Shown here piece by piece: positions 1 through 64,000 of a DNA stretch of 64,000 nucleotides. The position numbers and the translations under genes are program-made. Source of the stretch: Vescimonas coprocola (GTDB lineage Bacteria; Bacillota_I; Bacilli_A; RF39; UBA660); the NCBI GenBank assembly GCA_963660615.1, contig CAVKYE010000005.1:3349-67348 (forward strand). Reading direction: 5' to 3'. The first letter of the stretch is position 1, and every line of letters starts with the position of its first letter. The notes below the pieces were generated by a model. That model was not told the DNA's origin, did not search any database, and worked only from the letters and a program-made list of their open reading frames with translations.

Positions 1-1
1 T

Positions 2-1903
2 TTGATTGGTGAGTTGTTTGAGAATTATATTAGTCAATTAGGGGAAGAATATGAGGTTTTTACTTCTAAGAAAATAAAGGATACTTCAATTGTTAAGAAT
101 GCTTCTGGTAGTGCGAATTTTTCTATTGGTAAGGATAATATTATGTCTTATGATTTTAAGATAGATGGTGTTGGTGATGATGAATTAATTGATTTATTGA
201 ATTCTTTAAGGACTCATAAGAAGTATTATAGGTTAAAGAATGGTAGTTTGCTTCATTTAAGTGAGAATGAGGATATTGAAAATATATCTAAACTAGCAAA
301 TGATATGGATTTGGCTGGTAGTGAACTTTTAGGGGGAGAGATTCCTAAGTATAAGGCTATATATTATGATAGTTTAAGAAGTGGTAGATATGGTAATATT
401 ATTAAGACTAATAATGCTTTTGATACGCTTGTAAAACGATTTAATTCTTATAAGGATATTGAAATTACTTTACCTGATAGTGAACTTTTAATATTGCGTG
501 ATTATCAAAAAACGGGTGTTAAATGGCTTTATAATATATATAAAAGTGGTTTTGGTGGTATTTTGGCTGATGAAATGGGACTTGGTAAGTCTATTCAGCT
601 TATTTATTTAATTAAGCTTATATTGAAAGATAAGCATGATGCTAAGATTTTAGTTGTGGCTCCTACTTCACTTGTGTATAATTGGAAGAAGGAGTTTGAT
701 AGGTTTGGTAGTGAAATAAATTATAAGGTTTTTGCAGAAAATAAGGAGCAAAGACTTAATAGTTTAAATTTGTCTTCTTCTGTAAATGTTTTTATTACTA
801 CTTATGGCCTTGTTAGGAATGATTGTGAGTTTTATAATAATATGTTCTTTGATTTGGTGGCTATTGATGAGGCTCAAAATATTAAGAATGCGAGTGCTCA
901 GATGTCGAAGATTATTAAGGGCTTAAAATCGGATGTGAAGATTGCTTTGACTGGTACGCCTCTTGAAAATTCGGTTATGGAGTTGTGGAGTATTTTTGAT
1001 TTTATTATGCCTGGTTATTTGGCTAATATGAAGAGGTTTAAATCTTTGTATAATGTTTCTGATATTGATGAGGATAGTATTAGAAAGTTTGATAATTTGA
1101 ATCTTCAAATTGGTTCGTTTATTTTAAGAAGAAAGAAGAAGGATGTTGTGAAGGAACTTCCTGATAAGATAGAAAATAATGTTTATGTTGAAATGGAAGA
1201 TAAACAGAAAAAATTGTATGTGGCGGAGGTTGAAAGGACGAAAAAGGAGATGGATAATCTTGTTTCGACTGAAGGTTTTACTAAGGCTAGGTTTAAGATT
1301 CTGCAGTTGATTACGCGTCTTCGTCAGATTTGCATTGATCCAAATATTGTTTTTGATAATTATAAGGGAAGGTCTAGTAAAATAGATGAGCTTGTTAAGA
1401 TTGCTAGACAGACTAAGGAAAATGGTGAAAAGATGCTTATTTTTACCACTTATAAAACTGCTTTGGATATTGCGATGAATGAGCTTAATAATGCGGGAAT
1501 TTCTTCTTATTATATTGATGGTTCTGTTCCTTCTAAAAAAAGAATGGAACTTGTGGAAAAGTTTAATAGTGATGATACTGATGCATTTTTAATTACTTTA
1601 AAAGCTGGTGGTACTGGTCTTAATTTGACTTCGGCTACTACGGTAATTCATTTGGATTTATGGTGGAATCCTCAGGTGGAAAATCAGGCTACTGATAGGG
1701 CACATCGAATTGGTCAAAAAAATACTGTTTCTGTTATTAGATTGATATCATCTGGAACTATTGAGGAGAGAATATTAAAGTTGCAAGAGAAAAAAAGGAA
1801 GCTTGCGGATGCTTTAATTGAAGGTGATATGAGGGATTCTAATCAATTTTCTACTTTGACTTCTGATGATATTAAAAATCTTTTGGCGATTGATAATGAA
1901 TAA
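2..1903 (+). CDS. SNF2 family helicase (RapA/HepA-like), 5' end outside window
   Basis: ORF open to the window edge. Motif I ADEMGLGKS, motif II AIDEAQNIKN, C-terminal helicase motifs LKAGGTGLNL and QATDRAHRIGQ. Confidence 0.85.
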   Translation: MIGELFENYISQLGEEYEVFTSKKIKDTSIVKNASGSANFSIGKDNIMSYDFKIDGVGDDELIDLLNSLRTHKKYYRLKNGSLLHLSENEDIENISKLANDMDLAGSELLGGEIPKYKAIYYDSLRSGRYGNIIKTNNAFDTLVKRFNSYKDIEITLPDSELLILRDYQKTGVKWLYNIYKSGFGGILADEMGLGKSIQLIYLIKLILKDKHDAKILVVAPTSLVYNWKKEFDRFGSEINYKVFAENKEQRLNSLNLSSSVNVFITTYGLVRNDCEFYNNMFFDLVAIDEAQNIKNASAQMSKIIKGLKSDVKIALTGTPLENSVMELWSIFDFIMPGYLANMKRFKSLYNVSDIDEDSIRKFDNLNLQIGSFILRRKKKDVVKELPDKIENNVYVEMEDKQKKLYVAEVERTKKEMDNLVSTEGFTKARFKILQLITRLRQICIDPNIVFDNYKGRSSKIDELVKIARQTKENGEKMLIFTTYKTALDIAMNELNNAGISSYYIDGSVPSKKRMELVEKFNSDDTDAFLITLKAGGTGLNLTSATTVIHLDLWWNPQVENQATDRAHRIGQKNTVSVIRLISSGTIEERILKLQEKKRKLADALIEGDMRDSNQFSTLTSDDIKNLLAIDNE

Positions 1904-1937
1904 TAGGTACTTTTTTGTGTAAATTAAGTAAAAGTGC

Positions 1938-1966
1938 TTGCAAAAAGGCATATTTATTGATAAAAT
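1938..1966 (+). promoter_or_regulatory. sigma-A type promoter for tRNA-His
   Basis: TTGCAA (1938-1943), 17-nt spacer, TAAAAT (1961-1966), about 18 nt upstream of the tRNA. Confidence 0.4.
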
Positions 1967-1983
1967 AGGTATGTCTTTTATTT

Positions 1984-2060
1984 GGCGGTATTGGTGAAGG
2001 GGTTAACACAGTGGATTGTGGTTCCACCATGCATCGGTTCGAATCCGATATACCGCCCCA
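1984..2060 (+). tRNA. tRNA-His (anticodon GTG) with encoded G-1 and CCA
   Basis: Hand-folded cloverleaf. 8-bp acceptor including G-1:C73, anticodon stem GTGGA/TCCAC with loop TTGTGGT, T arm ATCGG-TTCGAAT-CCGAT, 3' CCA. Confidence 0.9.
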
Positions 2061-2071
2061 GATGAAATTTT

Positions 2072-2106
2072 CGAGTTTGATTCTATAAGAATTGACTCGT
2101 TTTTTG
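2072..2106 (+). terminator. rho-independent terminator after tRNA-His
   Basis: CGAGT...ACTCG hairpin with inner ATTCT/AGAAT pairing, followed by a TTTTT run. Confidence 0.5.
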
Positions 2107-2204
2107 TTTTTTTGATTTTTCTTGTTTTTTATTCTACTTTGTTTGACTTGTTTATCTAGTAGTGATGAAATGGTAGTTTTTACGGAATTTGGAATATCTT
2201 TTGA

Positions 2205-2528
2205 TAGTAATATACACTACACCGTAACATCTAATTTTGGGTATCGTTCTAGTCCTTTGAATACAAAAAAAGAACTTCTACTGGTGAGTCTGTAATGCTT
2301 GAGCATGATATTGTCGGTATAAAATATAGAACAGTTTATTATCATATGTTATCTAATTTGGTAGTTGTAAATACTGGTGATAAAGTAAATGCAGGACAAA
2401 AAATAGGTATAGTTGGGATGACTGGTACACAAGTAACTGGTGTTCATCTCCATTTTGAAGTTAGAGTGTATAATGCAGAAACAAATAACTATGATTATGT
2501 TGACCCTAAATATATATTTGAAAAATAA
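2205..2528 (+). pseudogene. M23 (LytM-type) peptidase remnant
   Basis: Frame A reads ..SNFGYRSSPLNTKK then stops. Frame B (ORF 2295-2528) carries GQKIGIVGMTGTQVTGVHLHFEV. The HxxxD segment and whole N-terminus are missing, and the junction lies at an A7 run. Confidence 0.6.
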
Positions 2529-2616
2529 AATAATTACAATTTGTAAGACAATTGCCTTATACTATTTGCGTAACGAAAAAATAGTGCTATAATGTTTTTA
2601 GGAAGGATGATGTCTT

Positions 2617-3162
2617 GTGAATGAAATTGAAATGAAATTAAAAGTTGATGATTTAAATGCGATAAAAAAAGTATTAGAAAGTAAAGGATGTGTTTTGTCT
2701 GAGACTAAGCATCAAATAGATACAGTATTTTTAGAAAAGAACGCTCAGGATTTTAATATTAAAACAGGAATGATAGTTTTGAGAATTCGTACAATTGGAG
2801 ACAAAAACTTGATTACTCTTAAGCAAAGAAAAGAAAATATTATTGAATCAAAAGAGATTGAGTTCTTTATTAGTGATAGTGCAAAGTGTAAACAACTTTT
2901 TGAAACATTAGGATACAAAGAAATGGTAACTATCGATAAAAAAAGAACAACAACTAAATATAAAAACTTTAATATATGTTTGGACGAGGTTTTGAACCTT
3001 GGTAGCTTTGTAGAAATAGAAATTGTAACGGATGAGGAAAATAAATCAGACTATTATGAAAGTGAAATATTGAAAGTATGTAGTGATTTAGGAATAGATG
3101 TACAGAACAGAATAAACTCTCATTATGATACAATGTTGTATGAATTGAAAAATAATCATTGA
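2617..3162 (+). CDS. CYTH-domain protein (class IV adenylyl cyclase / triphosphatase family)
   Basis: N-terminal EIEMKLKV (ExExK CYTH signature), about 180 aa typical size. GTG start 10 nt after AGGAAGGA; ends in TGA. Confidence 0.7.
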   Translation: MNEIEMKLKVDDLNAIKKVLESKGCVLSETKHQIDTVFLEKNAQDFNIKTGMIVLRIRTIGDKNLITLKQRKENIIESKEIEFFISDSAKCKQLFETLGYKEMVTIDKKRTTTKYKNFNICLDEVLNLGSFVEIEIVTDEENKSDYYESEILKVCSDLGIDVQNRINSHYDTMLYELKNNH

Positions 3163-3189
3163 TTTATTATGGTTATTGTGGTAGTATAT

Positions 3190-3220
3190 AGAACAATAGT
3201 TAGTTTTACTATTGTTCTTT
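3190..3220 (+). terminator. rho-independent terminator
   Basis: Perfect 11-bp stem AGAACAATAGT / ACTATTGTTCT with a 7-nt loop, then TT. A second weaker hairpin follows. Confidence 0.55.
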
Positions 3221-3281
3221 GAAAAGAAACGCTTATTTTTGTTAAATGTGTTTCTTTTTTGCTATTTTTAGGGGGGATTTT

Positions 3282-4790
3282 ATGTCTGAAGGTAAAATTA
3301 TTACTTTGTCAGGGATGTCTGGTGTTGGGAAGTCATTTTTGATAAAGCAACTATTAGAAAGAACACCAAACTTTGAAAAGTTAAAAGCTGTAACTACACG
3401 TGAAAAACGAAAAAATGAAATTGATGGTGTTGATAAGTATTTTGTTTCACTTGAAGATTTTCAAAAAAGTTATGATAACGGAGAATTATGTGTTGTAAAT
3501 GAAGTGTTTGGCAATATGTATGGTTATTATAAAAAAGACTTTGAAAAAACAAAACAAGGAATTAATTTAATTACGGAATTATATTATTCAGAAATTCCTG
3601 AATTTAAACAAAATCATCCAAATACAATAAGCATTTATGTAGTTCCAAGTGATGTTGCAATTACAATTGATAACTTATCAGAAAGAGATACATCGGCTGA
3701 AGAGTTAGAAAAAAGATTGATGGATATTAATCGTGAACTTGATTTTTTTTCTCAATTGGATAAGGAATGTTTTGATTTTATTTTGGTTAATAATTATCGT
3801 GAGGATAGTATTGATTGCTTTAATAAATATTTATCATCACTTATAAACTTTGAATTGAATGAACATCCTGTATCAATACCGATTATTAATCATTTATCAA
3901 GTGATATAAAAAAGATTGTTGATGGTTATGCTTTGGATAAAAACAAAACAGTAGTTTATACATCTTTTGATGGAGACGATATGCATTATTTATCTGATAT
4001 TTGCAAAAATGTTATAGAGCAGGGAAAGATTCCATTAAATCCAGAGGCTGCATTAGGTTATTATGTTTCTACAACTGCACTTGGCGGCACAAAACAGGAA
4101 GTTATGAAAGATTGTTTGACGTTAGAAATGTTGGCAGATGAATTATATGTTTATAGAAATTATGACTATGATATTTCGGAAGGCATTATAGCAGAAATTA
4201 TATTGTGGAATTTAATGAAAAACAATGGATTATCATTTGTTGGCGATGTTAAAAATTTAAAAAACTATGATTTAAAAGGTATTGATGCAAATGGATTAGA
4301 AAAATGGATATCATTGCAAGATGCATTATTAAAAAAAGAATTAAGTTATAATTTGCTTGATGGATATATGAAATCAAAACATAAGTCAAATTATGTAATA
4401 GCAAATTTTAGAAACTTTAAACACATTGATTGGGCAAGGGCTTATAATTATAATAATGGGATTTGTCCTATAAGTCCACAAAATATTTTGCCATATACTT
4501 TATATAATGATGATAATATAGAGTATTTGAAAGCAAGATTAGAATTATTAAGAAGAACTGATGAGGCAACTTTGTTTATAGATAGATTTAATAAAGTGGA
4601 TGAACTTAATGGATTGGATGATTTTTCAAAGGCAGAGTTATATTATTTGAAAATGTATCTTCCTAATAAACCTTTTAAAATAATAGGTTGGGATGAAATT
4701 GGTGTTCCTAAATACGATAAAAATAAAAAATGGTCTTTAACAACGAAAGAAGATTTAGAAACAAGAAGGTTGATAAAGCGTAGAAATTAA
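3282..4790 (+). CDS. guanylate-kinase-like P-loop domain fused to two tandem nucleoside 2-deoxyribosyltransferase-like (DUF4406-like) domains
   Basis: GMSGVGKS P-loop and TTREKRKNEIDGVDKYF (GK signature). The C-terminal ~290 aa are an internal duplication (DGY...G-I-P-x-x-P motifs). The ATG at 3282 follows AGGGGGGA; the longer ORF from 3246 is rejected. Confidence 0.7.
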   Translation: MSEGKIITLSGMSGVGKSFLIKQLLERTPNFEKLKAVTTREKRKNEIDGVDKYFVSLEDFQKSYDNGELCVVNEVFGNMYGYYKKDFEKTKQGINLITELYYSEIPEFKQNHPNTISIYVVPSDVAITIDNLSERDTSAEELEKRLMDINRELDFFSQLDKECFDFILVNNYREDSIDCFNKYLSSLINFELNEHPVSIPIINHLSSDIKKIVDGYALDKNKTVVYTSFDGDDMHYLSDICKNVIEQGKIPLNPEAALGYYVSTTALGGTKQEVMKDCLTLEMLADELYVYRNYDYDISEGIIAEIILWNLMKNNGLSFVGDVKNLKNYDLKGIDANGLEKWISLQDALLKKELSYNLLDGYMKSKHKSNYVIANFRNFKHIDWARAYNYNNGICPISPQNILPYTLYNDDNIEYLKARLELLRRTDEATLFIDRFNKVDELNGLDDFSKAELYYLKMYLPNKPFKIIGWDEIGVPKYDKNKKWSLTTKEDLETRRLIKRRN

Positions 4791-4805
4791 GTTATAATTG
4801 ATGGG

Positions 4806-5585
4806 GTGATAAGATTGATTAGTACACAAGAACAACAAATTGGTGAAATTTTACAAGAATATCTACCAACTATTGAAATAGAAAATAGCATACTTAAAGG
4901 AAATCTTTTGGATGAACCAGTAAAAGAATTTATTGTTGGTAATCCCAATGCTTTTGTAATAGGTCTTATATCAGACCAATCAGTAAAAGCAGAAATTGCG
5001 TGGAGTTTACCATATAGATTATTAGAACGATTAAATACTTTTGATTTTGATTATATTATAAATGAACTTTCTGTTGATTACATAGAGAACGTGATAAAAG
5101 AAAAACCTGCTTTACATAGATATCCTCATAAGATGGCAATATACATATATGAAGCTATGAAAAAAATTATAGAGGAATATAGTGGGGATGCTTTAAATAT
5201 TTGGAATAACCAAAGTGCAGATGTAATCATTGATAGACTTGAAGAATTTAAAGGTATTAGTCATAAAAAGGCATCTTTGGGAACTTTATTATTGATAAGA
5301 GATTTAGGTATGGATATATCAAATAAATCTGCAATAGACATTGCGTATGATGTTCATATTAGAAGAATATTTTTAAGGTTAGGATTAGTTGATAAGGATA
5401 CTATGGAAAATGTTTTACTATCAGCAAGGCGTATTAATCCTGATTTTCCTGGGAACCTTACGACCTCTTTTTGGACTATTGGTAGGAAATATTGTTATGC
5501 AACTGACCCAAATTGTGAAGAATGTCCATTAAAAGAATGTTGTAAAGAACATAAATTAGTTTATAAAAAGAAGGTGGGAGTTTAA
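4806..5585 (+). CDS. HhH-GPD superfamily DNA glycosylase-like protein with EndoIII-type Fe-S cluster loop
   Basis: DVHIRRIFLRLGL (EndoIII-like catalytic Asp context), HhH-like FKGISHKKA, C-terminal C-X6-C-X2-C-X5-C (CYATDPNCEECPLKECC). Confidence 0.65.
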   Translation: MIRLISTQEQQIGEILQEYLPTIEIENSILKGNLLDEPVKEFIVGNPNAFVIGLISDQSVKAEIAWSLPYRLLERLNTFDFDYIINELSVDYIENVIKEKPALHRYPHKMAIYIYEAMKKIIEEYSGDALNIWNNQSADVIIDRLEEFKGISHKKASLGTLLLIRDLGMDISNKSAIDIAYDVHIRRIFLRLGLVDKDTMENVLLSARRINPDFPGNLTTSFWTIGRKYCYATDPNCEECPLKECCKEHKLVYKKKVGV

Positions 5586-6163
5586 TGAAATTTTATTTAG
5601 CATCAACGTCTCAAACAAGACGTGACATTTTAACAAAAGTTGGACTTAATTTTACTGCAATTGCCAGTAATGTTGAGGAAGTGACAAAGGCAGATACAAA
5701 CGAAGAATATTTAATTAACTTATCTAAATTGAAAACTGAAGCAGTGGCAAAAAATCTTTCAAGCGGAATTGTTGTGGGAGCAGATTCTATGATTTGCTTT
5801 AATGGAAAAAGGATTGGCAAACCTAAATCTAAAGATGAGGCAAAAAAGATATTAAGTGAATTATCTGGTAAAACAAATTATGCTTTAACTGGTGTAACGA
5901 TTATAGATTTAAACAAAAATAAAGAAGTTAGTTTCTGCGAAACAACGGAAGTATTATTTGATAATCTTACTGAAGAAGAAATTCAGTGGTATGTAAATCA
6001 TGAGGAACATATTTTAGATAGAGCTGGTTATTCTTTGGCTGGAAAAACTGCTATATTTATTCCACAAATAAAAGGCGATTATTATAATGTTTTGGGAATG
6101 CCTATTTGTAGACTTTATAAAGAAATCAATAAACTAGGATATAAAATATCTGATTTTGAATAG
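5585..6163 (+). CDS. maf: Maf-like nucleoside triphosphate pyrophosphatase
   Basis: MKFYLASTSQTRRDIL N-terminus and ~190 aa length typical of Maf/YhdE. Start overlaps the upstream stop (TAATG). Confidence 0.85.
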   Translation: MKFYLASTSQTRRDILTKVGLNFTAIASNVEEVTKADTNEEYLINLSKLKTEAVAKNLSSGIVVGADSMICFNGKRIGKPKSKDEAKKILSELSGKTNYALTGVTIIDLNKNKEVSFCETTEVLFDNLTEEEIQWYVNHEEHILDRAGYSLAGKTAIFIPQIKGDYYNVLGMPICRLYKEINKLGYKISDFE

Positions 6164-6263
6164 TTAAGTATCATTATTTTATGGTACTTTTTCTTTTATA
6201 AAATAACAAAAAAGTAAGAGGAAAAATTACGATACAAATATTCCTATTGATGTTAGCTTTTAA

Positions 6264-6304
6264 GTGATTTATCGAAAATATTACTTGTCTTTTTTTGATA
6301 AAAT
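6264..6304 (+). promoter_or_regulatory. copy of the shared upstream element (GTGATTTATCGAAAATATTACTTGTC + T7 + GATAAAAT)
   Basis: Near-identical to the elements at 49750, 51269, 52553 and 55262. Lies 30 nt upstream of the LamG gene. Confidence 0.45.
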
Positions 6305-6333
6305 GGGTTTATGATAAAGATGGGTGATAATTT

Positions 6334-7197
6334 ATGCATAGAAGAAAGACAAGAAGGCAAAGAAAAAAGCAGAGAAAAATAATAATTGTATCTTCATTTG
6401 TAATGTTGTTTGCATTAAGTATTGGTTATTCTGCGTTTCAAACAAATATAACCTTAAATGCCAAAGGAAATATAAAGAAATATAAAACAGCCAGCGAACT
6501 AGGATATGTTACAAATGGATTACAAGTAGCATATGACAGTATTGTGGGGTTTAGTGATGATAAAAAATATTGGATAGATATAAGTAATAATAATAGAAAT
6601 GGTAAACTTAAAAACTTTGATAATACAGATATATCAGATGGTTTAAAATTTGATGGTATAGATGATTATGTTTTAATGGATGAAATGAATTATGAAAATG
6701 TAACCATGCAAATAGTTTTAAAATATGATAAGTTTTCAGTAAATGGTTACACTTGTTCATTTAGCAATTTTGAAACTGGTGGATATGGTTTCTCTGTTGA
6801 TAATCAAAATATGCATAACAATTTTGATGTTTTCTTAAAGGATTATGGATATTTACCATCTTCTGAAACAGAAACAGTTTTTTTAGATGAAAATAATAAA
6901 AAAATGGATAATGTTTTAATAGATAAAAAATATTTTTTATCAGGCAGCTATGATAACAATACACTAGTGTTATATGAAAATGATCACAAATATTCAATCG
7001 ATAAAGTTGGAACAATTGGTTATACTCATGACAGCACACATGTTATTTTAGGCGGGAATCCAGCTGGTAGTACATTAACTGGTTCACTCATATTTAGTGG
7101 GAAAATATATTCAGTTAGAATGTATAACAGGGCATTAACCGATAATGAAGTTATTCAAAATTACAACATTGATAAGCAACGATTCAATATAGAATAA
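6334..7197 (+). CDS. membrane-anchored LamG / concanavalin-A-like lectin domain protein
   Basis: Basic N-terminus plus one hydrophobic helix. LKFDGIDDYV and GKIYSVRMYNRALTDNEVIQNY are typical LamG_3 motifs. Confidence 0.65.
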   Translation: MHRRKTRRQRKKQRKIIIVSSFVMLFALSIGYSAFQTNITLNAKGNIKKYKTASELGYVTNGLQVAYDSIVGFSDDKKYWIDISNNNRNGKLKNFDNTDISDGLKFDGIDDYVLMDEMNYENVTMQIVLKYDKFSVNGYTCSFSNFETGGYGFSVDNQNMHNNFDVFLKDYGYLPSSETETVFLDENNKKMDNVLIDKKYFLSGSYDNNTLVLYENDHKYSIDKVGTIGYTHDSTHVILGGNPAGSTLTGSLIFSGKIYSVRMYNRALTDNEVIQNYNIDKQRFNIE

Positions 7198-7794
7198 ATT
7201 TAATTAAAAATAGATAACCATTAATTTTAATTTTTTTATAGAATATAGTATATTTTTATTGATGATAGAAATCACTTTTGATAATGTAAGAGGTATAGAA
7301 TTTGAGTGTCATTAACTGTTAAAATATTTAATTATTCTGGTTTTACCAACAGTTCTATATTAAACAACAATATTAGAGAATAGAGTAATAAATGTTACAA
7401 TAAATTGGTCTGTTATGTATTAGATTTTATTGAATTTGGTATTAAATTAAAAGTTTAGAATGTTATTTGATATGGGTATAATAATCGAAGAATAATAAGA
7501 AAAAAAGAAGAAGGAATTGTTAAATTTATAATAATTATGATTGCTTAAAAGCCTGTTTTTGTACTAACAAATGTGTGTTTAGTATTAAAAACTGGCTTTT
7601 TTGATGGTAATGCTGTTATAACAAAAGTCTTACATTTTATGATATGTATGACATACAAATAGTGATAATTCCCCTTAAAATAAAAGAAAACTCGCCACTG
7701 GTGTGTTGTTGTCATACAGGTTTAACCTGCTTAAAATTTCCACAAGAAAGGAGTATGAAAAACTAATTTTTCTGTATATTGGTACTCTTAATAT

Positions 7795-8019
7795 ATGGGT
7801 ATCTTTTTTAACTATTTTATAAATATGGAGGTGATAATAATAACAAATAATAGTGATACGTTTGTAAAAATAAGACTTGAAAATTCAGTAAGTGATGCAC
7901 TTAAAAAGATAGTTTCTATTAAAGAAACGACTATGCAAAATTATGTATTAGAACTTATAAAAAAGGATATACTTGATAACTTAAGTCTTTTGGTAAAGGG
8001 AAATGTTAATGAAAGATGA
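7795..8019 (+). CDS. small ribbon-helix-helix (CopG-like) protein, start uncertain
   Basis: ..FVKIRLENSVSDALKKIVSIKETTMQNYVLELIKKD resembles an RHH fold. Overlaps the next gene; no clean RBS. Confidence 0.35.
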   Translation: MGIFFNYFINMEVIIITNNSDTFVKIRLENSVSDALKKIVSIKETTMQNYVLELIKKDILDNLSLLVKGNVNER

Positions 8020-8428
8020 TAGAATAACATTTCGATTAACAAAGGAACAAAAAGAGCGACTAGTTTATAATGCCAAAAAGGAAAATATGGGTATTAGTGA
8101 ATATATTATTTCGTGTATTAAAGATAGGAATGAGCTTAATGATTTAAACGATAGCGAGGGTCAGTTTTTGAGACTGTTTGATACTGCATATAATAAAAGT
8201 TCTAGTATTCAAAATAAAAAAACTATGGTCTTATTAAATAAGATTAATTTTAATGTTGAGGTTTTAATAAGGGTTATGAATACGTTTATGAAACAATTAA
8301 AGATACCACAAAATAAGGATGATGTTATTACAACTTTTATCGATTACCCTATTATTACAATATCTGAAGAGCAAGTATTAAAAGAACATAGAAATAAAAA
8401 AGGAACTGATAATAATAGCCACAGCTAA
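8003..8428 (+). CDS. MobC-like mobilisation/RHH protein
   Basis: DDRITFRLTKEQKERLVYNAKKENMGISEYIISCI matches the MobC relaxosome-accessory N-terminal pattern. No relaxase gene follows. Confidence 0.5.
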   Translation: MLMKDDRITFRLTKEQKERLVYNAKKENMGISEYIISCIKDRNELNDLNDSEGQFLRLFDTAYNKSSSIQNKKTMVLLNKINFNVEVLIRVMNTFMKQLKIPQNKDDVITTFIDYPIITISEEQVLKEHRNKKGTDNNSHS

Positions 8429-8730
8429 TATAATTGCGACAGTAGAATATGCGAAAGTAAATAACTTAAAAAAAGGATTATTAAAGTGGGAAAAATACGT
8501 TGCTGATATAAGTAAGTGTGATCCTACAAGTATTGATAATTATGATGTAATAAAAGATAATTATTATTATTCAAGTGATGATTTTATTATTGATGATGGC
8601 GAGAATTTACTTTGGAACAGTTGTGGAGATGTAAATGCAAAAGAAGATATTAAACAAATTGCATCTGTAAATAAATTAACAAAGTGTAGAGTCTTGAGTT
8701 AGTGCAAAAAATAGTGTATATTTATAATGG

Positions 8731-9207
8731 GTGATGAATATGGTGATAACTATTAAAGAGGAAGGCTCAAGATTTGGGGTACGTGTTGGAGCAATTATTT
8801 ATAACGAAGAAAAATCAAAAGTTCTTTTAGAGAATCAAGATAATGGAAGATATATGTTCCCTGGCGGTAGAATTGATGTTCATGAGGATAGTAATACTGC
8901 AATAGTTCGTGAGTTAAAAGAAGAATTAAATTTAGAGACAGAACCGAAGTTAAAGTATATAGTAGAAATGTTTTTAGATTCTTCAAAGACAAAATATCAT
9001 GAAATTGGTTTATATTATTTACTTACTATTTCTGAAGATAAAGTTGCAAATAATTTCCATTCTTTAGATGGTGATAGTATCTTTGAATGGGTTTTGATAT
9101 CAGAACTTAAGAATTATAATATTTTAGCAAAACCACTAAATGATAAGATTGTTTATAATCAAATTGTAGATGATAAGTTAGAACATTTAATTTATAGGGA
9201 ATATTAA
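8731..9207 (+). CDS. NUDIX hydrolase
   Basis: Canonical Nudix box GGRIDVHEDSNTAIVRELKEELNL. Confidence 0.8.
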   Translation: MMNMVITIKEEGSRFGVRVGAIIYNEEKSKVLLENQDNGRYMFPGGRIDVHEDSNTAIVRELKEELNLETEPKLKYIVEMFLDSSKTKYHEIGLYYLLTISEDKVANNFHSLDGDSIFEWVLISELKNYNILAKPLNDKIVYNQIVDDKLEHLIYREY

Positions 9208-9228
9208 TATGAAGGAGATGATTTGTTT

Positions 9229-9651
9229 ATGGATAATGGAAGAATGAATAAACAGGAATTGTTAAATTTAATTTCTAAGCTTGGAATTCAAAAAGAAGAA
9301 TTTTATGTGCTTTCTTCTGGGTCTTTGGTGTTAAGGGATATTATGTTAGATGCTGGTGATTTAGATATTGCGGTTACTAAAACAGGATTACAAAAGTTAA
9401 AGGAACAATATGATTTAGTACAAAAAGAAAATGGGTGGTATATGGTTTCTGATAATATTGAATGTGTTTGTAATGAGAATGATTTTTCTTCACTTAAGCC
9501 TGAGTTTGTTAATGGGTATTATGTTCAAAATATAAATGAATATTTGGATTATTTAGAGAGTAGTGGTAGGGAAAAGGATAAAAAAAGAATTCCTTTAGTT
9601 AAGAAATATATTGAAAAAAAGGATGCTTTATTAAATGGTGCTGATGAATAA
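9229..9651 (+). CDS. hypothetical protein, minimal nucleotidyltransferase-fold candidate
   Basis: SSGS...GDLDIAV resembles the G[SG]-Xn-DxD NTase motif. ATG lies 10 nt after GAAGGAGA. Confidence 0.45.
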   Translation: MDNGRMNKQELLNLISKLGIQKEEFYVLSSGSLVLRDIMLDAGDLDIAVTKTGLQKLKEQYDLVQKENGWYMVSDNIECVCNENDFSSLKPEFVNGYYVQNINEYLDYLESSGREKDKKRIPLVKKYIEKKDALLNGADE

Positions 9652-9723
9652 TATAATTAATCTAAATTTTGTAAAGTCAAAAATTGGCTTTCTTTTTTTA
9701 TGGGTATAATGATTTTTTGATAT

Positions 9724-9749
9724 GAAAAAAAGACTTTTTTGAAAGTCTT
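9724..9749 (-). terminator. rho-independent terminator of the pyrophosphatase gene
   Basis: 8-bp stem AAGACTTT/AAAGTCTT with a T run on the minus strand. Overlaps the stop codon. Confidence 0.5.
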
Positions 9750-11370
9750 ATTTGTTATCTAAGTAGTTCATTAATTTTGGTACTACTTGTTTTTTTCTTG
9801 AAACTAGTCCTTCGAAGAAATGTGCTTCTTCTAGGTCTTCTACTGCGAAAGAGCCTTTAAATATTTCTTGTGCTTCTTCATTATATAGTAAATATGAACC
9901 ATTTTTTAGGATGTCTGTTACGAATAGGGCTACGGCTGTGTAATCTTCGTTTTTAGCTATTTCATTTAGGGTAGATATGAATTCGTCTTTTTTACTCATG
10001 ATTTCTTCAGTTGACATGGTTGATACTTGTCCTACGCCTAGTTTTTGATTATCAATTGTGAAGTTTTTGAAGTCTCCGTGAATTATTTCGGTTATACTTT
10101 TTCCTTCCATTGATGATCCGGCTTTAAACATTTCCATACCATATTTTTCGTAGTCTATTTCGGCTATTTTTGAAAGTTCTATTAGGGCTTTTTTGTCTTT
10201 TTCGGTGGTGGTTGGTGATGTTAGTAATAGGGTGTCTGAGATTATTCCTGATAGCATTAATCCAGCGATGTGTTTTGGTATTTCGATGCCATTTTCTTTA
10301 TACATTAGCCATAGGATTGTTTCGGTACATCCTAGTGGCATGTTTCTAAAGTTTATTGGTGATGATGTTCCGATATTTCCTATTTTATGATGGTCAACTA
10401 TTTCGATTATTTCGGCTTCATCTAGTCCGATTACACTTTGTTCTTTTTCGTTGTGGTCTACTAGGATTACTTTTTTTGGATGTTTGTTATCTGAGATGTT
10501 TGCTCTAAATAATCCTAGGCATTTTCCGTTGTTGTCTAATACTGGATAGTTACTGAATTTCTTTTTGTTTGCCATTTCTAGGACATCATATAGTGAATCG
10601 TTTTCGTTTACTGATATGATTTCTTCTTTTTTTAGTCTATTTTTTATGTAATTACTTAAGACTACTAGGTTGGCGGTTGTGATTCCATCGTGTTTTGTTT
10701 GGATTACGTCGACGTGATTTTTCTTGGCTATTTCTAGATGCTCTTTTTTCATTTCTACGCCATTTGTTAGGATTATTATTGAAGCTGAGTTTTCCACAGC
10801 AAATTCGATTATGCTGTGTCTATCTCCGACTATTAGAACACTATCTTTATCTATTTTTATTTTGTCTTTGAAGGTTGTACTACGGTATGATGGAACGATT
10901 ATGTTTCCTCTGATTTCTTTATCAAATCTTAGTATTTCTTTGGCATCTAGAGCTTCTAGTAAGTTGTCGTATGAGGTGTTTAAAAATCCTAATTTATCGT
11001 TTATTAAGTTACCTAAAGCGTCTTTCATTGATATAGCGCCACAGTAGTTTCCGTTATTATCTATTACAGGTATGGTTCCAATGTGGGTTTCGTTCATGTA
11101 GTTATAGCCTTTGTAGATTGAGTCGTTTTCGTTTAGAAAGCAGTCGGTTACATAGTCTATATCACTTATTTGTAATCTTACGTCGTTTAGGTATTTTGGT
11201 GTTTCTACTTTGAAATAGTCTAGGACGAATTTTGTTTCATTGTTTATGTTTCCAAGTACTCTTGGCTCGGTGTTTTTTCCTAGTTTGTTTTTTAGATATG
11301 ATAGGACAATGGCGGATGTGACACTATCGGTATCTGGTTTTTGGTGTCCAAATATTAATGTTTTTTCCAT
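9748..11370 (-). CDS. ppaC: CBS-domain-containing family II (DHH) inorganic pyrophosphatase
   Basis: LIFGHQKPDTDSV DHH N-terminus, VDHNE, DHHKIG, C-terminal DHHA2-like part. A ~250 aa CBS/DRTGG insert gives 540 aa. Confidence 0.85.
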   Translation of the reverse strand: MEKTLIFGHQKPDTDSVTSAIVLSYLKNKLGKNTEPRVLGNINNETKFVLDYFKVETPKYLNDVRLQISDIDYVTDCFLNENDSIYKGYNYMNETHIGTIPVIDNNGNYCGAISMKDALGNLINDKLGFLNTSYDNLLEALDAKEILRFDKEIRGNIIVPSYRSTTFKDKIKIDKDSVLIVGDRHSIIEFAVENSASIIILTNGVEMKKEHLEIAKKNHVDVIQTKHDGITTANLVVLSNYIKNRLKKEEIISVNENDSLYDVLEMANKKKFSNYPVLDNNGKCLGLFRANISDNKHPKKVILVDHNEKEQSVIGLDEAEIIEIVDHHKIGNIGTSSPINFRNMPLGCTETILWLMYKENGIEIPKHIAGLMLSGIISDTLLLTSPTTTEKDKKALIELSKIAEIDYEKYGMEMFKAGSSMEGKSITEIIHGDFKNFTIDNQKLGVGQVSTMSTEEIMSKKDEFISTLNEIAKNEDYTAVALFVTDILKNGSYLLYNEEAQEIFKGSFAVEDLEEAHFFEGLVSRKKQVVPKLMNYLDNK

Positions 11371-11434
11371 TTGTAATTTCCTCCTTTAAGTTAAACATTT
11401 ATATTATATCATTTTTTTGTTTAAAAAAAAATCC

Positions 11435-12070
11435 CTATTTAAAGAGATATTTGATGGCTAGAAAGATGATGGTTAGGGCAATTGTGAGGGTTATTATGAA
11501 GCTTAGGATGAAGTATGGGAATGTGCTTTTGTTTTTCTTTTTGATTTTTTCTTTTGTTTTTGGTTTGTCTAGGTAGTTTTGTGGTGGGTAGTTTTCTTCG
11601 TTTTTTTCTATAAATATTTCGATGCCTTCTTCGGCTTCTTTGATATTTTCTTTTAAATTTAAGGTTTTTAGTGGTTTTATTTCTTTTAGAATGCATTTGT
11701 AGTTTTTGTTTTTTGAGACTATTTTATCTATGTTGGTTATTAAAAAGGCATATAGGGTATTTAAAGAGTCAAAGCTATATTTTTCTTTTAAATCTTTTAT
11801 TATTGGTTCGTAGTAGTACCATTTTTCATTTGCTTTGAAGGCTAGGGTGAAGTGTGAGTATTTTCCTTTGGTTATGAAGAGTCTTATTACTTCATAATCT
11901 GAGTTTTCTAGGAATAAGGCCATGAATTCCATGCATTCGTTGCTTTTTTCTAGGTTGTATTTTTGATTTTGAAAGGTTACTTCTTTGTTTGTGGTGACAA
12001 AGTTAAAAAGACTTTGTGGTGAGGTTATACCTAGTCCGGCGAAATTGTTTAAAATTTCTGTTTTTTTCAT
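11435..12070 (-). CDS. hypothetical tail-anchored membrane protein
   Basis: 211-aa ORF with a single C-terminal hydrophobic helix (FPYFILSFIITLTIALTIIFLAI). No recognisable family. Confidence 0.5.
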   Translation of the reverse strand: MKKTEILNNFAGLGITSPQSLFNFVTTNKEVTFQNQKYNLEKSNECMEFMALFLENSDYEVIRLFITKGKYSHFTLAFKANEKWYYYEPIIKDLKEKYSFDSLNTLYAFLITNIDKIVSKNKNYKCILKEIKPLKTLNLKENIKEAEEGIEIFIEKNEENYPPQNYLDKPKTKEKIKKKNKSTFPYFILSFIITLTIALTIIFLAIKYLFK

Positions 12071-12194
12071 GTGAAAAGCTCTCCTTTTTATTCTTATATT
12101 TATAATAGCATATTATTTTTGAAAAAGCAAAATTTATTAGTATATTTTTTTCTTTTAATTCACACAATACTTATAGAAAGATGGGTGGGAAAAT

Positions 12195-12713
12195 ATGTCA
12201 GGTATTGTAAGGAGAATTGATGATCTTGGGAGGATTGTTATTCCTAAGGAAATAAGGAAAAGTCTTAGGATTAATAGTGGCGATAATTTGGAGATACATA
12301 CTTGTGATGAGGATATTATTTTGAGGAAGTATAATCATATTGATTGTTTTAAGGATTTGGCTTTGGCACTTGTATCTTCGGTTTTTAAGAATATTAAAAA
12401 AGATGTTATTATTACAAATACTGATAAGGTTATTGCGGTTTGTGGTAAAAAAAAGGATGATTATGTTTCGAAGGGTATTTCTTTAGAACTTTCTGACATT
12501 ATTTTTTCGCGTAAGGAGAAGGTTGGAACTGGTACTATTAGTTTTGTTACTGATGTTGTAGAGGATGTTAGTTATGCGATTTTTCCAATTATTGCTTCTG
12601 GTGATGTGATTGGATCTTTTATTATTTTTGATAATGATGCGGCTCTTGTGGAGGGAGATATTTCTATTGCGAAGATTATTTCGAGCTTTTTGGGGAAACA
12701 TATTGAAGATTAG
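12195..12713 (+). CDS. spoVT: AbrB/SpoVT family transcriptional regulator (SpoVT-like)
   Basis: GIVRRIDDLGRIVIPKEIRKSLRI SpoVT/AbrB swapped-hairpin N-terminus plus a ~120 aa GAF-like C-terminus. 172 aa. Confidence 0.75.
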   Translation: MSGIVRRIDDLGRIVIPKEIRKSLRINSGDNLEIHTCDEDIILRKYNHIDCFKDLALALVSSVFKNIKKDVIITNTDKVIAVCGKKKDDYVSKGISLELSDIIFSRKEKVGTGTISFVTDVVEDVSYAIFPIIASGDVIGSFIIFDNDAALVEGDISIAKIISSFLGKHIED

Positions 12714-12731
12714 GCAGAAATGTGTTATACT
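12703..12731 (+). promoter_or_regulatory. promoter of the T-box leader
   Basis: TTGAAG, 17-nt spacer, TGtTATACT (extended -10). Confidence 0.5.
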
Positions 12732-12737
12732 TTAGTA

Positions 12738-12953
12738 ACTGAAAGGCTTTGATGGAAAGAAGAATAGGTGACTTTATAGAGAGCTTATGGTTGGTGGAAA
12801 TAAGTAAGGTGACTATTTTAAATGGCTCCTTGAGCTTTGTGGCTGATATTTAGGCTATGACGTATGCTGGCGTTAACGCGAATGAGGTAAGTTTATACTT
12901 ATGAATTAAGGTGGTACCACGTTTTATGCGTCCTTATTGTTAGGGGCGTTTTT
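12738..12953 (+). promoter_or_regulatory. T-box riboswitch leader, probable Met specifier
   Basis: GA/K-turn-like TTGATGGAAAGAAG. AGAGAG bulge (12778-12783). Distal hairpin CTTAT-GGTTGGTGGAA-ATAAG. AUG+G in the specifier-loop position (12822-12824). T-box core AAGGTGGTACCACG (12908-12921). Terminator CGTCCT..AGGGGCG plus T5. Confidence 0.8.
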
Positions 12954-12975
12954 GTGTGCTTTTTAAGGAGTTGAT

Positions 12976-13470
12976 ATGATGGCTAGAGGTTTTGAGAAGA
13001 TAACTTTTTTGAGGTTTTGTGAGGATACTTTTTTGGATAAGGATTCTTATGATTCTTATTTGCTTCCAAGAAGAAGTACTAAAAATAGTGCGGGTTATGA
13101 TTTTATGGCACTTTCGGATATTGTTTTAGAACCTTCAAGTACTGTGCTTATTTCAACTGGGGTTAAGGCTTTTATGGAAGATGATGAGGTTCTTATGATT
13201 TTTATTAGGAGTAGTCTTGGGTTTAAGTATAATTTGAGGCTTTGTAATCAGGTTGGCATTATTGATAGCGATTATTATAATAATTCTGGGAATGAAGGTC
13301 ATATTTTTGTGAAGATTAAAAATGAGGGTTCTGAGACTGTTACGATTAAACGTGGTGAGAATGTTGTTCAGGGTATTTTTACAAAGTTTTTAACAGTTAG
13401 TGATGAGGTTACAGTTACTTCTTCTAGGAAGGGTGGCTTTGGTAGTACTGATAAGGAGGAAAATTTATGA
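12976..13470 (+). CDS. dut: dUTP diphosphatase
   Basis: NSAGYDF, GIIDSDYYNNSGNEGHI, RKGGFGSTD motifs of trimeric dUTPases. Confidence 0.8.
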   Translation: MMARGFEKITFLRFCEDTFLDKDSYDSYLLPRRSTKNSAGYDFMALSDIVLEPSSTVLISTGVKAFMEDDEVLMIFIRSSLGFKYNLRLCNQVGIIDSDYYNNSGNEGHIFVKIKNEGSETVTIKRGENVVQGIFTKFLTVSDEVTVTSSRKGGFGSTDKEENL

Positions 13471-14408
13471 TAGATAAGAGTTTATTGCTTATTAGTCATG
13501 TGGCTGATCCTGATGGGATTACACCAGTTATTATGGCTAAGGAGGTATTTAAGAAGGTTGATACGATTTTAATTAATCCTGGTGAGGTTGATAGTAATTT
13601 ACGTGAGAATTTGGATAAGTATGATGTTATTCATATTACTGATTTGAATGTTTCTCCTATGCTTGCGAGTGAGATTGAGGAGAATTCTGAGTATAGAAAT
13701 AAGGTGAGGGTTATTGATCATCATATTAGTGGGATAGAACTTAATAAGTATTCTTTTATTTCGGTTATTGATGAAAGGGATGGTCGTAAAGAGAGTGCGA
13801 CTAGTCTTTATTATGAATATTTGCTTTCTATTTCTTCTAGTGAGGTTTTGAGAAAGGATTCTTTGAAAGGTTTGGTTGAGCAGGTTAGAATTATTGATAC
13901 TTATGATTTTAAGTCTGATTTGGATCAAAAGGCACATAATATTGATGCTTTATTTTCTATTTTGGGTAGGGAAAATTATGTTGATTATTTTACTACTTAT
14001 ATTCATGAAAATGATTGTTTTGAGTATAATTCTTCTATGATGTTTTTGGTTAAGCTTGAGCAGGATAAGATGAAGAATTATTTGGAGCAAAGGGATCAGG
14101 ATTTATCTATTGTTTCTTTGGATGGGCATAGGGCTGGTCTTATTTATGCGGAGAGGTATAGGAGTGATTTAGCACAGTATATGCTTCGTAAGCATGAGGA
14201 TTTGGAAATGATGATTATTATTAGGTTTCCGAAGAATATTAGTTATAGATCAAATGATAAGGTTGATCTTTCGGTATTTTCTAGGAAATATGGTGGAGGG
14301 GGTCATAAGAATGCAGCTGGCAGTCCCCTTTCTAAGGATTTGTTAGAGAAGGTTACTAAGATGATATATCCAGATATTGAGTTTTTGAAAGAGGAGGAAA
14401 ATGAATGA
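13467..14408 (+). CDS. DHH/DHHA1 family phosphoesterase (NrnA-like)
   Basis: HVADPDG, IDHH, GGGGHKNAAG motifs. Start overlaps the dut stop (ATGA). Confidence 0.75.
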   Translation: MIDKSLLLISHVADPDGITPVIMAKEVFKKVDTILINPGEVDSNLRENLDKYDVIHITDLNVSPMLASEIEENSEYRNKVRVIDHHISGIELNKYSFISVIDERDGRKESATSLYYEYLLSISSSEVLRKDSLKGLVEQVRIIDTYDFKSDLDQKAHNIDALFSILGRENYVDYFTTYIHENDCFEYNSSMMFLVKLEQDKMKNYLEQRDQDLSIVSLDGHRAGLIYAERYRSDLAQYMLRKHEDLEMMIIIRFPKNISYRSNDKVDLSVFSRKYGGGGHKNAAGSPLSKDLLEKVTKMIYPDIEFLKEEENE

Positions 14409-15946
14409 AAGATACTTTTTATATAACGACGTCTATTTTTTATGCGTCTGCGAAACCACATATTGGTAATTCTTATGAAGGTGTTTTGACTGATGCGATT
14501 GCGAGATATAAAAGACTTATGGGGTATGATGTTAGGTTTCATACGGGTACTGATGAGCATGGTGAGAAGGTTCAAAATAATGCACTTAAAAATAATCAGG
14601 ACCCTCAGGAGTACGTTGATGAGGTGGCTGCTTCTGTTAAGGAGATTGATGATTTATTAAATATTAGTTATGATAAGTTTGTTAGAACTTCTGATAGTTA
14701 TCATAAGATGATTGTTGGAAAGATTTTTAAGAAACTTTATGATAAGGGGGATATTTATAAGGGCAAGTATGAGGGTCTTTATTGTACGCCTTGCGAGTCT
14801 TTTTTCACTTCTTCACAGCTTGTGGATGGTAAGTGTCCTGATTGTGGGAGAGAGGTTCATGAAGCCAATGAGGAGGCTTATTTCTTAAAACTTAGTAAGT
14901 ATAATGATTGGTTAAGAAAGTATATTGAGGATCATCCTGATTTTATTCAACCTGTTAGTAGAAAAAATGAGATTATGAATAATTTTATTATTCCTGGAGT
15001 TTCTGATTTATGTATTTCTAGGACTACTTTTGATTGGGGTGTGAAGGTTCCTTTTGATTCTAAACATGTTATTTATGTTTGGCTTGATGCACTTGTTAAT
15101 TATATTACTTTCCTTGGATATGATCCTGATAGTGAGAGTGATGAATTTAATAAATATTGGCCTGCAGATGTTCATGTTATTGGTAAGGATATTTTGAGGT
15201 TTCATACTATTTATTGGCCGGTTATTTTGAAGGCTTTGGATTTGCCTCTTCCTAAGAAGATTTTTGGTCACCCTTGGGTTTTGTTTGGCGATGGTGAGAA
15301 GATGAGTAAGTCTAAGGGTAATGTTTTATATGCGGATGATTTGGTTTCTGAGTTTGGAACTGATGCTGTAAGGTATTATTTACTTCACGAAATTCCTTTT
15401 GGACACGATGGTAATATTAGTAAGAATTTGCTTGCTTTGAGGATTAATTCTGATTTGGCTAATACGATGGGTAATCTTGTTAATAGGACGATATCTATGT
15501 CTAAGAAGTATTTTGATGGTGTTGTTTCTAAAACTTGTGTTCATGAAGATATTGATGATGATCTTATAAGTTTGGTTAAGGGTCTTAATGATAGGGTTGC
15601 TTCTTGTATGGATGAGCTTAAGGTGGCTCCAGCTATTGATGAGATTTTTGAAGTTTATAGAAGATGTAATAAGTATATTGATGAGACTATGCCTTGGATT
15701 TTAGCGAAGGATTCTTCTAAGAGTGATAGGCTTAAGACGGTTTTGTATAATTTACTTGAGTCTATTAGGGTGGCTACTGTTTATTTGCAGGCATTTTTGC
15801 CAGAAACTGCGGATAAGATATTTAGTCAATTGAATACTCAAAATAGGAGTGTTTCTTCTACTTCATCATTTGATGGTATGGAAGATGGAATTGTTTTAAA
15901 TGATCCTGAGGTTTTATTTCAAAGGGTTGAAGTTGTTTCTGAGTAA
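14405..15946 (+). CDS. metG: methionine--tRNA ligase (short form)
   Basis: PHIGN (HIGH), KMSKS, zinc knuckle CTPCESF..CPDCGRE. Start overlaps the upstream stop. Confidence 0.92.
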   Translation: MKDTFYITTSIFYASAKPHIGNSYEGVLTDAIARYKRLMGYDVRFHTGTDEHGEKVQNNALKNNQDPQEYVDEVAASVKEIDDLLNISYDKFVRTSDSYHKMIVGKIFKKLYDKGDIYKGKYEGLYCTPCESFFTSSQLVDGKCPDCGREVHEANEEAYFLKLSKYNDWLRKYIEDHPDFIQPVSRKNEIMNNFIIPGVSDLCISRTTFDWGVKVPFDSKHVIYVWLDALVNYITFLGYDPDSESDEFNKYWPADVHVIGKDILRFHTIYWPVILKALDLPLPKKIFGHPWVLFGDGEKMSKSKGNVLYADDLVSEFGTDAVRYYLLHEIPFGHDGNISKNLLALRINSDLANTMGNLVNRTISMSKKYFDGVVSKTCVHEDIDDDLISLVKGLNDRVASCMDELKVAPAIDEIFEVYRRCNKYIDETMPWILAKDSSKSDRLKTVLYNLLESIRVATVYLQAFLPETADKIFSQLNTQNRSVSSTSSFDGMEDGIVLNDPEVLFQRVEVVSE

Positions 15947-16030
15947 GAGGGCGAAAGTCTTCTTTTTTTATGGTGTGTTTACAAAATTTTCTAGCAATGA
16001 TATAATGAGAAAAAATATATAGTAAATTAG

Positions 16031-16508
16031 AAAAAAATGGAATTAAAATATATGTTTATTTTACTTCTAATGGTTCATTGTTAGGTGAAATAGATATTGA
16101 AAAAATCAAAAGGCATCCTACTTGGTTTCAAATTACAATAGATGATATAGGAATAAAGTATGATAATATAAAAAATATTATAGCAAGAAGTATAATTATG
16201 AATTAATTATAACAAATATAAAAAAATTGTTGGATAATGATATTCGTGTAAATATAAGAATAAATTATAATCCTGGTGAAATACAAAACACGAAAAAAGT
16301 AATTGCTAATTTAAATGAAGAATTTAATATTTATTTAGATAAAGGTCTTGTTAATATAACTCCCGCACCTATTTTTAATATGATAAAAACTAATGTGGTT
16401 AAAGTTAGGGAAGGGAGTAATTGTAAATATTCACAATTGTATGAATATTCTGAAAAAAATAATTGTGATAGTATATTATATTTTGATGATGAGATAAATT
16501 TGATATAA
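16031..16508 (+). pseudogene. radical SAM (SPASM-type maturase-like) gene remnant, frameshifted and N-terminally truncated
   Basis: Frame 1 reads ..IYVYFTSNGSLLGEIDIEKIK..WFQITIDDIGIKYDNIK (TNG-LL / SxDG-like pattern), then stops. Frame 2 is ORF 16227-16508 (VNIRINYNPGEIQN..). No CxxxCxxC part is left. Confidence 0.4.
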
Positions 16509-16519
16509 GGTGGTGAAAT

Positions 16520-17017
16520 ATGAGTTATGAGATAAAGATTATTGATACTAATATGGGGATTTGTGAATATCAAATGTATCAAGATATTCCTTCTGTGGAG
16601 TTAGGTTCTAGTAATGAAATTAAGGATAAATCTTTTGAAGAGTATAAGGAAATATTAAAAAAGTATAAAAAGTTTGAGAAGGAATTAGATTTAGAGGTTA
16701 ATTCGACAACTAATAGATATATTTTTTATGTTGATGGTGTGCCGGTTGGTGAGATTGGTATTAGGACGACTATAAATGATTTTTGGTTAAATAGGGGTAG
16801 TCAGATATTTTATAAAATTAGGAAATCTTATAGAAATATGGGATATGGAACGATGATGTTGAAGCTTGGACTTTTAGAGTGTAAAAGAATGGGGATGAAG
16901 TCGGTTTGTTTAAATTGTAATGATAAAAATATTGCTTCTAAGCGAGTGATTTTGAAAAATGGTGGGAAATTATTATTTAATTATGGTGATAGTAGTAGGT
17001 ATGAGATTAATCTTTAA
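16520..17017 (+). CDS. GNAT family N-acetyltransferase
   Basis: RKSYRNMGYGTMMLKLGLLECKRMG (motif A Q/RxxGxG/A) and NIASKRVILKNGGK. Confidence 0.75.
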   Translation: MSYEIKIIDTNMGICEYQMYQDIPSVELGSSNEIKDKSFEEYKEILKKYKKFEKELDLEVNSTTNRYIFYVDGVPVGEIGIRTTINDFWLNRGSQIFYKIRKSYRNMGYGTMMLKLGLLECKRMGMKSVCLNCNDKNIASKRVILKNGGKLLFNYGDSSRYEINL

Positions 17018-17072
17018 GTGTATATAGTTATGCACTTTTTTTCTTTATTTGTGTTATAATGTAGAAAAATGA

Positions 17073-17522
17073 TTGAGGTGTTTTGTGGAAGGGGTTAAAG
17101 AGAAAGTATCTTGTATGACAATAGTTTTTGGGAAGAGTTTTGATGGTTTTAGGGTTCTTGTTTTGAATAATTTTGAATGGTTTTTTTCTAAGGGACATAT
17201 GGAAGGTGATGAGATAGAGGTTCAAACGGCTAAGCGTGAGCTTTCCCTTGAGGCTGGAGTACGGGTTTGTGATGATGAATGTTTTGGTAAGGTTTGTGAG
17301 TATAAGTTTTATTTTGATGGTGAGAAGGCTATTAAGGTAATTAAGGTTTATGGTTTTGTTATTTCTTCTATTTGCGATATTGTTGTTAATAGGGAAGAAG
17401 GGTTTATTTTTGGTAAATGGCTTTTGTTTGCTGAGGCTATGAAGATTCTTTTTCGCGATGATGCTCGTGAGGCTTTAAGTAAGTGTATGGTTAAATTGAA
17501 GGAGCTTGGTATTTATGTATAG
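17073..17522 (+). CDS. Nudix-fold protein (Ap4A-hydrolase-like) with a degenerate Nudix box; start uncertain (TTG 17073 / GTG 17085 / ATG 17115)
   Basis: FFSKGHMEGDEIEVQTAKRELSLEAGV aligns to GX5EX7REUXEEXGU, with the first Glu of the EE pair replaced by Leu. Confidence 0.55.
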   Translation: MRCFVEGVKEKVSCMTIVFGKSFDGFRVLVLNNFEWFFSKGHMEGDEIEVQTAKRELSLEAGVRVCDDECFGKVCEYKFYFDGEKAIKVIKVYGFVISSICDIVVNREEGFIFGKWLLFAEAMKILFRDDAREALSKCMVKLKELGIYV

Positions 17523-18198
17523 TGTGTTTTTTAGTCGAATGGAGATGGGAACTGATAGTGCTTTAGATAGACTTCGGGAGATTATTAAACCTTCTTTTAA
17601 GGTGGCTATTTTTCCTTGGGCTTTTAAGGAGGAGATTAGTGCTTTTGAGTTAGAAAATGATTTTTTTAGGAAAGGTAGTCCTAGATATAATAGATATGTT
17701 TTGGAGCTTAAGAAGACAGGTATTAGTGAAGATAATATTACGGTTTGTAATTGTTATAGTGATTCTTCTTCTAAGCTTAGAGATATAATTAGTTGTAGTG
17801 ATGTTTTGTTACTACCTGGTGGGAATCCAGAAATGTTTTTCAAAAAGGTTGTTTATGATACTGAGATTTTATATGATATTAGGCATTTTAAGGGGATTAT
17901 AATTGGAGAGAGTGCGGGATGTGAGCTTCAATTAACTAGGTATTTTATTACGGCTAAGAATAATTATTATAAGTATTTTGCTTTTTATGATGGTTTTGGG
18001 GTTATAAATAATTCATTTTATATTGATGTGCATACGGTGAATAATAGGAATTATTTAAATAAGTTACAAAAGGTTTCTAATGAGAAAAAAGCAGATATAT
18101 ATGCGATATATGATGATGGTGTGGTTATATATGATAGGTTGAGTGGTGTGTTTGAGGTGTATGGTAATGTTAAACTTTTTAAGCCCATGAGTGATTGA
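17515..18198 (+). CDS. peptidase S51 (dipeptidase E)-like / class I amidotransferase-like protein
   Basis: LLLPGGNPEMFF and IIGESAGCE (nucleophile elbow) motifs. ATG lies 10 nt after AAGGAG. Confidence 0.55.
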   Translation: MYSVFFSRMEMGTDSALDRLREIIKPSFKVAIFPWAFKEEISAFELENDFFRKGSPRYNRYVLELKKTGISEDNITVCNCYSDSSSKLRDIISCSDVLLLPGGNPEMFFKKVVYDTEILYDIRHFKGIIIGESAGCELQLTRYFITAKNNYYKYFAFYDGFGVINNSFYIDVHTVNNRNYLNKLQKVSNEKKADIYAIYDDGVVIYDRLSGVFEVYGNVKLFKPMSD

Positions 18199-18250
18199 TG
18201 TTAAATTTTTAATTATTGTTGTAATTGTTTTAAGCAGAAAATTCTGTTTT

Positions 18251-18306
18251 TTTCTTTATTTTAGTGCATTTTTTTGGTTATCGTGCTATAATTTGGGTGT
18301 AGTATT
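18251..18306 (+). promoter_or_regulatory. promoter element, copy 1 (repeated at 22021-22076)
   Basis: TTTCTTTATTTTAGTGCATTTTTTTGGTTATCGTGCTATAATTTGGGTGTAGTATT with TGcTATAAT (18287-18292 = -10). Confidence 0.55.
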
Positions 18307-18326
18307 ATTGATTTGGGGGGAAGACG

Positions 18327-20171
18327 ATGAATTTAAAAATCAATGAAGAAAAGTTTGAAGAAATTCAAAATAGGAAAAAATTAGAAGGGAATTTAAAAAA
18401 AGTGACGGGTTATCCAGCACTTGATAAACCTTGGGAAAGGTTTTATGACAAATGTGAATTTTATAAGCCTAAGACTTTGAAAACTGTTTATCAAGAGATT
18501 TATGATAATAATGTGGATTATCCAAACGATTTAGCGCTTGAGTATTTTTATGCTCATATAAGTTTTAATAATTTGTTTAAAAATATTGAAAAAACTGCGA
18601 AGTCATTAGAAGAATATGGAATTAAAAGAGGTGATTTTGTAACTATATGTGCGCCTGGTATGCCTGAAACTATTTATAGTTTTTATGCACTTTCAAAATT
18701 AGGTGGGGTTGCAAATATGATGGCACCTTATTTCGATCCAAAAGGTTTGGTAGAAAGAATTAATGAATGTGAAAGTGACTTATTAATTGTAATGGATAGT
18801 TTTTATGGTGTGATTAAGGATGCTATTGATAAATCTAGGATTAAAAATGTGGTTGTTGTTCCTACTTTTAATTCTTCACCACTTGGTATTGTTTTAAAAT
18901 CAAAATATAAATTACAGAAGAATAGTAATGAGATTTTTTGGAAAGAATTTATAAAGGATGGTAAGGGAAGAGAAGGAGTAGATGCATTACCATATGAGAA
19001 AAATAGGCCTCTTGCGATGGTTTATTCTAGTGGTACGACTGGAGCGGCTAAAGGTATATTACTTTCAAATGATAGTTTTCAAAATTCAATTCAATCTTAT
19101 CCAACTTTAGGTATAAATTTATCTAGGGGACAAAAGTTTTATCAAATAATACCTACATGGTATTCTACTGGTCTTAGTACGTCAGTTCATTTACCTTTAT
19201 CATATGGGTCTACTGTATTTATGGATCCGAGGTTTGAAAGGGAGGTTTTTGTTAAGAATGTTATAAAACATAAACCTAATTATGCTGTTGCAGCGACTAG
19301 TATATATGAAGGATTTTTAGATGAAAAACTTGTTGGTAATAGTGATTTGTCACATTTTAATTATCCTTTTGAGGGTGGAGAGCCTTTAAGAAGTGATGTT
19401 GCAGAACAAATTAACGAAGTTTTTAAACAACATGGTAGTGATGCTAAACTTGGGGCTGCTTATGGACAATGTGAGTGTGGTGGAGCAATTACTACACAAA
19501 CGACAGATGATGAACATTCTGCTGGTTCAGTTGGGATACCATTACCAGGGGTAACTTTAAATATTATGAATGATGATAAAGAAATGATGCCTTATAATGA
19601 GCGTGGAGTTATTTATGCTAACACACCATGTAGTATGATTGAGTATTACAAAAACGAGGCTGCTACTAATGAATATTTCTATATAGATGAAAATGGAACT
19701 AAATGGAATAATACTGGTGATATTGGTTATATAGATGAAAATGGAGAATTATATGTGCTTGGTAGAAGTAGTGATTATTCTATTATTGATGGTAAAAAGG
19801 TATATAATTTTGATATTGAGAATGTTATTATGCAATTTGATGAGGTTAGTCTTTGTGATGTTTTAGAAAAGAAAATTGATGATGGTACATCTACTGTGGT
19901 TGCTCATATAATTTTAGATGAAGCAGCTGAACAATTTTTAGGAAAGGATTCAGCTGCATTAAATGCTTTATTTAAAAGGATTCAAGATGCTATATATAGT
20001 GAGTTAAATGATGTTTCATTTGTTCCAACGTTATTTAAAATTAGAAAGGAATTTCCTTGTGCTCCTTCTGGGAAACGAGATGTTAATGGAATGAAAAATG
20101 AAACTGAAGGATTTATTGAAATGCCAAAATATATTTCTAATGATAAAAAAAAGAAATTGTCTTTATATTAA
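18327..20171 (+). CDS. adenylate-forming enzyme (AMP-binding / acyl-CoA synthetase superfamily), paralog 1
   Basis: MVYSSGTTGAAKGILLSN core motif A3, TGDIGYIDENGELYVLGR (A8-like), C-terminal PSGKRD. Confidence 0.85.
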   Translation: MNLKINEEKFEEIQNRKKLEGNLKKVTGYPALDKPWERFYDKCEFYKPKTLKTVYQEIYDNNVDYPNDLALEYFYAHISFNNLFKNIEKTAKSLEEYGIKRGDFVTICAPGMPETIYSFYALSKLGGVANMMAPYFDPKGLVERINECESDLLIVMDSFYGVIKDAIDKSRIKNVVVVPTFNSSPLGIVLKSKYKLQKNSNEIFWKEFIKDGKGREGVDALPYEKNRPLAMVYSSGTTGAAKGILLSNDSFQNSIQSYPTLGINLSRGQKFYQIIPTWYSTGLSTSVHLPLSYGSTVFMDPRFEREVFVKNVIKHKPNYAVAATSIYEGFLDEKLVGNSDLSHFNYPFEGGEPLRSDVAEQINEVFKQHGSDAKLGAAYGQCECGGAITTQTTDDEHSAGSVGIPLPGVTLNIMNDDKEMMPYNERGVIYANTPCSMIEYYKNEAATNEYFYIDENGTKWNNTGDIGYIDENGELYVLGRSSDYSIIDGKKVYNFDIENVIMQFDEVSLCDVLEKKIDDGTSTVVAHIILDEAAEQFLGKDSAALNALFKRIQDAIYSELNDVSFVPTLFKIRKEFPCAPSGKRDVNGMKNETEGFIEMPKYISNDKKKKLSLY

Positions 20172-20185
20172 AAGAATAAAAGGAG

Positions 20186-22003
20186 GTGTTTGCTGTGGTA
20201 GTGACTAATTTAACGATGCTAATTTTATTTAGTATCTTTTACATGTTTGGGGTATTATTTATCTATTTTTCAAAGACGAGATTAAAAAGTGAGGAAACGA
20301 AGATTTATTCTTTATTGATAATTTCTAATATAATTGGTTTATTTTTGCAATTATTATGTGATTTTGTTTCGTTTAAGTATGATGAATTATCTCCTATATT
20401 TTGTGATTTGATTTTTAGACTTTATTTAATATATTTTGTTGTTTGGACAACCTTGATTTTTATATATTTGATTGAAATTTCATTTAAGAATAAGAAAAAA
20501 ATTGTTAAATTAGCTATATTTGGGGCGATTATAGTAGCGGCAGGAGCACTTTTATTACCTTATGATTTGTATAGAAATATGGTAGATAAAATATATTATA
20601 CTTACAATGGTGCGGTTACTTTAGTATTTGCTTATGCTGGAATAATTGGTATGTTTATGTTTGCTATATTAATATTTAAGAGAAAAAATATAAGTAAGAG
20701 GAAGGCAATTCCGTTATGGATATTTATAATTTCTAGTTTGTTATTAACATATATACAGATGAATAGGCCAGAATTTGTAGTAATGGCGGCGATGGAAAGT
20801 TTTATTTGTTGTATGATGTATTTTACTATTGAAAATCCTGATGTGCAGATGATTAATGAACTTTATAAGAATAAAAAATTAATTGAGAAATCTAATGAGG
20901 ATACTTCTAGGTTTTTGTTTAGGATTACTCAGGATATTAGGAGGCCAGTAGAGGAAATTAGTGATATTAGTAATGATATGAAAACTTTGAATACTAAGGA
21001 AGAATTTATAGAGGCTAGTAAATATATTAATAATTATAGTAATCAAGTTGATTATTTGATTAATAAGGCTTTAAATATTTCTAATATGGATACACAAACT
21101 ATTAAGATTTTTGAGAACAAATATAACCCTCGTAATTTGTTTAAGGAAGTTAGTTTTAGGGCTTTGGAGAATAAGAATGACAATATTAAATTTAGTTACC
21201 AGTTAAGTAATAGTCTTCCTAATTATTTATATGGAGATTCTATTAAGCTTAAACAGACTTTATCCTCTATTATTAATATTGCTTATAGTTATACTAGTTC
21301 TGGTTTTGTTAATATGGATGTGAGTACGATTATTAAGTATGGTATTTGTAGACTTGTTATTACAATTGAGGATTCTGGACGTGGTATTAGTATTGATAGG
21401 ATAAATGAGATTCTTAGTATGACTGGTAGTGATTTAAAGAGTGTTAATATTTCTAATAATGATAATTGTTATTTGGATATTATTTCGGTTAAGAAGCTTG
21501 TTAATATGCTTGGTGGTTCACTTATGATTAAGAGTGAAGAAAATAAGGGTACTGTTGTTACGATTACTTTGGATCAAAGGATTGTTAAGGATAAGAGTAC
21601 TGAGTTATCTAAGAAATTAGAAAGGTATGAGCAGTCTTTGTATGGGGATAAAAAAGCTCTTGTTATTGATTCTGATGAGAAGGAACTTGTTTTGATTTCT
21701 GATGTTTTACAGAAAAGTGGTATAACGGTTTCATCTTCGGTTTATGCGAAGGATTGTATAGAAAATATTAGAAGTAAGATGAAATATGATTTTATTATTT
21801 TGGATGATGTTTTATCTGATAGTAGTGCTTATGATGTTTTAAAGGAAATATCAAAGAATAAAAATTTTAAGATTCCAGTTATTGTTATGATTAGTGATAA
21901 TAAGGAAGGAATAAAACTTCATTACATGAAGGATGGATTTTTTGATTGTATTATGAAATCTAAATTAGATTCAGAGCTTGAGAGAATTCTTAAGAGATTT
22001 TAA
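20186..22003 (+). CDS. 7TM hybrid histidine-kinase-like receptor (H-box His replaced by Gln), paralog 1; start may be GTG 20195
   Basis: Seven hydrophobic helices in the first ~210 aa. RFLFRITQDIRRPV in the H-box position. HATPase_c N box (IINIAYSYT), DSGRGI, LGGSL. C-terminal receiver (ALVIDSDE, FIILDD, VIVMISD, IMKS). Confidence 0.8.
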   Translation: MFAVVVTNLTMLILFSIFYMFGVLFIYFSKTRLKSEETKIYSLLIISNIIGLFLQLLCDFVSFKYDELSPIFCDLIFRLYLIYFVVWTTLIFIYLIEISFKNKKKIVKLAIFGAIIVAAGALLLPYDLYRNMVDKIYYTYNGAVTLVFAYAGIIGMFMFAILIFKRKNISKRKAIPLWIFIISSLLLTYIQMNRPEFVVMAAMESFICCMMYFTIENPDVQMINELYKNKKLIEKSNEDTSRFLFRITQDIRRPVEEISDISNDMKTLNTKEEFIEASKYINNYSNQVDYLINKALNISNMDTQTIKIFENKYNPRNLFKEVSFRALENKNDNIKFSYQLSNSLPNYLYGDSIKLKQTLSSIINIAYSYTSSGFVNMDVSTIIKYGICRLVITIEDSGRGISIDRINEILSMTGSDLKSVNISNNDNCYLDIISVKKLVNMLGGSLMIKSEENKGTVVTITLDQRIVKDKSTELSKKLERYEQSLYGDKKALVIDSDEKELVLISDVLQKSGITVSSSVYAKDCIENIRSKMKYDFIILDDVLSDSSAYDVLKEISKNKNFKIPVIVMISDNKEGIKLHYMKDGFFDCIMKSKLDSELERILKRF

Positions 22004-22026
22004 AGCCTATTTTGGCTTTTTTTCTT
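20816..22026. repeat. ~1.2 kb near-identical repeat, copy A (cytoplasmic half of kinase 1 plus terminator)
   Basis: Constant offset of 3916 nt to copy B and identical translation. Differences seen: GAA/GAG at 20833, stop TAA/TAG, one base in the terminator. Confidence 0.9.
22002..22024 (+). terminator. rho-independent terminator
   Basis: AAAGCC-TATTTT-GGCTTT followed by a T run. Confidence 0.6.
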
Positions 22027-22076
22027 TATTTTAGTGCATTTTTTTGGTTATCGTGTTATAATTTGTGTGTAGTATT
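22021..22076 (+). promoter_or_regulatory. promoter element, copy 2
   Basis: Same 56 nt as 18251-18306 with 2 mismatches. TGtTATAAT, -10 at 22057-22062. Confidence 0.55.
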
Positions 22077-22097
22077 TAGTTAGATTGGGGGGAAATA

Positions 22098-24002
22098 ATG
22101 ACTAAAACACAAATTAAGCCTTATGAAAAGGCTAATCAAACTGTATATGACTATATATATAATGAAAATAGTCATAGACTAGAGCTTCCAGCTATTAATT
22201 ATTTTGATAATAGGATTTCTTATCGAGATTTCTTACATAATAGTATGGTTGTTGCTAAGGCGCTTGATGATTATGGAATTAAAAGGGGAGATTTTGTTAC
22301 TGTAGTAGCACCTAGTTTGCCTGAGACGTATTATATTCTTTTGGCGGCTAGTAAGATTGGTGCAGTTGCTAATTTTGTTGATCCTAGATATGGTGAAAAG
22401 GCGATTGAACACAAGATAAATGCAGCAGGTTCTGAACTTGTAATTGCATTTGATGGTGCTGTTAAAACGGTTAATTCAAAAACTGGTGAGGCAAAACCTG
22501 TTCATGTTTTGGACAAGGTTGGAAATGTTTTGGATAACACTAGTGCTAAAACGGTTATTGGACTTCCAGCTAGTAATTCTATTGCTTTAAGGTCTATTAT
22601 TAAAAATGATATAATAAGGGCTGCTATGTTTGATAAACAGGTTAGTGATTTTAAAAATTATTATTCTTGGAAGGAGTTTTTTAAGACTGGTGTTAAGGGA
22701 CTTTCTTTTGGAAAGATTGATGCTGTTTTACCAGAGTCAGAGTTTTATAAAGATTCTCCAGTTGCAGTTGTGTCTACTGGTGGAACTACTGGTATGCCAA
22801 AGAGTGCTTTGTTTTCTAATGAAAATATTATAAGTGCGACTTTACAATGCCGTGAGACGGGAATATTTCCTGAAGAGGCAAGATGGTATGACATTATGCC
22901 TCCTTCAATTGCTTATGGTCTTGCTGATGGTTCTATTTTGCCTTTTTCTCTTGGTAATGAGGTTAAATTAAATCCAGATCCAACTTCTATGAGTTTAAAG
23001 AATCCAAAACAGTTACATATGGTTGAAGATTTTGTAAGATTTGATCCACATACTATTGCTTGTGCTCCTAATCATGTTTTTGCTATTTTGGATAGTAAAG
23101 AATGGCAAAATAATTCACATAGTCTTATCAATTTTATTGTTGGTGGTGATTCTTTAAATAAAGAACAACTTAGAAGGGCTAATGAAAAGCTTAAATTTGT
23201 AAAAAGACCACGAAAATTTGACAAAGAAAAATTACTAGGTGATAGAGAAGATATTTTGAAGATAAATACTGGTTGGGGTTCAACTGAAACTACGGCAGCG
23301 GCTAGTGTTGCTCGTGGTAGTGAAAATGTTAAAGATAATGCGGTTGGACAAGTATTACCTAATGAAATTGTTAGAGCTTTTAGGAAAAATGATTCTGGTG
23401 ATTATGAAGAATTGCCTACTATTAAATCATCTGATGTAGATAATGTTTCTGAAAATCAAATTGGTGAATTATGTGTGGCTGGTCCAAATGTATTTTTAGG
23501 TTATTTAAATAATCAGGAAGAAACTGATAAGACTATTATAACTCATGATGGAGAAAGATGGGCTCATCAAGGTGATTTGGGTTTTGTTGAGGAGACTTCA
23601 AATGGTGATGAATACGTTCATTTTATTGATAGAGAAAAATATGTGTGTGTCAGATATGATGGTTTTAAGGTTACTCCAGTAGAAATTGAGAATGTTATTT
23701 TGAAAGATGATAATATTGATGGATGTAAAGCTGTGGTATTTGATGATTTAAATCATGAAAAAGGTAGTGTTATAAAAGTTTATTATACATTGAAGAAAGA
23801 TCGTGTTGTGGATATTGAAGCACTAGAGGAACGTATTAGTTTAATGTGTGAGACTGAACTTGCTGATTATAAGTGTCCTACTGCTTATGAGTGTTTGGAG
23901 GTTTTACCACTTACTGGTTCTGGTAAGATAGATGTTATGACTTTGAAAAAAGATGCTTTAGAAAAGGCTAAATTGTCTATTAAATCTAAGACTTTAGATT
24001 AA
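22098..24002 (+). CDS. adenylate-forming enzyme (AMP-binding superfamily), paralog 2
   Basis: VVSTGGTTGMPKSALFSN, GWGSTET, HQGDLGFVEE.., C-terminal GSGKID. Confidence 0.85.
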   Translation: MTKTQIKPYEKANQTVYDYIYNENSHRLELPAINYFDNRISYRDFLHNSMVVAKALDDYGIKRGDFVTVVAPSLPETYYILLAASKIGAVANFVDPRYGEKAIEHKINAAGSELVIAFDGAVKTVNSKTGEAKPVHVLDKVGNVLDNTSAKTVIGLPASNSIALRSIIKNDIIRAAMFDKQVSDFKNYYSWKEFFKTGVKGLSFGKIDAVLPESEFYKDSPVAVVSTGGTTGMPKSALFSNENIISATLQCRETGIFPEEARWYDIMPPSIAYGLADGSILPFSLGNEVKLNPDPTSMSLKNPKQLHMVEDFVRFDPHTIACAPNHVFAILDSKEWQNNSHSLINFIVGGDSLNKEQLRRANEKLKFVKRPRKFDKEKLLGDREDILKINTGWGSTETTAAASVARGSENVKDNAVGQVLPNEIVRAFRKNDSGDYEELPTIKSSDVDNVSENQIGELCVAGPNVFLGYLNNQEETDKTIITHDGERWAHQGDLGFVEETSNGDEYVHFIDREKYVCVRYDGFKVTPVEIENVILKDDNIDGCKAVVFDDLNHEKGSVIKVYYTLKKDRVVDIEALEERISLMCETELADYKCPTAYECLEVLPLTGSGKIDVMTLKKDALEKAKLSIKSKTLD

Positions 24003-24083
24003 TGACAATATGTCTTTTTTTGTAAAAAAATTTACTTTTTTGTTCTTTTAATGTTATAATGGAGATAATATAAGGAGGTTTTT

Positions 24084-25919
24084 ATGGTTATAGGTGTATC
24101 TGTTATTAGTTGTTGTTTGATTTATAGTATTTTGCTTATGATAATTTATTTTTCTAAGCAAAGATTAGATAACATGGAAAATAAGGTTTATGGTGTTATG
24201 GTTATAATAAATATTTTTGGCCTTATTTTGGAACTTTTGTGTTGCTATTTTACTTATAAAAATGGTGATAGTTCTATCAATTCTTTGCTTTGTTCTATTT
24301 GTAATAGGTTATTTATTATATATATGCTTACTTGGCTTTTTCTGTTTACTTTTTATATATTTTATATTACTTTTAGTAAGCAGGTTAGTATTAAGAAAGA
24401 GCTTGATAGATATAAACAGTTATTTTTGAAAGTGGCAACTTTTATATATGTTATTTTGTTTTTATTAGCGATGATTTTACCTATTTATTACTTTAATGAC
24501 GGAACGTATGTATATAGTTATGGGCCAGCGACATCTTTGCTTGTTGTTTTTGGTGGCACTTCAATTTTATTTGATATATTTTGTGTTGTTAAAAATAGAA
24601 AAAATATTAGATCTAAACAGTATTATCCACTTTTTGTATTTATTTTACTTATGATTGTTGTTTTAATAATTAGAAATATAAATCCTGGAATAATACTTAT
24701 TAATTCAACTTTTGCATTTATAACTATGATTATGTATTTTACTATTGAGAATCCTGATGTGCAGATGATTAATGAACTTTATAAGAATAAAAAATTAATT
24801 GAGAAATCTAATGAGGATACTTCTAGGTTTTTGTTTAGGATTACTCAGGATATTAGGAGGCCAGTAGAGGAAATTAGTGATATTAGTAATGATATGAAAA
24901 CTTTGAATACTAAGGAAGAATTTATAGAGGCTAGTAAATATATTAATAATTATAGTAATCAAGTTGATTATTTGATTAATAAGGCTTTAAATATTTCTAA
25001 TATGGATACACAAACTATTAAGATTTTTGAGAACAAATATAACCCTCGTAATTTGTTTAAGGAAGTTAGTTTTAGGGCTTTGGAGAATAAGAATGACAAT
25101 ATTAAATTTAGTTACCAGTTAAGTAATAGTCTTCCTAATTATTTATATGGAGATTCTATTAAGCTTAAACAGACTTTATCCTCTATTATTAATATTGCTT
25201 ATAGTTATACTAGTTCTGGTTTTGTTAATATGGATGTGAGTACGATTATTAAGTATGGTATTTGTAGACTTGTTATTACAATTGAGGATTCTGGACGTGG
25301 TATTAGTATTGATAGGATAAATGAGATTCTTAGTATGACTGGTAGTGATTTAAAGAGTGTTAATATTTCTAATAATGATAATTGTTATTTGGATATTATT
25401 TCGGTTAAGAAGCTTGTTAATATGCTTGGTGGTTCACTTATGATTAAGAGTGAAGAAAATAAGGGTACTGTTGTTACGATTACTTTGGATCAAAGGATTG
25501 TTAAGGATAAGAGTACTGAGTTATCTAAGAAATTAGAAAGGTATGAGCAGTCTTTGTATGGGGATAAAAAAGCTCTTGTTATTGATTCTGATGAGAAGGA
25601 ACTTGTTTTGATTTCTGATGTTTTACAGAAAAGTGGTATAACGGTTTCATCTTCGGTTTATGCGAAGGATTGTATAGAAAATATTAGAAGTAAGATGAAA
25701 TATGATTTTATTATTTTGGATGATGTTTTATCTGATAGTAGTGCTTATGATGTTTTAAAGGAAATATCAAAGAATAAAAATTTTAAGATTCCAGTTATTG
25801 TTATGATTAGTGATAATAAGGAAGGAATAAAACTTCATTACATGAAGGATGGATTTTTTGATTGTATTATGAAATCTAAATTAGATTCAGAGCTTGAGAG
25901 AATTCTTAAGAGATTTTAG
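24084..25919 (+). CDS. 7TM hybrid histidine-kinase-like receptor, paralog 2
   Basis: Diverged multi-pass N-terminus. The C-terminal ~395 aa are identical to 20186-22003. Confidence 0.8.
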   Translation: MVIGVSVISCCLIYSILLMIIYFSKQRLDNMENKVYGVMVIINIFGLILELLCCYFTYKNGDSSINSLLCSICNRLFIIYMLTWLFLFTFYIFYITFSKQVSIKKELDRYKQLFLKVATFIYVILFLLAMILPIYYFNDGTYVYSYGPATSLLVVFGGTSILFDIFCVVKNRKNIRSKQYYPLFVFILLMIVVLIIRNINPGIILINSTFAFITMIMYFTIENPDVQMINELYKNKKLIEKSNEDTSRFLFRITQDIRRPVEEISDISNDMKTLNTKEEFIEASKYINNYSNQVDYLINKALNISNMDTQTIKIFENKYNPRNLFKEVSFRALENKNDNIKFSYQLSNSLPNYLYGDSIKLKQTLSSIINIAYSYTSSGFVNMDVSTIIKYGICRLVITIEDSGRGISIDRINEILSMTGSDLKSVNISNNDNCYLDIISVKKLVNMLGGSLMIKSEENKGTVVTITLDQRIVKDKSTELSKKLERYEQSLYGDKKALVIDSDEKELVLISDVLQKSGITVSSSVYAKDCIENIRSKMKYDFIILDDVLSDSSAYDVLKEISKNKNFKIPVIVMISDNKEGIKLHYMKDGFFDCIMKSKLDSELERILKRF

Positions 25920-25942
25920 AGCTTATTTTGGCTTTTTTTCTT
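24732..25942. repeat. ~1.2 kb near-identical repeat, copy B
   Basis: See copy A. Confidence 0.9.
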
Positions 25943-26047
25943 TGATTTTACATAAAAACTGTAAAATGTAGTATTTTGTCGGGTTTTTATAATTGAATTT
26001 TCTTGTTATTGGTGGTATATTTGATTTATGGAATAGAGGGAGATTTT

Positions 26048-26212
26048 ATGCATACGAAAGATAAACAAAATTTTGTTGTAGGCTTTTCTTTTGTTGTAAT
26101 TATTTGTTTTTTAGTAGCAAATTTGATGACTAAATTTGTGGTTTTGGATTTGGTTTATTTGTTATTTATGGTTGGGTGTTTTATAAGGTTTATCTATATT
26201 AAAATTCATTAG
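26048..26212 (+). CDS. small hypothetical membrane protein (54 aa)
   Basis: ATG after AGAGGGAG; two hydrophobic helices. Flanked by a 19-bp direct repeat. Confidence 0.35.
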   Translation: MHTKDKQNFVVGFSFVVIICFLVANLMTKFVVLDLVYLLFMVGCFIRFIYIKIH

Positions 26213-26364
26213 ATTTTGGTATGGGTATTTTTTTTACATTTTTTTACATTTTAGCTTTTTTTCTTTGATTTTGATAAAATATTACTTTTTTTATTGTTTA
26301 TAATATTTATTTTTATGAAATTATTTTAAAATATGCTATAATTTTTTTGATTGGAGTGATTTTT

Positions 26365-27123
26365 ATGATGATTGATACTCATTGTCATTTGTTTAAGGAG
26401 GATTATCCTGATTTAGATGCCGTCATAAAAAATATGGATGGGAATATAATGATAGTAAGTAGTGCAGGTCCTTCTGATATTGATGAGGTTATGGATTTGA
26501 TTGATAAGTATGATAATATTTATGGTACTATTGGTATTCATCCTGAGTATGCGGATACTTATACTATTGATGATTTGAATAAGGTGGAGGCTTGTTTATC
26601 TCATCCTAAGGTTGTGGGCGTTGGGGAGATTGGGCTTGATTACCATTATACGTCTTTAAATAAGGAGGCTCAAAAGGAGTTATTTATTAAGCAGATTAAG
26701 CTTGCTAATAAATATGGGAAGACGATTGTTATTCATACTCGTGATGCTATGCGTGATACTTATGATATTTTGAAGGAATATAAAGATAAAGATTTGAAGT
26801 GTAATCTGCACTGCTATGGTGGTAGTTTAGAGATGGCTTATGAATTTATCAAGTTAAATTGTACTTTTGGTATTGGTGGAGTTCTTACTTTTAAGAATGA
26901 GAAGAAACTTAAGGAAATTGTTAAAAGGCTTGATATTTCTAATTTTGTTTTAGAGACTGACTCTCCATACCTTACTCCTTCGCCTTTTAGGGGAAAGAGA
27001 AATGAACCTAAAAATATATATTATGTGGCTTTATGTATTGCGGATTTAAGAGGTATGGAGTTGGATGATGTTTTGGCTATTACAAGTTCTACTGCTATGC
27101 GTCAATTTGACATAAATATTTAG
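26365..27123 (+). CDS. tatD: TatD family metal-dependent hydrolase/DNase
   Basis: MIDTHCHL, GEIGLDYHY, VIHTRDA, ETDSPYL motifs. Matches metG-yabD synteny of Bacillota. Confidence 0.88.
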   Translation: MMIDTHCHLFKEDYPDLDAVIKNMDGNIMIVSSAGPSDIDEVMDLIDKYDNIYGTIGIHPEYADTYTIDDLNKVEACLSHPKVVGVGEIGLDYHYTSLNKEAQKELFIKQIKLANKYGKTIVIHTRDAMRDTYDILKEYKDKDLKCNLHCYGGSLEMAYEFIKLNCTFGIGGVLTFKNEKKLKEIVKRLDISNFVLETDSPYLTPSPFRGKRNEPKNIYYVALCIADLRGMELDDVLAITSSTAMRQFDINI

Positions 27124-27168
27124 GTATGGTATACTCGGTAAGGTTTCAATTTTGAAATGGAGGAATTT

Positions 27169-27876
27169 ATGAATACTTATTTGCTGGGGCTGATAGCAAA
27201 ATGGGCAGGAATTTTATGCCTTTCAGTTTCAGGACTATTTAATTCTGGATCACTATTTTCAGAGGAGAAAATCGAAGTAGATAATGTAAATCAAACTAAA
27301 AACTCGGCAGCTGGTGTTACAGAGGTTGCCTATAATACAGAGAAAACTTACAATAGTAAGCTTCCTTCTAACATAACCATTACTAAAGTTAAGGGTCAAA
27401 ATGGCCTTGCTTATACTGACAGTTCAAATAATACTGTGGAAACATTGACAGAACCTGTTGATGAAGTCTTAGAAATTGGAACCGGAGATTATGGTGAATA
27501 TGTTGGAAAGATGACTGGATATGGTGCGGATTGCGATGGTTGTAGTTCTACTGGCACTTTGTCTTGTCAGACTAGGGAAGGAGAATCTTGGAGTTTAGTA
27601 AATGATGGTGAATTTTATAATGATAGTGAATATGGTAGTGTCCGTATTTTAGCGGCGGCTTTGGATAAGTTTCCATGTGGTACTATTATTAAGGTTCAAA
27701 ATACTGGACTTGGAGATTTTACGGCTATTGTAATGGATACTGGTAGTGCGATGAGAAATGCTTGGTCTAATGGGACTATTCTTATGGATCTTGCTTTTAA
27801 GTCGGAATCTTCTGATGGAGTTCATAATGCTACTGGTAGTAACATTAAATACAGCGTTCAAAGATGGGGATGGTAA
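27169..27876 (+). CDS. 3D-domain (YabE/YuiC-like) cell-wall-associated protein
   Basis: N-terminal hydrophobic helix, then MTGYGADCDGCSSTG...AIVMDTGSA, typical of 3D / RlpA-like double-psi barrel proteins. Synteny after tatD. Confidence 0.65.
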   Translation: MNTYLLGLIAKWAGILCLSVSGLFNSGSLFSEEKIEVDNVNQTKNSAAGVTEVAYNTEKTYNSKLPSNITITKVKGQNGLAYTDSSNNTVETLTEPVDEVLEIGTGDYGEYVGKMTGYGADCDGCSSTGTLSCQTREGESWSLVNDGEFYNDSEYGSVRILAAALDKFPCGTIIKVQNTGLGDFTAIVMDTGSAMRNAWSNGTILMDLAFKSESSDGVHNATGSNIKYSVQRWGW

Positions 27877-27931
27877 AACATCCTTGTTTTTGTGTCTTTT
27901 TTTTTGTATAATTTATTTGGAGGGATACTTT

Positions 27932-28756
27932 ATGGAATATTCACCTAATAAACTTAAAAGGGTTATTGATGATAATAATTTTAATTTTAAGAAAAAATTT
28001 GGTCAAAATTTTATTGTGGATGAAAATATTATTGATGCGATTGTTAGGAAGTCTTTGGTTGATAAGGATACTTTGGTTATTGAGATTGGACCTGGTGCTG
28101 GTAGTTTGACTAGTAAGCTTGGAACTATAGCTCGTAATGTTGTTGCTTATGAGATTGATGAATCTTTGAAACCTATTTTAGAGAATAATATTTGTGATAA
28201 TACAAAGATTATTTATGGTGATTTTTTGAAGGCTTCGATACTTTTTGATATTAAGGATTATGACTATAAAAAGTTGTATGTGGTTGCGAATTTACCTTAT
28301 TATATTACGACGCCTATTATTATTAAGCTTATAGAAGATAAGATTCCTGTGGATAAGATTGTGGTTATGGTTCAAAAGGAGGTTGGTGATAGGTTTAGGG
28401 CTGTTCCTAATACAAAGGATTATAATTCGCTTTCTATTTTTTTGAATTATTATTTTAAGGTTTCTAAGCTTATGGATGTTAGTCGTAATGTTTTTGTTCC
28501 TAGGCCTAATGTTGATAGTATTGTTGTTTGTTTTGAAAAGAGATCTGATAGGTATTTTTTGAAGGATGAGGATGTATTTTTTAAGTTGATTAGGGATAGT
28601 TTTAAACAAAAGAGGAAGACGCTTAGGAATAATTTGAAGGGTTATGATTTGGATAAAGTTTTATCTGTTCTTAATGAATATGGTTTAGATTTGTCGGTTA
28701 GGGCTGAAGCCCTTTCTATTGAAATTTTTGTTAAAATAGCGAATGCGTTATCCTAA
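27932..28756 (+). CDS. rsmA: 16S rRNA (adenine1518/1519-N6)-dimethyltransferase
   Basis: KKKFGQNFIVDENII, EIGPGAGSLT, VANLPYYITTPII. ATG after GGAGGGA; the upstream extension from 27758 is rejected. Confidence 0.9.
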   Translation: MEYSPNKLKRVIDDNNFNFKKKFGQNFIVDENIIDAIVRKSLVDKDTLVIEIGPGAGSLTSKLGTIARNVVAYEIDESLKPILENNICDNTKIIYGDFLKASILFDIKDYDYKKLYVVANLPYYITTPIIIKLIEDKIPVDKIVVMVQKEVGDRFRAVPNTKDYNSLSIFLNYYFKVSKLMDVSRNVFVPRPNVDSIVVCFEKRSDRYFLKDEDVFFKLIRDSFKQKRKTLRNNLKGYDLDKVLSVLNEYGLDLSVRAEALSIEIFVKIANALS

Positions 28757-28797
28757 ATATGGTCACTAAGGCATAAAATGTTTTGGTGATTTTTTAT

Positions 28798-30063
28798 ATG
28801 CTTGAATGTGTTAAGGCGGTTATGTGGGCTATTTTGACTGTGGTTATGGTGTTTTTGAGTTTGCGTTTTACTTTTTTACTTAGGGCTTTACAGTTTAATT
28901 TTGTTAATATTTTTAGGGCTTTAAGTTTTAAGGTGGATTATGGTATTACTCCTATTAAGACTTTGTTTTTGACGCTTGCTGGTAGGATTGGTGTTGGTAG
29001 TATTGCGGGTGTGGCTTTGGCTATTTATGTTGGTGGGGCTGGATGTATTTTTTGGATGTGGGTTATTGCTTTGCTTTCTTCTATTTTGGCTTATGTGGAG
29101 ACATTTCTTGCGGTTAGATTTAAGGATAGGGTGAATAATATTGGCGGACCTTCTTTTTATTTGAAGCGTATAAGTGTTATTTTGGCTTTTTGTTATTCTT
29201 TTTTGGTGATTGTTGCTTATTTATTTGGGTTTATTCCGATTCAGGCAAATACGATTGTCCGTTCTTTGGGGGACGGAGTTAATGAATGGTTTGTTGGTTT
29301 TTTGCTTGCTTTGGTTACGTTTTTGGTTGTAAGGGGTGGTATTTCGAAGATTTCTTCTTTTGTTTCTGGGCTTGTTCCTTTTATGATGGTTTTGTATGTT
29401 TTGATGACTTTGGTGGTTCTTTTTCTTAATTTTTCTAAGATACCTTCTATTATTTCGTTGATTTTTTCTTCGGCTTTTTCTTTTAAACCGTTTATTTCTT
29501 CTTTTATTCCGATGGTTTTGACGGGATTTAGTAGGGCTATTTTTTCTAATGAGTCTGGTATTGGTTTGGGTGGTATTGCGTCTTCTGCTTCTTGTTGTAA
29601 TGATGGAAGGGTTAGTGGTTATATTCAGGTTTTGGGGGTGTATATTACTAGTATTATTATTTGTACAGCTACGGCTTTTATGATTCTTGCTTATGATTAT
29701 AGTAGTCTTTCTCTGGTGAATCCTAATGGAATTGAGCTTACTTTGGCAGCTTTTTGTCATCATTTTGGGGTGTGTGGTAAATTTCTTTTGGTTTTGTGTA
29801 TTTTGATGTTTTCGTTTTCTACTATTTTGACGGGTCATTATTATTGTGAATCTAGTATGCGTTTTTTAATGGAGTTTAATGTTTCTTTTATTTTTGTTAT
29901 TTTAACTCCTCTTAGTGTTTTTTTGGGTTCTATTATGTCTTCTTCACTTATTTGGTGTGTTATTGATATTTTGGTGGCTATTTTGGCTTTTATTAATTTG
30001 TATGGGCTTTTTAGGCTTTCTTCTTTGGTGGTTGACTATCATAAAAATTGTGATAGAATATAA
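28798..30063 (+). CDS. alanine/glycine:cation symporter (AGCS) family transporter; start uncertain (28783/28798)
   Basis: Multi-pass membrane protein with GRIGVGSIAGVALAIYVGGAGCIFWMW, the AGCS signature region. Confidence 0.75.
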   Translation: MLECVKAVMWAILTVVMVFLSLRFTFLLRALQFNFVNIFRALSFKVDYGITPIKTLFLTLAGRIGVGSIAGVALAIYVGGAGCIFWMWVIALLSSILAYVETFLAVRFKDRVNNIGGPSFYLKRISVILAFCYSFLVIVAYLFGFIPIQANTIVRSLGDGVNEWFVGFLLALVTFLVVRGGISKISSFVSGLVPFMMVLYVLMTLVVLFLNFSKIPSIISLIFSSAFSFKPFISSFIPMVLTGFSRAIFSNESGIGLGGIASSASCCNDGRVSGYIQVLGVYITSIIICTATAFMILAYDYSSLSLVNPNGIELTLAAFCHHFGVCGKFLLVLCILMFSFSTILTGHYYCESSMRFLMEFNVSFIFVILTPLSVFLGSIMSSSLIWCVIDILVAILAFINLYGLFRLSSLVVDYHKNCDRI

Positions 30064-30078
30064 GCAGGAAGTGATTTA

Positions 30079-30744
30079 GTGATTAATAAGAAATGGGATA
30101 TTGTTTTAAAAGATGAGTTGAATAAGCCTTATTTTCGTGATTTGGGGATTTTTGTTAAGGATGAATATAAGCATAAGGTTATTTACCCAGAGTATCAAAA
30201 TATTTTTAATGCTCTTAGATATACTGATTATGATGAAGTTAAGGTGGTTATTTTAGGACAAGATCCTTATCATGGTGAGCATGAGGCTCATGGCCTTTCT
30301 TTTTCTGTTTTGGATGGGGTTAGAAGGCCTCCTTCTTTGGATAATATTTTTAAGGAGTTATATAGTGATTTACATATTACTAGAAGGTCTAATGATTTGA
30401 CTGACCTCGCTAGGCAAGGTGTTTTTTTGCTTAATTCTATTATGACGGTTGTGAAGGATAGTCCGCTTTCTCATAAGGGAAAAGGCTGGGAGATTTTTAC
30501 AGATAATTTGATTAGACTTTTAAATGATAGAAAAGAACCGATTGTTTTTATTTTTTGGGGTGCTTATGCAAGAAGTAAGAAGGCTTTGATTACTAATAGT
30601 AGGCATCTTGTTATTGAAAGTGTGCATCCTTCTCCTTTGTCTGCGCATCGTGGTTTTTTTGGTAGTCGTCCTTTTTCACGTGCGAATAATTTTTTGGTAA
30701 GTCATGGTATTAAACCGATTGAATGGGGTGATTATGATGAATGA
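30079..30744 (+). CDS. ung: uracil-DNA glycosylase
   Basis: VVILGQDPYHG and HPSPLSA motifs; GTG start. Confidence 0.92.
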   Translation: MINKKWDIVLKDELNKPYFRDLGIFVKDEYKHKVIYPEYQNIFNALRYTDYDEVKVVILGQDPYHGEHEAHGLSFSVLDGVRRPPSLDNIFKELYSDLHITRRSNDLTDLARQGVFLLNSIMTVVKDSPLSHKGKGWEIFTDNLIRLLNDRKEPIVFIFWGAYARSKKALITNSRHLVIESVHPSPLSAHRGFFGSRPFSRANNFLVSHGIKPIEWGDYDE

Positions 30745-32053
30745 GGCTCTTATGATGATGAGAAATCATTTTAGATTTGGTGATTGTGTTGTGGTGGCAA
30801 CTAGCGGTGGTCCTGATTCGATGGCTTTGCTTCATCTTGTGCTTTCTTTGCGTGATGAACTAGGTCTTGATGTTGTGTGTGCACATGTTAATCATAAACT
30901 TAGATTAGAGAGTGATGATGAGGAGTCTATGGTTATGAATTTTTGTGATTCAAATGGATTATCTTGCGAGGTTTTTACCATTGATGGTTATAATAATGGG
31001 AATGTTGAATGTGATGCTCGTAATCAAAGATATGCTTTTTTTGAAAGAATTGTAAATAAGTGTAAAGCTGGGTGGCTACTTACGGCTCATCATGGTGATG
31101 ATTTGATGGAGACTATTCTTATGCGTCTTACTCGCGGTTCTTCTTTTTTGGGATATGCGGGTTTTCGTGAGATTACTTGTAAGGATGGTTATAAAATTAT
31201 GAGACCACTTATTTTTTATACGAAGGATTTTATTTTGGATTATGTTCTTAAGAATAATATTCCTTATGCGGTTGATGAAACTAATTTGAGTGATGATTAT
31301 ACGAGAAATAGGATTAGAAATCATGTTTTACCACTTCTTAAACGGGAAAATAAGAATGTTCATAGGAAGTTTTATGATTTTAGTTTGTCTTTGTTTATGA
31401 ATGGCGAATATATTTCTAAGCAGGTCAATAAGTATATGGATTTGGTTTATGTAGATGGTGTTTTGAGGGTTTCTTCTTTTTTGAAACTTGATAAGGCGAT
31501 TCAAGTTGGGATTATGAATTCTATTTTGGATTTGGTTTATGGTGATGATATTACTTTGATTAATCGTAAGCATACTACTCAAATCTTTGATATTTTAAAT
31601 TCGTCTGTTTCTAATAAGCGGATTTCTTTGCCTTTAGGTAAGGAGGCTAGACGTTCTTATGATTCTTTTGTTATTAGGGATAAGGTTTTGAATAATGATT
31701 ATAGGTTTGTTTTTGATGATTATTTGAAACTTGCTTCTGGGCATTTTTTGGAGCGTGTTTCTTCGTCTTCGGATACATCTAATTATGTGACACGTATTTC
31801 TTCTTCGGAGGTTTCTTTACCGCTTTATGTTCGTAATAGGAGAAAAGGTGATGTTATATGTGTGAAGGGACTTAAAGGGTCTAAAAAACTTAAGGATGTG
31901 TTTATTGATTCTAAGGTTCCGCTTGCTTTAAGGGATGTTATTCCAGTGGTTGTTGACAGTAAAGATGAGATTATTTGGCTACCTGGGATTAAAAAAACTA
32001 AATTTGATAAGCAAAAGAATGAAAACTATGATATAATAATTAGGTATTATTAA
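30734..32053 (+). CDS. tilS: tRNA(Ile)-lysidine synthetase
   Basis: VATSGGPDSMALL PP-loop, AHVNHKLR, TAHHGDDLMET. Start overlaps the ung stop. Confidence 0.88.
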   Translation: MMNEALMMMRNHFRFGDCVVVATSGGPDSMALLHLVLSLRDELGLDVVCAHVNHKLRLESDDEESMVMNFCDSNGLSCEVFTIDGYNNGNVECDARNQRYAFFERIVNKCKAGWLLTAHHGDDLMETILMRLTRGSSFLGYAGFREITCKDGYKIMRPLIFYTKDFILDYVLKNNIPYAVDETNLSDDYTRNRIRNHVLPLLKRENKNVHRKFYDFSLSLFMNGEYISKQVNKYMDLVYVDGVLRVSSFLKLDKAIQVGIMNSILDLVYGDDITLINRKHTTQIFDILNSSVSNKRISLPLGKEARRSYDSFVIRDKVLNNDYRFVFDDYLKLASGHFLERVSSSSDTSNYVTRISSSEVSLPLYVRNRRKGDVICVKGLKGSKKLKDVFIDSKVPLALRDVIPVVVDSKDEIIWLPGIKKTKFDKQKNENYDIIIRYY

Positions 32054-32070
32054 AGAAAGGGAGTTTTGTA

Positions 32071-34059
32071 ATGAATAAAAAAACTATAAAACGCGGGCTT
32101 ATGCCTTATGTATTTTTGTTTATTTTCTTATTTGGTATTATGCTTATTTTTAGTACTTTAAATAGGGAAGTACATCAAATTACTTATGGGGAGTTTACTG
32201 AAAAGCTTGCTAATAAGGAAGTTAAGGAGATTAATGTTACTCCTAGATCTCGTGCTAGTGTATATACTATTACTGGTAAGCTTAAGGGTTATAAGTCAAA
32301 TGAAACTTTTAGTTTTGATATGCCACTTACTAATGAGACAATGGTTAAGTTACTTGATGCGGAAGATGCTAATGGTTTTAAGATGACGACGACTACTGAT
32401 CCTGAGTCTAGTACGTTACTATTATTTTTGATTAATGTGCTTCCAATGATTTTATTGATTGGTCTTGCATTTTACTTTATTACTCGTCAAATGGGTGGTG
32501 GAAGTAAATCTATGGATTTTGGTAAGAGTAAGGCTAGACTTACAACTGGTGAAGGAAAGGTTACTTTTAAGGATGTAGCTGGTCTTTCTGAAGAGAAGGA
32601 AGAGGTTGCTGAACTTATTGATTTCCTTAAAAATCCTAAGAAGTTCCAGAAGATGGGTGCTAGAATACCTAAGGGTGTTTTGTTAGTGGGCCCTCCTGGT
32701 ACTGGTAAGACTTTACTTGCTAAGGCGGTAGCTGGCGAGGCTAATGTTCCATTTTATTTTATAAGTGGTTCTGAGTTTGTTGAGCTATTTGTTGGTGTTG
32801 GTGCTTCTAGAGTTAGAGACATGTTTAAACAGGCTAAACAGAGTGCTCCTTGTTTGATTTTCATTGATGAAATTGATGCTGTTGGTAGACAAAGGGGTGC
32901 TGGTCTTGGTGGCGGTCATGATGAAAGGGAACAAACTTTGAATCAATTGCTTACTGAGATGGATGGTTTTGGTGCTAATGAAGGTATTATCATTATTGCA
33001 GCTACTAATAGACCTGATGTTTTGGATCCTGCGCTTTTAAGACCTGGTAGGTTTGATAGACAGGTTACTGTTAATCTTCCTGATGCTAAGGGCAGAGAGG
33101 AGATTTTAGGTGTTCATGCTATTGGTAAGACTTTTGAGGATGGTATTACTATGAGTAATATTGCTAAGAGAACTGTTGGCTTTAGTGGTGCTGATTTGGA
33201 AAATTTACTTAATGAGGCTGCTTTGCTTGCGGTTAGACGTAATAAGTCTAAGATTAGTATGAATGAGATTGATGAGGCTCATGATAGGGTTCTTATGGGA
33301 CCTGCTAAGAAGAGTAAGAAGTATACTGATAGAGAAAAGAAGACTGTTGCTTATCACGAGGCTGGTCATGCGGTTGTTGGTCTTAAACTTGAAGGGGCTA
33401 ATGACGTTCAAAAGATTACAATTATTCCAAGAGGTTCTGCTGGAGGATACAATTTGATGCTTCCTAAAGAGGAAACTTATTTGGAAACTAAGACTGAACT
33501 TTTACAGACTATTAGTGGACTTTTAGCTGGTAGGGTTGCTGAGGAAATTATGTTTAATGAAATTACTACTGGTGCTTCTAATGATTTCCAAAAGGCAACT
33601 AAGATAGCAAGAGCTATGGTTACTGAATATGGTATGAGTGATTTAGGCCCTGTTCAATTTGAACATCAAAGTTCAAGTGTTTTCTTGGGTAGAGATTATA
33701 ATAAGCAACAGAATTTCTCTGTTAAGGTTGCTGATCAAATTGATGAGGAAGTTAGAAAGATTATTGAAGAGCAATATGCAATTACTAAACGTATTATTAG
33801 TGAGAATATGGATTTGCTTCATTTAATTGCTAAGACTTTATTAGAATATGAGACTATTACTAAGGAACAAATTGATTACTTGGTTGAAAATGGTCATATG
33901 CCAAAGGAAGCTGAAAAGGAACTTGTTTCTTCTGATGTTAAAGAGGTTTCTTTGGAGGATTTAACTTTGGATGAACTTAAGGACCTTGCTAAGGAAAAAG
34001 GTATTAAGGGTTATTCTAAGATGAATAAGTCTGAACTTATTGATAAATTGAAAGATTAA
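32071..34059 (+). CDS. ftsH: ATP-dependent zinc metalloprotease FtsH with C-terminal Rho_N/SAP-like tail
   Basis: [34 protein letters not shown] zinc site. The last ~37 aa read [31 protein letters not shown]. Confidence 0.93.
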
Positions 34060-34075
34060 TTTCTTTCTTTTTTTG

Positions 34076-34099
34076 TGTGGATAAGTATGGTTATCCACA
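34076..34099. other. inverted pair of perfect DnaA-box 9-mers (TGTGGATAA N6 TTATCCACA)
   Basis: Direct reading; it also forms a 9-bp hairpin 16 nt after the ftsH stop. Confidence 0.5.
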
Positions 34100-34121
34100 G
34101 GAATGTTATTTTGGATTATAA

Positions 34122-34157
34122 AAAATACTGTGGAAAGGACTTTTTCTACAGTATTTT
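34122..34157 (+). terminator. probable ftsH terminator
   Basis: 10-bp stem AAAATACTGT / ACAGTATTTT with further inner pairing; T-rich 3' side. Confidence 0.45.
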
Positions 34158-34337
34158 CATTTTATAAAAGTTGTTACTGATATTAGAAGATGTGGGAAAT
34201 CAACATTATTTGAATTATATAAAGATTATTTATTAAATAGTGGAGTTCAAAATTTACAAATAATTAGTTTGAATTTTGAAAATCCAAGTGATATGAAATT
34301 TGAAAATTGGAGAGAGCTATATGATTATAGATGGTAA
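34158..34337 (+). pseudogene. fragment of an AAA_14/DUF4143-type ATPase gene
   Basis: Open frame VVTDIRRCGKSTLFELYKDYLLNSGVQNLQIISLNFENPSD.. (Walker A context typical of that family). It has no start and stops after ~55 codons. Confidence 0.45.
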
Positions 34338-34492
34338 AATGGATTATATATGATACAGGTGTTGGATAAGTTTGAGAAGGCTGTTGATGGTTTGTTATAC
34401 AGAATATGGCATTGATTTTATGTCGTTTTCAAATCTGAAATTTTTTTGAAAAAAATGTAAATTCTGTGCATTTTGTACATTTTTTTTGTACT

Positions 34493-34515
34493 AAAAAAGT
34501 TTAGTTTGTCTAAAC
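34493..34515 (-). terminator. gpsA terminator
   Basis: GTTTAG-loop-CTAAAC followed by T6 on the minus strand. Confidence 0.55.
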
Positions 34516-34520
34516 CTTTG

Positions 34521-35489
34521 TTATTTTTGAATTAGAAATTTTATTAGGTCTTCTTTTGTTTTGTCTTTATATATTATTTCGTCTATTAAGTCAATTATTT
34601 TCATTTCTACGTTTTTTTCTGTTATTAATTGTTTGATTGATTTTAGGGTATATAGTCCTTCTATGGTTGTGTTTTCTATATAGGTGTTTATTTCTTCTTT
34701 TGAAGCGCCTTCTCCTATTAATTTACCAAATGAATAGTTACGGCTTTTTGGACTTGTGGCGGTTAGGATTAGATCTCCTATTCCAGCATATGATAGAACT
34801 GTGTTTTCGTCCGCTTTTAGGTCTTTTATTAGTTTTTTTATGTCATGTATCGATTCGGTTAGGAACATGGCTTTGGTGCTTTCTTCCATTTTCATGCCAT
34901 CTAACATGCCTGAGGCGATGGCGATTACGTTTTTTATGGCGCCACATATTTCTATACCGATTACATCTTTACATGTTCTTAGTTTGAAGTGGTTATTTTG
35001 AAAGGCTTTTTTTACTAGGTCTGTTGTTTTTTTGTTTTGACTTGCAAGGGTTAGGGCGACGGGAATTTTATTTGCGACGTCTATGGCAAATGATGGGCCT
35101 GATATTGCGGCTATGTTATCTGTATTTAGTATGTTGTTTACTATTTCTGAGATAAATAGGCAACTTTTTTGCTCTATTCCTTTTGATGCAATGATGATTG
35201 GTTTGTCTTTTATATATTCTTTGGCATCTTCTAGGGTTTTACTTACGAAGGCTGTTGGTATTGCAATTAAGATAAAGTCTGAATCTTGGCTTGCTTCTTC
35301 TAGGTCTGTTGTTATTTTTATTTCTCGGGGTATTTTTATGCCTGGGAGTTTTGGAGTTATTCTCTTTTTGTTTAATATGTTTTTTTCTTCTTCGAATGCT
35401 GTCCACATTGTTACTTCATTTTTATTTTCATTTAAGATTGTTGATAGTGCGGTTCCATATGCTCCGCATCCTAATACACATATTTTCAT
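34521..35489 (-). CDS. gpsA: NAD(P)H-dependent glycerol-3-phosphate dehydrogenase
   Basis: MKICVLGCGAYGTAL Rossmann N-terminus, GAIKNVIAIASG. Start taken at the ATG of MKICVLG. Confidence 0.88.
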   Translation of the reverse strand: MKICVLGCGAYGTALSTILNENKNEVTMWTAFEEEKNILNKKRITPKLPGIKIPREIKITTDLEEASQDSDFILIAIPTAFVSKTLEDAKEYIKDKPIIIASKGIEQKSCLFISEIVNNILNTDNIAAISGPSFAIDVANKIPVALTLASQNKKTTDLVKKAFQNNHFKLRTCKDVIGIEICGAIKNVIAIASGMLDGMKMEESTKAMFLTESIHDIKKLIKDLKADENTVLSYAGIGDLILTATSPKSRNYSFGKLIGEGASKEEINTYIENTTIEGLYTLKSIKQLITEKNVEMKIIDLIDEIIYKDKTKEDLIKFLIQK

Positions 35490-35609
35490 TTTTATCACCA
35501 TTTATAATTATATATTATTCTTTTGATTAAATCAATGTTTATTTGTGTATGCAGTTTTTGCTTTGTAAAAAATATGTCATTTTTTTGTAAAAAATGTGAT
35601 AAAAAGGCT

Positions 35610-35638
35610 TGAAATTCATACGATTTTATTGTATACTG
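35610..35638 (+). promoter_or_regulatory. S10 operon promoter
   Basis: TTGAAA, 17-nt spacer, TATACT. Confidence 0.6.
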
Positions 35639-35772
35639 TTGAATGTGTGGCATGCAATGATGTGTGAGGTTGCTGAGATGCCAGGTTAAGTTGTAAACAT
35701 TTACAATGGCATACTTAGGTTTTTTACACGGAGCAAGTCTATACTGAGATATAGGCGAAAGGAGGATACAAT
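35639..35772 (+). promoter_or_regulatory. structured S10-operon 5' leader
   Basis: ATGCC(A) at 35678-35683 can pair with either GGCAT (35649-35653) or TGGCAT (35707-35712). The latter hairpin is followed a few nt later by T6. Confidence 0.4.
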
Positions 35773-36081
35773 ATGTCTAAGACAAAGGTTCGTATCAGAC
35801 TTAAGGCGTTTGAACACAAGAATTTAGATAAGGCTTGTGGTAAAATAATTGAGACTGTTAAGAGAACTGGTGGTGAAGTAAGTGGACCAATTCCGCTACC
35901 AACTGAGGTTGAAAAAATCACTATTTTGAGAGCTGTTCACAAGTATAAAGATTCACGTGAACAATTTGAAAAAAGAACACACAAAAGACTTATTGATGTC
36001 AATAATCCAAGCAAGGAGACTATTGATGCATTATCGCATTTAGAAATCCCAAGTGGTGTTGATATTCAAATTAAATTATAG
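35773..36081 (+). CDS. rpsJ: 30S ribosomal protein S10
   Basis: Conserved S10 sequence ([12 protein letters not shown]..); AGGAGG RBS; first gene of the operon. Confidence 0.96.
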
Positions 36082-36093
36082 GAGGAATGAACG

Positions 36094-36804
36094 ATGAAAG
36101 GAATCTTAGGTCGTAAAATTGGAATGACTCAAGTTTTCGACAAGGAAGGTAAATTAACCCCTGTAACTGCTGTTTTGGTTACTCCTAATGTAGTAACTCA
36201 AATCAAAACTGTGGAAAACGATGGTTACGAGGCTATTCAACTTGCTTTTGAAGACAAGAGGGAAAAGTTAGCGACAAAAGCTTCTGCTGGACATACTAGC
36301 AAAGCAAACACTACACCTAAGCGCTTCTTTAAAGAAATTAGAGGTGTTGATGTCAATGAATATACTTTAGGGCAAGAAATCACTGCTGATATTTTTGCTA
36401 GAGGAGAAGTAATTGATGTTACTGGAACTTCAAAAGGTAAAGGGTTCCAAGGTGTTATTAAAAGACATGGTCAACACAGAGGCCCTATGGGACATGGTTC
36501 ACATTATCATAGAAGACCAGGTTCAATGGGAACAATGAGACCAATGCGTGTATTTAAAGGTAAAAAATTACCAGGTCATATGGGAGTTGAAACTGTTACA
36601 ATTCAAAATCTTGAAGTTGTTTCAGTAGATGCTGAAAATAATGTAATTTTAGTTAAGGGAAATATTCCTGGACCTAAAAAAGGATTAGTTATCATTAAAA
36701 GTGCTGTTAAAAACCCTAATAAGATATATGAAAGACCAGAATTAAATTCTTGGACTAAAGAGGTAACTCCTTTAGATACTGAAACTACTAAGGAAGAAAA
36801 GTAG
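36094..36804 (+). CDS. rplC: 50S ribosomal protein L3 (with ~25-aa C-terminal extension)
   Basis: [15 protein letters not shown].., FQGVIKRHG; operon order. Confidence 0.95.
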
Positions 36805-36815
36805 GAGGATAAAAC

Positions 36816-37439
36816 ATGAAAAAGAATTCTGTAATAAATATTAAGGGTGAAAAAGTTAAAGACATCACTTTAAACGAAAAAGTTTGGGGAATTGAACCAA
36901 ATGATTCAGTTTTATATGATGCTATTACATTAGCTAGAGCTTCTATGAGGCAAGGTACTCATAGTACTAAAACACGCAGTGAAGTAAGTGGTGGCGGAAA
37001 GAAACCATGGAGACAAAAAGGCACTGGTCATGCTAGACAAGGTAGTACAAGAAGTCCACAATGGCCAGGCGGAGGAATTGTATTCGGTCCTAAGCCAAGA
37101 ACTTATAACAAAAAACAAAATAGAAAAGAGAGAGTGCTTGCACTTAAGTCTGCTCTTTCATACAAAGTTTTGGATAAGGAAATTATTATTTTAGATAGTT
37201 TAATGCCTGAAACTGGTAAAACAAAAGAGATGGTTAAAATTTTAGATGCTATTAAGGCTTCAAAAAACATTTTAATCGTTGTTGATGAACTTACTGATAA
37301 CGTTATTTTAGGTACAAGAAATATTCCAAATTTAGTGTTACTTAAAAATGATGAAATTAGTACTCTTGATGTAATTGCTGCTGATACTTTAGTAATTACT
37401 GAAAATGCTGTTAAAGCTATTGAGGAGGTGCTTGCATAA
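36816..37439 (+). CDS. rplD: 50S ribosomal protein L4
   Basis: [19 protein letters not shown] motif; operon order. Confidence 0.95.
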
Positions 37440-37711
37440 TGGATCCTAGAGATATTATAAAAGCCCCAATTATAACTGAAAAGACATCAGATTTAAAAGC
37501 TAATAATACAGTTGTGTTTAGTGTTGATGTTCGTGCTAACAAAACACAAATCAAACAAGCAGTTGAGCAAATCTGGGGTGTTAAAGTAGAAAGCGTAAAT
37601 ACTATTAACGTAAAACCTAAGACTAAAAGGGTTGGACGTTACGCTGGAAAAACTAATAGAGTGAAAAAAGCAATTGTTAAATTAAAAGAAGGAAGTTCTA
37701 TTGAACTTTAA
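37439..37711 (+). CDS. rplW: 50S ribosomal protein L23
   Basis: PIITEKTS.., KKAIVKL; TAATG overlap with rplD. Confidence 0.95.
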
Positions 37712-37728
37712 ACTTAAGGAGGATACAT

Positions 37729-38559
37729 ATGGCGATCAAATCATATAAGTCAATTACTAATGGTACTCGTGGAATGACTACTTTAGTTAATGAAGAAATT
37801 ACTAAAAAGAAACCTGAAAAATCATTAGTAACTACAATTAAAAAATCAGGTGGTCGTAATAATCAAGGTAAGATTACTGTAAGACATCATGGCGGTGGCG
37901 CTAAGAGAAAATATCGTATTATTGATTTTAGAAGAGTTAAGGACGGTATTATTGGTACTGTTGCTGCTATTGAGTACGACCCAAATAGAAGTGCTAACAT
38001 TGCTTTAATTAATTATGCTGATGGAGAAAAAGCTTATATTCTTGCTCCAAAAGGCTTAAAAGTTGGAATGAAGATTGAAAGTGGAGAAAATGCTGATATT
38101 AAAGTTGGTAATGCTTTACCACTTGCAAATATTCCTGAAGGAACTCTAGTTCATAATGTTGAATTAAAACCTGGTAAAGGTGGACAGATGGCAAGAAGTG
38201 CTGGAACTAGTGTTCAAATCTTGGGACGTGAAGGAAATTATACTTTACTTCGTTTGGGAAGTGGAGAAGTTCGTAAGGTCTTAAGCGTATGCCGTGCGAC
38301 AATCGGTGAGGTTGGTAATGCTGATTATGAACTTGTTAATTTAGGTAAAGCTGGAAGAAAAAGACATATGGGTATTAGACCAACTGTTCGTGGTTCTGTT
38401 ATGAACCCTAATGATCACCCACATGGTGGTGGTGAAGGACGTGCGCCAATCGGACGTAAAGGTCCTATGACTCCTTGGGGTAAACCAGCCCTTGGATATA
38501 AGACACGTAACAACAAAAAAGCTTCAAGCAAACTAATTGTTCGTCGTCGTAAAAAATAA
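37729..38559 (+). CDS. rplB: 50S ribosomal protein L2
   Basis: [25 protein letters not shown] motifs. Confidence 0.96.
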
Positions 38560-38576
38560 GAAAGGATGATTTATAG

Positions 38577-38849
38577 ATGGCTAGAAGTTTAAAAAAAGGC
38601 CCTTATGTCTTTCCAAAACTTTTAAAGAGGGTCAGAGAATTAAACGAATCTGGAAAAAAAGAAGTAATTAAAACTTGGTCACGCCGTTCTACAATTTTTC
38701 CTGAATTTATTGGGCACACTTTTGCTGTACATAATGGTAAAGAATTCATCCCAGTTTATGTTACTGAAGATATGGTAGGACATAAATTAGGTGAGTTCTC
38801 ACCAACCCGTAAATTTGGCGGACACGGTGACGACAAGAAGAAAAAATAA
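38577..38849 (+). CDS. rpsS: 30S ribosomal protein S19
   Basis: [11 protein letters not shown].., [11 protein letters not shown]. Confidence 0.96.
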
Positions 38850-38870
38850 AACCAGGAAAGGATGAGGTAA

Positions 38871-39206
38871 ATGGAAGCTAAAGCAATCGCTAAGGGCGTA
38901 AGAATTGCACCAAGAAAAGCTCGTCTTGTAATCGATTTGATTCGTGGTAAGGACGTAAGCGAAGCGGATAAAATTTTAGCAAACCTTAATAAAGAAGCTT
39001 CAAGATTAATACGTAAAGTCTTAACCTCAGCAGTCGCAAACGCTGAAAACAACTTAGAACTTGACAAAGCAAACCTTTATGTTAAAGAAGCATATATAAA
39101 TGAAGGTAAAACAATGAAAAGAGGTAGAGCTGGTGCTAAAGGTAGACCAGACCCTATCCTAAAAAGAACAAGCCACATAACTGTTGTGGTTGCCGAAAAA
39201 AATTAA
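38871..39206 (+). CDS. rplV: 50S ribosomal protein L22
   Basis: [17 protein letters not shown]. Confidence 0.95.
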
Positions 39207-39224
39207 GCGAAGGAGGAAAAGCTG

Positions 39225-39905
39225 ATGGGTCAAAAAGTTAGTCCAGTCGGACTTAGAATCGGAATCAATAAAACTTGGGAATCATCATGGTATGCTGAAG
39301 GCAAGGATTTTGCTAAATACTTAAATAATGATTACAAGATCCGTAAATATTTAGAGAAAAAATTAACTGGCGCAGCAGTAGCAAATATTCTTATTCAAAG
39401 AAGTAATGCTAAGACCGAAATTATCATTAACACCGCTAAGCCTGGTGTTGTAATCGGTCATGGTGGGGATGAGATTGAAAAGATTAGAAAAGAATTATCT
39501 AAGTTAGTTTCTGAAGATATTCATATTTCTATTAAAGAAATCAAAAATCCTAATATGTTAGCAGCACTTGTTGCTGAAAATATTGCTCACCAAATTGAAA
39601 ATCGTGTATCATTTAGAGTTGCTCAAAAGAAAGCAATTAGAAATGTTATGAAATCAGGAGCAAAAGGAGTTAAAACTTTAGTATCAGGACGTTTGAATGG
39701 CGCTGAAATCGCTAGAAGCGAGGGCTATACTGAAGGTACTATTCCACTTCATACTTTAAGAGCTGATGTTGATTATGCTCATAAAGAAGCTAATACTGTT
39801 TATGGTAAGATTGGTGTAAAAGTATGGATTTATAAAGGAGAAATTCTTCCTGAAAAGAAAAATAAGGGAGGCGTTAAGAATGGCAGTTATTCCAAAAAGA
39901 ACTAA
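39225..39905 (+). CDS. rpsC: 30S ribosomal protein S3
   Basis: [13 protein letters not shown].., KH domain GVVIGHGG. Confidence 0.96.
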
Positions 39906-40311
39906 ATATCGCCGTCCACATCGTCTAAGATATGACGGTGTAACTAGAGGAAATAAAGAGGTCCATTTTGGGGACTATGGTTTAATGGCTATGGAAGGTG
40001 CTTGGATTACTCAAAGGCAGATCGAAGCAGCCAGAGTTGCTATGACTCGTTATATGAAACGTGGAGGTAAAGTTTGGATAAACATTTTCCCTCATTTATC
40101 ATTAACTAAAAAGCCACTTGAAACCAGACAAGGTAAAGGTAAAGGTGCTCCAGAAGAGTGGGTAGCAGTAGTTAAAAAAGGTAAAGTTATGTTTGAAATA
40201 GCTGGTGTAAGTGAAGAAGTAGCTCGTGAAGCTTTACGTCTAGCAATGCATAAGCTTCCTATTAAATGTAAGTTCGTTAAGAAAGAAAGTGGTGAAGGAA
40301 ATGAAAATTAA
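39880..40311 (+). CDS. rplP: 50S ribosomal protein L16
   Basis: [11 protein letters not shown].., [18 protein letters not shown] inside the rpsC 3' end. Confidence 0.94.
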
Positions 40312-40495
40312 TGAAATCAGAGAATTAAGCGTTGAAGAAATTAATGCAAAGATTGCTGAATGCAAAGAAGAATTATTTAATTTACGTTTCGCATCAGCTG
40401 CTGGAACTCTTGAAAAGCCATCAAGGATTAGAGAACTTAGAAAGGATATCGCGAAGATGAAAACTATCTTACGTGAACGCGAATTACAAAAATAG
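40301..40495 (+). CDS. rpmC: 50S ribosomal protein L29
   Basis: [33 protein letters not shown] at 40301 overlaps the rplP end. Confidence 0.93.
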
Positions 40496-40504
40496 GAGGG
40501 TATT

Positions 40505-40759
40505 ATGGAAAAGAAACGTGAACTAATTGGAAAAGTTGTTAGTGCTGCTAACGACAAAACTATTACTGTTTTGGTAGAAACTTATACTAAAGACAAACTT
40601 TACAAAAAAAGAGTAAAATACTCTAAAAAATATGCTGCTCATGATGAAAAAAATGAAGCGAAACCAGGCGACACTGTCAGAATTGCCGAAACAAGACCAC
40701 TTTCAAAGACTAAGCATTATCGTTTAGTTGAAGTAGTAGAAAAAGCAGTTGTACTATAA
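40505..40759 (+). CDS. rpsQ: 30S ribosomal protein S17
   Basis: [17 protein letters not shown].., operon order. Confidence 0.95.
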
Positions 40760-40782
40760 CTGCGGGTAAGGAGGATTAATAT

Positions 40783-41151
40783 ATGATTCAAGCAGAAACC
40801 CGTTTAAAAGTAGCTGACAACTCTGGTGCTCGTGAACTATTAGTAATTGGAGTATTAGGTGGCAGCAAAGTCAAAACCGGGAATATAGGAGATATTGTTG
40901 TCGGAACTGTTAAAAAGGCAACACCAAACGGTACTGTTGGCAAAGGAAAAGTTGTTAAAGCAGTTATCGTTAGAACTAAACAGGGTCTAAGAAGAGAAGA
41001 TGGTTCTTATATTAAATTTGATGATAATGCTTGTATTATTATCAAGGATGATAAGACACCAGTTGGTACTCGTGTATTTGGACCTATTGCACGTGAATTA
41101 CGTGACAAAGATTTTATGAAAATAGTATCACTTGCGAAAGAAGTACTATAA
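40783..41151 (+). CDS. rplN: 50S ribosomal protein L14
   Basis: [18 protein letters not shown]. Confidence 0.97.
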
Positions 41152-41168
41152 TCGTTTGGAGGAATAAT

Positions 41169-41477
41169 ATGAAACTAAAACAAGGAGATAAAGTAGTTGT
41201 CATTGCTGGAAAAGATAAAGGCAAAGAAGGCAAAATTATTAAAACCCTTAGAGCCGATGATAAAGTCATCGTTGAAGGTGTTAATATCGCCCATAAGCAT
41301 GTTAAACCAAACGGTGGACAAAATGGTGAAATTATCGAAATCGAAAGACCAATTCATGTATCTAACGTTATGATAATCGATCCAAAGACTAAGAAAGCAA
41401 CAAGAATCGGACATACAACTACAAAAGAAGGTAAAAAGATTAGAGTGTCAAGAAAATCAAATGAAAAACTTGACTAA
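41169..41477 (+). CDS. rplX: 50S ribosomal protein L24
   Basis: [20 protein letters not shown] (KOW motif). Confidence 0.95.
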
Positions 41478-41497
41478 ACCTGAAAGGAGGGTATTAC

Positions 41498-42037
41498 ATG
41501 AACCGCCTAAAAGAAAAATATAATAAAGAAATCGTGCCTAATTTAAGAGAAAAATATAATTATAAAAGTGTAATGGAATTACCTAAGTTAGATAAAATTG
41601 TTGTAAACATGGGTGTTGGAGATGCGACTGGAAATTCTAAGTTATTAGATGCTGCGGTAGCTGATTTGGAAATTATTACAGGTCAAAAACCAGTTGTTAC
41701 TCGTGCTAAGAAGGCTATTGCTGGATTTAAGGTTAGACAAGGTCAAGCAATTGGTTGTAAGGTTACTCTAAGAGGGGAAAATATGTATAACTTCTTAGAT
41801 AAATTAATTAGTATAACATTACCACGTGTTAGAGACTTTAGAGGTATTAGTACTAAGTCATTTGATGGTAGAGGTAACTATACTTTAGGTCTTAATGAAC
41901 AATTAATTTTCTCAGAAATCGAATATGATAACGTTGTTAAAGTGCGCGGAATGGATATTGTATTTGTTACAACTGCAAAATCTAATGAAGAAGCTTTAGA
42001 TTTGCTAAAAGGTTTCGGTATGCCATTTAAAAAATAA
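41498..42037 (+). CDS. rplE: 50S ribosomal protein L5
   Basis: [14 protein letters not shown].., LPRVRDFRG. Confidence 0.96.
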
Positions 42038-42054
42038 CAAATTAGGAGGAAATT

Positions 42055-42240
42055 ATGGCTAGAAAAAGTATGATTGTAAAAGCTAATAGGAAGCCAAAGT
42101 ATAAGGTTCGTGCTTACACAAGATGTCAAATCTGTGGTAGACCACATTCTGTACTTAGAAAATATGGTATATGCCGTATTTGCTTTCGAAATTTAGCTTA
42201 TAAAGGACAAATACCAGGTGTTAGAAAATCAAGTTGGTAA
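42055..42240 (+). CDS. rpsN: 30S ribosomal protein S14, zinc-binding type Z (61 aa)
   Basis: [20 protein letters not shown]. Confidence 0.95.
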
Positions 42241-42267
42241 AACACTGGTTAAGAAGGGAGGATATAT

Positions 42268-42663
42268 ATGGTAACAGATCCAATCGCCGATATGCTTACG
42301 AGAATTCGTAATGCTAATCAAATGCGATATACAGAAGCCCAAGTACCCGCTTCTAAAATTAAGATGGATATTGCTAGAATTTTAAAAGAAGAAGGCTATA
42401 TTAAAGATTATAAGATAGCTAAAGGTGATGTTCAAGATAATATTGTTTTATCTCTTAAATATGGAGATAAGAAACAACGTGTAATTACTGGTCTTAAAAG
42501 AATTTCAAAACCAGGATTGCGTGTTTATGCGAAAGCTGATGAAATTCCACAAGTGCTTAATGGTTTAGGTATTGCTATTGTGTCTACATCTCAAGGTGTT
42601 ATGACTGGTAAGGATGCTAAGGCTAAGTCACTTGGTGGTGAAGTGTTAGCTTATGTTTGGTAG
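42268..42663 (+). CDS. rpsH: 30S ribosomal protein S8
   Basis: [13 protein letters not shown]. Confidence 0.96.
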
Positions 42664-42680
42664 AAAGTGAGGATATGAAG

Positions 42681-43211
42681 ATGAGTCGAATTGGAAATAG
42701 AGTATTAGAATTACCTGATAATGTTACAGTTACTATTTCAGGAAATATCGTTACTGTTAAAGGCCCTAAGGGTGAACTTTCTACTGAAATTAATAAAAAT
42801 ATTACTGTTAAGGTAGAAGGAAATGAACTAAAGGTCGAAAGAAAAAGCGATGCATTTAAAAATTTCCATGGAACAGCTAATGCCAATATCAAGAATATGA
42901 TTATTGGTGTCACTGATGGATTTGAAAAACAGCTAGAGTCTGTTGGTGTCGGATATCGTTTTGCCGTTAAGGGTAATGAAGTAGTTGTTACTGCTGGTTA
43001 TTCTCATCCAGTTAATGTTAAGATTCCTGAAGGTATTACTGTGGAATCTCCAAGTAATACTGAACTTACTATTAAGGGTTCTGATAAACAACTTGTTGGT
43101 GAGTTTGCGGCAAACATCAGAAAGATAAGGGAACCTGAACCTTATAAGGGTAAAGGTATTCGTTATAAGGATGAACATATTATCCGTAAAGTTGGTAAGA
43201 AAGCTGCTTAA
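42681..43211 (+). CDS. rplF: 50S ribosomal protein L6 (start ATG 42681 or 42675)
   Basis: [12 protein letters not shown].., [10 protein letters not shown]. Confidence 0.93.
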
Positions 43212-43234
43212 AATTAAATAAAGGAGAAGATATT

Positions 43235-43597
43235 ATGATAAAAAAAGAAAATCGTAATAAAGTGCGCCAGGCTAGACACACTAGAGTTAGAAATAAAGTT
43301 TCTGGTACTAAGGAAACTCCAAGACTAAATGTGTTTAGATCTAATAGTAACATCTTCGCCCAAATCATTGATGATAGTGAAGGTAAAACTTTAGTTAGTG
43401 CTTCTTCAATTGATAAAGAGTTGAAACTAGAGAATGGTGGAAACGTGGAAGCAGCTAGTAAAGTTGGCGAATTGATTGCTAAAAGAGCGAAAGAACAAAA
43501 AATTACCAAAGTCGTATTCGACAGAGGTGGATATCTATATCACGGACGTGTAAAGGCTTTGGCTGAAGCTGCTCGTGAGAATGGATTAGAATTCTAA
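43235..43597 (+). CDS. rplR: 50S ribosomal protein L18
   Basis: [18 protein letters not shown].., [16 protein letters not shown]. Confidence 0.95.
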
Positions 43598-43609
43598 GGA
43601 GGGAAACAA

Positions 43610-44116
43610 GTGGAAACTAGAAGAAGAGAACCTCGTCCAAAATTGTATGACGAAGAAGTTATTAATATTGGAAGAGTTACAAAAGTAACCAAAGGTGGTC
43701 GTCAATTACGTTTCGCTGCTACTGTTGTTGTTGGGGACAGAAAAGGTAAAGTCGGAATTGGTTCCGGTAAAGCTCAAGAAGTTCCTGATGCTATTAAGAA
43801 AGCAGTTGCTGCTGCTACTAAGAATATAACTAAAGTAGCGCTTGTTGATGAGCACACAATCCCACATGAAGCTATTGGTGTAAGAGGAGCTAGTAAAGTT
43901 ATGCTTAAGCCTGCTTCTAAAGGTACCGGAGTTAAAGCCGGAGGTCCAGTTAGAGCTGTATTGGAGCTTGCTGGGGTTAAAGATATTTTATCAAAATCAC
44001 TTGGATCAAATACGAAAGTTAATATGGCATATGCAACGTTAAATGCACTTAAGATGCAAAGAACTGCTGAGGAAGTTGCTAAGTTACGTGGTAAAAAAGT
44101 GGAGGAGATTTTATAA
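43610..44116 (+). CDS. rpsE: 30S ribosomal protein S5 (GTG start)
   Basis: [16 protein letters not shown].., GTGVKAGG. Confidence 0.95.
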
Positions 44117-44559
44117 TGAAGTTACATACAGTAAAACCTAATCCATATGCTACTAAAAATAGAAAGAGAGTTGGACGTGGACCTGGAAGTGGTACTGGTA
44201 AGACTGCTGGACGTGGTGAAAACGGACAAAATTCTAGAAGTGGCGGAGGAGTTAGAATTGGATTTGAAGGTGGTCAAACTCCTTTATTCAGAAGACTTCC
44301 AAAAAGAGGCTTCACTAATGCTAAATTTAAAAAGGTATATGCTACAATTAATTTAAGTGATTTGAATAGATTTGAGGATGGAGCTGAAGTTTCTCCTGAA
44401 ATCTTAAAAGATATGGGATTAATAAAGAACATGAAAGATGGTTTAAAAATCTTAGGTAATGGTAAGTTAGAGAAGAAGTTAACTGTTAAGGCTAATAAAT
44501 TTTCTTTAACTGCTAAAGAAGCTATAGAAAAAACAGGTGGAAAAGCTGAGGTGATCTAA
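44116..44559 (+). CDS. rplO: 50S ribosomal protein L15
   Basis: [31 protein letters not shown] overlaps the rpsE stop (TAATG), so there is no room for rpmD. Confidence 0.95.
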
Positions 44560-45825
44560 TTGTTTAATAAATTTAAACAAATTTTTAGCCCAGCTAATAA
44601 AGATTTACGAAAAAAAATATGGTTTACTTTATTTTGCTTATTTATATTTAAGTTAGGTACGGCTGTTGTTGTGCCTGGTGTGGATAATGAAAACTTGAAT
44701 GTTGGTTTTCTTAAATTGCTTGATATGATGGGCGGAGGTGCAATGCAGAACTTTTCTATATTTGCACTTGGTGTAATGCCATATATTACGGCATCTATTG
44801 TGATGCAATTATTGCAAATGGATATTATACCGTATTTTACTGAACTTGCTAAGCAAGGTCAAACTGGTAGAAATAAGATTAATCAAATTACGAGGATTTT
44901 AGGTATTATTCTTGCTTTTATTCAGGGATATATGTTCTCGTTTGCGTTTATGCCAAATGGTGATGTTATGGATTATATGATGGTATCACTTGTGCTTACT
45001 GCGGGAACGGCCTTTCTTCTTTGGATGGGTGATCAGATTACTACTAAGGGAATTGGAAATGGAATATCTATGATTATTATGGCTGGTATTTTGGCTAGTA
45101 CTCCACATATGTTTACGGAAGCATGGGGTGCTTTAGTTGATACTGCTAGTACACAAACTATTTTCTTAGGTGTTTTATCTTTCTGTGTGTTTGTTCTTGT
45201 ATATGTTGCTGTTATTTTAGGTGTATTATATGTACAACTTGCAGAAAGAAGAATTCCAGTTCAATATGCTAATAAGACTAATAGTACTAGAGGTGCTAGC
45301 CAGACTTATATGCCGTTTAAATTAAATTCGGCTGGTGTTATTCCGGTAATCTTTGCTTCAGCTTTGATTTCGGTTCCAGCTTTGATTGCTCAGTTTGCTA
45401 AGAATGATGGATGGATGGCTTTTGTTAATAAATGGCTAAGTTTATCTTCTGTTACTGGATTTATTCTATTTATTGTATTTATTGTTTTGTTCTCATATTT
45501 CTATACGTTTATTACAATTAAACCTAAAGAATTATCTGAGAATTTAAATAAGAATGGTGGATATATCCCTGGGGTTAGACCTGGAGAGGAAACTGAGAAA
45601 TATGTTAGTAAGGTTTTAATTAGAATTACGGTAGTCGGCTCTATATTTTTAGCCGGTATTGCTGGTCTTCCATATATCTTTGGTTGGTTTTCTACACTTC
45701 CAACTGAGGTGTCTATTGGAGGAACTGGTTTAATCATCGTTGTTGGTGTTGTTCTTGAGGCTTATAAACAACTTGAGAGTAACTTGATTAGTCGTACTTA
45801 TAAGCAAAGAAGGAGAACTAGATAG
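44560..45825 (+). CDS. secY: preprotein translocase subunit SecY (TTG start)
   Basis: 10-TM protein, GVMPYITASIVMQLL, GDQITTKGIGNGISMII. Confidence 0.95.
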   Translation: MFNKFKQIFSPANKDLRKKIWFTLFCLFIFKLGTAVVVPGVDNENLNVGFLKLLDMMGGGAMQNFSIFALGVMPYITASIVMQLLQMDIIPYFTELAKQGQTGRNKINQITRILGIILAFIQGYMFSFAFMPNGDVMDYMMVSLVLTAGTAFLLWMGDQITTKGIGNGISMIIMAGILASTPHMFTEAWGALVDTASTQTIFLGVLSFCVFVLVYVAVILGVLYVQLAERRIPVQYANKTNSTRGASQTYMPFKLNSAGVIPVIFASALISVPALIAQFAKNDGWMAFVNKWLSLSSVTGFILFIVFIVLFSYFYTFITIKPKELSENLNKNGGYIPGVRPGEETEKYVSKVLIRITVVGSIFLAGIAGLPYIFGWFSTLPTEVSIGGTGLIIVVGVVLEAYKQLESNLISRTYKQRRRTR

Positions 45826-46469
45826 TGAATATTACCTTTTTAGCTCCTCCTGCTGCTGGTAAGGGGACTCAGTCGGCTAAGCTTAGTGAGAAGTATGGGA
45901 TACCTCATATTTCTACTGGTGATTTGCTTAGAGAATCTGATGATGAAGATGTTAAAGAAAAATTAAAAAGTGGGCTTTTTGTAAGTGATGAGCTTGTTAC
46001 TAAACTTTTGGAGGAAAGACTTAGAAAAGATGATTGCAAGAATGGTTTTATCTTGGATGGTTATCCTAGAAATGTTAGTCAGGCTTCTGCTTATGAATTG
46101 TTGTTACGTAAACTTGGGAAAAAAGGTATTGTTATTGTTTTAGATTTGGATGAGGCTACAGCATGTAGTAGAATTGTTGGTAGGCTTGTTTGTAAGAATT
46201 GTGGTGGAGTTTTTAATGACGAGATTGCTGAAGATATGCCTTTAGAATCTGGTGTTTGTGATTTTTGTCATCATTCTCTTACTAGACGTTCTGATGATAC
46301 TAAGGAAATTTTTTCTAATAGATTTCATATTTATGAGAAAGAGACAAAGCCTTTGATTACGTATTTTGAAGATAAGGGTATGGTTTACCACGTTGATAGT
46401 AGTAAACATACTAATGAAGTTTTTGAAGAAATTTTAAATATTATAGGAGGACTTTATGATAAGCATTAA
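45825..46469 (+). CDS. adk: adenylate kinase with zinc-lid
   Basis: [29 protein letters not shown] lid cysteines; GTG start. Confidence 0.94.
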
Positions 46470-47202
46470 GACTCCAAGAGAGGTAGAGTTGCTTAGAGTT
46501 GCGGGTGAGATTACGGGTAGTACTCATAATTATTTGAAGCCGTTTATTAAGCCTGGAATTACAACTAAGGAACTTGATAAGTTAGCTTATGATTATATCA
46601 TAAGCAGAGGTGCAACTCCATCTTTTAAAGGTTATGATGGTTTTCCAGGAACTATTTGTGCTTCTGTTAATGAAGAAGTTGTTCATGGAATTCCTAGTAA
46701 TCGTAAATTGAAAGAGGGGGATATAATCTCTGTTGATATAGGTGCATGTTATAAAGGTTATCACGGTGATTCTGCATGGACCTATCCAGTTGGAAAGATT
46801 TCCAAGGAAAAGGAATATTTACTTACACATACTGAGAAATCACTTTTTGAAGGATTATCTGTTATTAAGGATGGTATTCATGTTGGTGATATTGGATATG
46901 CGGTTAGTAAGTATGCTGAAAGTCATAAATTAGGTGTTGTTAGGGAACTTGTTGGACATGGTGTTGGTACGGATGTCCATGAGGAACCTGATGTTCCAAA
47001 TTATGGTGATAAGGGCAAGGGCCCTATGCTTCGTGAAGGTATGGTTATTGCTGTTGAACCTATGCTTAATTTAGGGACTAGAAATATATTCATTTTGGAT
47101 GATGATTGGACTATTGTTACGGCTGATGATAGACCGTCAGCGCATTTTGAACATACGGTTCTCATTACTAAAGATGGATATGAAATATTAACCAGGAGGT
47201 GA
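46456..47202 (+). CDS. map: type I methionine aminopeptidase
   Basis: [28 protein letters not shown].. metal ligand pattern. Confidence 0.94.
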
Positions 47203-47206
47203 TAAG

Positions 47207-47464
47207 ATGGCTAGAAAACAAAATGGTAAGTTTAAGAATACTGAAAAGAAAGCCAAAGAAGATGTTATCGAAGTTGAAGGATTAGTAACCGAGGTTATTC
47301 CAGGTGGGGATTTTATTATCAATCTCGAAAACAACCATGTTATCAAAGCTCGCGTTTCTGGTAAAATGCGTTTAAATCATATTCGTATTTTAAAAGGTGA
47401 CAAAGTAACAGTGGAATTATCACCTTACGATTTAACACGCGGGCGCATAACCTATAGAAAATAA
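47207..47464 (+). CDS. infA: translation initiation factor IF-1 (with ~13-aa N-terminal extension)
   Basis: VIEVEG.V.E..PGG.F...LENNH.I.A..SGKMR...[23 protein letters not shown] pattern. Confidence 0.92.
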
Positions 47465-47478
47465 TAGGAGGTATATTT

Positions 47479-47592
47479 ATGAAGGTAAGACCATCAGTTA
47501 AAAAAATGTGCGACAAGTGCAAAATCATTAGAAGAAAAGGGAAAGTATTAGTTATTTGTGAAAACCCTAAACATAAACAAAGACAAGGTTAA
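47479..47592 (+). CDS. rpmJ: 50S ribosomal protein L36
   Basis: Not in the ORF track (37 aa). Hand translation: [46 protein letters not shown]. Confidence 0.93.
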
Positions 47593-47604
47593 GGAGGCGA
47601 AGAT

Positions 47605-47970
47605 ATGGCACGTATAAAAGGTGTAGATGTACCAAATAATAAAAGATCTGAAATCGCTTTAACATATATTTATGGAATTGGTAGAAGTTTGTCTAATAAA
47701 ATTCTAGAGTGTGCTAAGGTTGATAAAAATAAGAAGGCTGGAGATTTATCTAATGATGAATTAGCTAGAATTCGTGACGAAGTAAATAAATATGCTGTTG
47801 AAGGTGATTTACGTCGTGAAGTTAATATGAATATAAAAACAAAAATGGAAATTAATTCTTATCAAGGTACAAGACATAAAAGAGGATTACCTGTTAGAGG
47901 ACAAAGTACTAGAAGAAATGCTCGTACTCGTAAGGGTAAACCTGTTACTATCGCAAATAAGAAAAAATAA
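47605..47970 (+). CDS. rpsM: 30S ribosomal protein S13
   Basis: [14 protein letters not shown].., [15 protein letters not shown]. Confidence 0.96.
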
Positions 47971-47988
47971 TAAAGGAGGTTATGCCAA

Positions 47989-48372
47989 ATGGCTTATAAA
48001 GCAAGAAAACGTAAAGTTAAGAAAAATGTACCAGAGGGTAAAGCATTTATTCATTCTACCTTCAATAACACTATCGTAACTCTTACTGATAAAGAAGGTA
48101 ACGCGATTAGCTGGGCCTCAGCTGGAACATTAGGATTTAAAGGAAGCAAAAAATCAACTCCATTTGCGGCAGGTATGGCGGCTGAAGCTGCTGGTAAGGC
48201 TGCTGCTGAGATGGGTATGAAAAAGGTTGAGGTATTTGCTAAAGGTTTAGGTTCTGGACGTGAAACTGCTATTCGTTCTTTACAAACTGCAGGTTTAGAG
48301 ATTGCTTCAATTTCTGATACAACACCTATTCCACATAATGGATGTCGTCCACCAAAAAGACCACGTGGATAA
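47989..48372 (+). CDS. rpsK: 30S ribosomal protein S11
   Basis: [14 protein letters not shown].., [14 protein letters not shown]. Confidence 0.96.
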
Positions 48373-48390
48373 TAAGGAAAGGAGCCCTTT

Positions 48391-49338
48391 ATGAACTTTG
48401 AAAAACCAGAATATAAAATAACAGAGTATGTTGAAAATAATAATTATGGAAAATTCGAATTAGAGCCTTTGGAAAGAGGTTTCGGAAGAACATTAGGTAA
48501 TGCCTTAAGACGCGTTATGTTGTCTTCAATGCCTGGTAGTGCAATTGTTGCTGTTAAAATTGACGGTGTTATGCATGAGTTTCAAACTATGGAAGGTGTA
48601 GTTGAAGATGTTACTGCTATTATCTTGAATCTAAAAGGAATTGTTATTAAAAATAATTCTAAGGAGATTAAGAAGGCTCGTTTATCTGTTCACGATGAGA
48701 GAGTGGTTACTGCTGCTGATATTGAATGTGATTCAGATGTTGAAATTATTAATCCTGATAAGGTAATAGCTACGCTTGCTAAAGGCGGAAAATTAGATAT
48801 GGAATTTATCATTGCTAATGGACGCGGAGCAGTTCTTTCAAATGAGAATAAGAAATATATTAAAGATGAGGCTATTGGGTATATTGCTATTGATGCTTTA
48901 TATTCACCTATTGAAAGAATCAATTATTATATTGATAATGCTCGTGTTGGACAGGATGCTTCATTTGATAAATTAATTATGGAAGTGGAAACAAATGGTT
49001 CAATTAGACCTGAAGAGGCTATGGCATTAGGTGCTAAAATTTTAATTGAACACTTGAATATTGTCACTAACTTGAGTGAAATTGCTGATATCACTGGTAT
49101 TATGAATGCTAAGCAAGAGGATAGTAAGCTTAAGAAACTTGAGACGTCTATTGATGATTTAGATTTCTCTGTTAGAGCTTATAATTGTCTTAAAAGAGCA
49201 AATATTAATACTTTAGGTGATTTGACTGAAAAATCAGAATTAGAAATGATGAAAATACGTAATTTAGGTAAAAAATCTTTAAAAGAAGTTATGGATAAAA
49301 TTAAAGATATGGGGCTTAAATTCCGTGATGAAGATTAA
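48391..49338 (+). CDS. rpoA: DNA-directed RNA polymerase subunit alpha
   Basis: GFGRTLGNALRRVMLSS.., C-terminal domain LDFSVRAYNCLKRANI. Confidence 0.95.
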   Translation: MNFEKPEYKITEYVENNNYGKFELEPLERGFGRTLGNALRRVMLSSMPGSAIVAVKIDGVMHEFQTMEGVVEDVTAIILNLKGIVIKNNSKEIKKARLSVHDERVVTAADIECDSDVEIINPDKVIATLAKGGKLDMEFIIANGRGAVLSNENKKYIKDEAIGYIAIDALYSPIERINYYIDNARVGQDASFDKLIMEVETNGSIRPEEAMALGAKILIEHLNIVTNLSEIADITGIMNAKQEDSKLKKLETSIDDLDFSVRAYNCLKRANINTLGDLTEKSELEMMKIRNLGKKSLKEVMDKIKDMGLKFRDED

Positions 49339-49357
49339 TTAGTTAGGAGGAATATTA

Positions 49358-49714
49358 ATGGCTTATAGAAAATTAGGACGCGATAATAAACATAGAAGAA
49401 GTATGCTAGCTAATTTAACTAAGGATATCATTAATAATGAGAAAGTGATTACTACTGAAACTAGAGCTAAAGAGGCTCGTAAGTTTGTTGATAAGATGAT
49501 TTCTTATGGTAAGGATGGATCATTAGTTGCTAGAAGAAAAGCATTAGCATTCTTACAAAATGATAAAGCGACTGTTAAAAAAGTATTTGATGACTTAGCT
49601 GTTCGTTATGCTACTAGAAATGGTGGTTATACTAGAATTTTGAAATTAGACGAACGTAGAGGCGATGATGCTTTAATGGTTCAAATTGAATTAGTTGAAG
49701 GAGATACTAAATAG
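49358..49714 (+). CDS. rplQ: 50S ribosomal protein L17
   Basis: [15 protein letters not shown].., [13 protein letters not shown]. Confidence 0.95.
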
Positions 49715-49724
49715 TATCTTTTTT
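49703..49724 (+). terminator. rplQ terminator
   Basis: GATACT-AAAT-AGTATC plus T6; includes the rplQ stop codon. Duplicated at 51222-51243. Confidence 0.6.
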
Positions 49725-49749
49725 CTTTACGTAAAGTGTGTTTTTTATA

Positions 49750-49798
49750 ATGATTTATGGAAAATATTACTTGTTTTTTTTTTTTTTTTTGATATCCT
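49750..49798 (+). promoter_or_regulatory. shared upstream element with T17 tract (TTGTTT -35-like, 16-nt spacer, TGaTATCCT)
   Basis: ATGATTTATGGAAAATATTACTTG + T17 (49774-49790) + GATATCCT. Confidence 0.5.
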
Positions 49799-49889
49799 TT
49801 AAAAGGAAGGACTAGATATTTAAAAATAAGAAGCAAATAAAATATGAATAAATATATAGTCATGTAAAAAGAAATGGAGTGATTAAATA

Positions 49890-50873
49890 ATGGAAGTGGT
49901 TAATGCGACTTCAGAAGACGGTTTTGGAGTGCTTAAAAGTTTGAGTGATAGTGAAACTGAAAAATTTACAGATAAATTTATATCTGATTTGAAAGCTTTG
50001 ATAAGTGTAGAGACAGATAATTCAATCGATGAAGAGGAAAGAAAAGAGGCAATAGAAGAAATAAATATTAATTTAGGTGTTATGTTTGAATATGAACGAG
50101 AAAGAGATATTTTTATTCGAAAATTAAAGGATGGATTTTCTGACTGGATGCAAAGGTTTTCTACTTATTATTGGGATGGTTGTAAGTTTATATCAGGTAA
50201 TCTTTCATCACCAGAAATATTATTTGGTATAAGAAAACTTTTAGAAAATAATAAAAGTGATTTTGCGAATGCTATTAGAGAGGCTGGAATAGAATTGGCT
50301 CAAGAAGAACTAAAGGCCTCTAAATCTGCTGAAATAATGACCATCATTGGTAACGACGATGAAGCAAAATTGCAGAACGAAATAAATCAGTTAAACTTAC
50401 AAAATGCAATAGTTCAGACGAGGTTTGAAAACTCAGAATCGAAAGAAAATGAACTATTTAAATTACAAGATCAGTTTAGAAAGAAAGAAATAAGCCCTGT
50501 AGAGTATTCTAAGCAAAAACAAATAATTGAATTAAATATTGAAGCTGACAATTTAAGGCGGGAACTACAAGATGCCAAGTACTTATGGAAATGGGGAGAG
50601 AAAGAAGCACAATTAGCATCACAAGATGTAACTGAAGAGTGTGTAGAAGCAAAAAGCACATACATATTAAAAAATTTAGAAATTGAGAAAATACATGCTC
50701 AACTGGCTTTCTTAAATGGTGAAATTTCTCCTCAGGAGTATAGTGAAGAACTACGCGGAATAGACAAAAGAATAGAAAATCATCTTCGCATTAATGCCAT
50801 GAATAATTATTTTCCACAAGAAAATACATTTTATGATGATCAAACAGTAAGCAAAGGTGGAAGGGGTAGATAG
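49890..50873 (+). CDS. hypothetical acidic coiled-coil protein, paralog A
   Basis: RBS GGAGTGA. No signal peptide. E/K/Q-rich heptad-like middle. N-terminal 146 aa identical to paralog B and related C-terminal tail (FPQE..YDDQT.SKG). Confidence 0.75.
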   Translation: MEVVNATSEDGFGVLKSLSDSETEKFTDKFISDLKALISVETDNSIDEEERKEAIEEININLGVMFEYERERDIFIRKLKDGFSDWMQRFSTYYWDGCKFISGNLSSPEILFGIRKLLENNKSDFANAIREAGIELAQEELKASKSAEIMTIIGNDDEAKLQNEINQLNLQNAIVQTRFENSESKENELFKLQDQFRKKEISPVEYSKQKQIIELNIEADNLRRELQDAKYLWKWGEKEAQLASQDVTEECVEAKSTYILKNLEIEKIHAQLAFLNGEISPQEYSEELRGIDKRIENHLRINAMNNYFPQENTFYDDQTVSKGGRGR

Positions 50874-50934
50874 AATTAAAAGCTAATCACTTAGTAGCCA
50901 AGTTCAATATGTTGTCGTTCTAGTACAAATAAAA

Positions 50935-51233
50935 TAAATGATAAATCATTGAAAAAAGTTATAAATAAAATCATAGATTGTGATTTAAATTTTGTGATGA
51001 AGATTAATAGTTATGATGGAAATAAATAGTGTATAGAAAATTAGGATGCTAGAAGAAAAGCATTAGCATTCTTACAAAATGATAAAGCGACTGTTAAAAA
51101 AGTATTTGATGACTTAGCTGTTCGTTATGCTACTAGAAATGGTGGTTATACTAGAATTTTGAAATTAGACGAACGTAGAGGCGATGATGCTTTAATGGTT
51201 CAAATTGAATTAGTTGAAGGAGATACTAAATAG
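50935..51233 (+). pseudogene. decayed rpoA 3' end plus internally deleted rplQ copy
   Basis: 50940-51046 is a diverged copy of 49270-49378 (RBS AGGAGG to ATGATGG, ATG GCT to ATA GTG). It is joined to an exact copy of rplQ nt 49528-49714. A 149-bp deletion lies between ATTAG microhomologies. Confidence 0.8.
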
Positions 51234-51847
51234 TATCTTTTTTCTTTACGTAAAGTGTGTTTTTTATAATGATTTATGGAAAATATTACTTGTTTTTTTT
51301 TTTTTTTTTGATATCCTTTAAAAGGAAGGACTAGATATTTAAAAATAAGAAGCAAATAAAATATGAATAAATATATAGTCATGTAAAAAGAAATGGAGTG
51401 ATTAAATAATGGAAGTGGTTAATGCGACTTCAGAAGACGGTTTTGGAGTGCTTAAAAGTTTGAGTGATAGTGAAACTGAAAAATTTACAGATAAATTTAT
51501 ATCTGATTTGAAAGCTTTGATAAGTGTAGAGACAGATAATTCAATCGATGAAGAGGAAAGAAAAGAGGCAATAGAAGAAATAAATATTAATTTAGGTGTT
51601 ATGTTTGAATATGAACGAGAAAGAGATATTTTTATTCGAAAATTAAAGGATGGATTTTCTGACTGGATGCAAAGGTTTTCTACTTATTATTGGGATGGTT
51701 GTAAGTTTATATCAGGTAATCTTTCATCACCAGAAATATTATTTGGTATAAGAAAACTTTTAGAAAATAATAAAAGTGATTTTGCGAATGCTATTAGAGA
51801 GGCTGGAATAGAATTGGCTCAAGAAGAACTAAAGGCCTCTAAATCTG
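51047..51847. repeat. 801-bp tandem-duplication block, copy B
   Basis: See copy A. Confidence 0.9.
51269..51317 (+). promoter_or_regulatory. shared upstream element with T17 tract (copy of 49750-49798)
   Basis: T17 at 51293-51309. Confidence 0.5.
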
Positions 51848-52410
51848 ATGAGGTTAATGCTTATATTGGTGATAATAAAGAAAGCAAATTACAAAATGAA
51901 ATAAACCAACTATTATTACAAAATGATATAGCACAGATGCAAATTGAAATTCGAAAAATGAACTTATTTGACCAATCACACCAATTAATTATTCAAAGGA
52001 AAAGTGAAAAAATAAAAACTTTGGAATATTCAAAACAACAAAAATTAATTGATTTAAAAATAGAAGGTTGTATTTTGGAACAGGAAGCACGAAATTATTT
52101 TACAGAATATCATATATATGCAAAACGAATTCAATTAGGAGATATTGAAGTGCATCTTGGTAGGAAATTAGCCGCTGAAAATAGGCACGATTACAAATTA
52201 AGAAGTTTAGAAAAGGAACAAATAGAAGTACAAGAAATTTATCTAAGTGGAGGTTGTTCTATTCAGGACTATCAAGAGGACATAAGAGAAATAGATAAAA
52301 AAATAGAAATAGAAAATAATAGGCATGCCAATTTTATGCAAACATTTTTTCCACAAGAACAACCTATTTATGATGATCAAACAGCAAGCAAAGGTGAAAG
52401 ACATAGATAG
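51409..52410 (+). CDS. hypothetical acidic coiled-coil protein, paralog B
   Basis: See paralog A. The middle ~150 aa have diverged. Confidence 0.75.
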   Translation: MEVVNATSEDGFGVLKSLSDSETEKFTDKFISDLKALISVETDNSIDEEERKEAIEEININLGVMFEYERERDIFIRKLKDGFSDWMQRFSTYYWDGCKFISGNLSSPEILFGIRKLLENNKSDFANAIREAGIELAQEELKASKSDEVNAYIGDNKESKLQNEINQLLLQNDIAQMQIEIRKMNLFDQSHQLIIQRKSEKIKTLEYSKQQKLIDLKIEGCILEQEARNYFTEYHIYAKRIQLGDIEVHLGRKLAAENRHDYKLRSLEKEQIEVQEIYLSGGCSIQDYQEDIREIDKKIEIENNRHANFMQTFFPQEQPIYDDQTASKGERHR

Positions 52411-52482
52411 TATTAAAATATATTTAATGAAATTTATAATATTAATTAAAAATAAATATATTTCAAAAGTGTTATAAAGAGG

Positions 52483-52520
52483 CTAAGTAGAAATAAATGG
52501 TTTCTATTTAGTCTTTTTTT
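52483..52520 (+). terminator. rho-independent terminator
   Basis: CTAAGTAGAAA-loop-TTTCTATTTAG (one G:T pair), then TCTTTTTTT. Confidence 0.6.
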
Positions 52521-52552
52521 ACTACCCATTTACTAAGTTTTACACACAATAC

Positions 52553-52602
52553 ATGATTTATGGAAAATATTACTTGTTTTTTTTTTTTTTTTTTGATATA
52601 GT
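52553..52602 (+). promoter_or_regulatory. shared upstream element with T18 tract forming a near-optimal promoter
   Basis: TTGTTT (52574-52579), 17-nt spacer made of T15+GA, TGaTATAGT (-10 at 52597-52602). T18 spans 52577-52594. Confidence 0.6.
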
Positions 52603-52629
52603 GGTGATGTGGATGAAAGGAGAGATTTG

Positions 52630-53250
52630 ATGGCTAAGTTTTTTGAAAGGTTTGGTTCTTTGGTTCCAGGACACAAAAAAAGAAATTTTTTAAAGGTAAT
52701 TGATGCTTATAATTCTGGACTTATTTCTTATAAGGTGCTTTTTGATAATGTTGAGAATATGCCTAAGGGATTAGAAAATGATAAGGATATTGCTTTAAAA
52801 TTACTAAGTACTTCTGGAGAATTTTATGGTATGTTTTCTAAAAAGGTTAGAAATAATCCGAAAGTTATTATGGCAGCGGTTTCTAGTTATGGTGATAATT
52901 TGAGGAATGTCCCTTTAAAATATAGGAATAATAAAGATGTTGTTCTTGCGGCTATGTCTAATAATGTTTTAGCTTATGAGTTTGCTAGTGATGAAGTTAA
53001 AAAAGATGCTGCTGTTAGAAATTATGCTAAAAATCATAGGAGAGAAGCTATTGCTAATATGAAAACTTTACGGGTTGAAGAAGATGATAAATCTAATTCT
53101 AACAAAGGTGTTTCTAAGGTAGATCGTTTTGATGATGTATTTGTTTCTGATTTTTCAAAGACTCCTGTTATTCTTGATGAGATGATGGTTGAAACTGATA
53201 ATTTTACTTTGAATTCTTCTGATTCAAGTAAAAGTTTTAAATCTAGATAA
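52630..53250 (+). CDS. DUF4116-like repeat protein
   Basis: ATG after AAAGGAGAG. Repeats of the type D.DI.LKLL.., NPKVIMAAVSSYGDNLRNVP, NKDVVLAAMSNNVLAYEFAS. Confidence 0.65.
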   Translation: MAKFFERFGSLVPGHKKRNFLKVIDAYNSGLISYKVLFDNVENMPKGLENDKDIALKLLSTSGEFYGMFSKKVRNNPKVIMAAVSSYGDNLRNVPLKYRNNKDVVLAAMSNNVLAYEFASDEVKKDAAVRNYAKNHRREAIANMKTLRVEEDDKSNSNKGVSKVDRFDDVFVSDFSKTPVILDEMMVETDNFTLNSSDSSKSFKSR

Positions 53251-53273
53251 ATTATTTTTATTATTTAAATATT

Positions 53274-53294
53274 GATACTTTTGTATCTTTTTTT
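53274..53294 (+). terminator. rho-independent terminator
   Basis: GATAC-TTTT-GTATC plus T7. The same hairpin recurs at 55223. Confidence 0.55.
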
Positions 53295-53312
53295 GTATAA
53301 AATGTTTTTGTT

Positions 53313-53366
53313 ATGATTTATGAGATATAATTTTAACTTGCATTATTTTTTATTGTGTGATATAGT
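53313..53366 (+). promoter_or_regulatory. diverged copy of the shared upstream element; good sigma-A promoter
   Basis: ATGATTTATGAGATATAA.., TTGCAT (53338-53343), 17-nt spacer with an interrupted T tract, TGaTATAGT (53361-53366). Confidence 0.55.
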
Positions 53367-53393
53367 ATTTGCGTGTTTTTTGGGGGGATATAT

Positions 53394-55220
53394 ATGGATG
53401 AGAAAACTTATGGAGAGTTAATTGGGGCTGATGAGGATAAGGTTATTTCTGATTTTATGCGGTTAATGGATCTTGGGCTGGTACAGGAATTTGATGGTAA
53501 ACGATGTGTTTTTGAAACTATGTCAAATGGTGTTTTAAGATCTATTAATGATCTTAAGGAAATAGAACTTGCTTTAAAAGTTGCTGATGAAGTCTTTTCT
53601 CAAAAGAACGATGAGGCTGATAGAATTTTATATGCTATTATGAAAACTCAAGATAAGTATAATGAAAAGGAACATTTGTCTTTTAATGCAGAGGCTATTT
53701 TTAATTGTTTTCGTGAAATTAAAAATGGTATTATGTTTGTTACTCGTAATGGTGATGCTAGAGAAATTGTTTCCAATGTTATTAACAAAAACTTATATGA
53801 TTTGGATTTTGAGGAGCGTGTTCGAACTAAGGCTAAGGTTTTTTTAACAGAACGTAGTTTTAAAGATAGGGTAGACAAGGATTGGAGGCCTACTTGGCGT
53901 TTTGCGTGTATTTCACTGGAAGATATTGGCTTTTTAATAGATGTTGTTCATTTAAATTATAAAATGATTGTTGAACTTGATAAAAGTATTGATTTATTTA
54001 AAGAAAAACCGATAAATAGAAATAATTTTAATTATTTTCCTAAAGTTTCATTAATATATGCTATATCATGTATGGAACAGTTTATATCGGATAAGAGAAA
54101 GTTAGAAAATTTATCACCTAGTTCACTTTTTCATAAGAATTTAGATGAACTTAAGGAAATTGCTTATAACCTTCGTACTTATGTAGAATCTGTAGGTAAA
54201 TTACCTGTGTTAAAAAAAGATGCTAATAATAAATTTAGTAATCTTATTGAGAAAGATTATTTACGTGTAAGGGCATTTGATAATGACTTATCAAAAGTTA
54301 ATGAGACAGTTTTTGAAGATATGAATTTTAATAATTCTAGTGTTAATGGGCAAGGTGCTAATTCTATGAGTTCTTTTGGACGTGAAGAAAATCCTATTCT
54401 TGATAGTGCTTCTTTTGGTGGTAATGCTGTTAATAAAGGTTCTTATAATGATGATTGTGTAATTACTGCGGAACATCCTTCTTTGAATGGCGTTAAGCTT
54501 TTGGTCGTTGCTGATGGTGTTGGTGGTAGTGAAAATGGTTATCTTGCGTCTACTTTATTTTCTGTTGATATGCATAATTGGTTTAATAATTTGACTGTTT
54601 CTGATTTACAGAATAATGATGTTAGTGTTCTTTTGACGAATGCTATTAAGGCATCGGATAGGCATATTGCAGATGTTTATTCTAATATGCGTCCTAGTCC
54701 TTGTACTGTTGCTTCTTGCATTTTAATAACTAATGATAATACTTATGTTAGTAGTGTTGGTGATACTAGGGTTTATTTGGAGAAAAGTGGACAGTTAAAT
54801 CCTATTAAGAGGTGTGAAAATCATTTGGATAAGGCTAATAAATTAGGTGTGGATATTTTGTTTGATGATGTTGAGACAGCAAGTAGGGCACCAGAGGGTT
54901 ATATTGGTTATGGATCTTCTAAGTGGTATTATTGTGATCCTATGGTTGATGTGATACCGACTGCTAGTTATGATGGTATTTTGGCGGTTACTGATGGTGT
55001 TTATAAGGATGTTGATGATACTAATTTGAATGCAATATTTGAGGGATGTTATTCTGATGATGTTGCTGAAAGTATTTGTGCTTTGGCTCATCATGGTGAG
55101 ATTTCTCCTATTTATGATAATATTGGTTATCATAAGACTGATGCTGGACTTAGGTTACATGATGATGCTTCTGTGGCTGTTTATAAGAAATATGCTAAGG
55201 TTAGAACTTATGAGTACTAA
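53394..55220 (+). CDS. PP2C-family Ser/Thr phosphatase domain with ~370-aa unknown N-terminal region
   Basis: VVADGVGGSENGYLAS, SVGDTRVY, LAVTDGVY and C-terminal DDASV motifs in PP2C order. ATG after TGGGGGGA. Confidence 0.7.
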   Translation: MDEKTYGELIGADEDKVISDFMRLMDLGLVQEFDGKRCVFETMSNGVLRSINDLKEIELALKVADEVFSQKNDEADRILYAIMKTQDKYNEKEHLSFNAEAIFNCFREIKNGIMFVTRNGDAREIVSNVINKNLYDLDFEERVRTKAKVFLTERSFKDRVDKDWRPTWRFACISLEDIGFLIDVVHLNYKMIVELDKSIDLFKEKPINRNNFNYFPKVSLIYAISCMEQFISDKRKLENLSPSSLFHKNLDELKEIAYNLRTYVESVGKLPVLKKDANNKFSNLIEKDYLRVRAFDNDLSKVNETVFEDMNFNNSSVNGQGANSMSSFGREENPILDSASFGGNAVNKGSYNDDCVITAEHPSLNGVKLLVVADGVGGSENGYLASTLFSVDMHNWFNNLTVSDLQNNDVSVLLTNAIKASDRHIADVYSNMRPSPCTVASCILITNDNTYVSSVGDTRVYLEKSGQLNPIKRCENHLDKANKLGVDILFDDVETASRAPEGYIGYGSSKWYYCDPMVDVIPTASYDGILAVTDGVYKDVDDTNLNAIFEGCYSDDVAESICALAHHGEISPIYDNIGYHKTDAGLRLHDDASVAVYKKYAKVRTYEY

Positions 55221-55222
55221 TG

Positions 55223-55243
55223 GATACTTTTGTATCTTTTTTT
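55223..55243 (+). terminator. rho-independent terminator
   Basis: GATAC-TTTT-GTATC plus T7. Confidence 0.55.
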
Positions 55244-55261
55244 AGTAAAATGTTTTTTGTT

Positions 55262-55318
55262 ATGATTTATGGAAAATATTACTTGTTTTATTTTTTGTTA
55301 TGTGGTACTCTATATACT
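55262..55318 (+). promoter_or_regulatory. shared upstream element, T tract interrupted
   Basis: ATGATTTATGGAAAATATTACTTGT + TTTATTTTTTGTT.., TATATACT further downstream. The geometry is unclear. Confidence 0.35.
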
Positions 55319-55331
55319 CGAGGTGATTTTT

Positions 55332-56558
55332 ATGCAAAAAAATCAAAAATATTGGTACGAGTTTATTTATAATGGTGGTAGTCTTTGGGTTGTTCCAGAG
55401 AGTTTTGTTACTCAGAAAATGCGATCTTTTTATTTTAAAAACTGTCATTTGTCTAAAGTTTATGCGGAATGTTTTGAATCAAATAGATTTGATATGTTTT
55501 CGGAGACTCAAAGGGAACAAATGATGAGTGAGGAATATTTTTTTAAGACTGGTGATTTAACTTTAATTCCTTCTAAATGTGTGACTGAAAAGATGGCTAA
55601 CAGTTTTATAAATAATGGTGGGGATATTTCTTTGGTTCCTTTAGATGTGTTATCTTTTGATATGTGCCTTAAGTATGTATCTATGGGGGGTAATATAAAT
55701 AATGTTCCATCTAAGTTTAGAACTCGGAAATTATATGATTTGTGTTTTTCTAAGTTGAGGAATATTTCTTTGATTCCAGATAAATATAAAACTCCTTCTA
55801 TGGAGAAGACTGTTTCTTTAGCTAGGGGTAAAATGGGGAGGTTATATAGTCTTTTATATGATGATTTAATTAATCTTTCTGATGGTGAAATGAAATTGGA
55901 TGATTTTTGTGATAAGTTTAATTTTACTGATTCTGAAATGAGAAGACTTATTGAATTAATTGGTAAGGTTGATATTGATTTATATGAAAAAATAAATGGT
56001 TTATTTTTAAAGAAACAAGAAGATTATGATGCTATTATGATGGAAAAGGCTAAGGGTATTGAAAGTATGGTGGAAAAGTTTAATCTTGATGATTTTAATG
56101 TAATTTCTTCTTCACAGAAAATTGAGTTTGCTTATGAATTTTATGCTAAGGCGCCATTTTGTTCTATTGATGAGATGTGGAATTTTTTGAATGTTCATTT
56201 TGATGAAAGTAATTTGGCTGTTTTGTTTTTTAGAAGAACTCTTAAGTTTGGACAACAGGTTCAGCCTTTAAAGTGGTTAGAGGAATATAATTTGTGTGAG
56301 AGTATGGGACCTAGCGAAAGACCTGGTGTTTTAAAGTTCTTGGCGGAAACTGGTGATATTAGAACTGTAACTAGAACTGAGGTTGATTTTCTTTTGGATG
56401 TGCTTGATTCTTTTGAGGTTCCACTTAAAAATTGTATTGTTAAAGAGGCTATAAGGCAGTATGCTGTTGGTGATTTGGATAAATTTTTGGATGATTTAAA
56501 AGGGAATGATGATTTTGAAAATGTGTCTAATTCTGTTTTTTCTAAGAATATTAAATGA
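55332..56558 (+). CDS. hypothetical repeat protein
   Basis: ATG after GAGGTGA. Five ~23-aa repeats of the type (N)GG.h..hP..hhT.KM (NGGSLWVVPESFVTQKM, KTGDLTLIPSKCVTEKM, NGGDISLVPLDVLSFDM, MGGNINNVPSKFRTRKL, LRNISLIPDKYKTPSM). Confidence 0.65.
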   Translation: MQKNQKYWYEFIYNGGSLWVVPESFVTQKMRSFYFKNCHLSKVYAECFESNRFDMFSETQREQMMSEEYFFKTGDLTLIPSKCVTEKMANSFINNGGDISLVPLDVLSFDMCLKYVSMGGNINNVPSKFRTRKLYDLCFSKLRNISLIPDKYKTPSMEKTVSLARGKMGRLYSLLYDDLINLSDGEMKLDDFCDKFNFTDSEMRRLIELIGKVDIDLYEKINGLFLKKQEDYDAIMMEKAKGIESMVEKFNLDDFNVISSSQKIEFAYEFYAKAPFCSIDEMWNFLNVHFDESNLAVLFFRRTLKFGQQVQPLKWLEEYNLCESMGPSERPGVLKFLAETGDIRTVTRTEVDFLLDVLDSFEVPLKNCIVKEAIRQYAVGDLDKFLDDLKGNDDFENVSNSVFSKNIK

Positions 56559-56644
56559 TATTCTTTTTTATTTACGTAAAGTTTGTTATTTTTTAAATAT
56601 ATTACCAAAAAACATTGTTTTTTTGTTTTTGACTGATTTTTTGT

Positions 56645-56675
56645 TTAAAAAAAGAATTACTAACTCGTAATTCTT
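56645..56675 (-). terminator. terminator of the arylsulfotransferase gene (bidirectional-looking hairpin)
   Basis: AAGAATTAC-TAACTC-GTAATTCTT with T7 on the minus strand. Confidence 0.6.
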
Positions 56676-58629
56676 AAAATTTTACAGTTTTATTTGTTTT
56701 ATATATTTTATTATTTATTTCGATGTAGATGGTGTATTTTCCTTTTAAGCCTTCACTATTTATGTATTTGTTTATGGTGATTCCTTCTTTGGTTTCTTTT
56801 TCAGTGAATACATCTACACATAAGGCGGTGTATGGGTGTTTGCTTACTCTAACGTTGTAGACTAGTGATGTCATATTTTTGTATAGTAGTATGTTTACGT
56901 TGGCTCCTTTTTTGAAGGTTCCTTCTAGGACTAGTCTATCTTCTTCTTTGGTTAATTTTATTTTATGTTTTTTATAATTTTTATCTATTTGTTTTGCTGA
57001 TAGGATAAATCCGTTTCTTTTGTCATTGTATTCTGTTTGTCCTAGGGTTCCTAGTTTTTTGGCTTTTTTGAAGGTTCTTTTTTTATCTGCTTTTGTGTAG
57101 AGACTCATTTTTTCTACTCGGTAGTTATTGGTGTTTAGTTTTAGTTCGAAAACTTTTTTATCATTTATTAGTTCTACGGTGTCACTTAATAGTTCGTCTG
57201 AACCGGCTATTCCAGCGGGTTGATTTTGTATTTTTCCATCTTTATATGATATTCCACCTGAATGGATTATGTAATGATTTTTTTCTATGTAGTCTACATC
57301 TGATATATATGGAGAGTAGAATTTACTTCCTCTTTCTTTTCCATATTGCCATATTTGGGTTGCGGTCATATTTTTGGTGTTTATTTTATACATTACACCT
57401 CTACTATAGCTATTTTCGGCTGGTGTGTATTCTTCTTTGTTTTTTGATTTATTGTTTCCGTTATCAAATAGGAATAGGTATCCTTCTTTGGTTATCATTG
57501 CGGCGTGTTGGGACCATTGAAATTCGGTTTTTTTATTGCCTTTTTTTAAAAAGTATTTTTGGTATTTTTTGTTCCAGTTTGTACTGTCACCTAGAATCCA
57601 ATTTAGTTTTCCACTGGTGTAGTCTATGTTGATGACGGCGTCTTGATGACGTCCTGATAGGGTTATGGAGTTTGTTTTTTTGTCATACCATACGGAGTTG
57701 TTGTGGAACCAATCGTATTCGCTCCAGTTTTCGCTTTTGCCATCTTCCATGTTTAGGATTTTTTTCAGGTCAATTTTTTTGACTATTTTACCGGTTTTTC
57801 TATCTAGTTCTACGATGTAATCTTCTACTGTTCCATATTCATTGTTGAAGTCGTCTGAAGCTATTAATAGGTTGCCATTTTCCATTTCGTAGTAGTCGTG
57901 ATGATATCCACCTTTTAGACTATATTCTGCATATATTTTTCCCATTAGGTCCATTTCATATAGGCCTGTCATATAATATGGAGTGTTTATTAGTCTTTCG
58001 GTACTTAGTAATAAGTGTCCATTTTTTAGTCTTGTATTTTGCCATAGGGCTTCGTTTGTTAAGTACCATCTGACATCACCGTTTATGTCGTAAGCACAGG
58101 TATATCCTTTGCTTGATGGGGTGAAGAAATATAAATCGTTTGTTAGTTTGTCTTCGTCTTTATAAACGTCTTTTACGGTTACAAAGTCATCTGGTAGTTT
58201 GTCTGTTTTGATTTTTATTTCTTTTTTTGTTTTTCCATATTCTATGATAATGGTGTTTTCTTTGTCTGGGTAAAGTCCATAAATATTTAAATAGTGTTTT
58301 TTGCTTTTTTCAGCGGTGTATGTAAAGGTTGTTTTTTCACTTTTTCCTTTTATGGTTACTTTTGGACTTACTTTATTTTTGGTTTCAAACATTATTAGGG
58401 CGGTTAGTGGTGAGTTGCCGTATGGATTTAATATTACGTTTGGTCTATTTATGGTGTATCCTTCGGTTTTAAATTTTTTTTCTATTTTTTCTTGTTTTGT
58501 TATTAGGGATTCTTTTGTTTTTAATTCTTTTCCGTTATTTGAAATTTGGTTTAGGGTTATTATGGTGATGAGGGCTATTGCTAGTACGATTAATAATGTT
58601 ATTACGATTATTTTTATCTTTTTTTTCAT
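56674..58629 (-). CDS. arylsulfotransferase (ASST) family protein, membrane-anchored/secreted
   Basis: N-terminal signal-anchor. WFHNNSVWYD.., LSGRHQDAVINIDYTSGKLNWILG, typical of the ASST beta-propeller. Confidence 0.75.
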   Translation of the reverse strand: MKKKIKIIVITLLIVLAIALITIITLNQISNNGKELKTKESLITKQEKIEKKFKTEGYTINRPNVILNPYGNSPLTALIMFETKNKVSPKVTIKGKSEKTTFTYTAEKSKKHYLNIYGLYPDKENTIIIEYGKTKKEIKIKTDKLPDDFVTVKDVYKDEDKLTNDLYFFTPSSKGYTCAYDINGDVRWYLTNEALWQNTRLKNGHLLLSTERLINTPYYMTGLYEMDLMGKIYAEYSLKGGYHHDYYEMENGNLLIASDDFNNEYGTVEDYIVELDRKTGKIVKKIDLKKILNMEDGKSENWSEYDWFHNNSVWYDKKTNSITLSGRHQDAVINIDYTSGKLNWILGDSTNWNKKYQKYFLKKGNKKTEFQWSQHAAMITKEGYLFLFDNGNNKSKNKEEYTPAENSYSRGVMYKINTKNMTATQIWQYGKERGSKFYSPYISDVDYIEKNHYIIHSGGISYKDGKIQNQPAGIAGSDELLSDTVELINDKKVFELKLNTNNYRVEKMSLYTKADKKRTFKKAKKLGTLGQTEYNDKRNGFILSAKQIDKNYKKHKIKLTKEEDRLVLEGTFKKGANVNILLYKNMTSLVYNVRVSKHPYTALCVDVFTEKETKEGITINKYINSEGLKGKYTIYIEINNKIYKTNKTVKF

Positions 58630-58757
58630 CTTTTTACCTCCTACATTTTTTATTTTACTTGATTATTTTTTTAAATACAATAAAGTAAAGGTAGAAGTTT
58701 ACTAAACTTTTGGTTGAGTTATGGTTTTGTTTTATTTGAAATATTTTGTGATTTTTC

Positions 58758-58788
58758 TTGACTTAGAGTTAGCTCTAGGTGTTATAAT
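58758..58788 (+). promoter_or_regulatory. MerR-type promoter with 19-nt spacer and dyad operator
   Basis: TTGACT, 19 nt (TAGAGTTAGCTCTAGGTGT containing the TAGAG..CTCTA dyad), TATAAT. Confidence 0.65.
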
Positions 58789-58807
58789 TTTGTTGTAGGA
58801 GGGTTAT

Positions 58808-59164
58808 ATGACGATTGGGGATATAAGTAAAAAGTATGATTTATCTTGTGATACGTTGAGGTATTATGAAAAAATTGGCCTTCTTAGGAATGTTAAAAGA
58901 GTTAATGGTAAGAGGGATTATTCTTCTTTGAATGAGAAGGATTTGAATTTTATTCTTTGTATGAAAAATGCGGGTTTTGATTTGGAAAGTATTATTAAGT
59001 TTTTGAATCTTTATGAGTTGGGTGATGATACTTTGGACGAGAGAATTTCTATGCTTTTTAGGCAAAGGGAAAAGCTTGTGGATAAAATTAAAGAAAAGGA
59101 AAAAATTATGGAATTTTTGAATTATAAAATTAATTATTATGAGGGAAAGAGGAATGTTAAATGA
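58808..59164 (+). CDS. MerR family transcriptional regulator
   Basis: MTIGDISKKYDLSCDTLRYYEKIGLL HTH. Confidence 0.85.
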   Translation: MTIGDISKKYDLSCDTLRYYEKIGLLRNVKRVNGKRDYSSLNEKDLNFILCMKNAGFDLESIIKFLNLYELGDDTLDERISMLFRQREKLVDKIKEKEKIMEFLNYKINYYEGKRNVK

Positions 59165-59610
59165 AAGTGATTGTATATTATTCTTATAGTGGAAATACTA
59201 GGAGAATTGCGAATAAATTAAAGGATAGATTAGGCTGTGATATTTTTGAAATTACACCTTTAAAGCCTTATACTAATGATTATAATAAGCTTGTGGAAGA
59301 GGCAAAGGGGTATGCTTTGGATAATGCGATGCCTCTTATTAATGAGGTAAATTTGGATAAGTATGATGAGATTGTTTTACTTACGCCTGTTTGGTGGTAC
59401 ACGTATGCTTCGCCTATAAATACGTTTTTAAATTCTTATGATTTTAGTGATAAGGTTTTTTACGCTATTGCTACTAATGCGGGGTGGCTTGGTCATACTT
59501 TTGAGGATATTGAAAAGATAGTATGTGTTAGAAAAACTTTGAATTTGGTTTTTGATAATGGTGTTTTAAAAAATGAAGATGATTTTGATAATTGGGTGTG
59601 TAATTTATAA
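59161..59610 (+). CDS. flavodoxin-like protein
   Basis: MKVIVYYSYSGNTRRIA N-terminus; ATGA overlap with the merR-like gene. Confidence 0.75.
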   Translation: MKVIVYYSYSGNTRRIANKLKDRLGCDIFEITPLKPYTNDYNKLVEEAKGYALDNAMPLINEVNLDKYDEIVLLTPVWWYTYASPINTFLNSYDFSDKVFYAIATNAGWLGHTFEDIEKIVCVRKTLNLVFDNGVLKNEDDFDNWVCNL

Positions 59611-59629
59611 TGGAAAGTTGGTGTAATAT

Positions 59630-60364
59630 ATGATAAAACAAACTGCAGGAAGAGATACTTTGGGGGAATTTGCGCCTAAGTTCGCACATTATAATGATGA
59701 TATTTTATTTGGAGAGAATTGGAATGATAGTTCTATTGATTTAAAAACTAGATGTATGATTACGGTTGTTTCATTAATGTCTAGTGGGATTACAGATAAT
59801 TCTTTAAGGTATCATTTGGAAAATGCGAGAAAAAATGGTGTTACTTGTGAGGAGATGGCTGGAATTATAACTCATACGGCGTTTTATGCTGGATGGCCTA
59901 AGGCTTTTGCGACTTTTAATTTGGCTAAGGAGGTATATGCTTCTGATTTGAAAACTGTAAATCATGGTGGCTTTTTTGGTTTAGGGGATTTTAATGATGC
60001 TTATGCTGATTATTTTTCTGGTAGATCTTATTTGAATCCGCTTGTAAAGACGGATGATGTGTTTTTGGCTAATGTGACTTTTGAACCTGGGTGCCGTAAT
60101 AACTGGCATATTCATCATGCTAAATCTGGTGGGGGACAGATTTTAATTTGTGTTGATGGAGATGGTTTTTATCAGGAAGAAGGAAAAGAGGTTAGAAGAT
60201 TACATGTTGGTGATGTTGTTGTTATTCCTGCTAATGTGAAACATTGGCATGGTGCTACTCATGATTCTTGGTTTAGTCATATTGTGGTGGAGGTAGTAGG
60301 AGATGAGAGGTCTAATGAATGGTGTGAGCCTGTTAGTGATACTTGGTATGATAAAATTTTGTAA
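59630..60364 (+). CDS. carboxymuconolactone decarboxylase (CMD)-family domain fused to cupin domain
   Basis: LDLKTRCMITVV..HTAFYAGWPKA (CMD), then NNWHIHHA..GDVVVIPANVKHWHGA (cupin). Confidence 0.7.
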   Translation: MIKQTAGRDTLGEFAPKFAHYNDDILFGENWNDSSIDLKTRCMITVVSLMSSGITDNSLRYHLENARKNGVTCEEMAGIITHTAFYAGWPKAFATFNLAKEVYASDLKTVNHGGFFGLGDFNDAYADYFSGRSYLNPLVKTDDVFLANVTFEPGCRNNWHIHHAKSGGGQILICVDGDGFYQEEGKEVRRLHVGDVVVIPANVKHWHGATHDSWFSHIVVEVVGDERSNEWCEPVSDTWYDKIL

Positions 60365-60366
60365 TA

Positions 60367-61269
60367 ATGGAAAGGAAGATGTTTGTGGAAAAATCTAAGG
60401 TGTATTTTATTAAAGGTGTTACTGAAGAAAATTTGGTAAAGGTTTATGATGCTTTGGGGATTGATTTAAAAGGTAAGACTGCGGTTAAACTTCATTCTGG
60501 AGAGGATGGTAATCAGAATTATGTAAGGCCTTTGTTTGTGAAATCATTAATTGATAAGGTTTCTGGTACTGTTGCTGAGTGTAATACGGCTTATAGTGGG
60601 GCTAGAAATTCTACTAGCAAGCATGAGAAACTTATGGAGAAACATGGTTGGACTAAATATTTTGATGTTGATATTTTAGATAGTGAGGGTCCTGATTTGG
60701 TTTTGGATATTCCTTTTGGTCATGTTATTAAGAAAGATTATGTTGGAGGAAATATTAAAAATTATGATAGTATGCTTGTTTTGTCTCATTTTAAGGGTCA
60801 TCCAATGGGAGGCTATGGCGGTGCTTTGAAACAATTATCTATTGGTGTGGCTTCTTCAAGGGGAAAGGCTTGGATTCATTCTGCTGGCAGGATAACAGAT
60901 CAAAGTAAATTATGGGATAATTTGCCTTCACAAGATATGTTTTTAGAGTCTATGGCTGATGCGGCTTTTGCGGTTCATAGGGAATTTGAAGGTAATATTG
61001 CTTATGTAAATATTATGTGTAATATGTCTGTCGATTGTGATTGTTGTGCGGTGGCTGAAGACCCTTGTATGAAGGATATTGGTATTTTGGCTAGTGCTGA
61101 TCCTATTGCTATTGATCAGGCATGTATTGATATTGTTTATAATTCTGATGATGAGGGTAAAAGTCATTTGATTGAAAGGATTGAATCAAGAAATGGTATT
61201 CATACTATTGAGGCTGCTAGTGAGCTTGGTTTTGGTAGTAGGGAATATGAACTTATTACTATTGAGTAG
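60367..61269 (+). CDS. DUF362 domain protein (start 60367 or 60379)
   Basis: SKVYF.., VKLHSGEDGNQNYVRP, LSHFKGHPMGGYGGALKQLS pattern of DUF362. Confidence 0.7.
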   Translation: MERKMFVEKSKVYFIKGVTEENLVKVYDALGIDLKGKTAVKLHSGEDGNQNYVRPLFVKSLIDKVSGTVAECNTAYSGARNSTSKHEKLMEKHGWTKYFDVDILDSEGPDLVLDIPFGHVIKKDYVGGNIKNYDSMLVLSHFKGHPMGGYGGALKQLSIGVASSRGKAWIHSAGRITDQSKLWDNLPSQDMFLESMADAAFAVHREFEGNIAYVNIMCNMSVDCDCCAVAEDPCMKDIGILASADPIAIDQACIDIVYNSDDEGKSHLIERIESRNGIHTIEAASELGFGSREYELITIE

Positions 61270-61497
61270 AGCTTTTTTACAGTTTTAAGTTATTATGTAC
61301 CAAAAAGGAAACATTTTAATTACTTTACGTAAATTTATTTTGATGAATTATCTTCTTTAAATATTACTTTTGGCTATAAAAAAATATAATGATTATTTTA
61401 AAACACTGTGTGTAGTTATTCACAGTTTTTTTGGCTATTAAAACTTAGGACACATATTTATGTTAGTTAAATAAGATATATTTAGGAGAGGATTTTA

Positions 61498-61770
61498 ATG
61501 AAAAATATTTCCCCACAACTTTATACTTTAAGTGCGGTAGCAGTAGGATTTATTTTGACTGAAGATAATAATGCTGATAGGCAAAATGCGATTGGTAACT
61601 GGCTTATGCTTGTGTCTCAGCTTATTTGCACTAATGCTTATTTTGTGGCTTTTCGTGATTCTAATAAATCTTCTTTTAATGGTGTTAGTGATGATGATAC
61701 TATTGATATGCTTTATAAGATGAAGGATGCTTTGGAAAAGGAGATAGATGAACTTAAAAAGAAAATGTAA
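61498..61770 (+). CDS. hypothetical small protein
   Basis: RBS AGGAGAGG; 90 aa with one or two hydrophobic segments. Confidence 0.45.
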   Translation: MKNISPQLYTLSAVAVGFILTEDNNADRQNAIGNWLMLVSQLICTNAYFVAFRDSNKSSFNGVSDDDTIDMLYKMKDALEKEIDELKKKM

Positions 61771-61840
61771 AATGTGTGGAATTTCATTTACAAAATTATG
61801 TGTCTATTATATAATAAGTAATTAGAAATGGGGAATTGTT

Positions 61841-62590
61841 ATGAAGGCATTAATTACGGGGGCGAGTTCTGGTCTTGGTGCGGATATGGCTAGGGTTTTA
61901 GTGAGTGAAGGTTATGAGGTTGTTTTGGTGGCTAGAAGAAAGACTAGGCTTGAGAAGCTTGCTAAAGAGCTTGGTGATAAGGCTAGTGTTATGGTGATGG
62001 ATGTTTCTAGTACTTATAATTGTATGGAGCTTTATAGGAAACTTAAGAAGGAAAATATTGACATTTTGATTAATAATGCGGGTTTTGGTTTATGTGGTGA
62101 GTTTTCGGATACTAAGCTTGATAAGGAACTTGATATGATTGATTTGAATGTGAAGACGGTGCATACTTTGACTAAGCTTTTTTTGGAGGATTTTAAAAAG
62201 AAAGATAAGGGTTATATTTTAAATGTGGCGTCTTCGGCTTCTTTTATGCCTGGGCCTTTAATGAGTACTTATTATGCTTCTAAGAGTTATGTTTATAATC
62301 TTTCAATGGCTATTTATGAGGAGTTAAGGCGTGATAATAGTAATGTTTCTATTAGTGTTTTATGTCCTGGACCTGTGGATACTGAGTTTAATAGGGTGGC
62401 TAATGTGAAGTTTGGTATTAAGGGTTTAGATAGTATGGATGTGGCAAGGTATGCTGTTAAGAATATGTTTAATGAGAAACTTATTATTATTCCTAGTGTT
62501 AGGATGAAAGTTTTAGTATTTTTGACTAGGTTTGTACCTAGAAAATTATTACTTAAGATTGTTTATGGTATTCAAAGTAAAAAGAGATAA
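61841..62590 (+). CDS. SDR family oxidoreductase
   Basis: ALITGASSGLG, NNAG, YYASKSY catalytic motif. Confidence 0.85.
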   Translation: MKALITGASSGLGADMARVLVSEGYEVVLVARRKTRLEKLAKELGDKASVMVMDVSSTYNCMELYRKLKKENIDILINNAGFGLCGEFSDTKLDKELDMIDLNVKTVHTLTKLFLEDFKKKDKGYILNVASSASFMPGPLMSTYYASKSYVYNLSMAIYEELRRDNSNVSISVLCPGPVDTEFNRVANVKFGIKGLDSMDVARYAVKNMFNEKLIIIPSVRMKVLVFLTRFVPRKLLLKIVYGIQSKKR

Positions 62591-62669
62591 TGATAGGACC
62601 ATTTGTTGATGGTTTTATTTGTTGAAAAAGTGGGTAATTTATATTATAATAATGTAAGTGGTGATATAA

Positions 62670-63479
62670 GTGAATAATATTGTGGAAATTAAGGATTTGA
62701 ATTTTTCTTATGGTGATGTTAAGGTTTTTGAAAATTTAAATTTGAAGATTGAATCTGGAACTTTTACGACTATTATTGGTCCTAATTCTTCTGGTAAGAG
62801 TACACTTCTTAAGCTTATTATTGGAACTTTATTTGGTGATAGTTTTGTTCATACATGTTCTTTAAGTGTTACTAAGGAAAATTTAACTGATGTTAGAAGA
62901 AATGTTTCGGTTGTTTTTTCTAATCCTGATGATTTTTTTGTAGCTGAAACGGTTATGGATGAAATTGCTTTTTCTTTGGAAAATATGAGGTATGATAAGG
63001 CTTCTATTCAAAGTAGGGTAGAGAGAATTGCTTATTTATTTGGTATAACTGGTATTTTGAATGAAAATCCTAGAAGTCTTGATGTTAATGCTAAGGCTTT
63101 GGTTTCATTTGCTTCTTCACTTGTTATTTCACCTAAGCTTATTGTGATTGATGGTGGTTTTAATTATTTGGATGCTGATTCTTTTTCTAAGGTTATGAAA
63201 ATCCTTAAGGATTTAAATAAGAATGATGGGTTAACTATTATTAATATTACAAATAATCCTGAGGATATTTTATATGGTGATAGGGTTATACTTTTAGATA
63301 AAGGTAAGGTTATTTTTAATACTGATTTATCTACTGCTTTAGATAGGGAAGATGATTTTATTTCTGCTAGACTTGATTTACCTTTTATGGTTAGTCTTTC
63401 TAATAAACTTAAGTTTTATAATCTTGTGCATGAGGTGGAAACTGATCCGGAAAAGTTGGTGGATGATTTATGGAAATAA
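62670..63479 (+). CDS. ecfA1: ECF transporter ATPase subunit EcfA1-like, with degenerate catalytic motifs
   Basis: Walker A GPNSSGKST retained. Q-loop VFSNPDD, signature position LDVNAKA, Walker B IVIDGG, H-loop ITNNP. Its position after rplQ matches Bacillota synteny. Confidence 0.75.
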   Translation: MNNIVEIKDLNFSYGDVKVFENLNLKIESGTFTTIIGPNSSGKSTLLKLIIGTLFGDSFVHTCSLSVTKENLTDVRRNVSVVFSNPDDFFVAETVMDEIAFSLENMRYDKASIQSRVERIAYLFGITGILNENPRSLDVNAKALVSFASSLVISPKLIVIDGGFNYLDADSFSKVMKILKDLNKNDGLTIINITNNPEDILYGDRVILLDKGKVIFNTDLSTALDREDDFISARLDLPFMVSLSNKLKFYNLVHEVETDPEKLVDDLWK

Positions 63480-64000
63480 AGGTAGAGAATGTTGATTATT
63501 TTGTAAATAGATATACTGATATGCAAAGGAAGGTTGTTTCTAATCTTAATATGACTATTTATGGTAATAAGATTACGGCGATTATTGGAGGTCCTGGGTC
63601 TTCTAAATCTACCATTTTAAATTTGCTTGGTGGAATTATTAAACCTTCTTGTGGTAGTATTTCTATTTGTAATGGTAAGACTACTATGGATATTGGTAGT
63701 TATAAGACACGTGTTGGTATTGTTTGTCAAGATCTTGAAAATTTGTTTTTTTGTGATACTGTGGAAAAGGAAATTGAGTTTGCTCTTAGGGGATTAAGTT
63801 TTGGTGATACTCCTTTAAAGAAAAGGGTTAGTGACTCTTTGAAAATGGTTGGTCTTGATGATTCTTATTTGAAAAGAAATCCTAAAAATCTTAGTAGTGG
63901 TGAGCAAAAGAGGCTGGGTCTTGCTACGGTTTTGGCTTTTAATCCGAAGGTGATTATTTTGGATGAGGTTAGTCTTGATTTGGATTCGGCTGGTCGAAAG
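63470..64000 (+). CDS. ecfA2: ECF transporter ATPase subunit EcfA2-like, 3' end outside window
   Basis: Hand translation: MEIKVENVDYF.., GGPGSSKST, VCQDLEN, LSSGEQKR, VIILDEVS. ATG overlaps the ecfA1 end. The frame stays open to the window edge. Confidence 0.75.
   Translation, partial: MEIKVENVDYFVNRYTDMQRKVVSNLNMTIYGNKITAIIGGPGSSKSTILNLLGGIIKPSCGSISICNGKTTMDIGSYKTRVGIVCQDLENLFFCDTVEKEIEFALRGLSFGDTPLKKRVSDSLKMVGLDDSYLKRNPKNLSSGEQKRLGLATVLAFNPKVIILDEVSLDLDSAGRK

Follow-up and report, generated by a model that had tools for sequence, protein, structure and literature searches.

Phase variation through repeats in promoter spacers has been documented mainly in pathogens (Mycoplasma, Neisseria, Haemophilus and Helicobacter). 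In Neisseria meningitidis, poly-G or poly-C tracts lie between the −35 and −10 elements of porA and opc, and the vlp genes of Mycoplasma hyorhinis are ON at a tract length of 17 A. The vlp tract is a poly-A run in a promoter region common to the gene family (Citti & Wise 1995, as summarised in PMC10502178), and Vmm of Mycoplasma mycoides has a TA repeat in its promoter spacer (PMC10502178). At sabA of Helicobacter pylori, T-tract length yields multiphasic output via the axial alignment of UP-like elements with the core promoter, a design common to several genes (PMC4081817). The locus described here belongs to uncultured gut Bacilli that have small genomes and are known from metagenomes only, and the same design appears to be used many times per genome in them, before members of the very large DUF6273 family and before DUF4116 and PP2C island genes. 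It looks like an ordinary slippage-driven gene switch in a new lineage, tied to an unusually conserved box.

Putative box promoters and their genes in the window

The window (the whole 64-kb stretch of DNA that was analysed) contains two T17 tracts and one T18 tract, each directly preceded by a box of 23–24 nt, ATGATTTATGGAAAATATTACTTG, and followed by GATATCCT at both T17 copies and by GATATAGT at the T18 copy. The first-pass annotation had read these tracts as promoter spacers, and its coordinates, upstream box and downstream extended −10 proved exact, as did its geometry: N16 at both T17 copies, TTGTTT-N17-TATAGT with TG at −15/−14 at the T18 copy (52574–52602), and TTGCAT-N17-TATAGT across an interrupted tract at a degenerate copy (53338–53366). 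Two more box copies, beyond those it listed, lie at 6264 and 55262. The features are as follows.

6264–6304, + strand: box (C variant), TC, T7 and extended −10 TGaTAAAAT; spacer of only 8; invariant in 5 assemblies
6334–7197, + strand: LamG-like gene with SipW-type signal, behind box promoter 6264–6304
49528–51847, + strand: tandem duplication (49528–50328 = 51047–51847, 100% identical, 801 nt, offset 1519)
49750–49773, + strand: box copy 1, whose last three bases, TTG, open a −35-like TTGTTT (49771–49776)
49774–49790, + strand: T17 tract, putative spacer of promoter 1; T16+GT in GCA_963652445.1
49790–49798, + strand: extended −10 TGaTATCCT of promoter 1 (hexamer 49793–49798; 16-nt spacer)
49890–50873, + strand: gene A, an orphan protein of 327 aa with many charged residues, by eye a coiled coil; leader of ~90 nt from the −10
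51269–51292, + strand: box copy 2, within the 801-nt perfect duplicate of copy 1
51293–51309, + strand: T17 tract, putative spacer of promoter 2; duplicates tract 1
51309–51317, + strand: extended −10 TGaTATCCT of promoter 2 (TTGTTT-N16-TATCCT)
51409–52410, + strand: gene A′, a 333-aa paralogue; first 146 aa as in gene A, C-terminal half diverged
52553–52576, + strand: box copy 3, with an upstream flank independent of copies 1 and 2
52577–52594, + strand: T18 tract; T19 in GCA_963652445.1, T14 in SRR19415659 and SRR19415678
52594–52602, + strand: extended −10 TGaTATAGT of the T18 promoter (hexamer 52597–52602; 17-nt spacer)
52630–53250, + strand: gene for a 206-aa DUF4116 protein, RBS AAAGGAGAG at 52617–52625
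53313–53366, + strand: degenerate box and TTGCAT-N17-TGaTATAGT; T-rich spacer interrupted; stable version, identical in 6 assemblies
53394–55220, + strand: PP2C-domain gene, behind degenerate-box promoter 53313–53366
55262–55311, + strand: exact box and TTGTTT-N17-TGgTACTCT; spacer interrupted (T4AT6G...); identical in 5 assemblies
55332–56558, + strand: gene for a 408-aa protein, behind box promoter 55262–55311

The −10 hexamer is separated from the ATG by 28 nt at copy 3, where the RBS is followed by the ATG at 52630, and by ~90 nt at copies 1 and 2, also with an RBS before the ATG; this longer leader of genes A and A′ could hold a second promoter. Because T17 copies 1 and 2 lie inside the perfect duplication, which comprises the 3′ part of rplQ, the box promoter and gene A codons 1–146 (Logan contigs end 30 nt into it), they count as one observation. 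In GCA_963652445.1 (contig CAVJTL010000009.1) both read T16-G-T-GATATCC, with 0 substitutions over 4.1 kb, still a long tract, and the label 'uninterrupted T17' therefore depends on the assembly. The proposed trio of uninterrupted tracts is thus present in the window, but with its T17 pair reduced to a single duplicated unit that is interrupted in one assembly.

Base composition predicts ~0.0015 T runs of ≥17 nt per window, the longest T run averaged 11.6 nt in 200 first-order Markov simulations, and the only other homopolymers of ≥9 nt in the 64 kb are an A9 at 11423 and a T9 at 27897. All three tracts exceed the length (~9 or more uninterrupted nucleotides) of a hypermutable SSR. The 24-mer box was matched five times, with 0 matches expected by chance, and in 250 kb made up of the window and related loci, 19 of the 21 A/T runs of ≥11 nt directly follow a box. 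A generic promoter scan returned 47 promoter-like sites versus 43 in shuffled sequence, that is, no excess.

The gene A protein had no Pfam or PADLOC match, PADLOC gave nothing credible for the island proteins, and a homologue search with the 327-aa protein found only the window's own two paralogues; in exact look-ups, neither this protein nor L17 was on record. The window's target proteins are without signal peptides, unlike classical phase-variable surface antigens.

Tract length between strains and spacer length across copies

Between the window and GCA_963652445.1 there are 0 substitutions in 14.8 kb and only three differences, one per tract, T19 in place of T18 being the sole difference within 10.7–11.4 kb. 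These differences (±1 T, T17 versus T16GT) may stem from a miscalled homopolymer in one or other assembly. The change from T17 to T16GT is more than a single slippage step. Tract 3 is T14 in SRR19415659 and SRR19415678; the strain concerned is a distinct one, with 4 SNPs over 2.1 kb, and T14 was found again in a second sample of the series. Across these comparisons, made on assembly consensus sequences rather than reads, the flanking kilobases carry 0–4 substitutions. The controls did not vary: the box with T7 at 6264 was the same in 5/5 assemblies, the 53313 copy in 6/6 and the 55262 copy in 5/5. Only the long uninterrupted tracts are polymorphic in length, and both the strain variation that the first-pass annotation had proposed to look for and the stability it claimed for the interrupted 53313 copy were found. 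Look-ups of DUF6273 relatives, in which near-identical places were collapsed, covered one locus (L008) in HiFi, long-read and short-read assemblies, all with T17; such reproducible calls make it unlikely that the T14, T18 and T19 differences are pure noise. Consensus length is not always variable, as this same tract illustrates.

The box followed by a T run is common to several uncultured Bacilli MAGs, where it precedes genes for DUF6273, DUF4116 and SipW-type secreted proteins; one HiFi MAG, OZ007022.1, has 11 box copies with tracts from T7 to T18. Tract length differs between closely related places: T8, T8 and T15 at orthologous loci with 93% identical flanks, T18 (L002) and T36 or more (L011) at one locus, and T17 versus T7 in paralogues with identical flanks (L008 and L012). 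A (GT)0–2 unit adjoining the tract also varies among relatives. The DUF6273 family has >2000 relatives at E ≤ 1e-30, and one family member has no box. A shorter core pattern recovered eight further divergent box copies. Exact-box scans gave 0 matches in JGI metagenome contigs and 0 in IMG/VR viral contigs, and the element is therefore regarded as absent from those collections and not phage-borne.

An objective search for TGnTAnnnT 3′ of the box, in the window and its relatives, gave a spacer of exactly 17 nt at every interrupted copy that it matched (53322 and 55271 in the window, L007 and L030 elsewhere), and a further interrupted copy (L001) has 17 by eye, with TATAAG as −10; the 17-nt spacing is kept in the stable copies. 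Spacers formed by uninterrupted tracts measure 13, 13, 14, 16, 16, 16, 17, 17, 17, 18, 18, 18, 18, 19, 19 and 21 nt. Moreover, TTGTTT-N17-TATAAT with a T-rich spacer precedes the housekeeping gene rsmA/ksgA at 27884, so that comparison with the interrupted copies and with this promoter of the same design backs the −35/spacer/extended −10 reading. Seven box copies have spacers of only 6–11 nt, with a perfect box in each. A pure −35 role for TTG leaves these copies, and the invariance of the one in the window, unexplained.

A probable slippage-prone promoter spacer and competing readings

The box promoters are probably contingency promoters with a slippage-prone poly-T spacer. The box would supply a fixed −35-like TTG, the poly-T run (with 0–2 GT units in relatives) would be the −35/−10 spacer of a σA-type promoter, and TGnTAnnnT would serve as its extended −10. 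Slipped-strand mispairing at replication would alter tract length and hence spacer length, with an optimum expected at 17 nt, weakening at 16 or 18 and shut-off at ≤13 or ≥20, acting on each gene separately. The DUF4116 gene would accordingly stand at the optimum in the window (T18, spacer 17) and genes A and A′ one short of it (T17, spacer 16), while in GCA_963652445.1 a spacer of 17 (T16+GT) would stand before genes A and A′ and one of 18 before the DUF4116 gene. With its spacer of 13, the promoter of the DUF4116 gene is presumably off in SRR19415659 and SRR19415678. We infer from the sequence where transcription starts, how expression responds and that the change is reversible. Extended −10 promoters depend little on a −35 element, and spacer changes may therefore tune rather than switch these genes.

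The conservation and spread of the box far exceed what a −35 hexamer would need, and its part beyond TTG is the only element that might be new. A literature search for the box string found no match. By eye, a σ54 promoter was rejected (wrong spacing, and no GG in the C variant), and comparisons with −35/−10 pairs of σD, σH and ECF factors, with cre, Fur and LexA boxes, with the CodY box (10/15 matches) and with the Spo0A box (6/7, in the C variant only) ended in rejection or in a lead only. One tentative possibility is that an unrecognised transcription factor specific to the clade uses the box as its operator, or that the box is a composite UP/−35 element; with the hypermutable T tract and GT units the box would then form a portable contingency-promoter cassette. 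On the same tentative footing, this cassette would have been placed before accessory genes unrelated to one another, in several genera of uncultured gut Bacilli, and its output, again a tentative suggestion, would depend on the helical phase of the box relative to the extended −10, with tract classes near 7–8, 17–18 and 37–39. The cassette may also be a recombination joint between strain-variable gene cassettes. If true, such a module would join a stochastic switch to a shared regulator and define a whole phase-variable regulon.

A related and rather doubtful reading takes the extended −10 alone as the promoter, the T tract setting the distance and helical face between box and −10; it is equally doubtful whether the 23-nt box binds a clade-specific regulator or the RNA polymerase α-CTD in a UP-like manner, TTG not itself being a −35. 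The box is perfect at 22/22 specified bases in relatives whose housekeeping genes are only 67–72% identical to those of the window, although these loci were picked by exact box match and their box conservation is partly by construction. With a 17-nt spacer the box would fall at about −55 to −33, the UP-element zone, with GAAAATATT at the proximal UP position in our own alignment. Tract classes of about T7–8, T14–19 and T36–39 would mark steps of roughly 10 and 20 nt, but in a small sample, with too few copies for a test of 10-nt periodicity and with the T36 and T39 tracts at short-read contig ends. The short-spacer copies, perfect in the box and in the window's case stable in 5 assemblies, fit this arrangement, as does the precedent of the sabA T tract (PMC4081817). 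Against it, a distance of exactly 17 nt between TTGNNN and the −10, kept in the interrupted copies, is the signature of a −35/−10 pair, and the degenerate 53313 copy has kept TTGCAT-N17 despite losing much of its box.

That the tracts have no regulatory role, and reflect mutational bias in an AT-rich, maybe mismatch-repair-poor genome or sequencing and assembly noise, seems improbable. Two of the three differences from GCA_963652445.1 do resemble homopolymer miscalls, the L008 tract is identical in its three assemblies, runaway tracts of T36–T39 exist and no surface role is obvious for the genes targeted in the window. Nonetheless, the 4-nt difference between T14 and T18, seen in a distinct strain and in two samples, is atypical of consensus error, long pure tracts are almost confined to positions directly behind a box and keep their purity at many loci in several species despite point mutation, and spacer values centre on 17.

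Least credible of all is that the tract lies in the transcript, as the U-run of a terminator with a box hairpin or as a 5′-UTR element with the start inside or upstream of the box: most C-variant boxes are preceded by (C)AAG or GAG and can form a stem of 8–10 bp (CAAGTGAT / ATTACTTG) with an 11-nt loop and the T run directly after, and the box often lies just 3′ of an upstream stop codon, but the left arm is missing from the island copies in the window, the fold of copy 3 (−4.9 kcal/mol, z = +1.44) is no better than those of shuffles, AU-rich stems with a sequence-conserved loop are atypical of terminators, separate terminator-like hairpins stand upstream of the boxes (GATAC-TTTT-GTATC with T7 at 53274 and 55223, CTTTACGTAAAG at 49727), the box has no room for both a −35 and a −10, nearly all copies have a −10, RBS and ATG after the tract at promoter-like distances, and 49300–56700 had no Rfam match at E ≤ 1. 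The TATAAT at 49745–49750, which the first-pass annotation had offered as an alternative −10 and which would suit a start upstream of the tract, falls away as well, being found only in the duplicated copy and in neither copy 3 nor relatives. For the window's copies a Rho-independent terminator, which calls for a stable GC-containing hairpin with a short loop right before the U-run at a gene's 3′ end, was rejected; the combined promoter and terminator scan flagged none of the tracts.

Comparison with known switches

With spacer slippage as the preferred reading, the box plus T run offers a simple sequence handle for finding contingency genes of these Bacilli, and metagenome assemblies are predicted to break or mis-call at such sites; the conserved box itself can be put to the test as a concrete candidate for a new regulatory site.

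Of the described systems, sabA resembles the locus in having a poly-T that borders the core promoter and a design found at several genes. Its tract, however, lies upstream of the −35, whereas here the tract is downstream of TTG, which places it in the spacer provided that TTG serves as −35; the sabA geometry would fit only if TTG were not the −35 and the box were a UP-like or activator site. As in Vmm and porA/opc, an SSR would form the −35/−10 spacer, and gain or loss of units would change spacing and promoter strength, but those are other repeat types in other organisms, each at one promoter that is specific to its gene and lacks a common upstream box, and in relatives of the window an adjacent (GT)0–2 unit varies too. 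Points in common with the vlp system are a promoter that contains an A:T homopolymer of ~17 nt, a promoter cassette conserved over several genes, each with its own tract so that combinatorial expression is possible, a host in the same broad Bacilli/Mollicutes radiation and, in relatives of the window, targets from one large family (DUF6273) of variable proteins with an N-terminal anchor. The differences from vlp are that the sense strand here carries the T run, that the genes are unrelated (DUF4116, PP2C, orphan, LamG and DUF6273) and not one lipoprotein family, that the window's targets are without a signal peptide, that ON/OFF behaviour is a prediction, and that a 23-nt box is conserved across genera.

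Poly-T tracts and promoter geometry

Three poly-T tracts are the only homopolymers longer than 9 nt in the 64-kb window, for which base composition predicts only some 0.0015 T runs of 17 nt or more. Each follows a copy of a conserved 23/24-nt motif (hereafter, the box) that ends in the TTG of a candidate −35 hexamer, TTGTTT, and chance expectation for the 24-mer is none. The first-pass annotation had located the tracts and their flanking motifs correctly and its promoter geometry was confirmed at the T18 copy, both T17 copies and the copy with an interrupted spacer; the boxes that it listed are real, but it had missed two others (55262 and 6264).

Tract 1, T17, 49774-49790: after ATGATTTATGGAAAATATTACTTG, then GATATCCT
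Tract 2, T17, 51293-51309: after ATGATTTATGGAAAATATTACTTG, then GATATCCT
Promoters of both T17 copies: TTGTTT-N16-TATCCT
Tract 3, T18, 52577-52594: after ATGATTTATGGAAAATATTACTTG, then GATATAGT
Tract 3 promoter, 52574-52602: TTGTTT-N17-TATAGT, TG before the hexamer
Downstream of the tract 3 promoter: RBS AAAGGAGAG and ATG at 52630
Interrupted-spacer promoter, 53338-53366: TTGCAT-N17-TATAGT
55262: exact box with interrupted T-rich spacer
6264: C-variant box, TC+T7 next

While all three tracts claimed are present, tracts 1 and 2 count as one observation because each lies in one unit of a tandem duplication that is perfect over 801 nt (49528-50328 = 51047-51847). The duplication starts inside rplQ and comprises the 3′ part of rplQ, a box promoter and 146 codons from the start of the gene downstream.

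Spacers were measured from TTGNNN to the hexamer in an objective scan for TGnTAnnnT downstream of the box. In all interrupted copies matched by the scan (window 53322 and 55271, and retrieved loci L007 and L030) the spacer is exactly 17 nt, as it is, by eye, at a further retrieved locus, L001, with hexamer TATAAG. With uninterrupted tracts, the spacer ranges over 13-21 nt and is centred on 16-18, the pattern expected if 17 nt were functional and pure tracts wandered around it. The housekeeping gene rsmA/ksgA is preceded by the same −35 hexamer, a T-rich 17-nt spacer and TATAAT (27884-27912). Geometry and comparison thus support placement of the T tract between putatively functional −35 and −10 elements, and we consider it on balance probable that the tracts are slippage-prone promoter spacers acting as gene switches.

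Genomic context of the island

The window has 31% G+C, a strong G>C skew and an S10-spc-alpha ribosomal operon whose last genes, rpoA-rplQ, end at 49714. In Firmicutes, rplQ and the ECF-transporter ATPase gene are usually neighbours; here they lie ~13 kb apart (49715-62669, with the ATPase gene at 62670), and annotation of a same-species contig, L025, gives ecfA-ecfA′-ecfT-truA as following. The intervening segment looks like an island inserted in a normally tight junction. Its first 7 kb hold five genes, none encoding an obvious signal peptide; a box promoter lies ahead of each, and ahead of some there is also a small hairpin with a T-run:

Gene 1: orphan 327-aa protein
Gene 2: 333-aa paralogue of the 327-aa protein
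Gene 3: DUF4116 protein
Gene 4: protein with a PP2C domain at its C-terminus
Gene 5: 408-aa protein, no family

An arylsulfotransferase gene on the minus strand follows, then MerR, flavodoxin, CMD-cupin protein, DUF362 and SDR genes. The island genes are bordered by two families of short elements resembling terminators, so each gene looks like a self-contained promoter-gene-terminator unit; one family of these elements is the palindrome CTTTACGTAAAG plus T-run (49717-49746, 51236-51265, 56562-56591) and another GATAC-TTTT-GTATC plus T7 (53274-53294, 55223-55243).

The second duplicated unit, noted together with 50940-51046 just before it, has a degraded rpoA end plus a shortened pseudo-rplQ (51008-51233), and short-read contigs from other samples end 30 nt into the repeat. 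The 327-aa and 333-aa proteins are 67% identical overall; their genes share 146 identical first codons, then diverge, and are again alike at their 3′ ends (81% DNA identity), a mosaic pointing to gene conversion or to a diversifying C-terminal half.

Elsewhere, a tandem duplicated gene pair (18327-25919) encodes AMP-binding enzymes of 614 and 634 aa, and after each comes a hybrid histidine kinase/receiver protein, of 605 and 611 aa. The window also contains a T-box leader (12740-12938) upstream of dUTPase/DHH/metG genes, an S10-Clostridia ribosomal leader (35649-35758), a tRNA (1985-2057) and a SpoVT/AbrB-type regulator gene (12195-12713), the last hinting that this small-genome Bacilli lineage retains sporulation-related regulators.

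Tract length among strains and relatives

Other same-species assemblies (99.6-100% identity) were retrieved by exact-protein look-ups, and the between-strain comparison that the first-pass annotation had proposed did reveal different tract lengths:

Tract 3, GCA_963652445.1: T19 (T18 in the window), no other difference in 10.7-11.4 kb
Tract 3, Logan SRR19415659: T14, 4 SNPs versus the window in 2.1 kb
Tract 3, Logan SRR19415678: T14
Control 6264, box + T7: identical in 5 assemblies, SRR19415659 included
Control 53313, interrupted copy: identical in 6 assemblies
Control 55262, interrupted copy: identical in 5 assemblies

Tracts 1 and 2 are uninterrupted T17 in the window assembly but T16-G-T-GATATCC at both copies in GCA_963652445.1, whose contig CAVJTL010000009.1 has zero substitutions relative to window 48411-52552. 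The sole non-tract indels among same-species assemblies are at 56618 (C inserted after 56617 in contigs L026 and L028) and near 61378 (an A7 run one A shorter in L026). Among relatives, orthologous loci with 93% identical flanks have T8, T8 and T15, another pair T18 versus T36 or more, and a paralogue pair with identical flanks T17 versus T7. As read from these assemblies, tract instability depends on length, the hallmark of slipped-strand mutation. The tract at one retrieved locus, L008, is T17 in HiFi, long-read and short-read assemblies, probably of one strain; independent assemblies can therefore agree on such a tract, and its consensus length does not differ in every case.

An exact-pattern scan for the 23-mer in one genome per GTDB species found 18 loci, nearly all in MAGs named 'uncultured Bacilli bacterium', where housekeeping genes share only 67-72% DNA identity with the window; the 1.52-Mb HiFi MAG OZ007022.1 has 11 box copies. 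Within 196 kb, box copies had either 0 or at least 5 mismatches, with no intermediates. The T-runs at the 18 loci measure 7 (three loci), 8 (three), 15, 16 (two), 17 (three), 18 (four), 36+ and 39, followed in relatives by (GT)0-2, GATAT, RBS and ATG. The GT unit varies at L009, L010, L002 and L018 (OZ007022.1) and at L042 (1364-1385), a pattern that the T17 versus T16+GT difference fits, and the spacer may combine two adjacent slippage-prone repeats, T-run and GT. Both T36+ (L011, 3601-3638) and T39 (L015, minus strand, ~20-75) adjoin contig ends in the short-read MAG CALVXV01; they represent either tracts that have expanded out of control or artefacts of assembling hypervariable tracts. Of the 21 A/T runs of at least 11 nt found in 250 kb (the window plus related loci), 19 directly follow a box, a twentieth being truncated by the locus edge. 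A shorter core, SGAAAATATTACTTG + T7, occurs in eight further divergent copies in metagenomes, sage-grouse caecum among them. Downstream genes in relatives mostly encode DUF6273 proteins, which are anchored in the membrane by their N-terminus and whose family exceeds 2000 members at E <= 1e-30; the rest encode SipW-type signal proteins (by eye) and a DUF4116 protein.

Alternative readings and comparison with known systems

The box, with 23 conserved bases, is more than a −35 hexamer needs. At a 17-nt spacer it covers about −55 to −33, where UP elements and sites for class I/II activators are located, and seven copies have spacers of only 6-11 nt, where TTG is unable to serve as −35. At 6264-7197 in the window, a C-variant box with a TC+T7 spacer (8 nt) lies upstream of the gene for a LamG-like protein whose N-terminus bears a SipW-type signal; this promoter is identical in 5 assemblies, the perfect box being kept though its TTG cannot be −35 at spacer 8. 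The T tract might instead set the helical phase between box and extended −10, as a rheostat; tract lengths falling roughly into classes (~7-8, 14-19, 36-39) hint at such phasing, but the tracts are few and the longest lie at short-read contig ends, and we consider this unlikely.

By eye, the box resembles the CodY box (10/15) and, in its C variant only, the Spo0A box (6/7), as leads only; its string was not found in the searchable literature. In two strains, GCA_963619315.1 and SRR13434609, agreement with the window breaks off precisely at 53311, where a box begins, so the box may double as a recombination joint and island content varies between strains at box boundaries. Both (L026 1-51, L028 1-26) match downstream of 53311 and have unrelated upstream sequence with the direct repeat AAGACATTNTCNCAAGTTAA.

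Calling errors could account for the ±1 T and T17/T16GT differences from GCA_963652445.1, which is otherwise identical to the window. That the tracts are noise or have no regulatory role is improbable. They display two defining features of contingency loci: the repeat is long and uninterrupted, and its length is polymorphic while the flanks are conserved. Least credible, and very improbable, is that the T tract belongs to the transcript, as terminator U-run or 5′-UTR: the upstream TATAAT that the first-pass annotation offered as an alternative −10 is found only in the duplicated copy, being absent from copy 3 and every relative, and the box is too short for both promoter elements; most C-variant boxes do follow (C)AAG, giving an 8-10-bp stem and 11-nt loop directly before the T-run, but the terminator reading fails because the left arm is missing from the window's island copies (copy 3 z = +1.44), the loop sequence is conserved, the boxes have other hairpins upstream of them and a terminator scan left the tracts unflagged. 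The tract/box region had no Rfam match.

Slippage-prone promoter spacers of this kind would fall into the same class of phase variation as the poly-G/C promoter spacers of Neisseria porA and opc. Judged from sequence, their design matches promoter-located simple-sequence-repeat phase variation as in the Mycoplasma hyorhinis vlp genes, with a poly-A tract in conserved promoters, and in Vmm, with a TA repeat in the promoter spacer (PMC10502178). The T-tract rheostat of H. pylori sabA would be the parallel for the helical-phasing reading (PMC4081817). The promoter-repeat switch design would here occur in a lineage known from metagenomes only, with the widely conserved box possibly one new ingredient.
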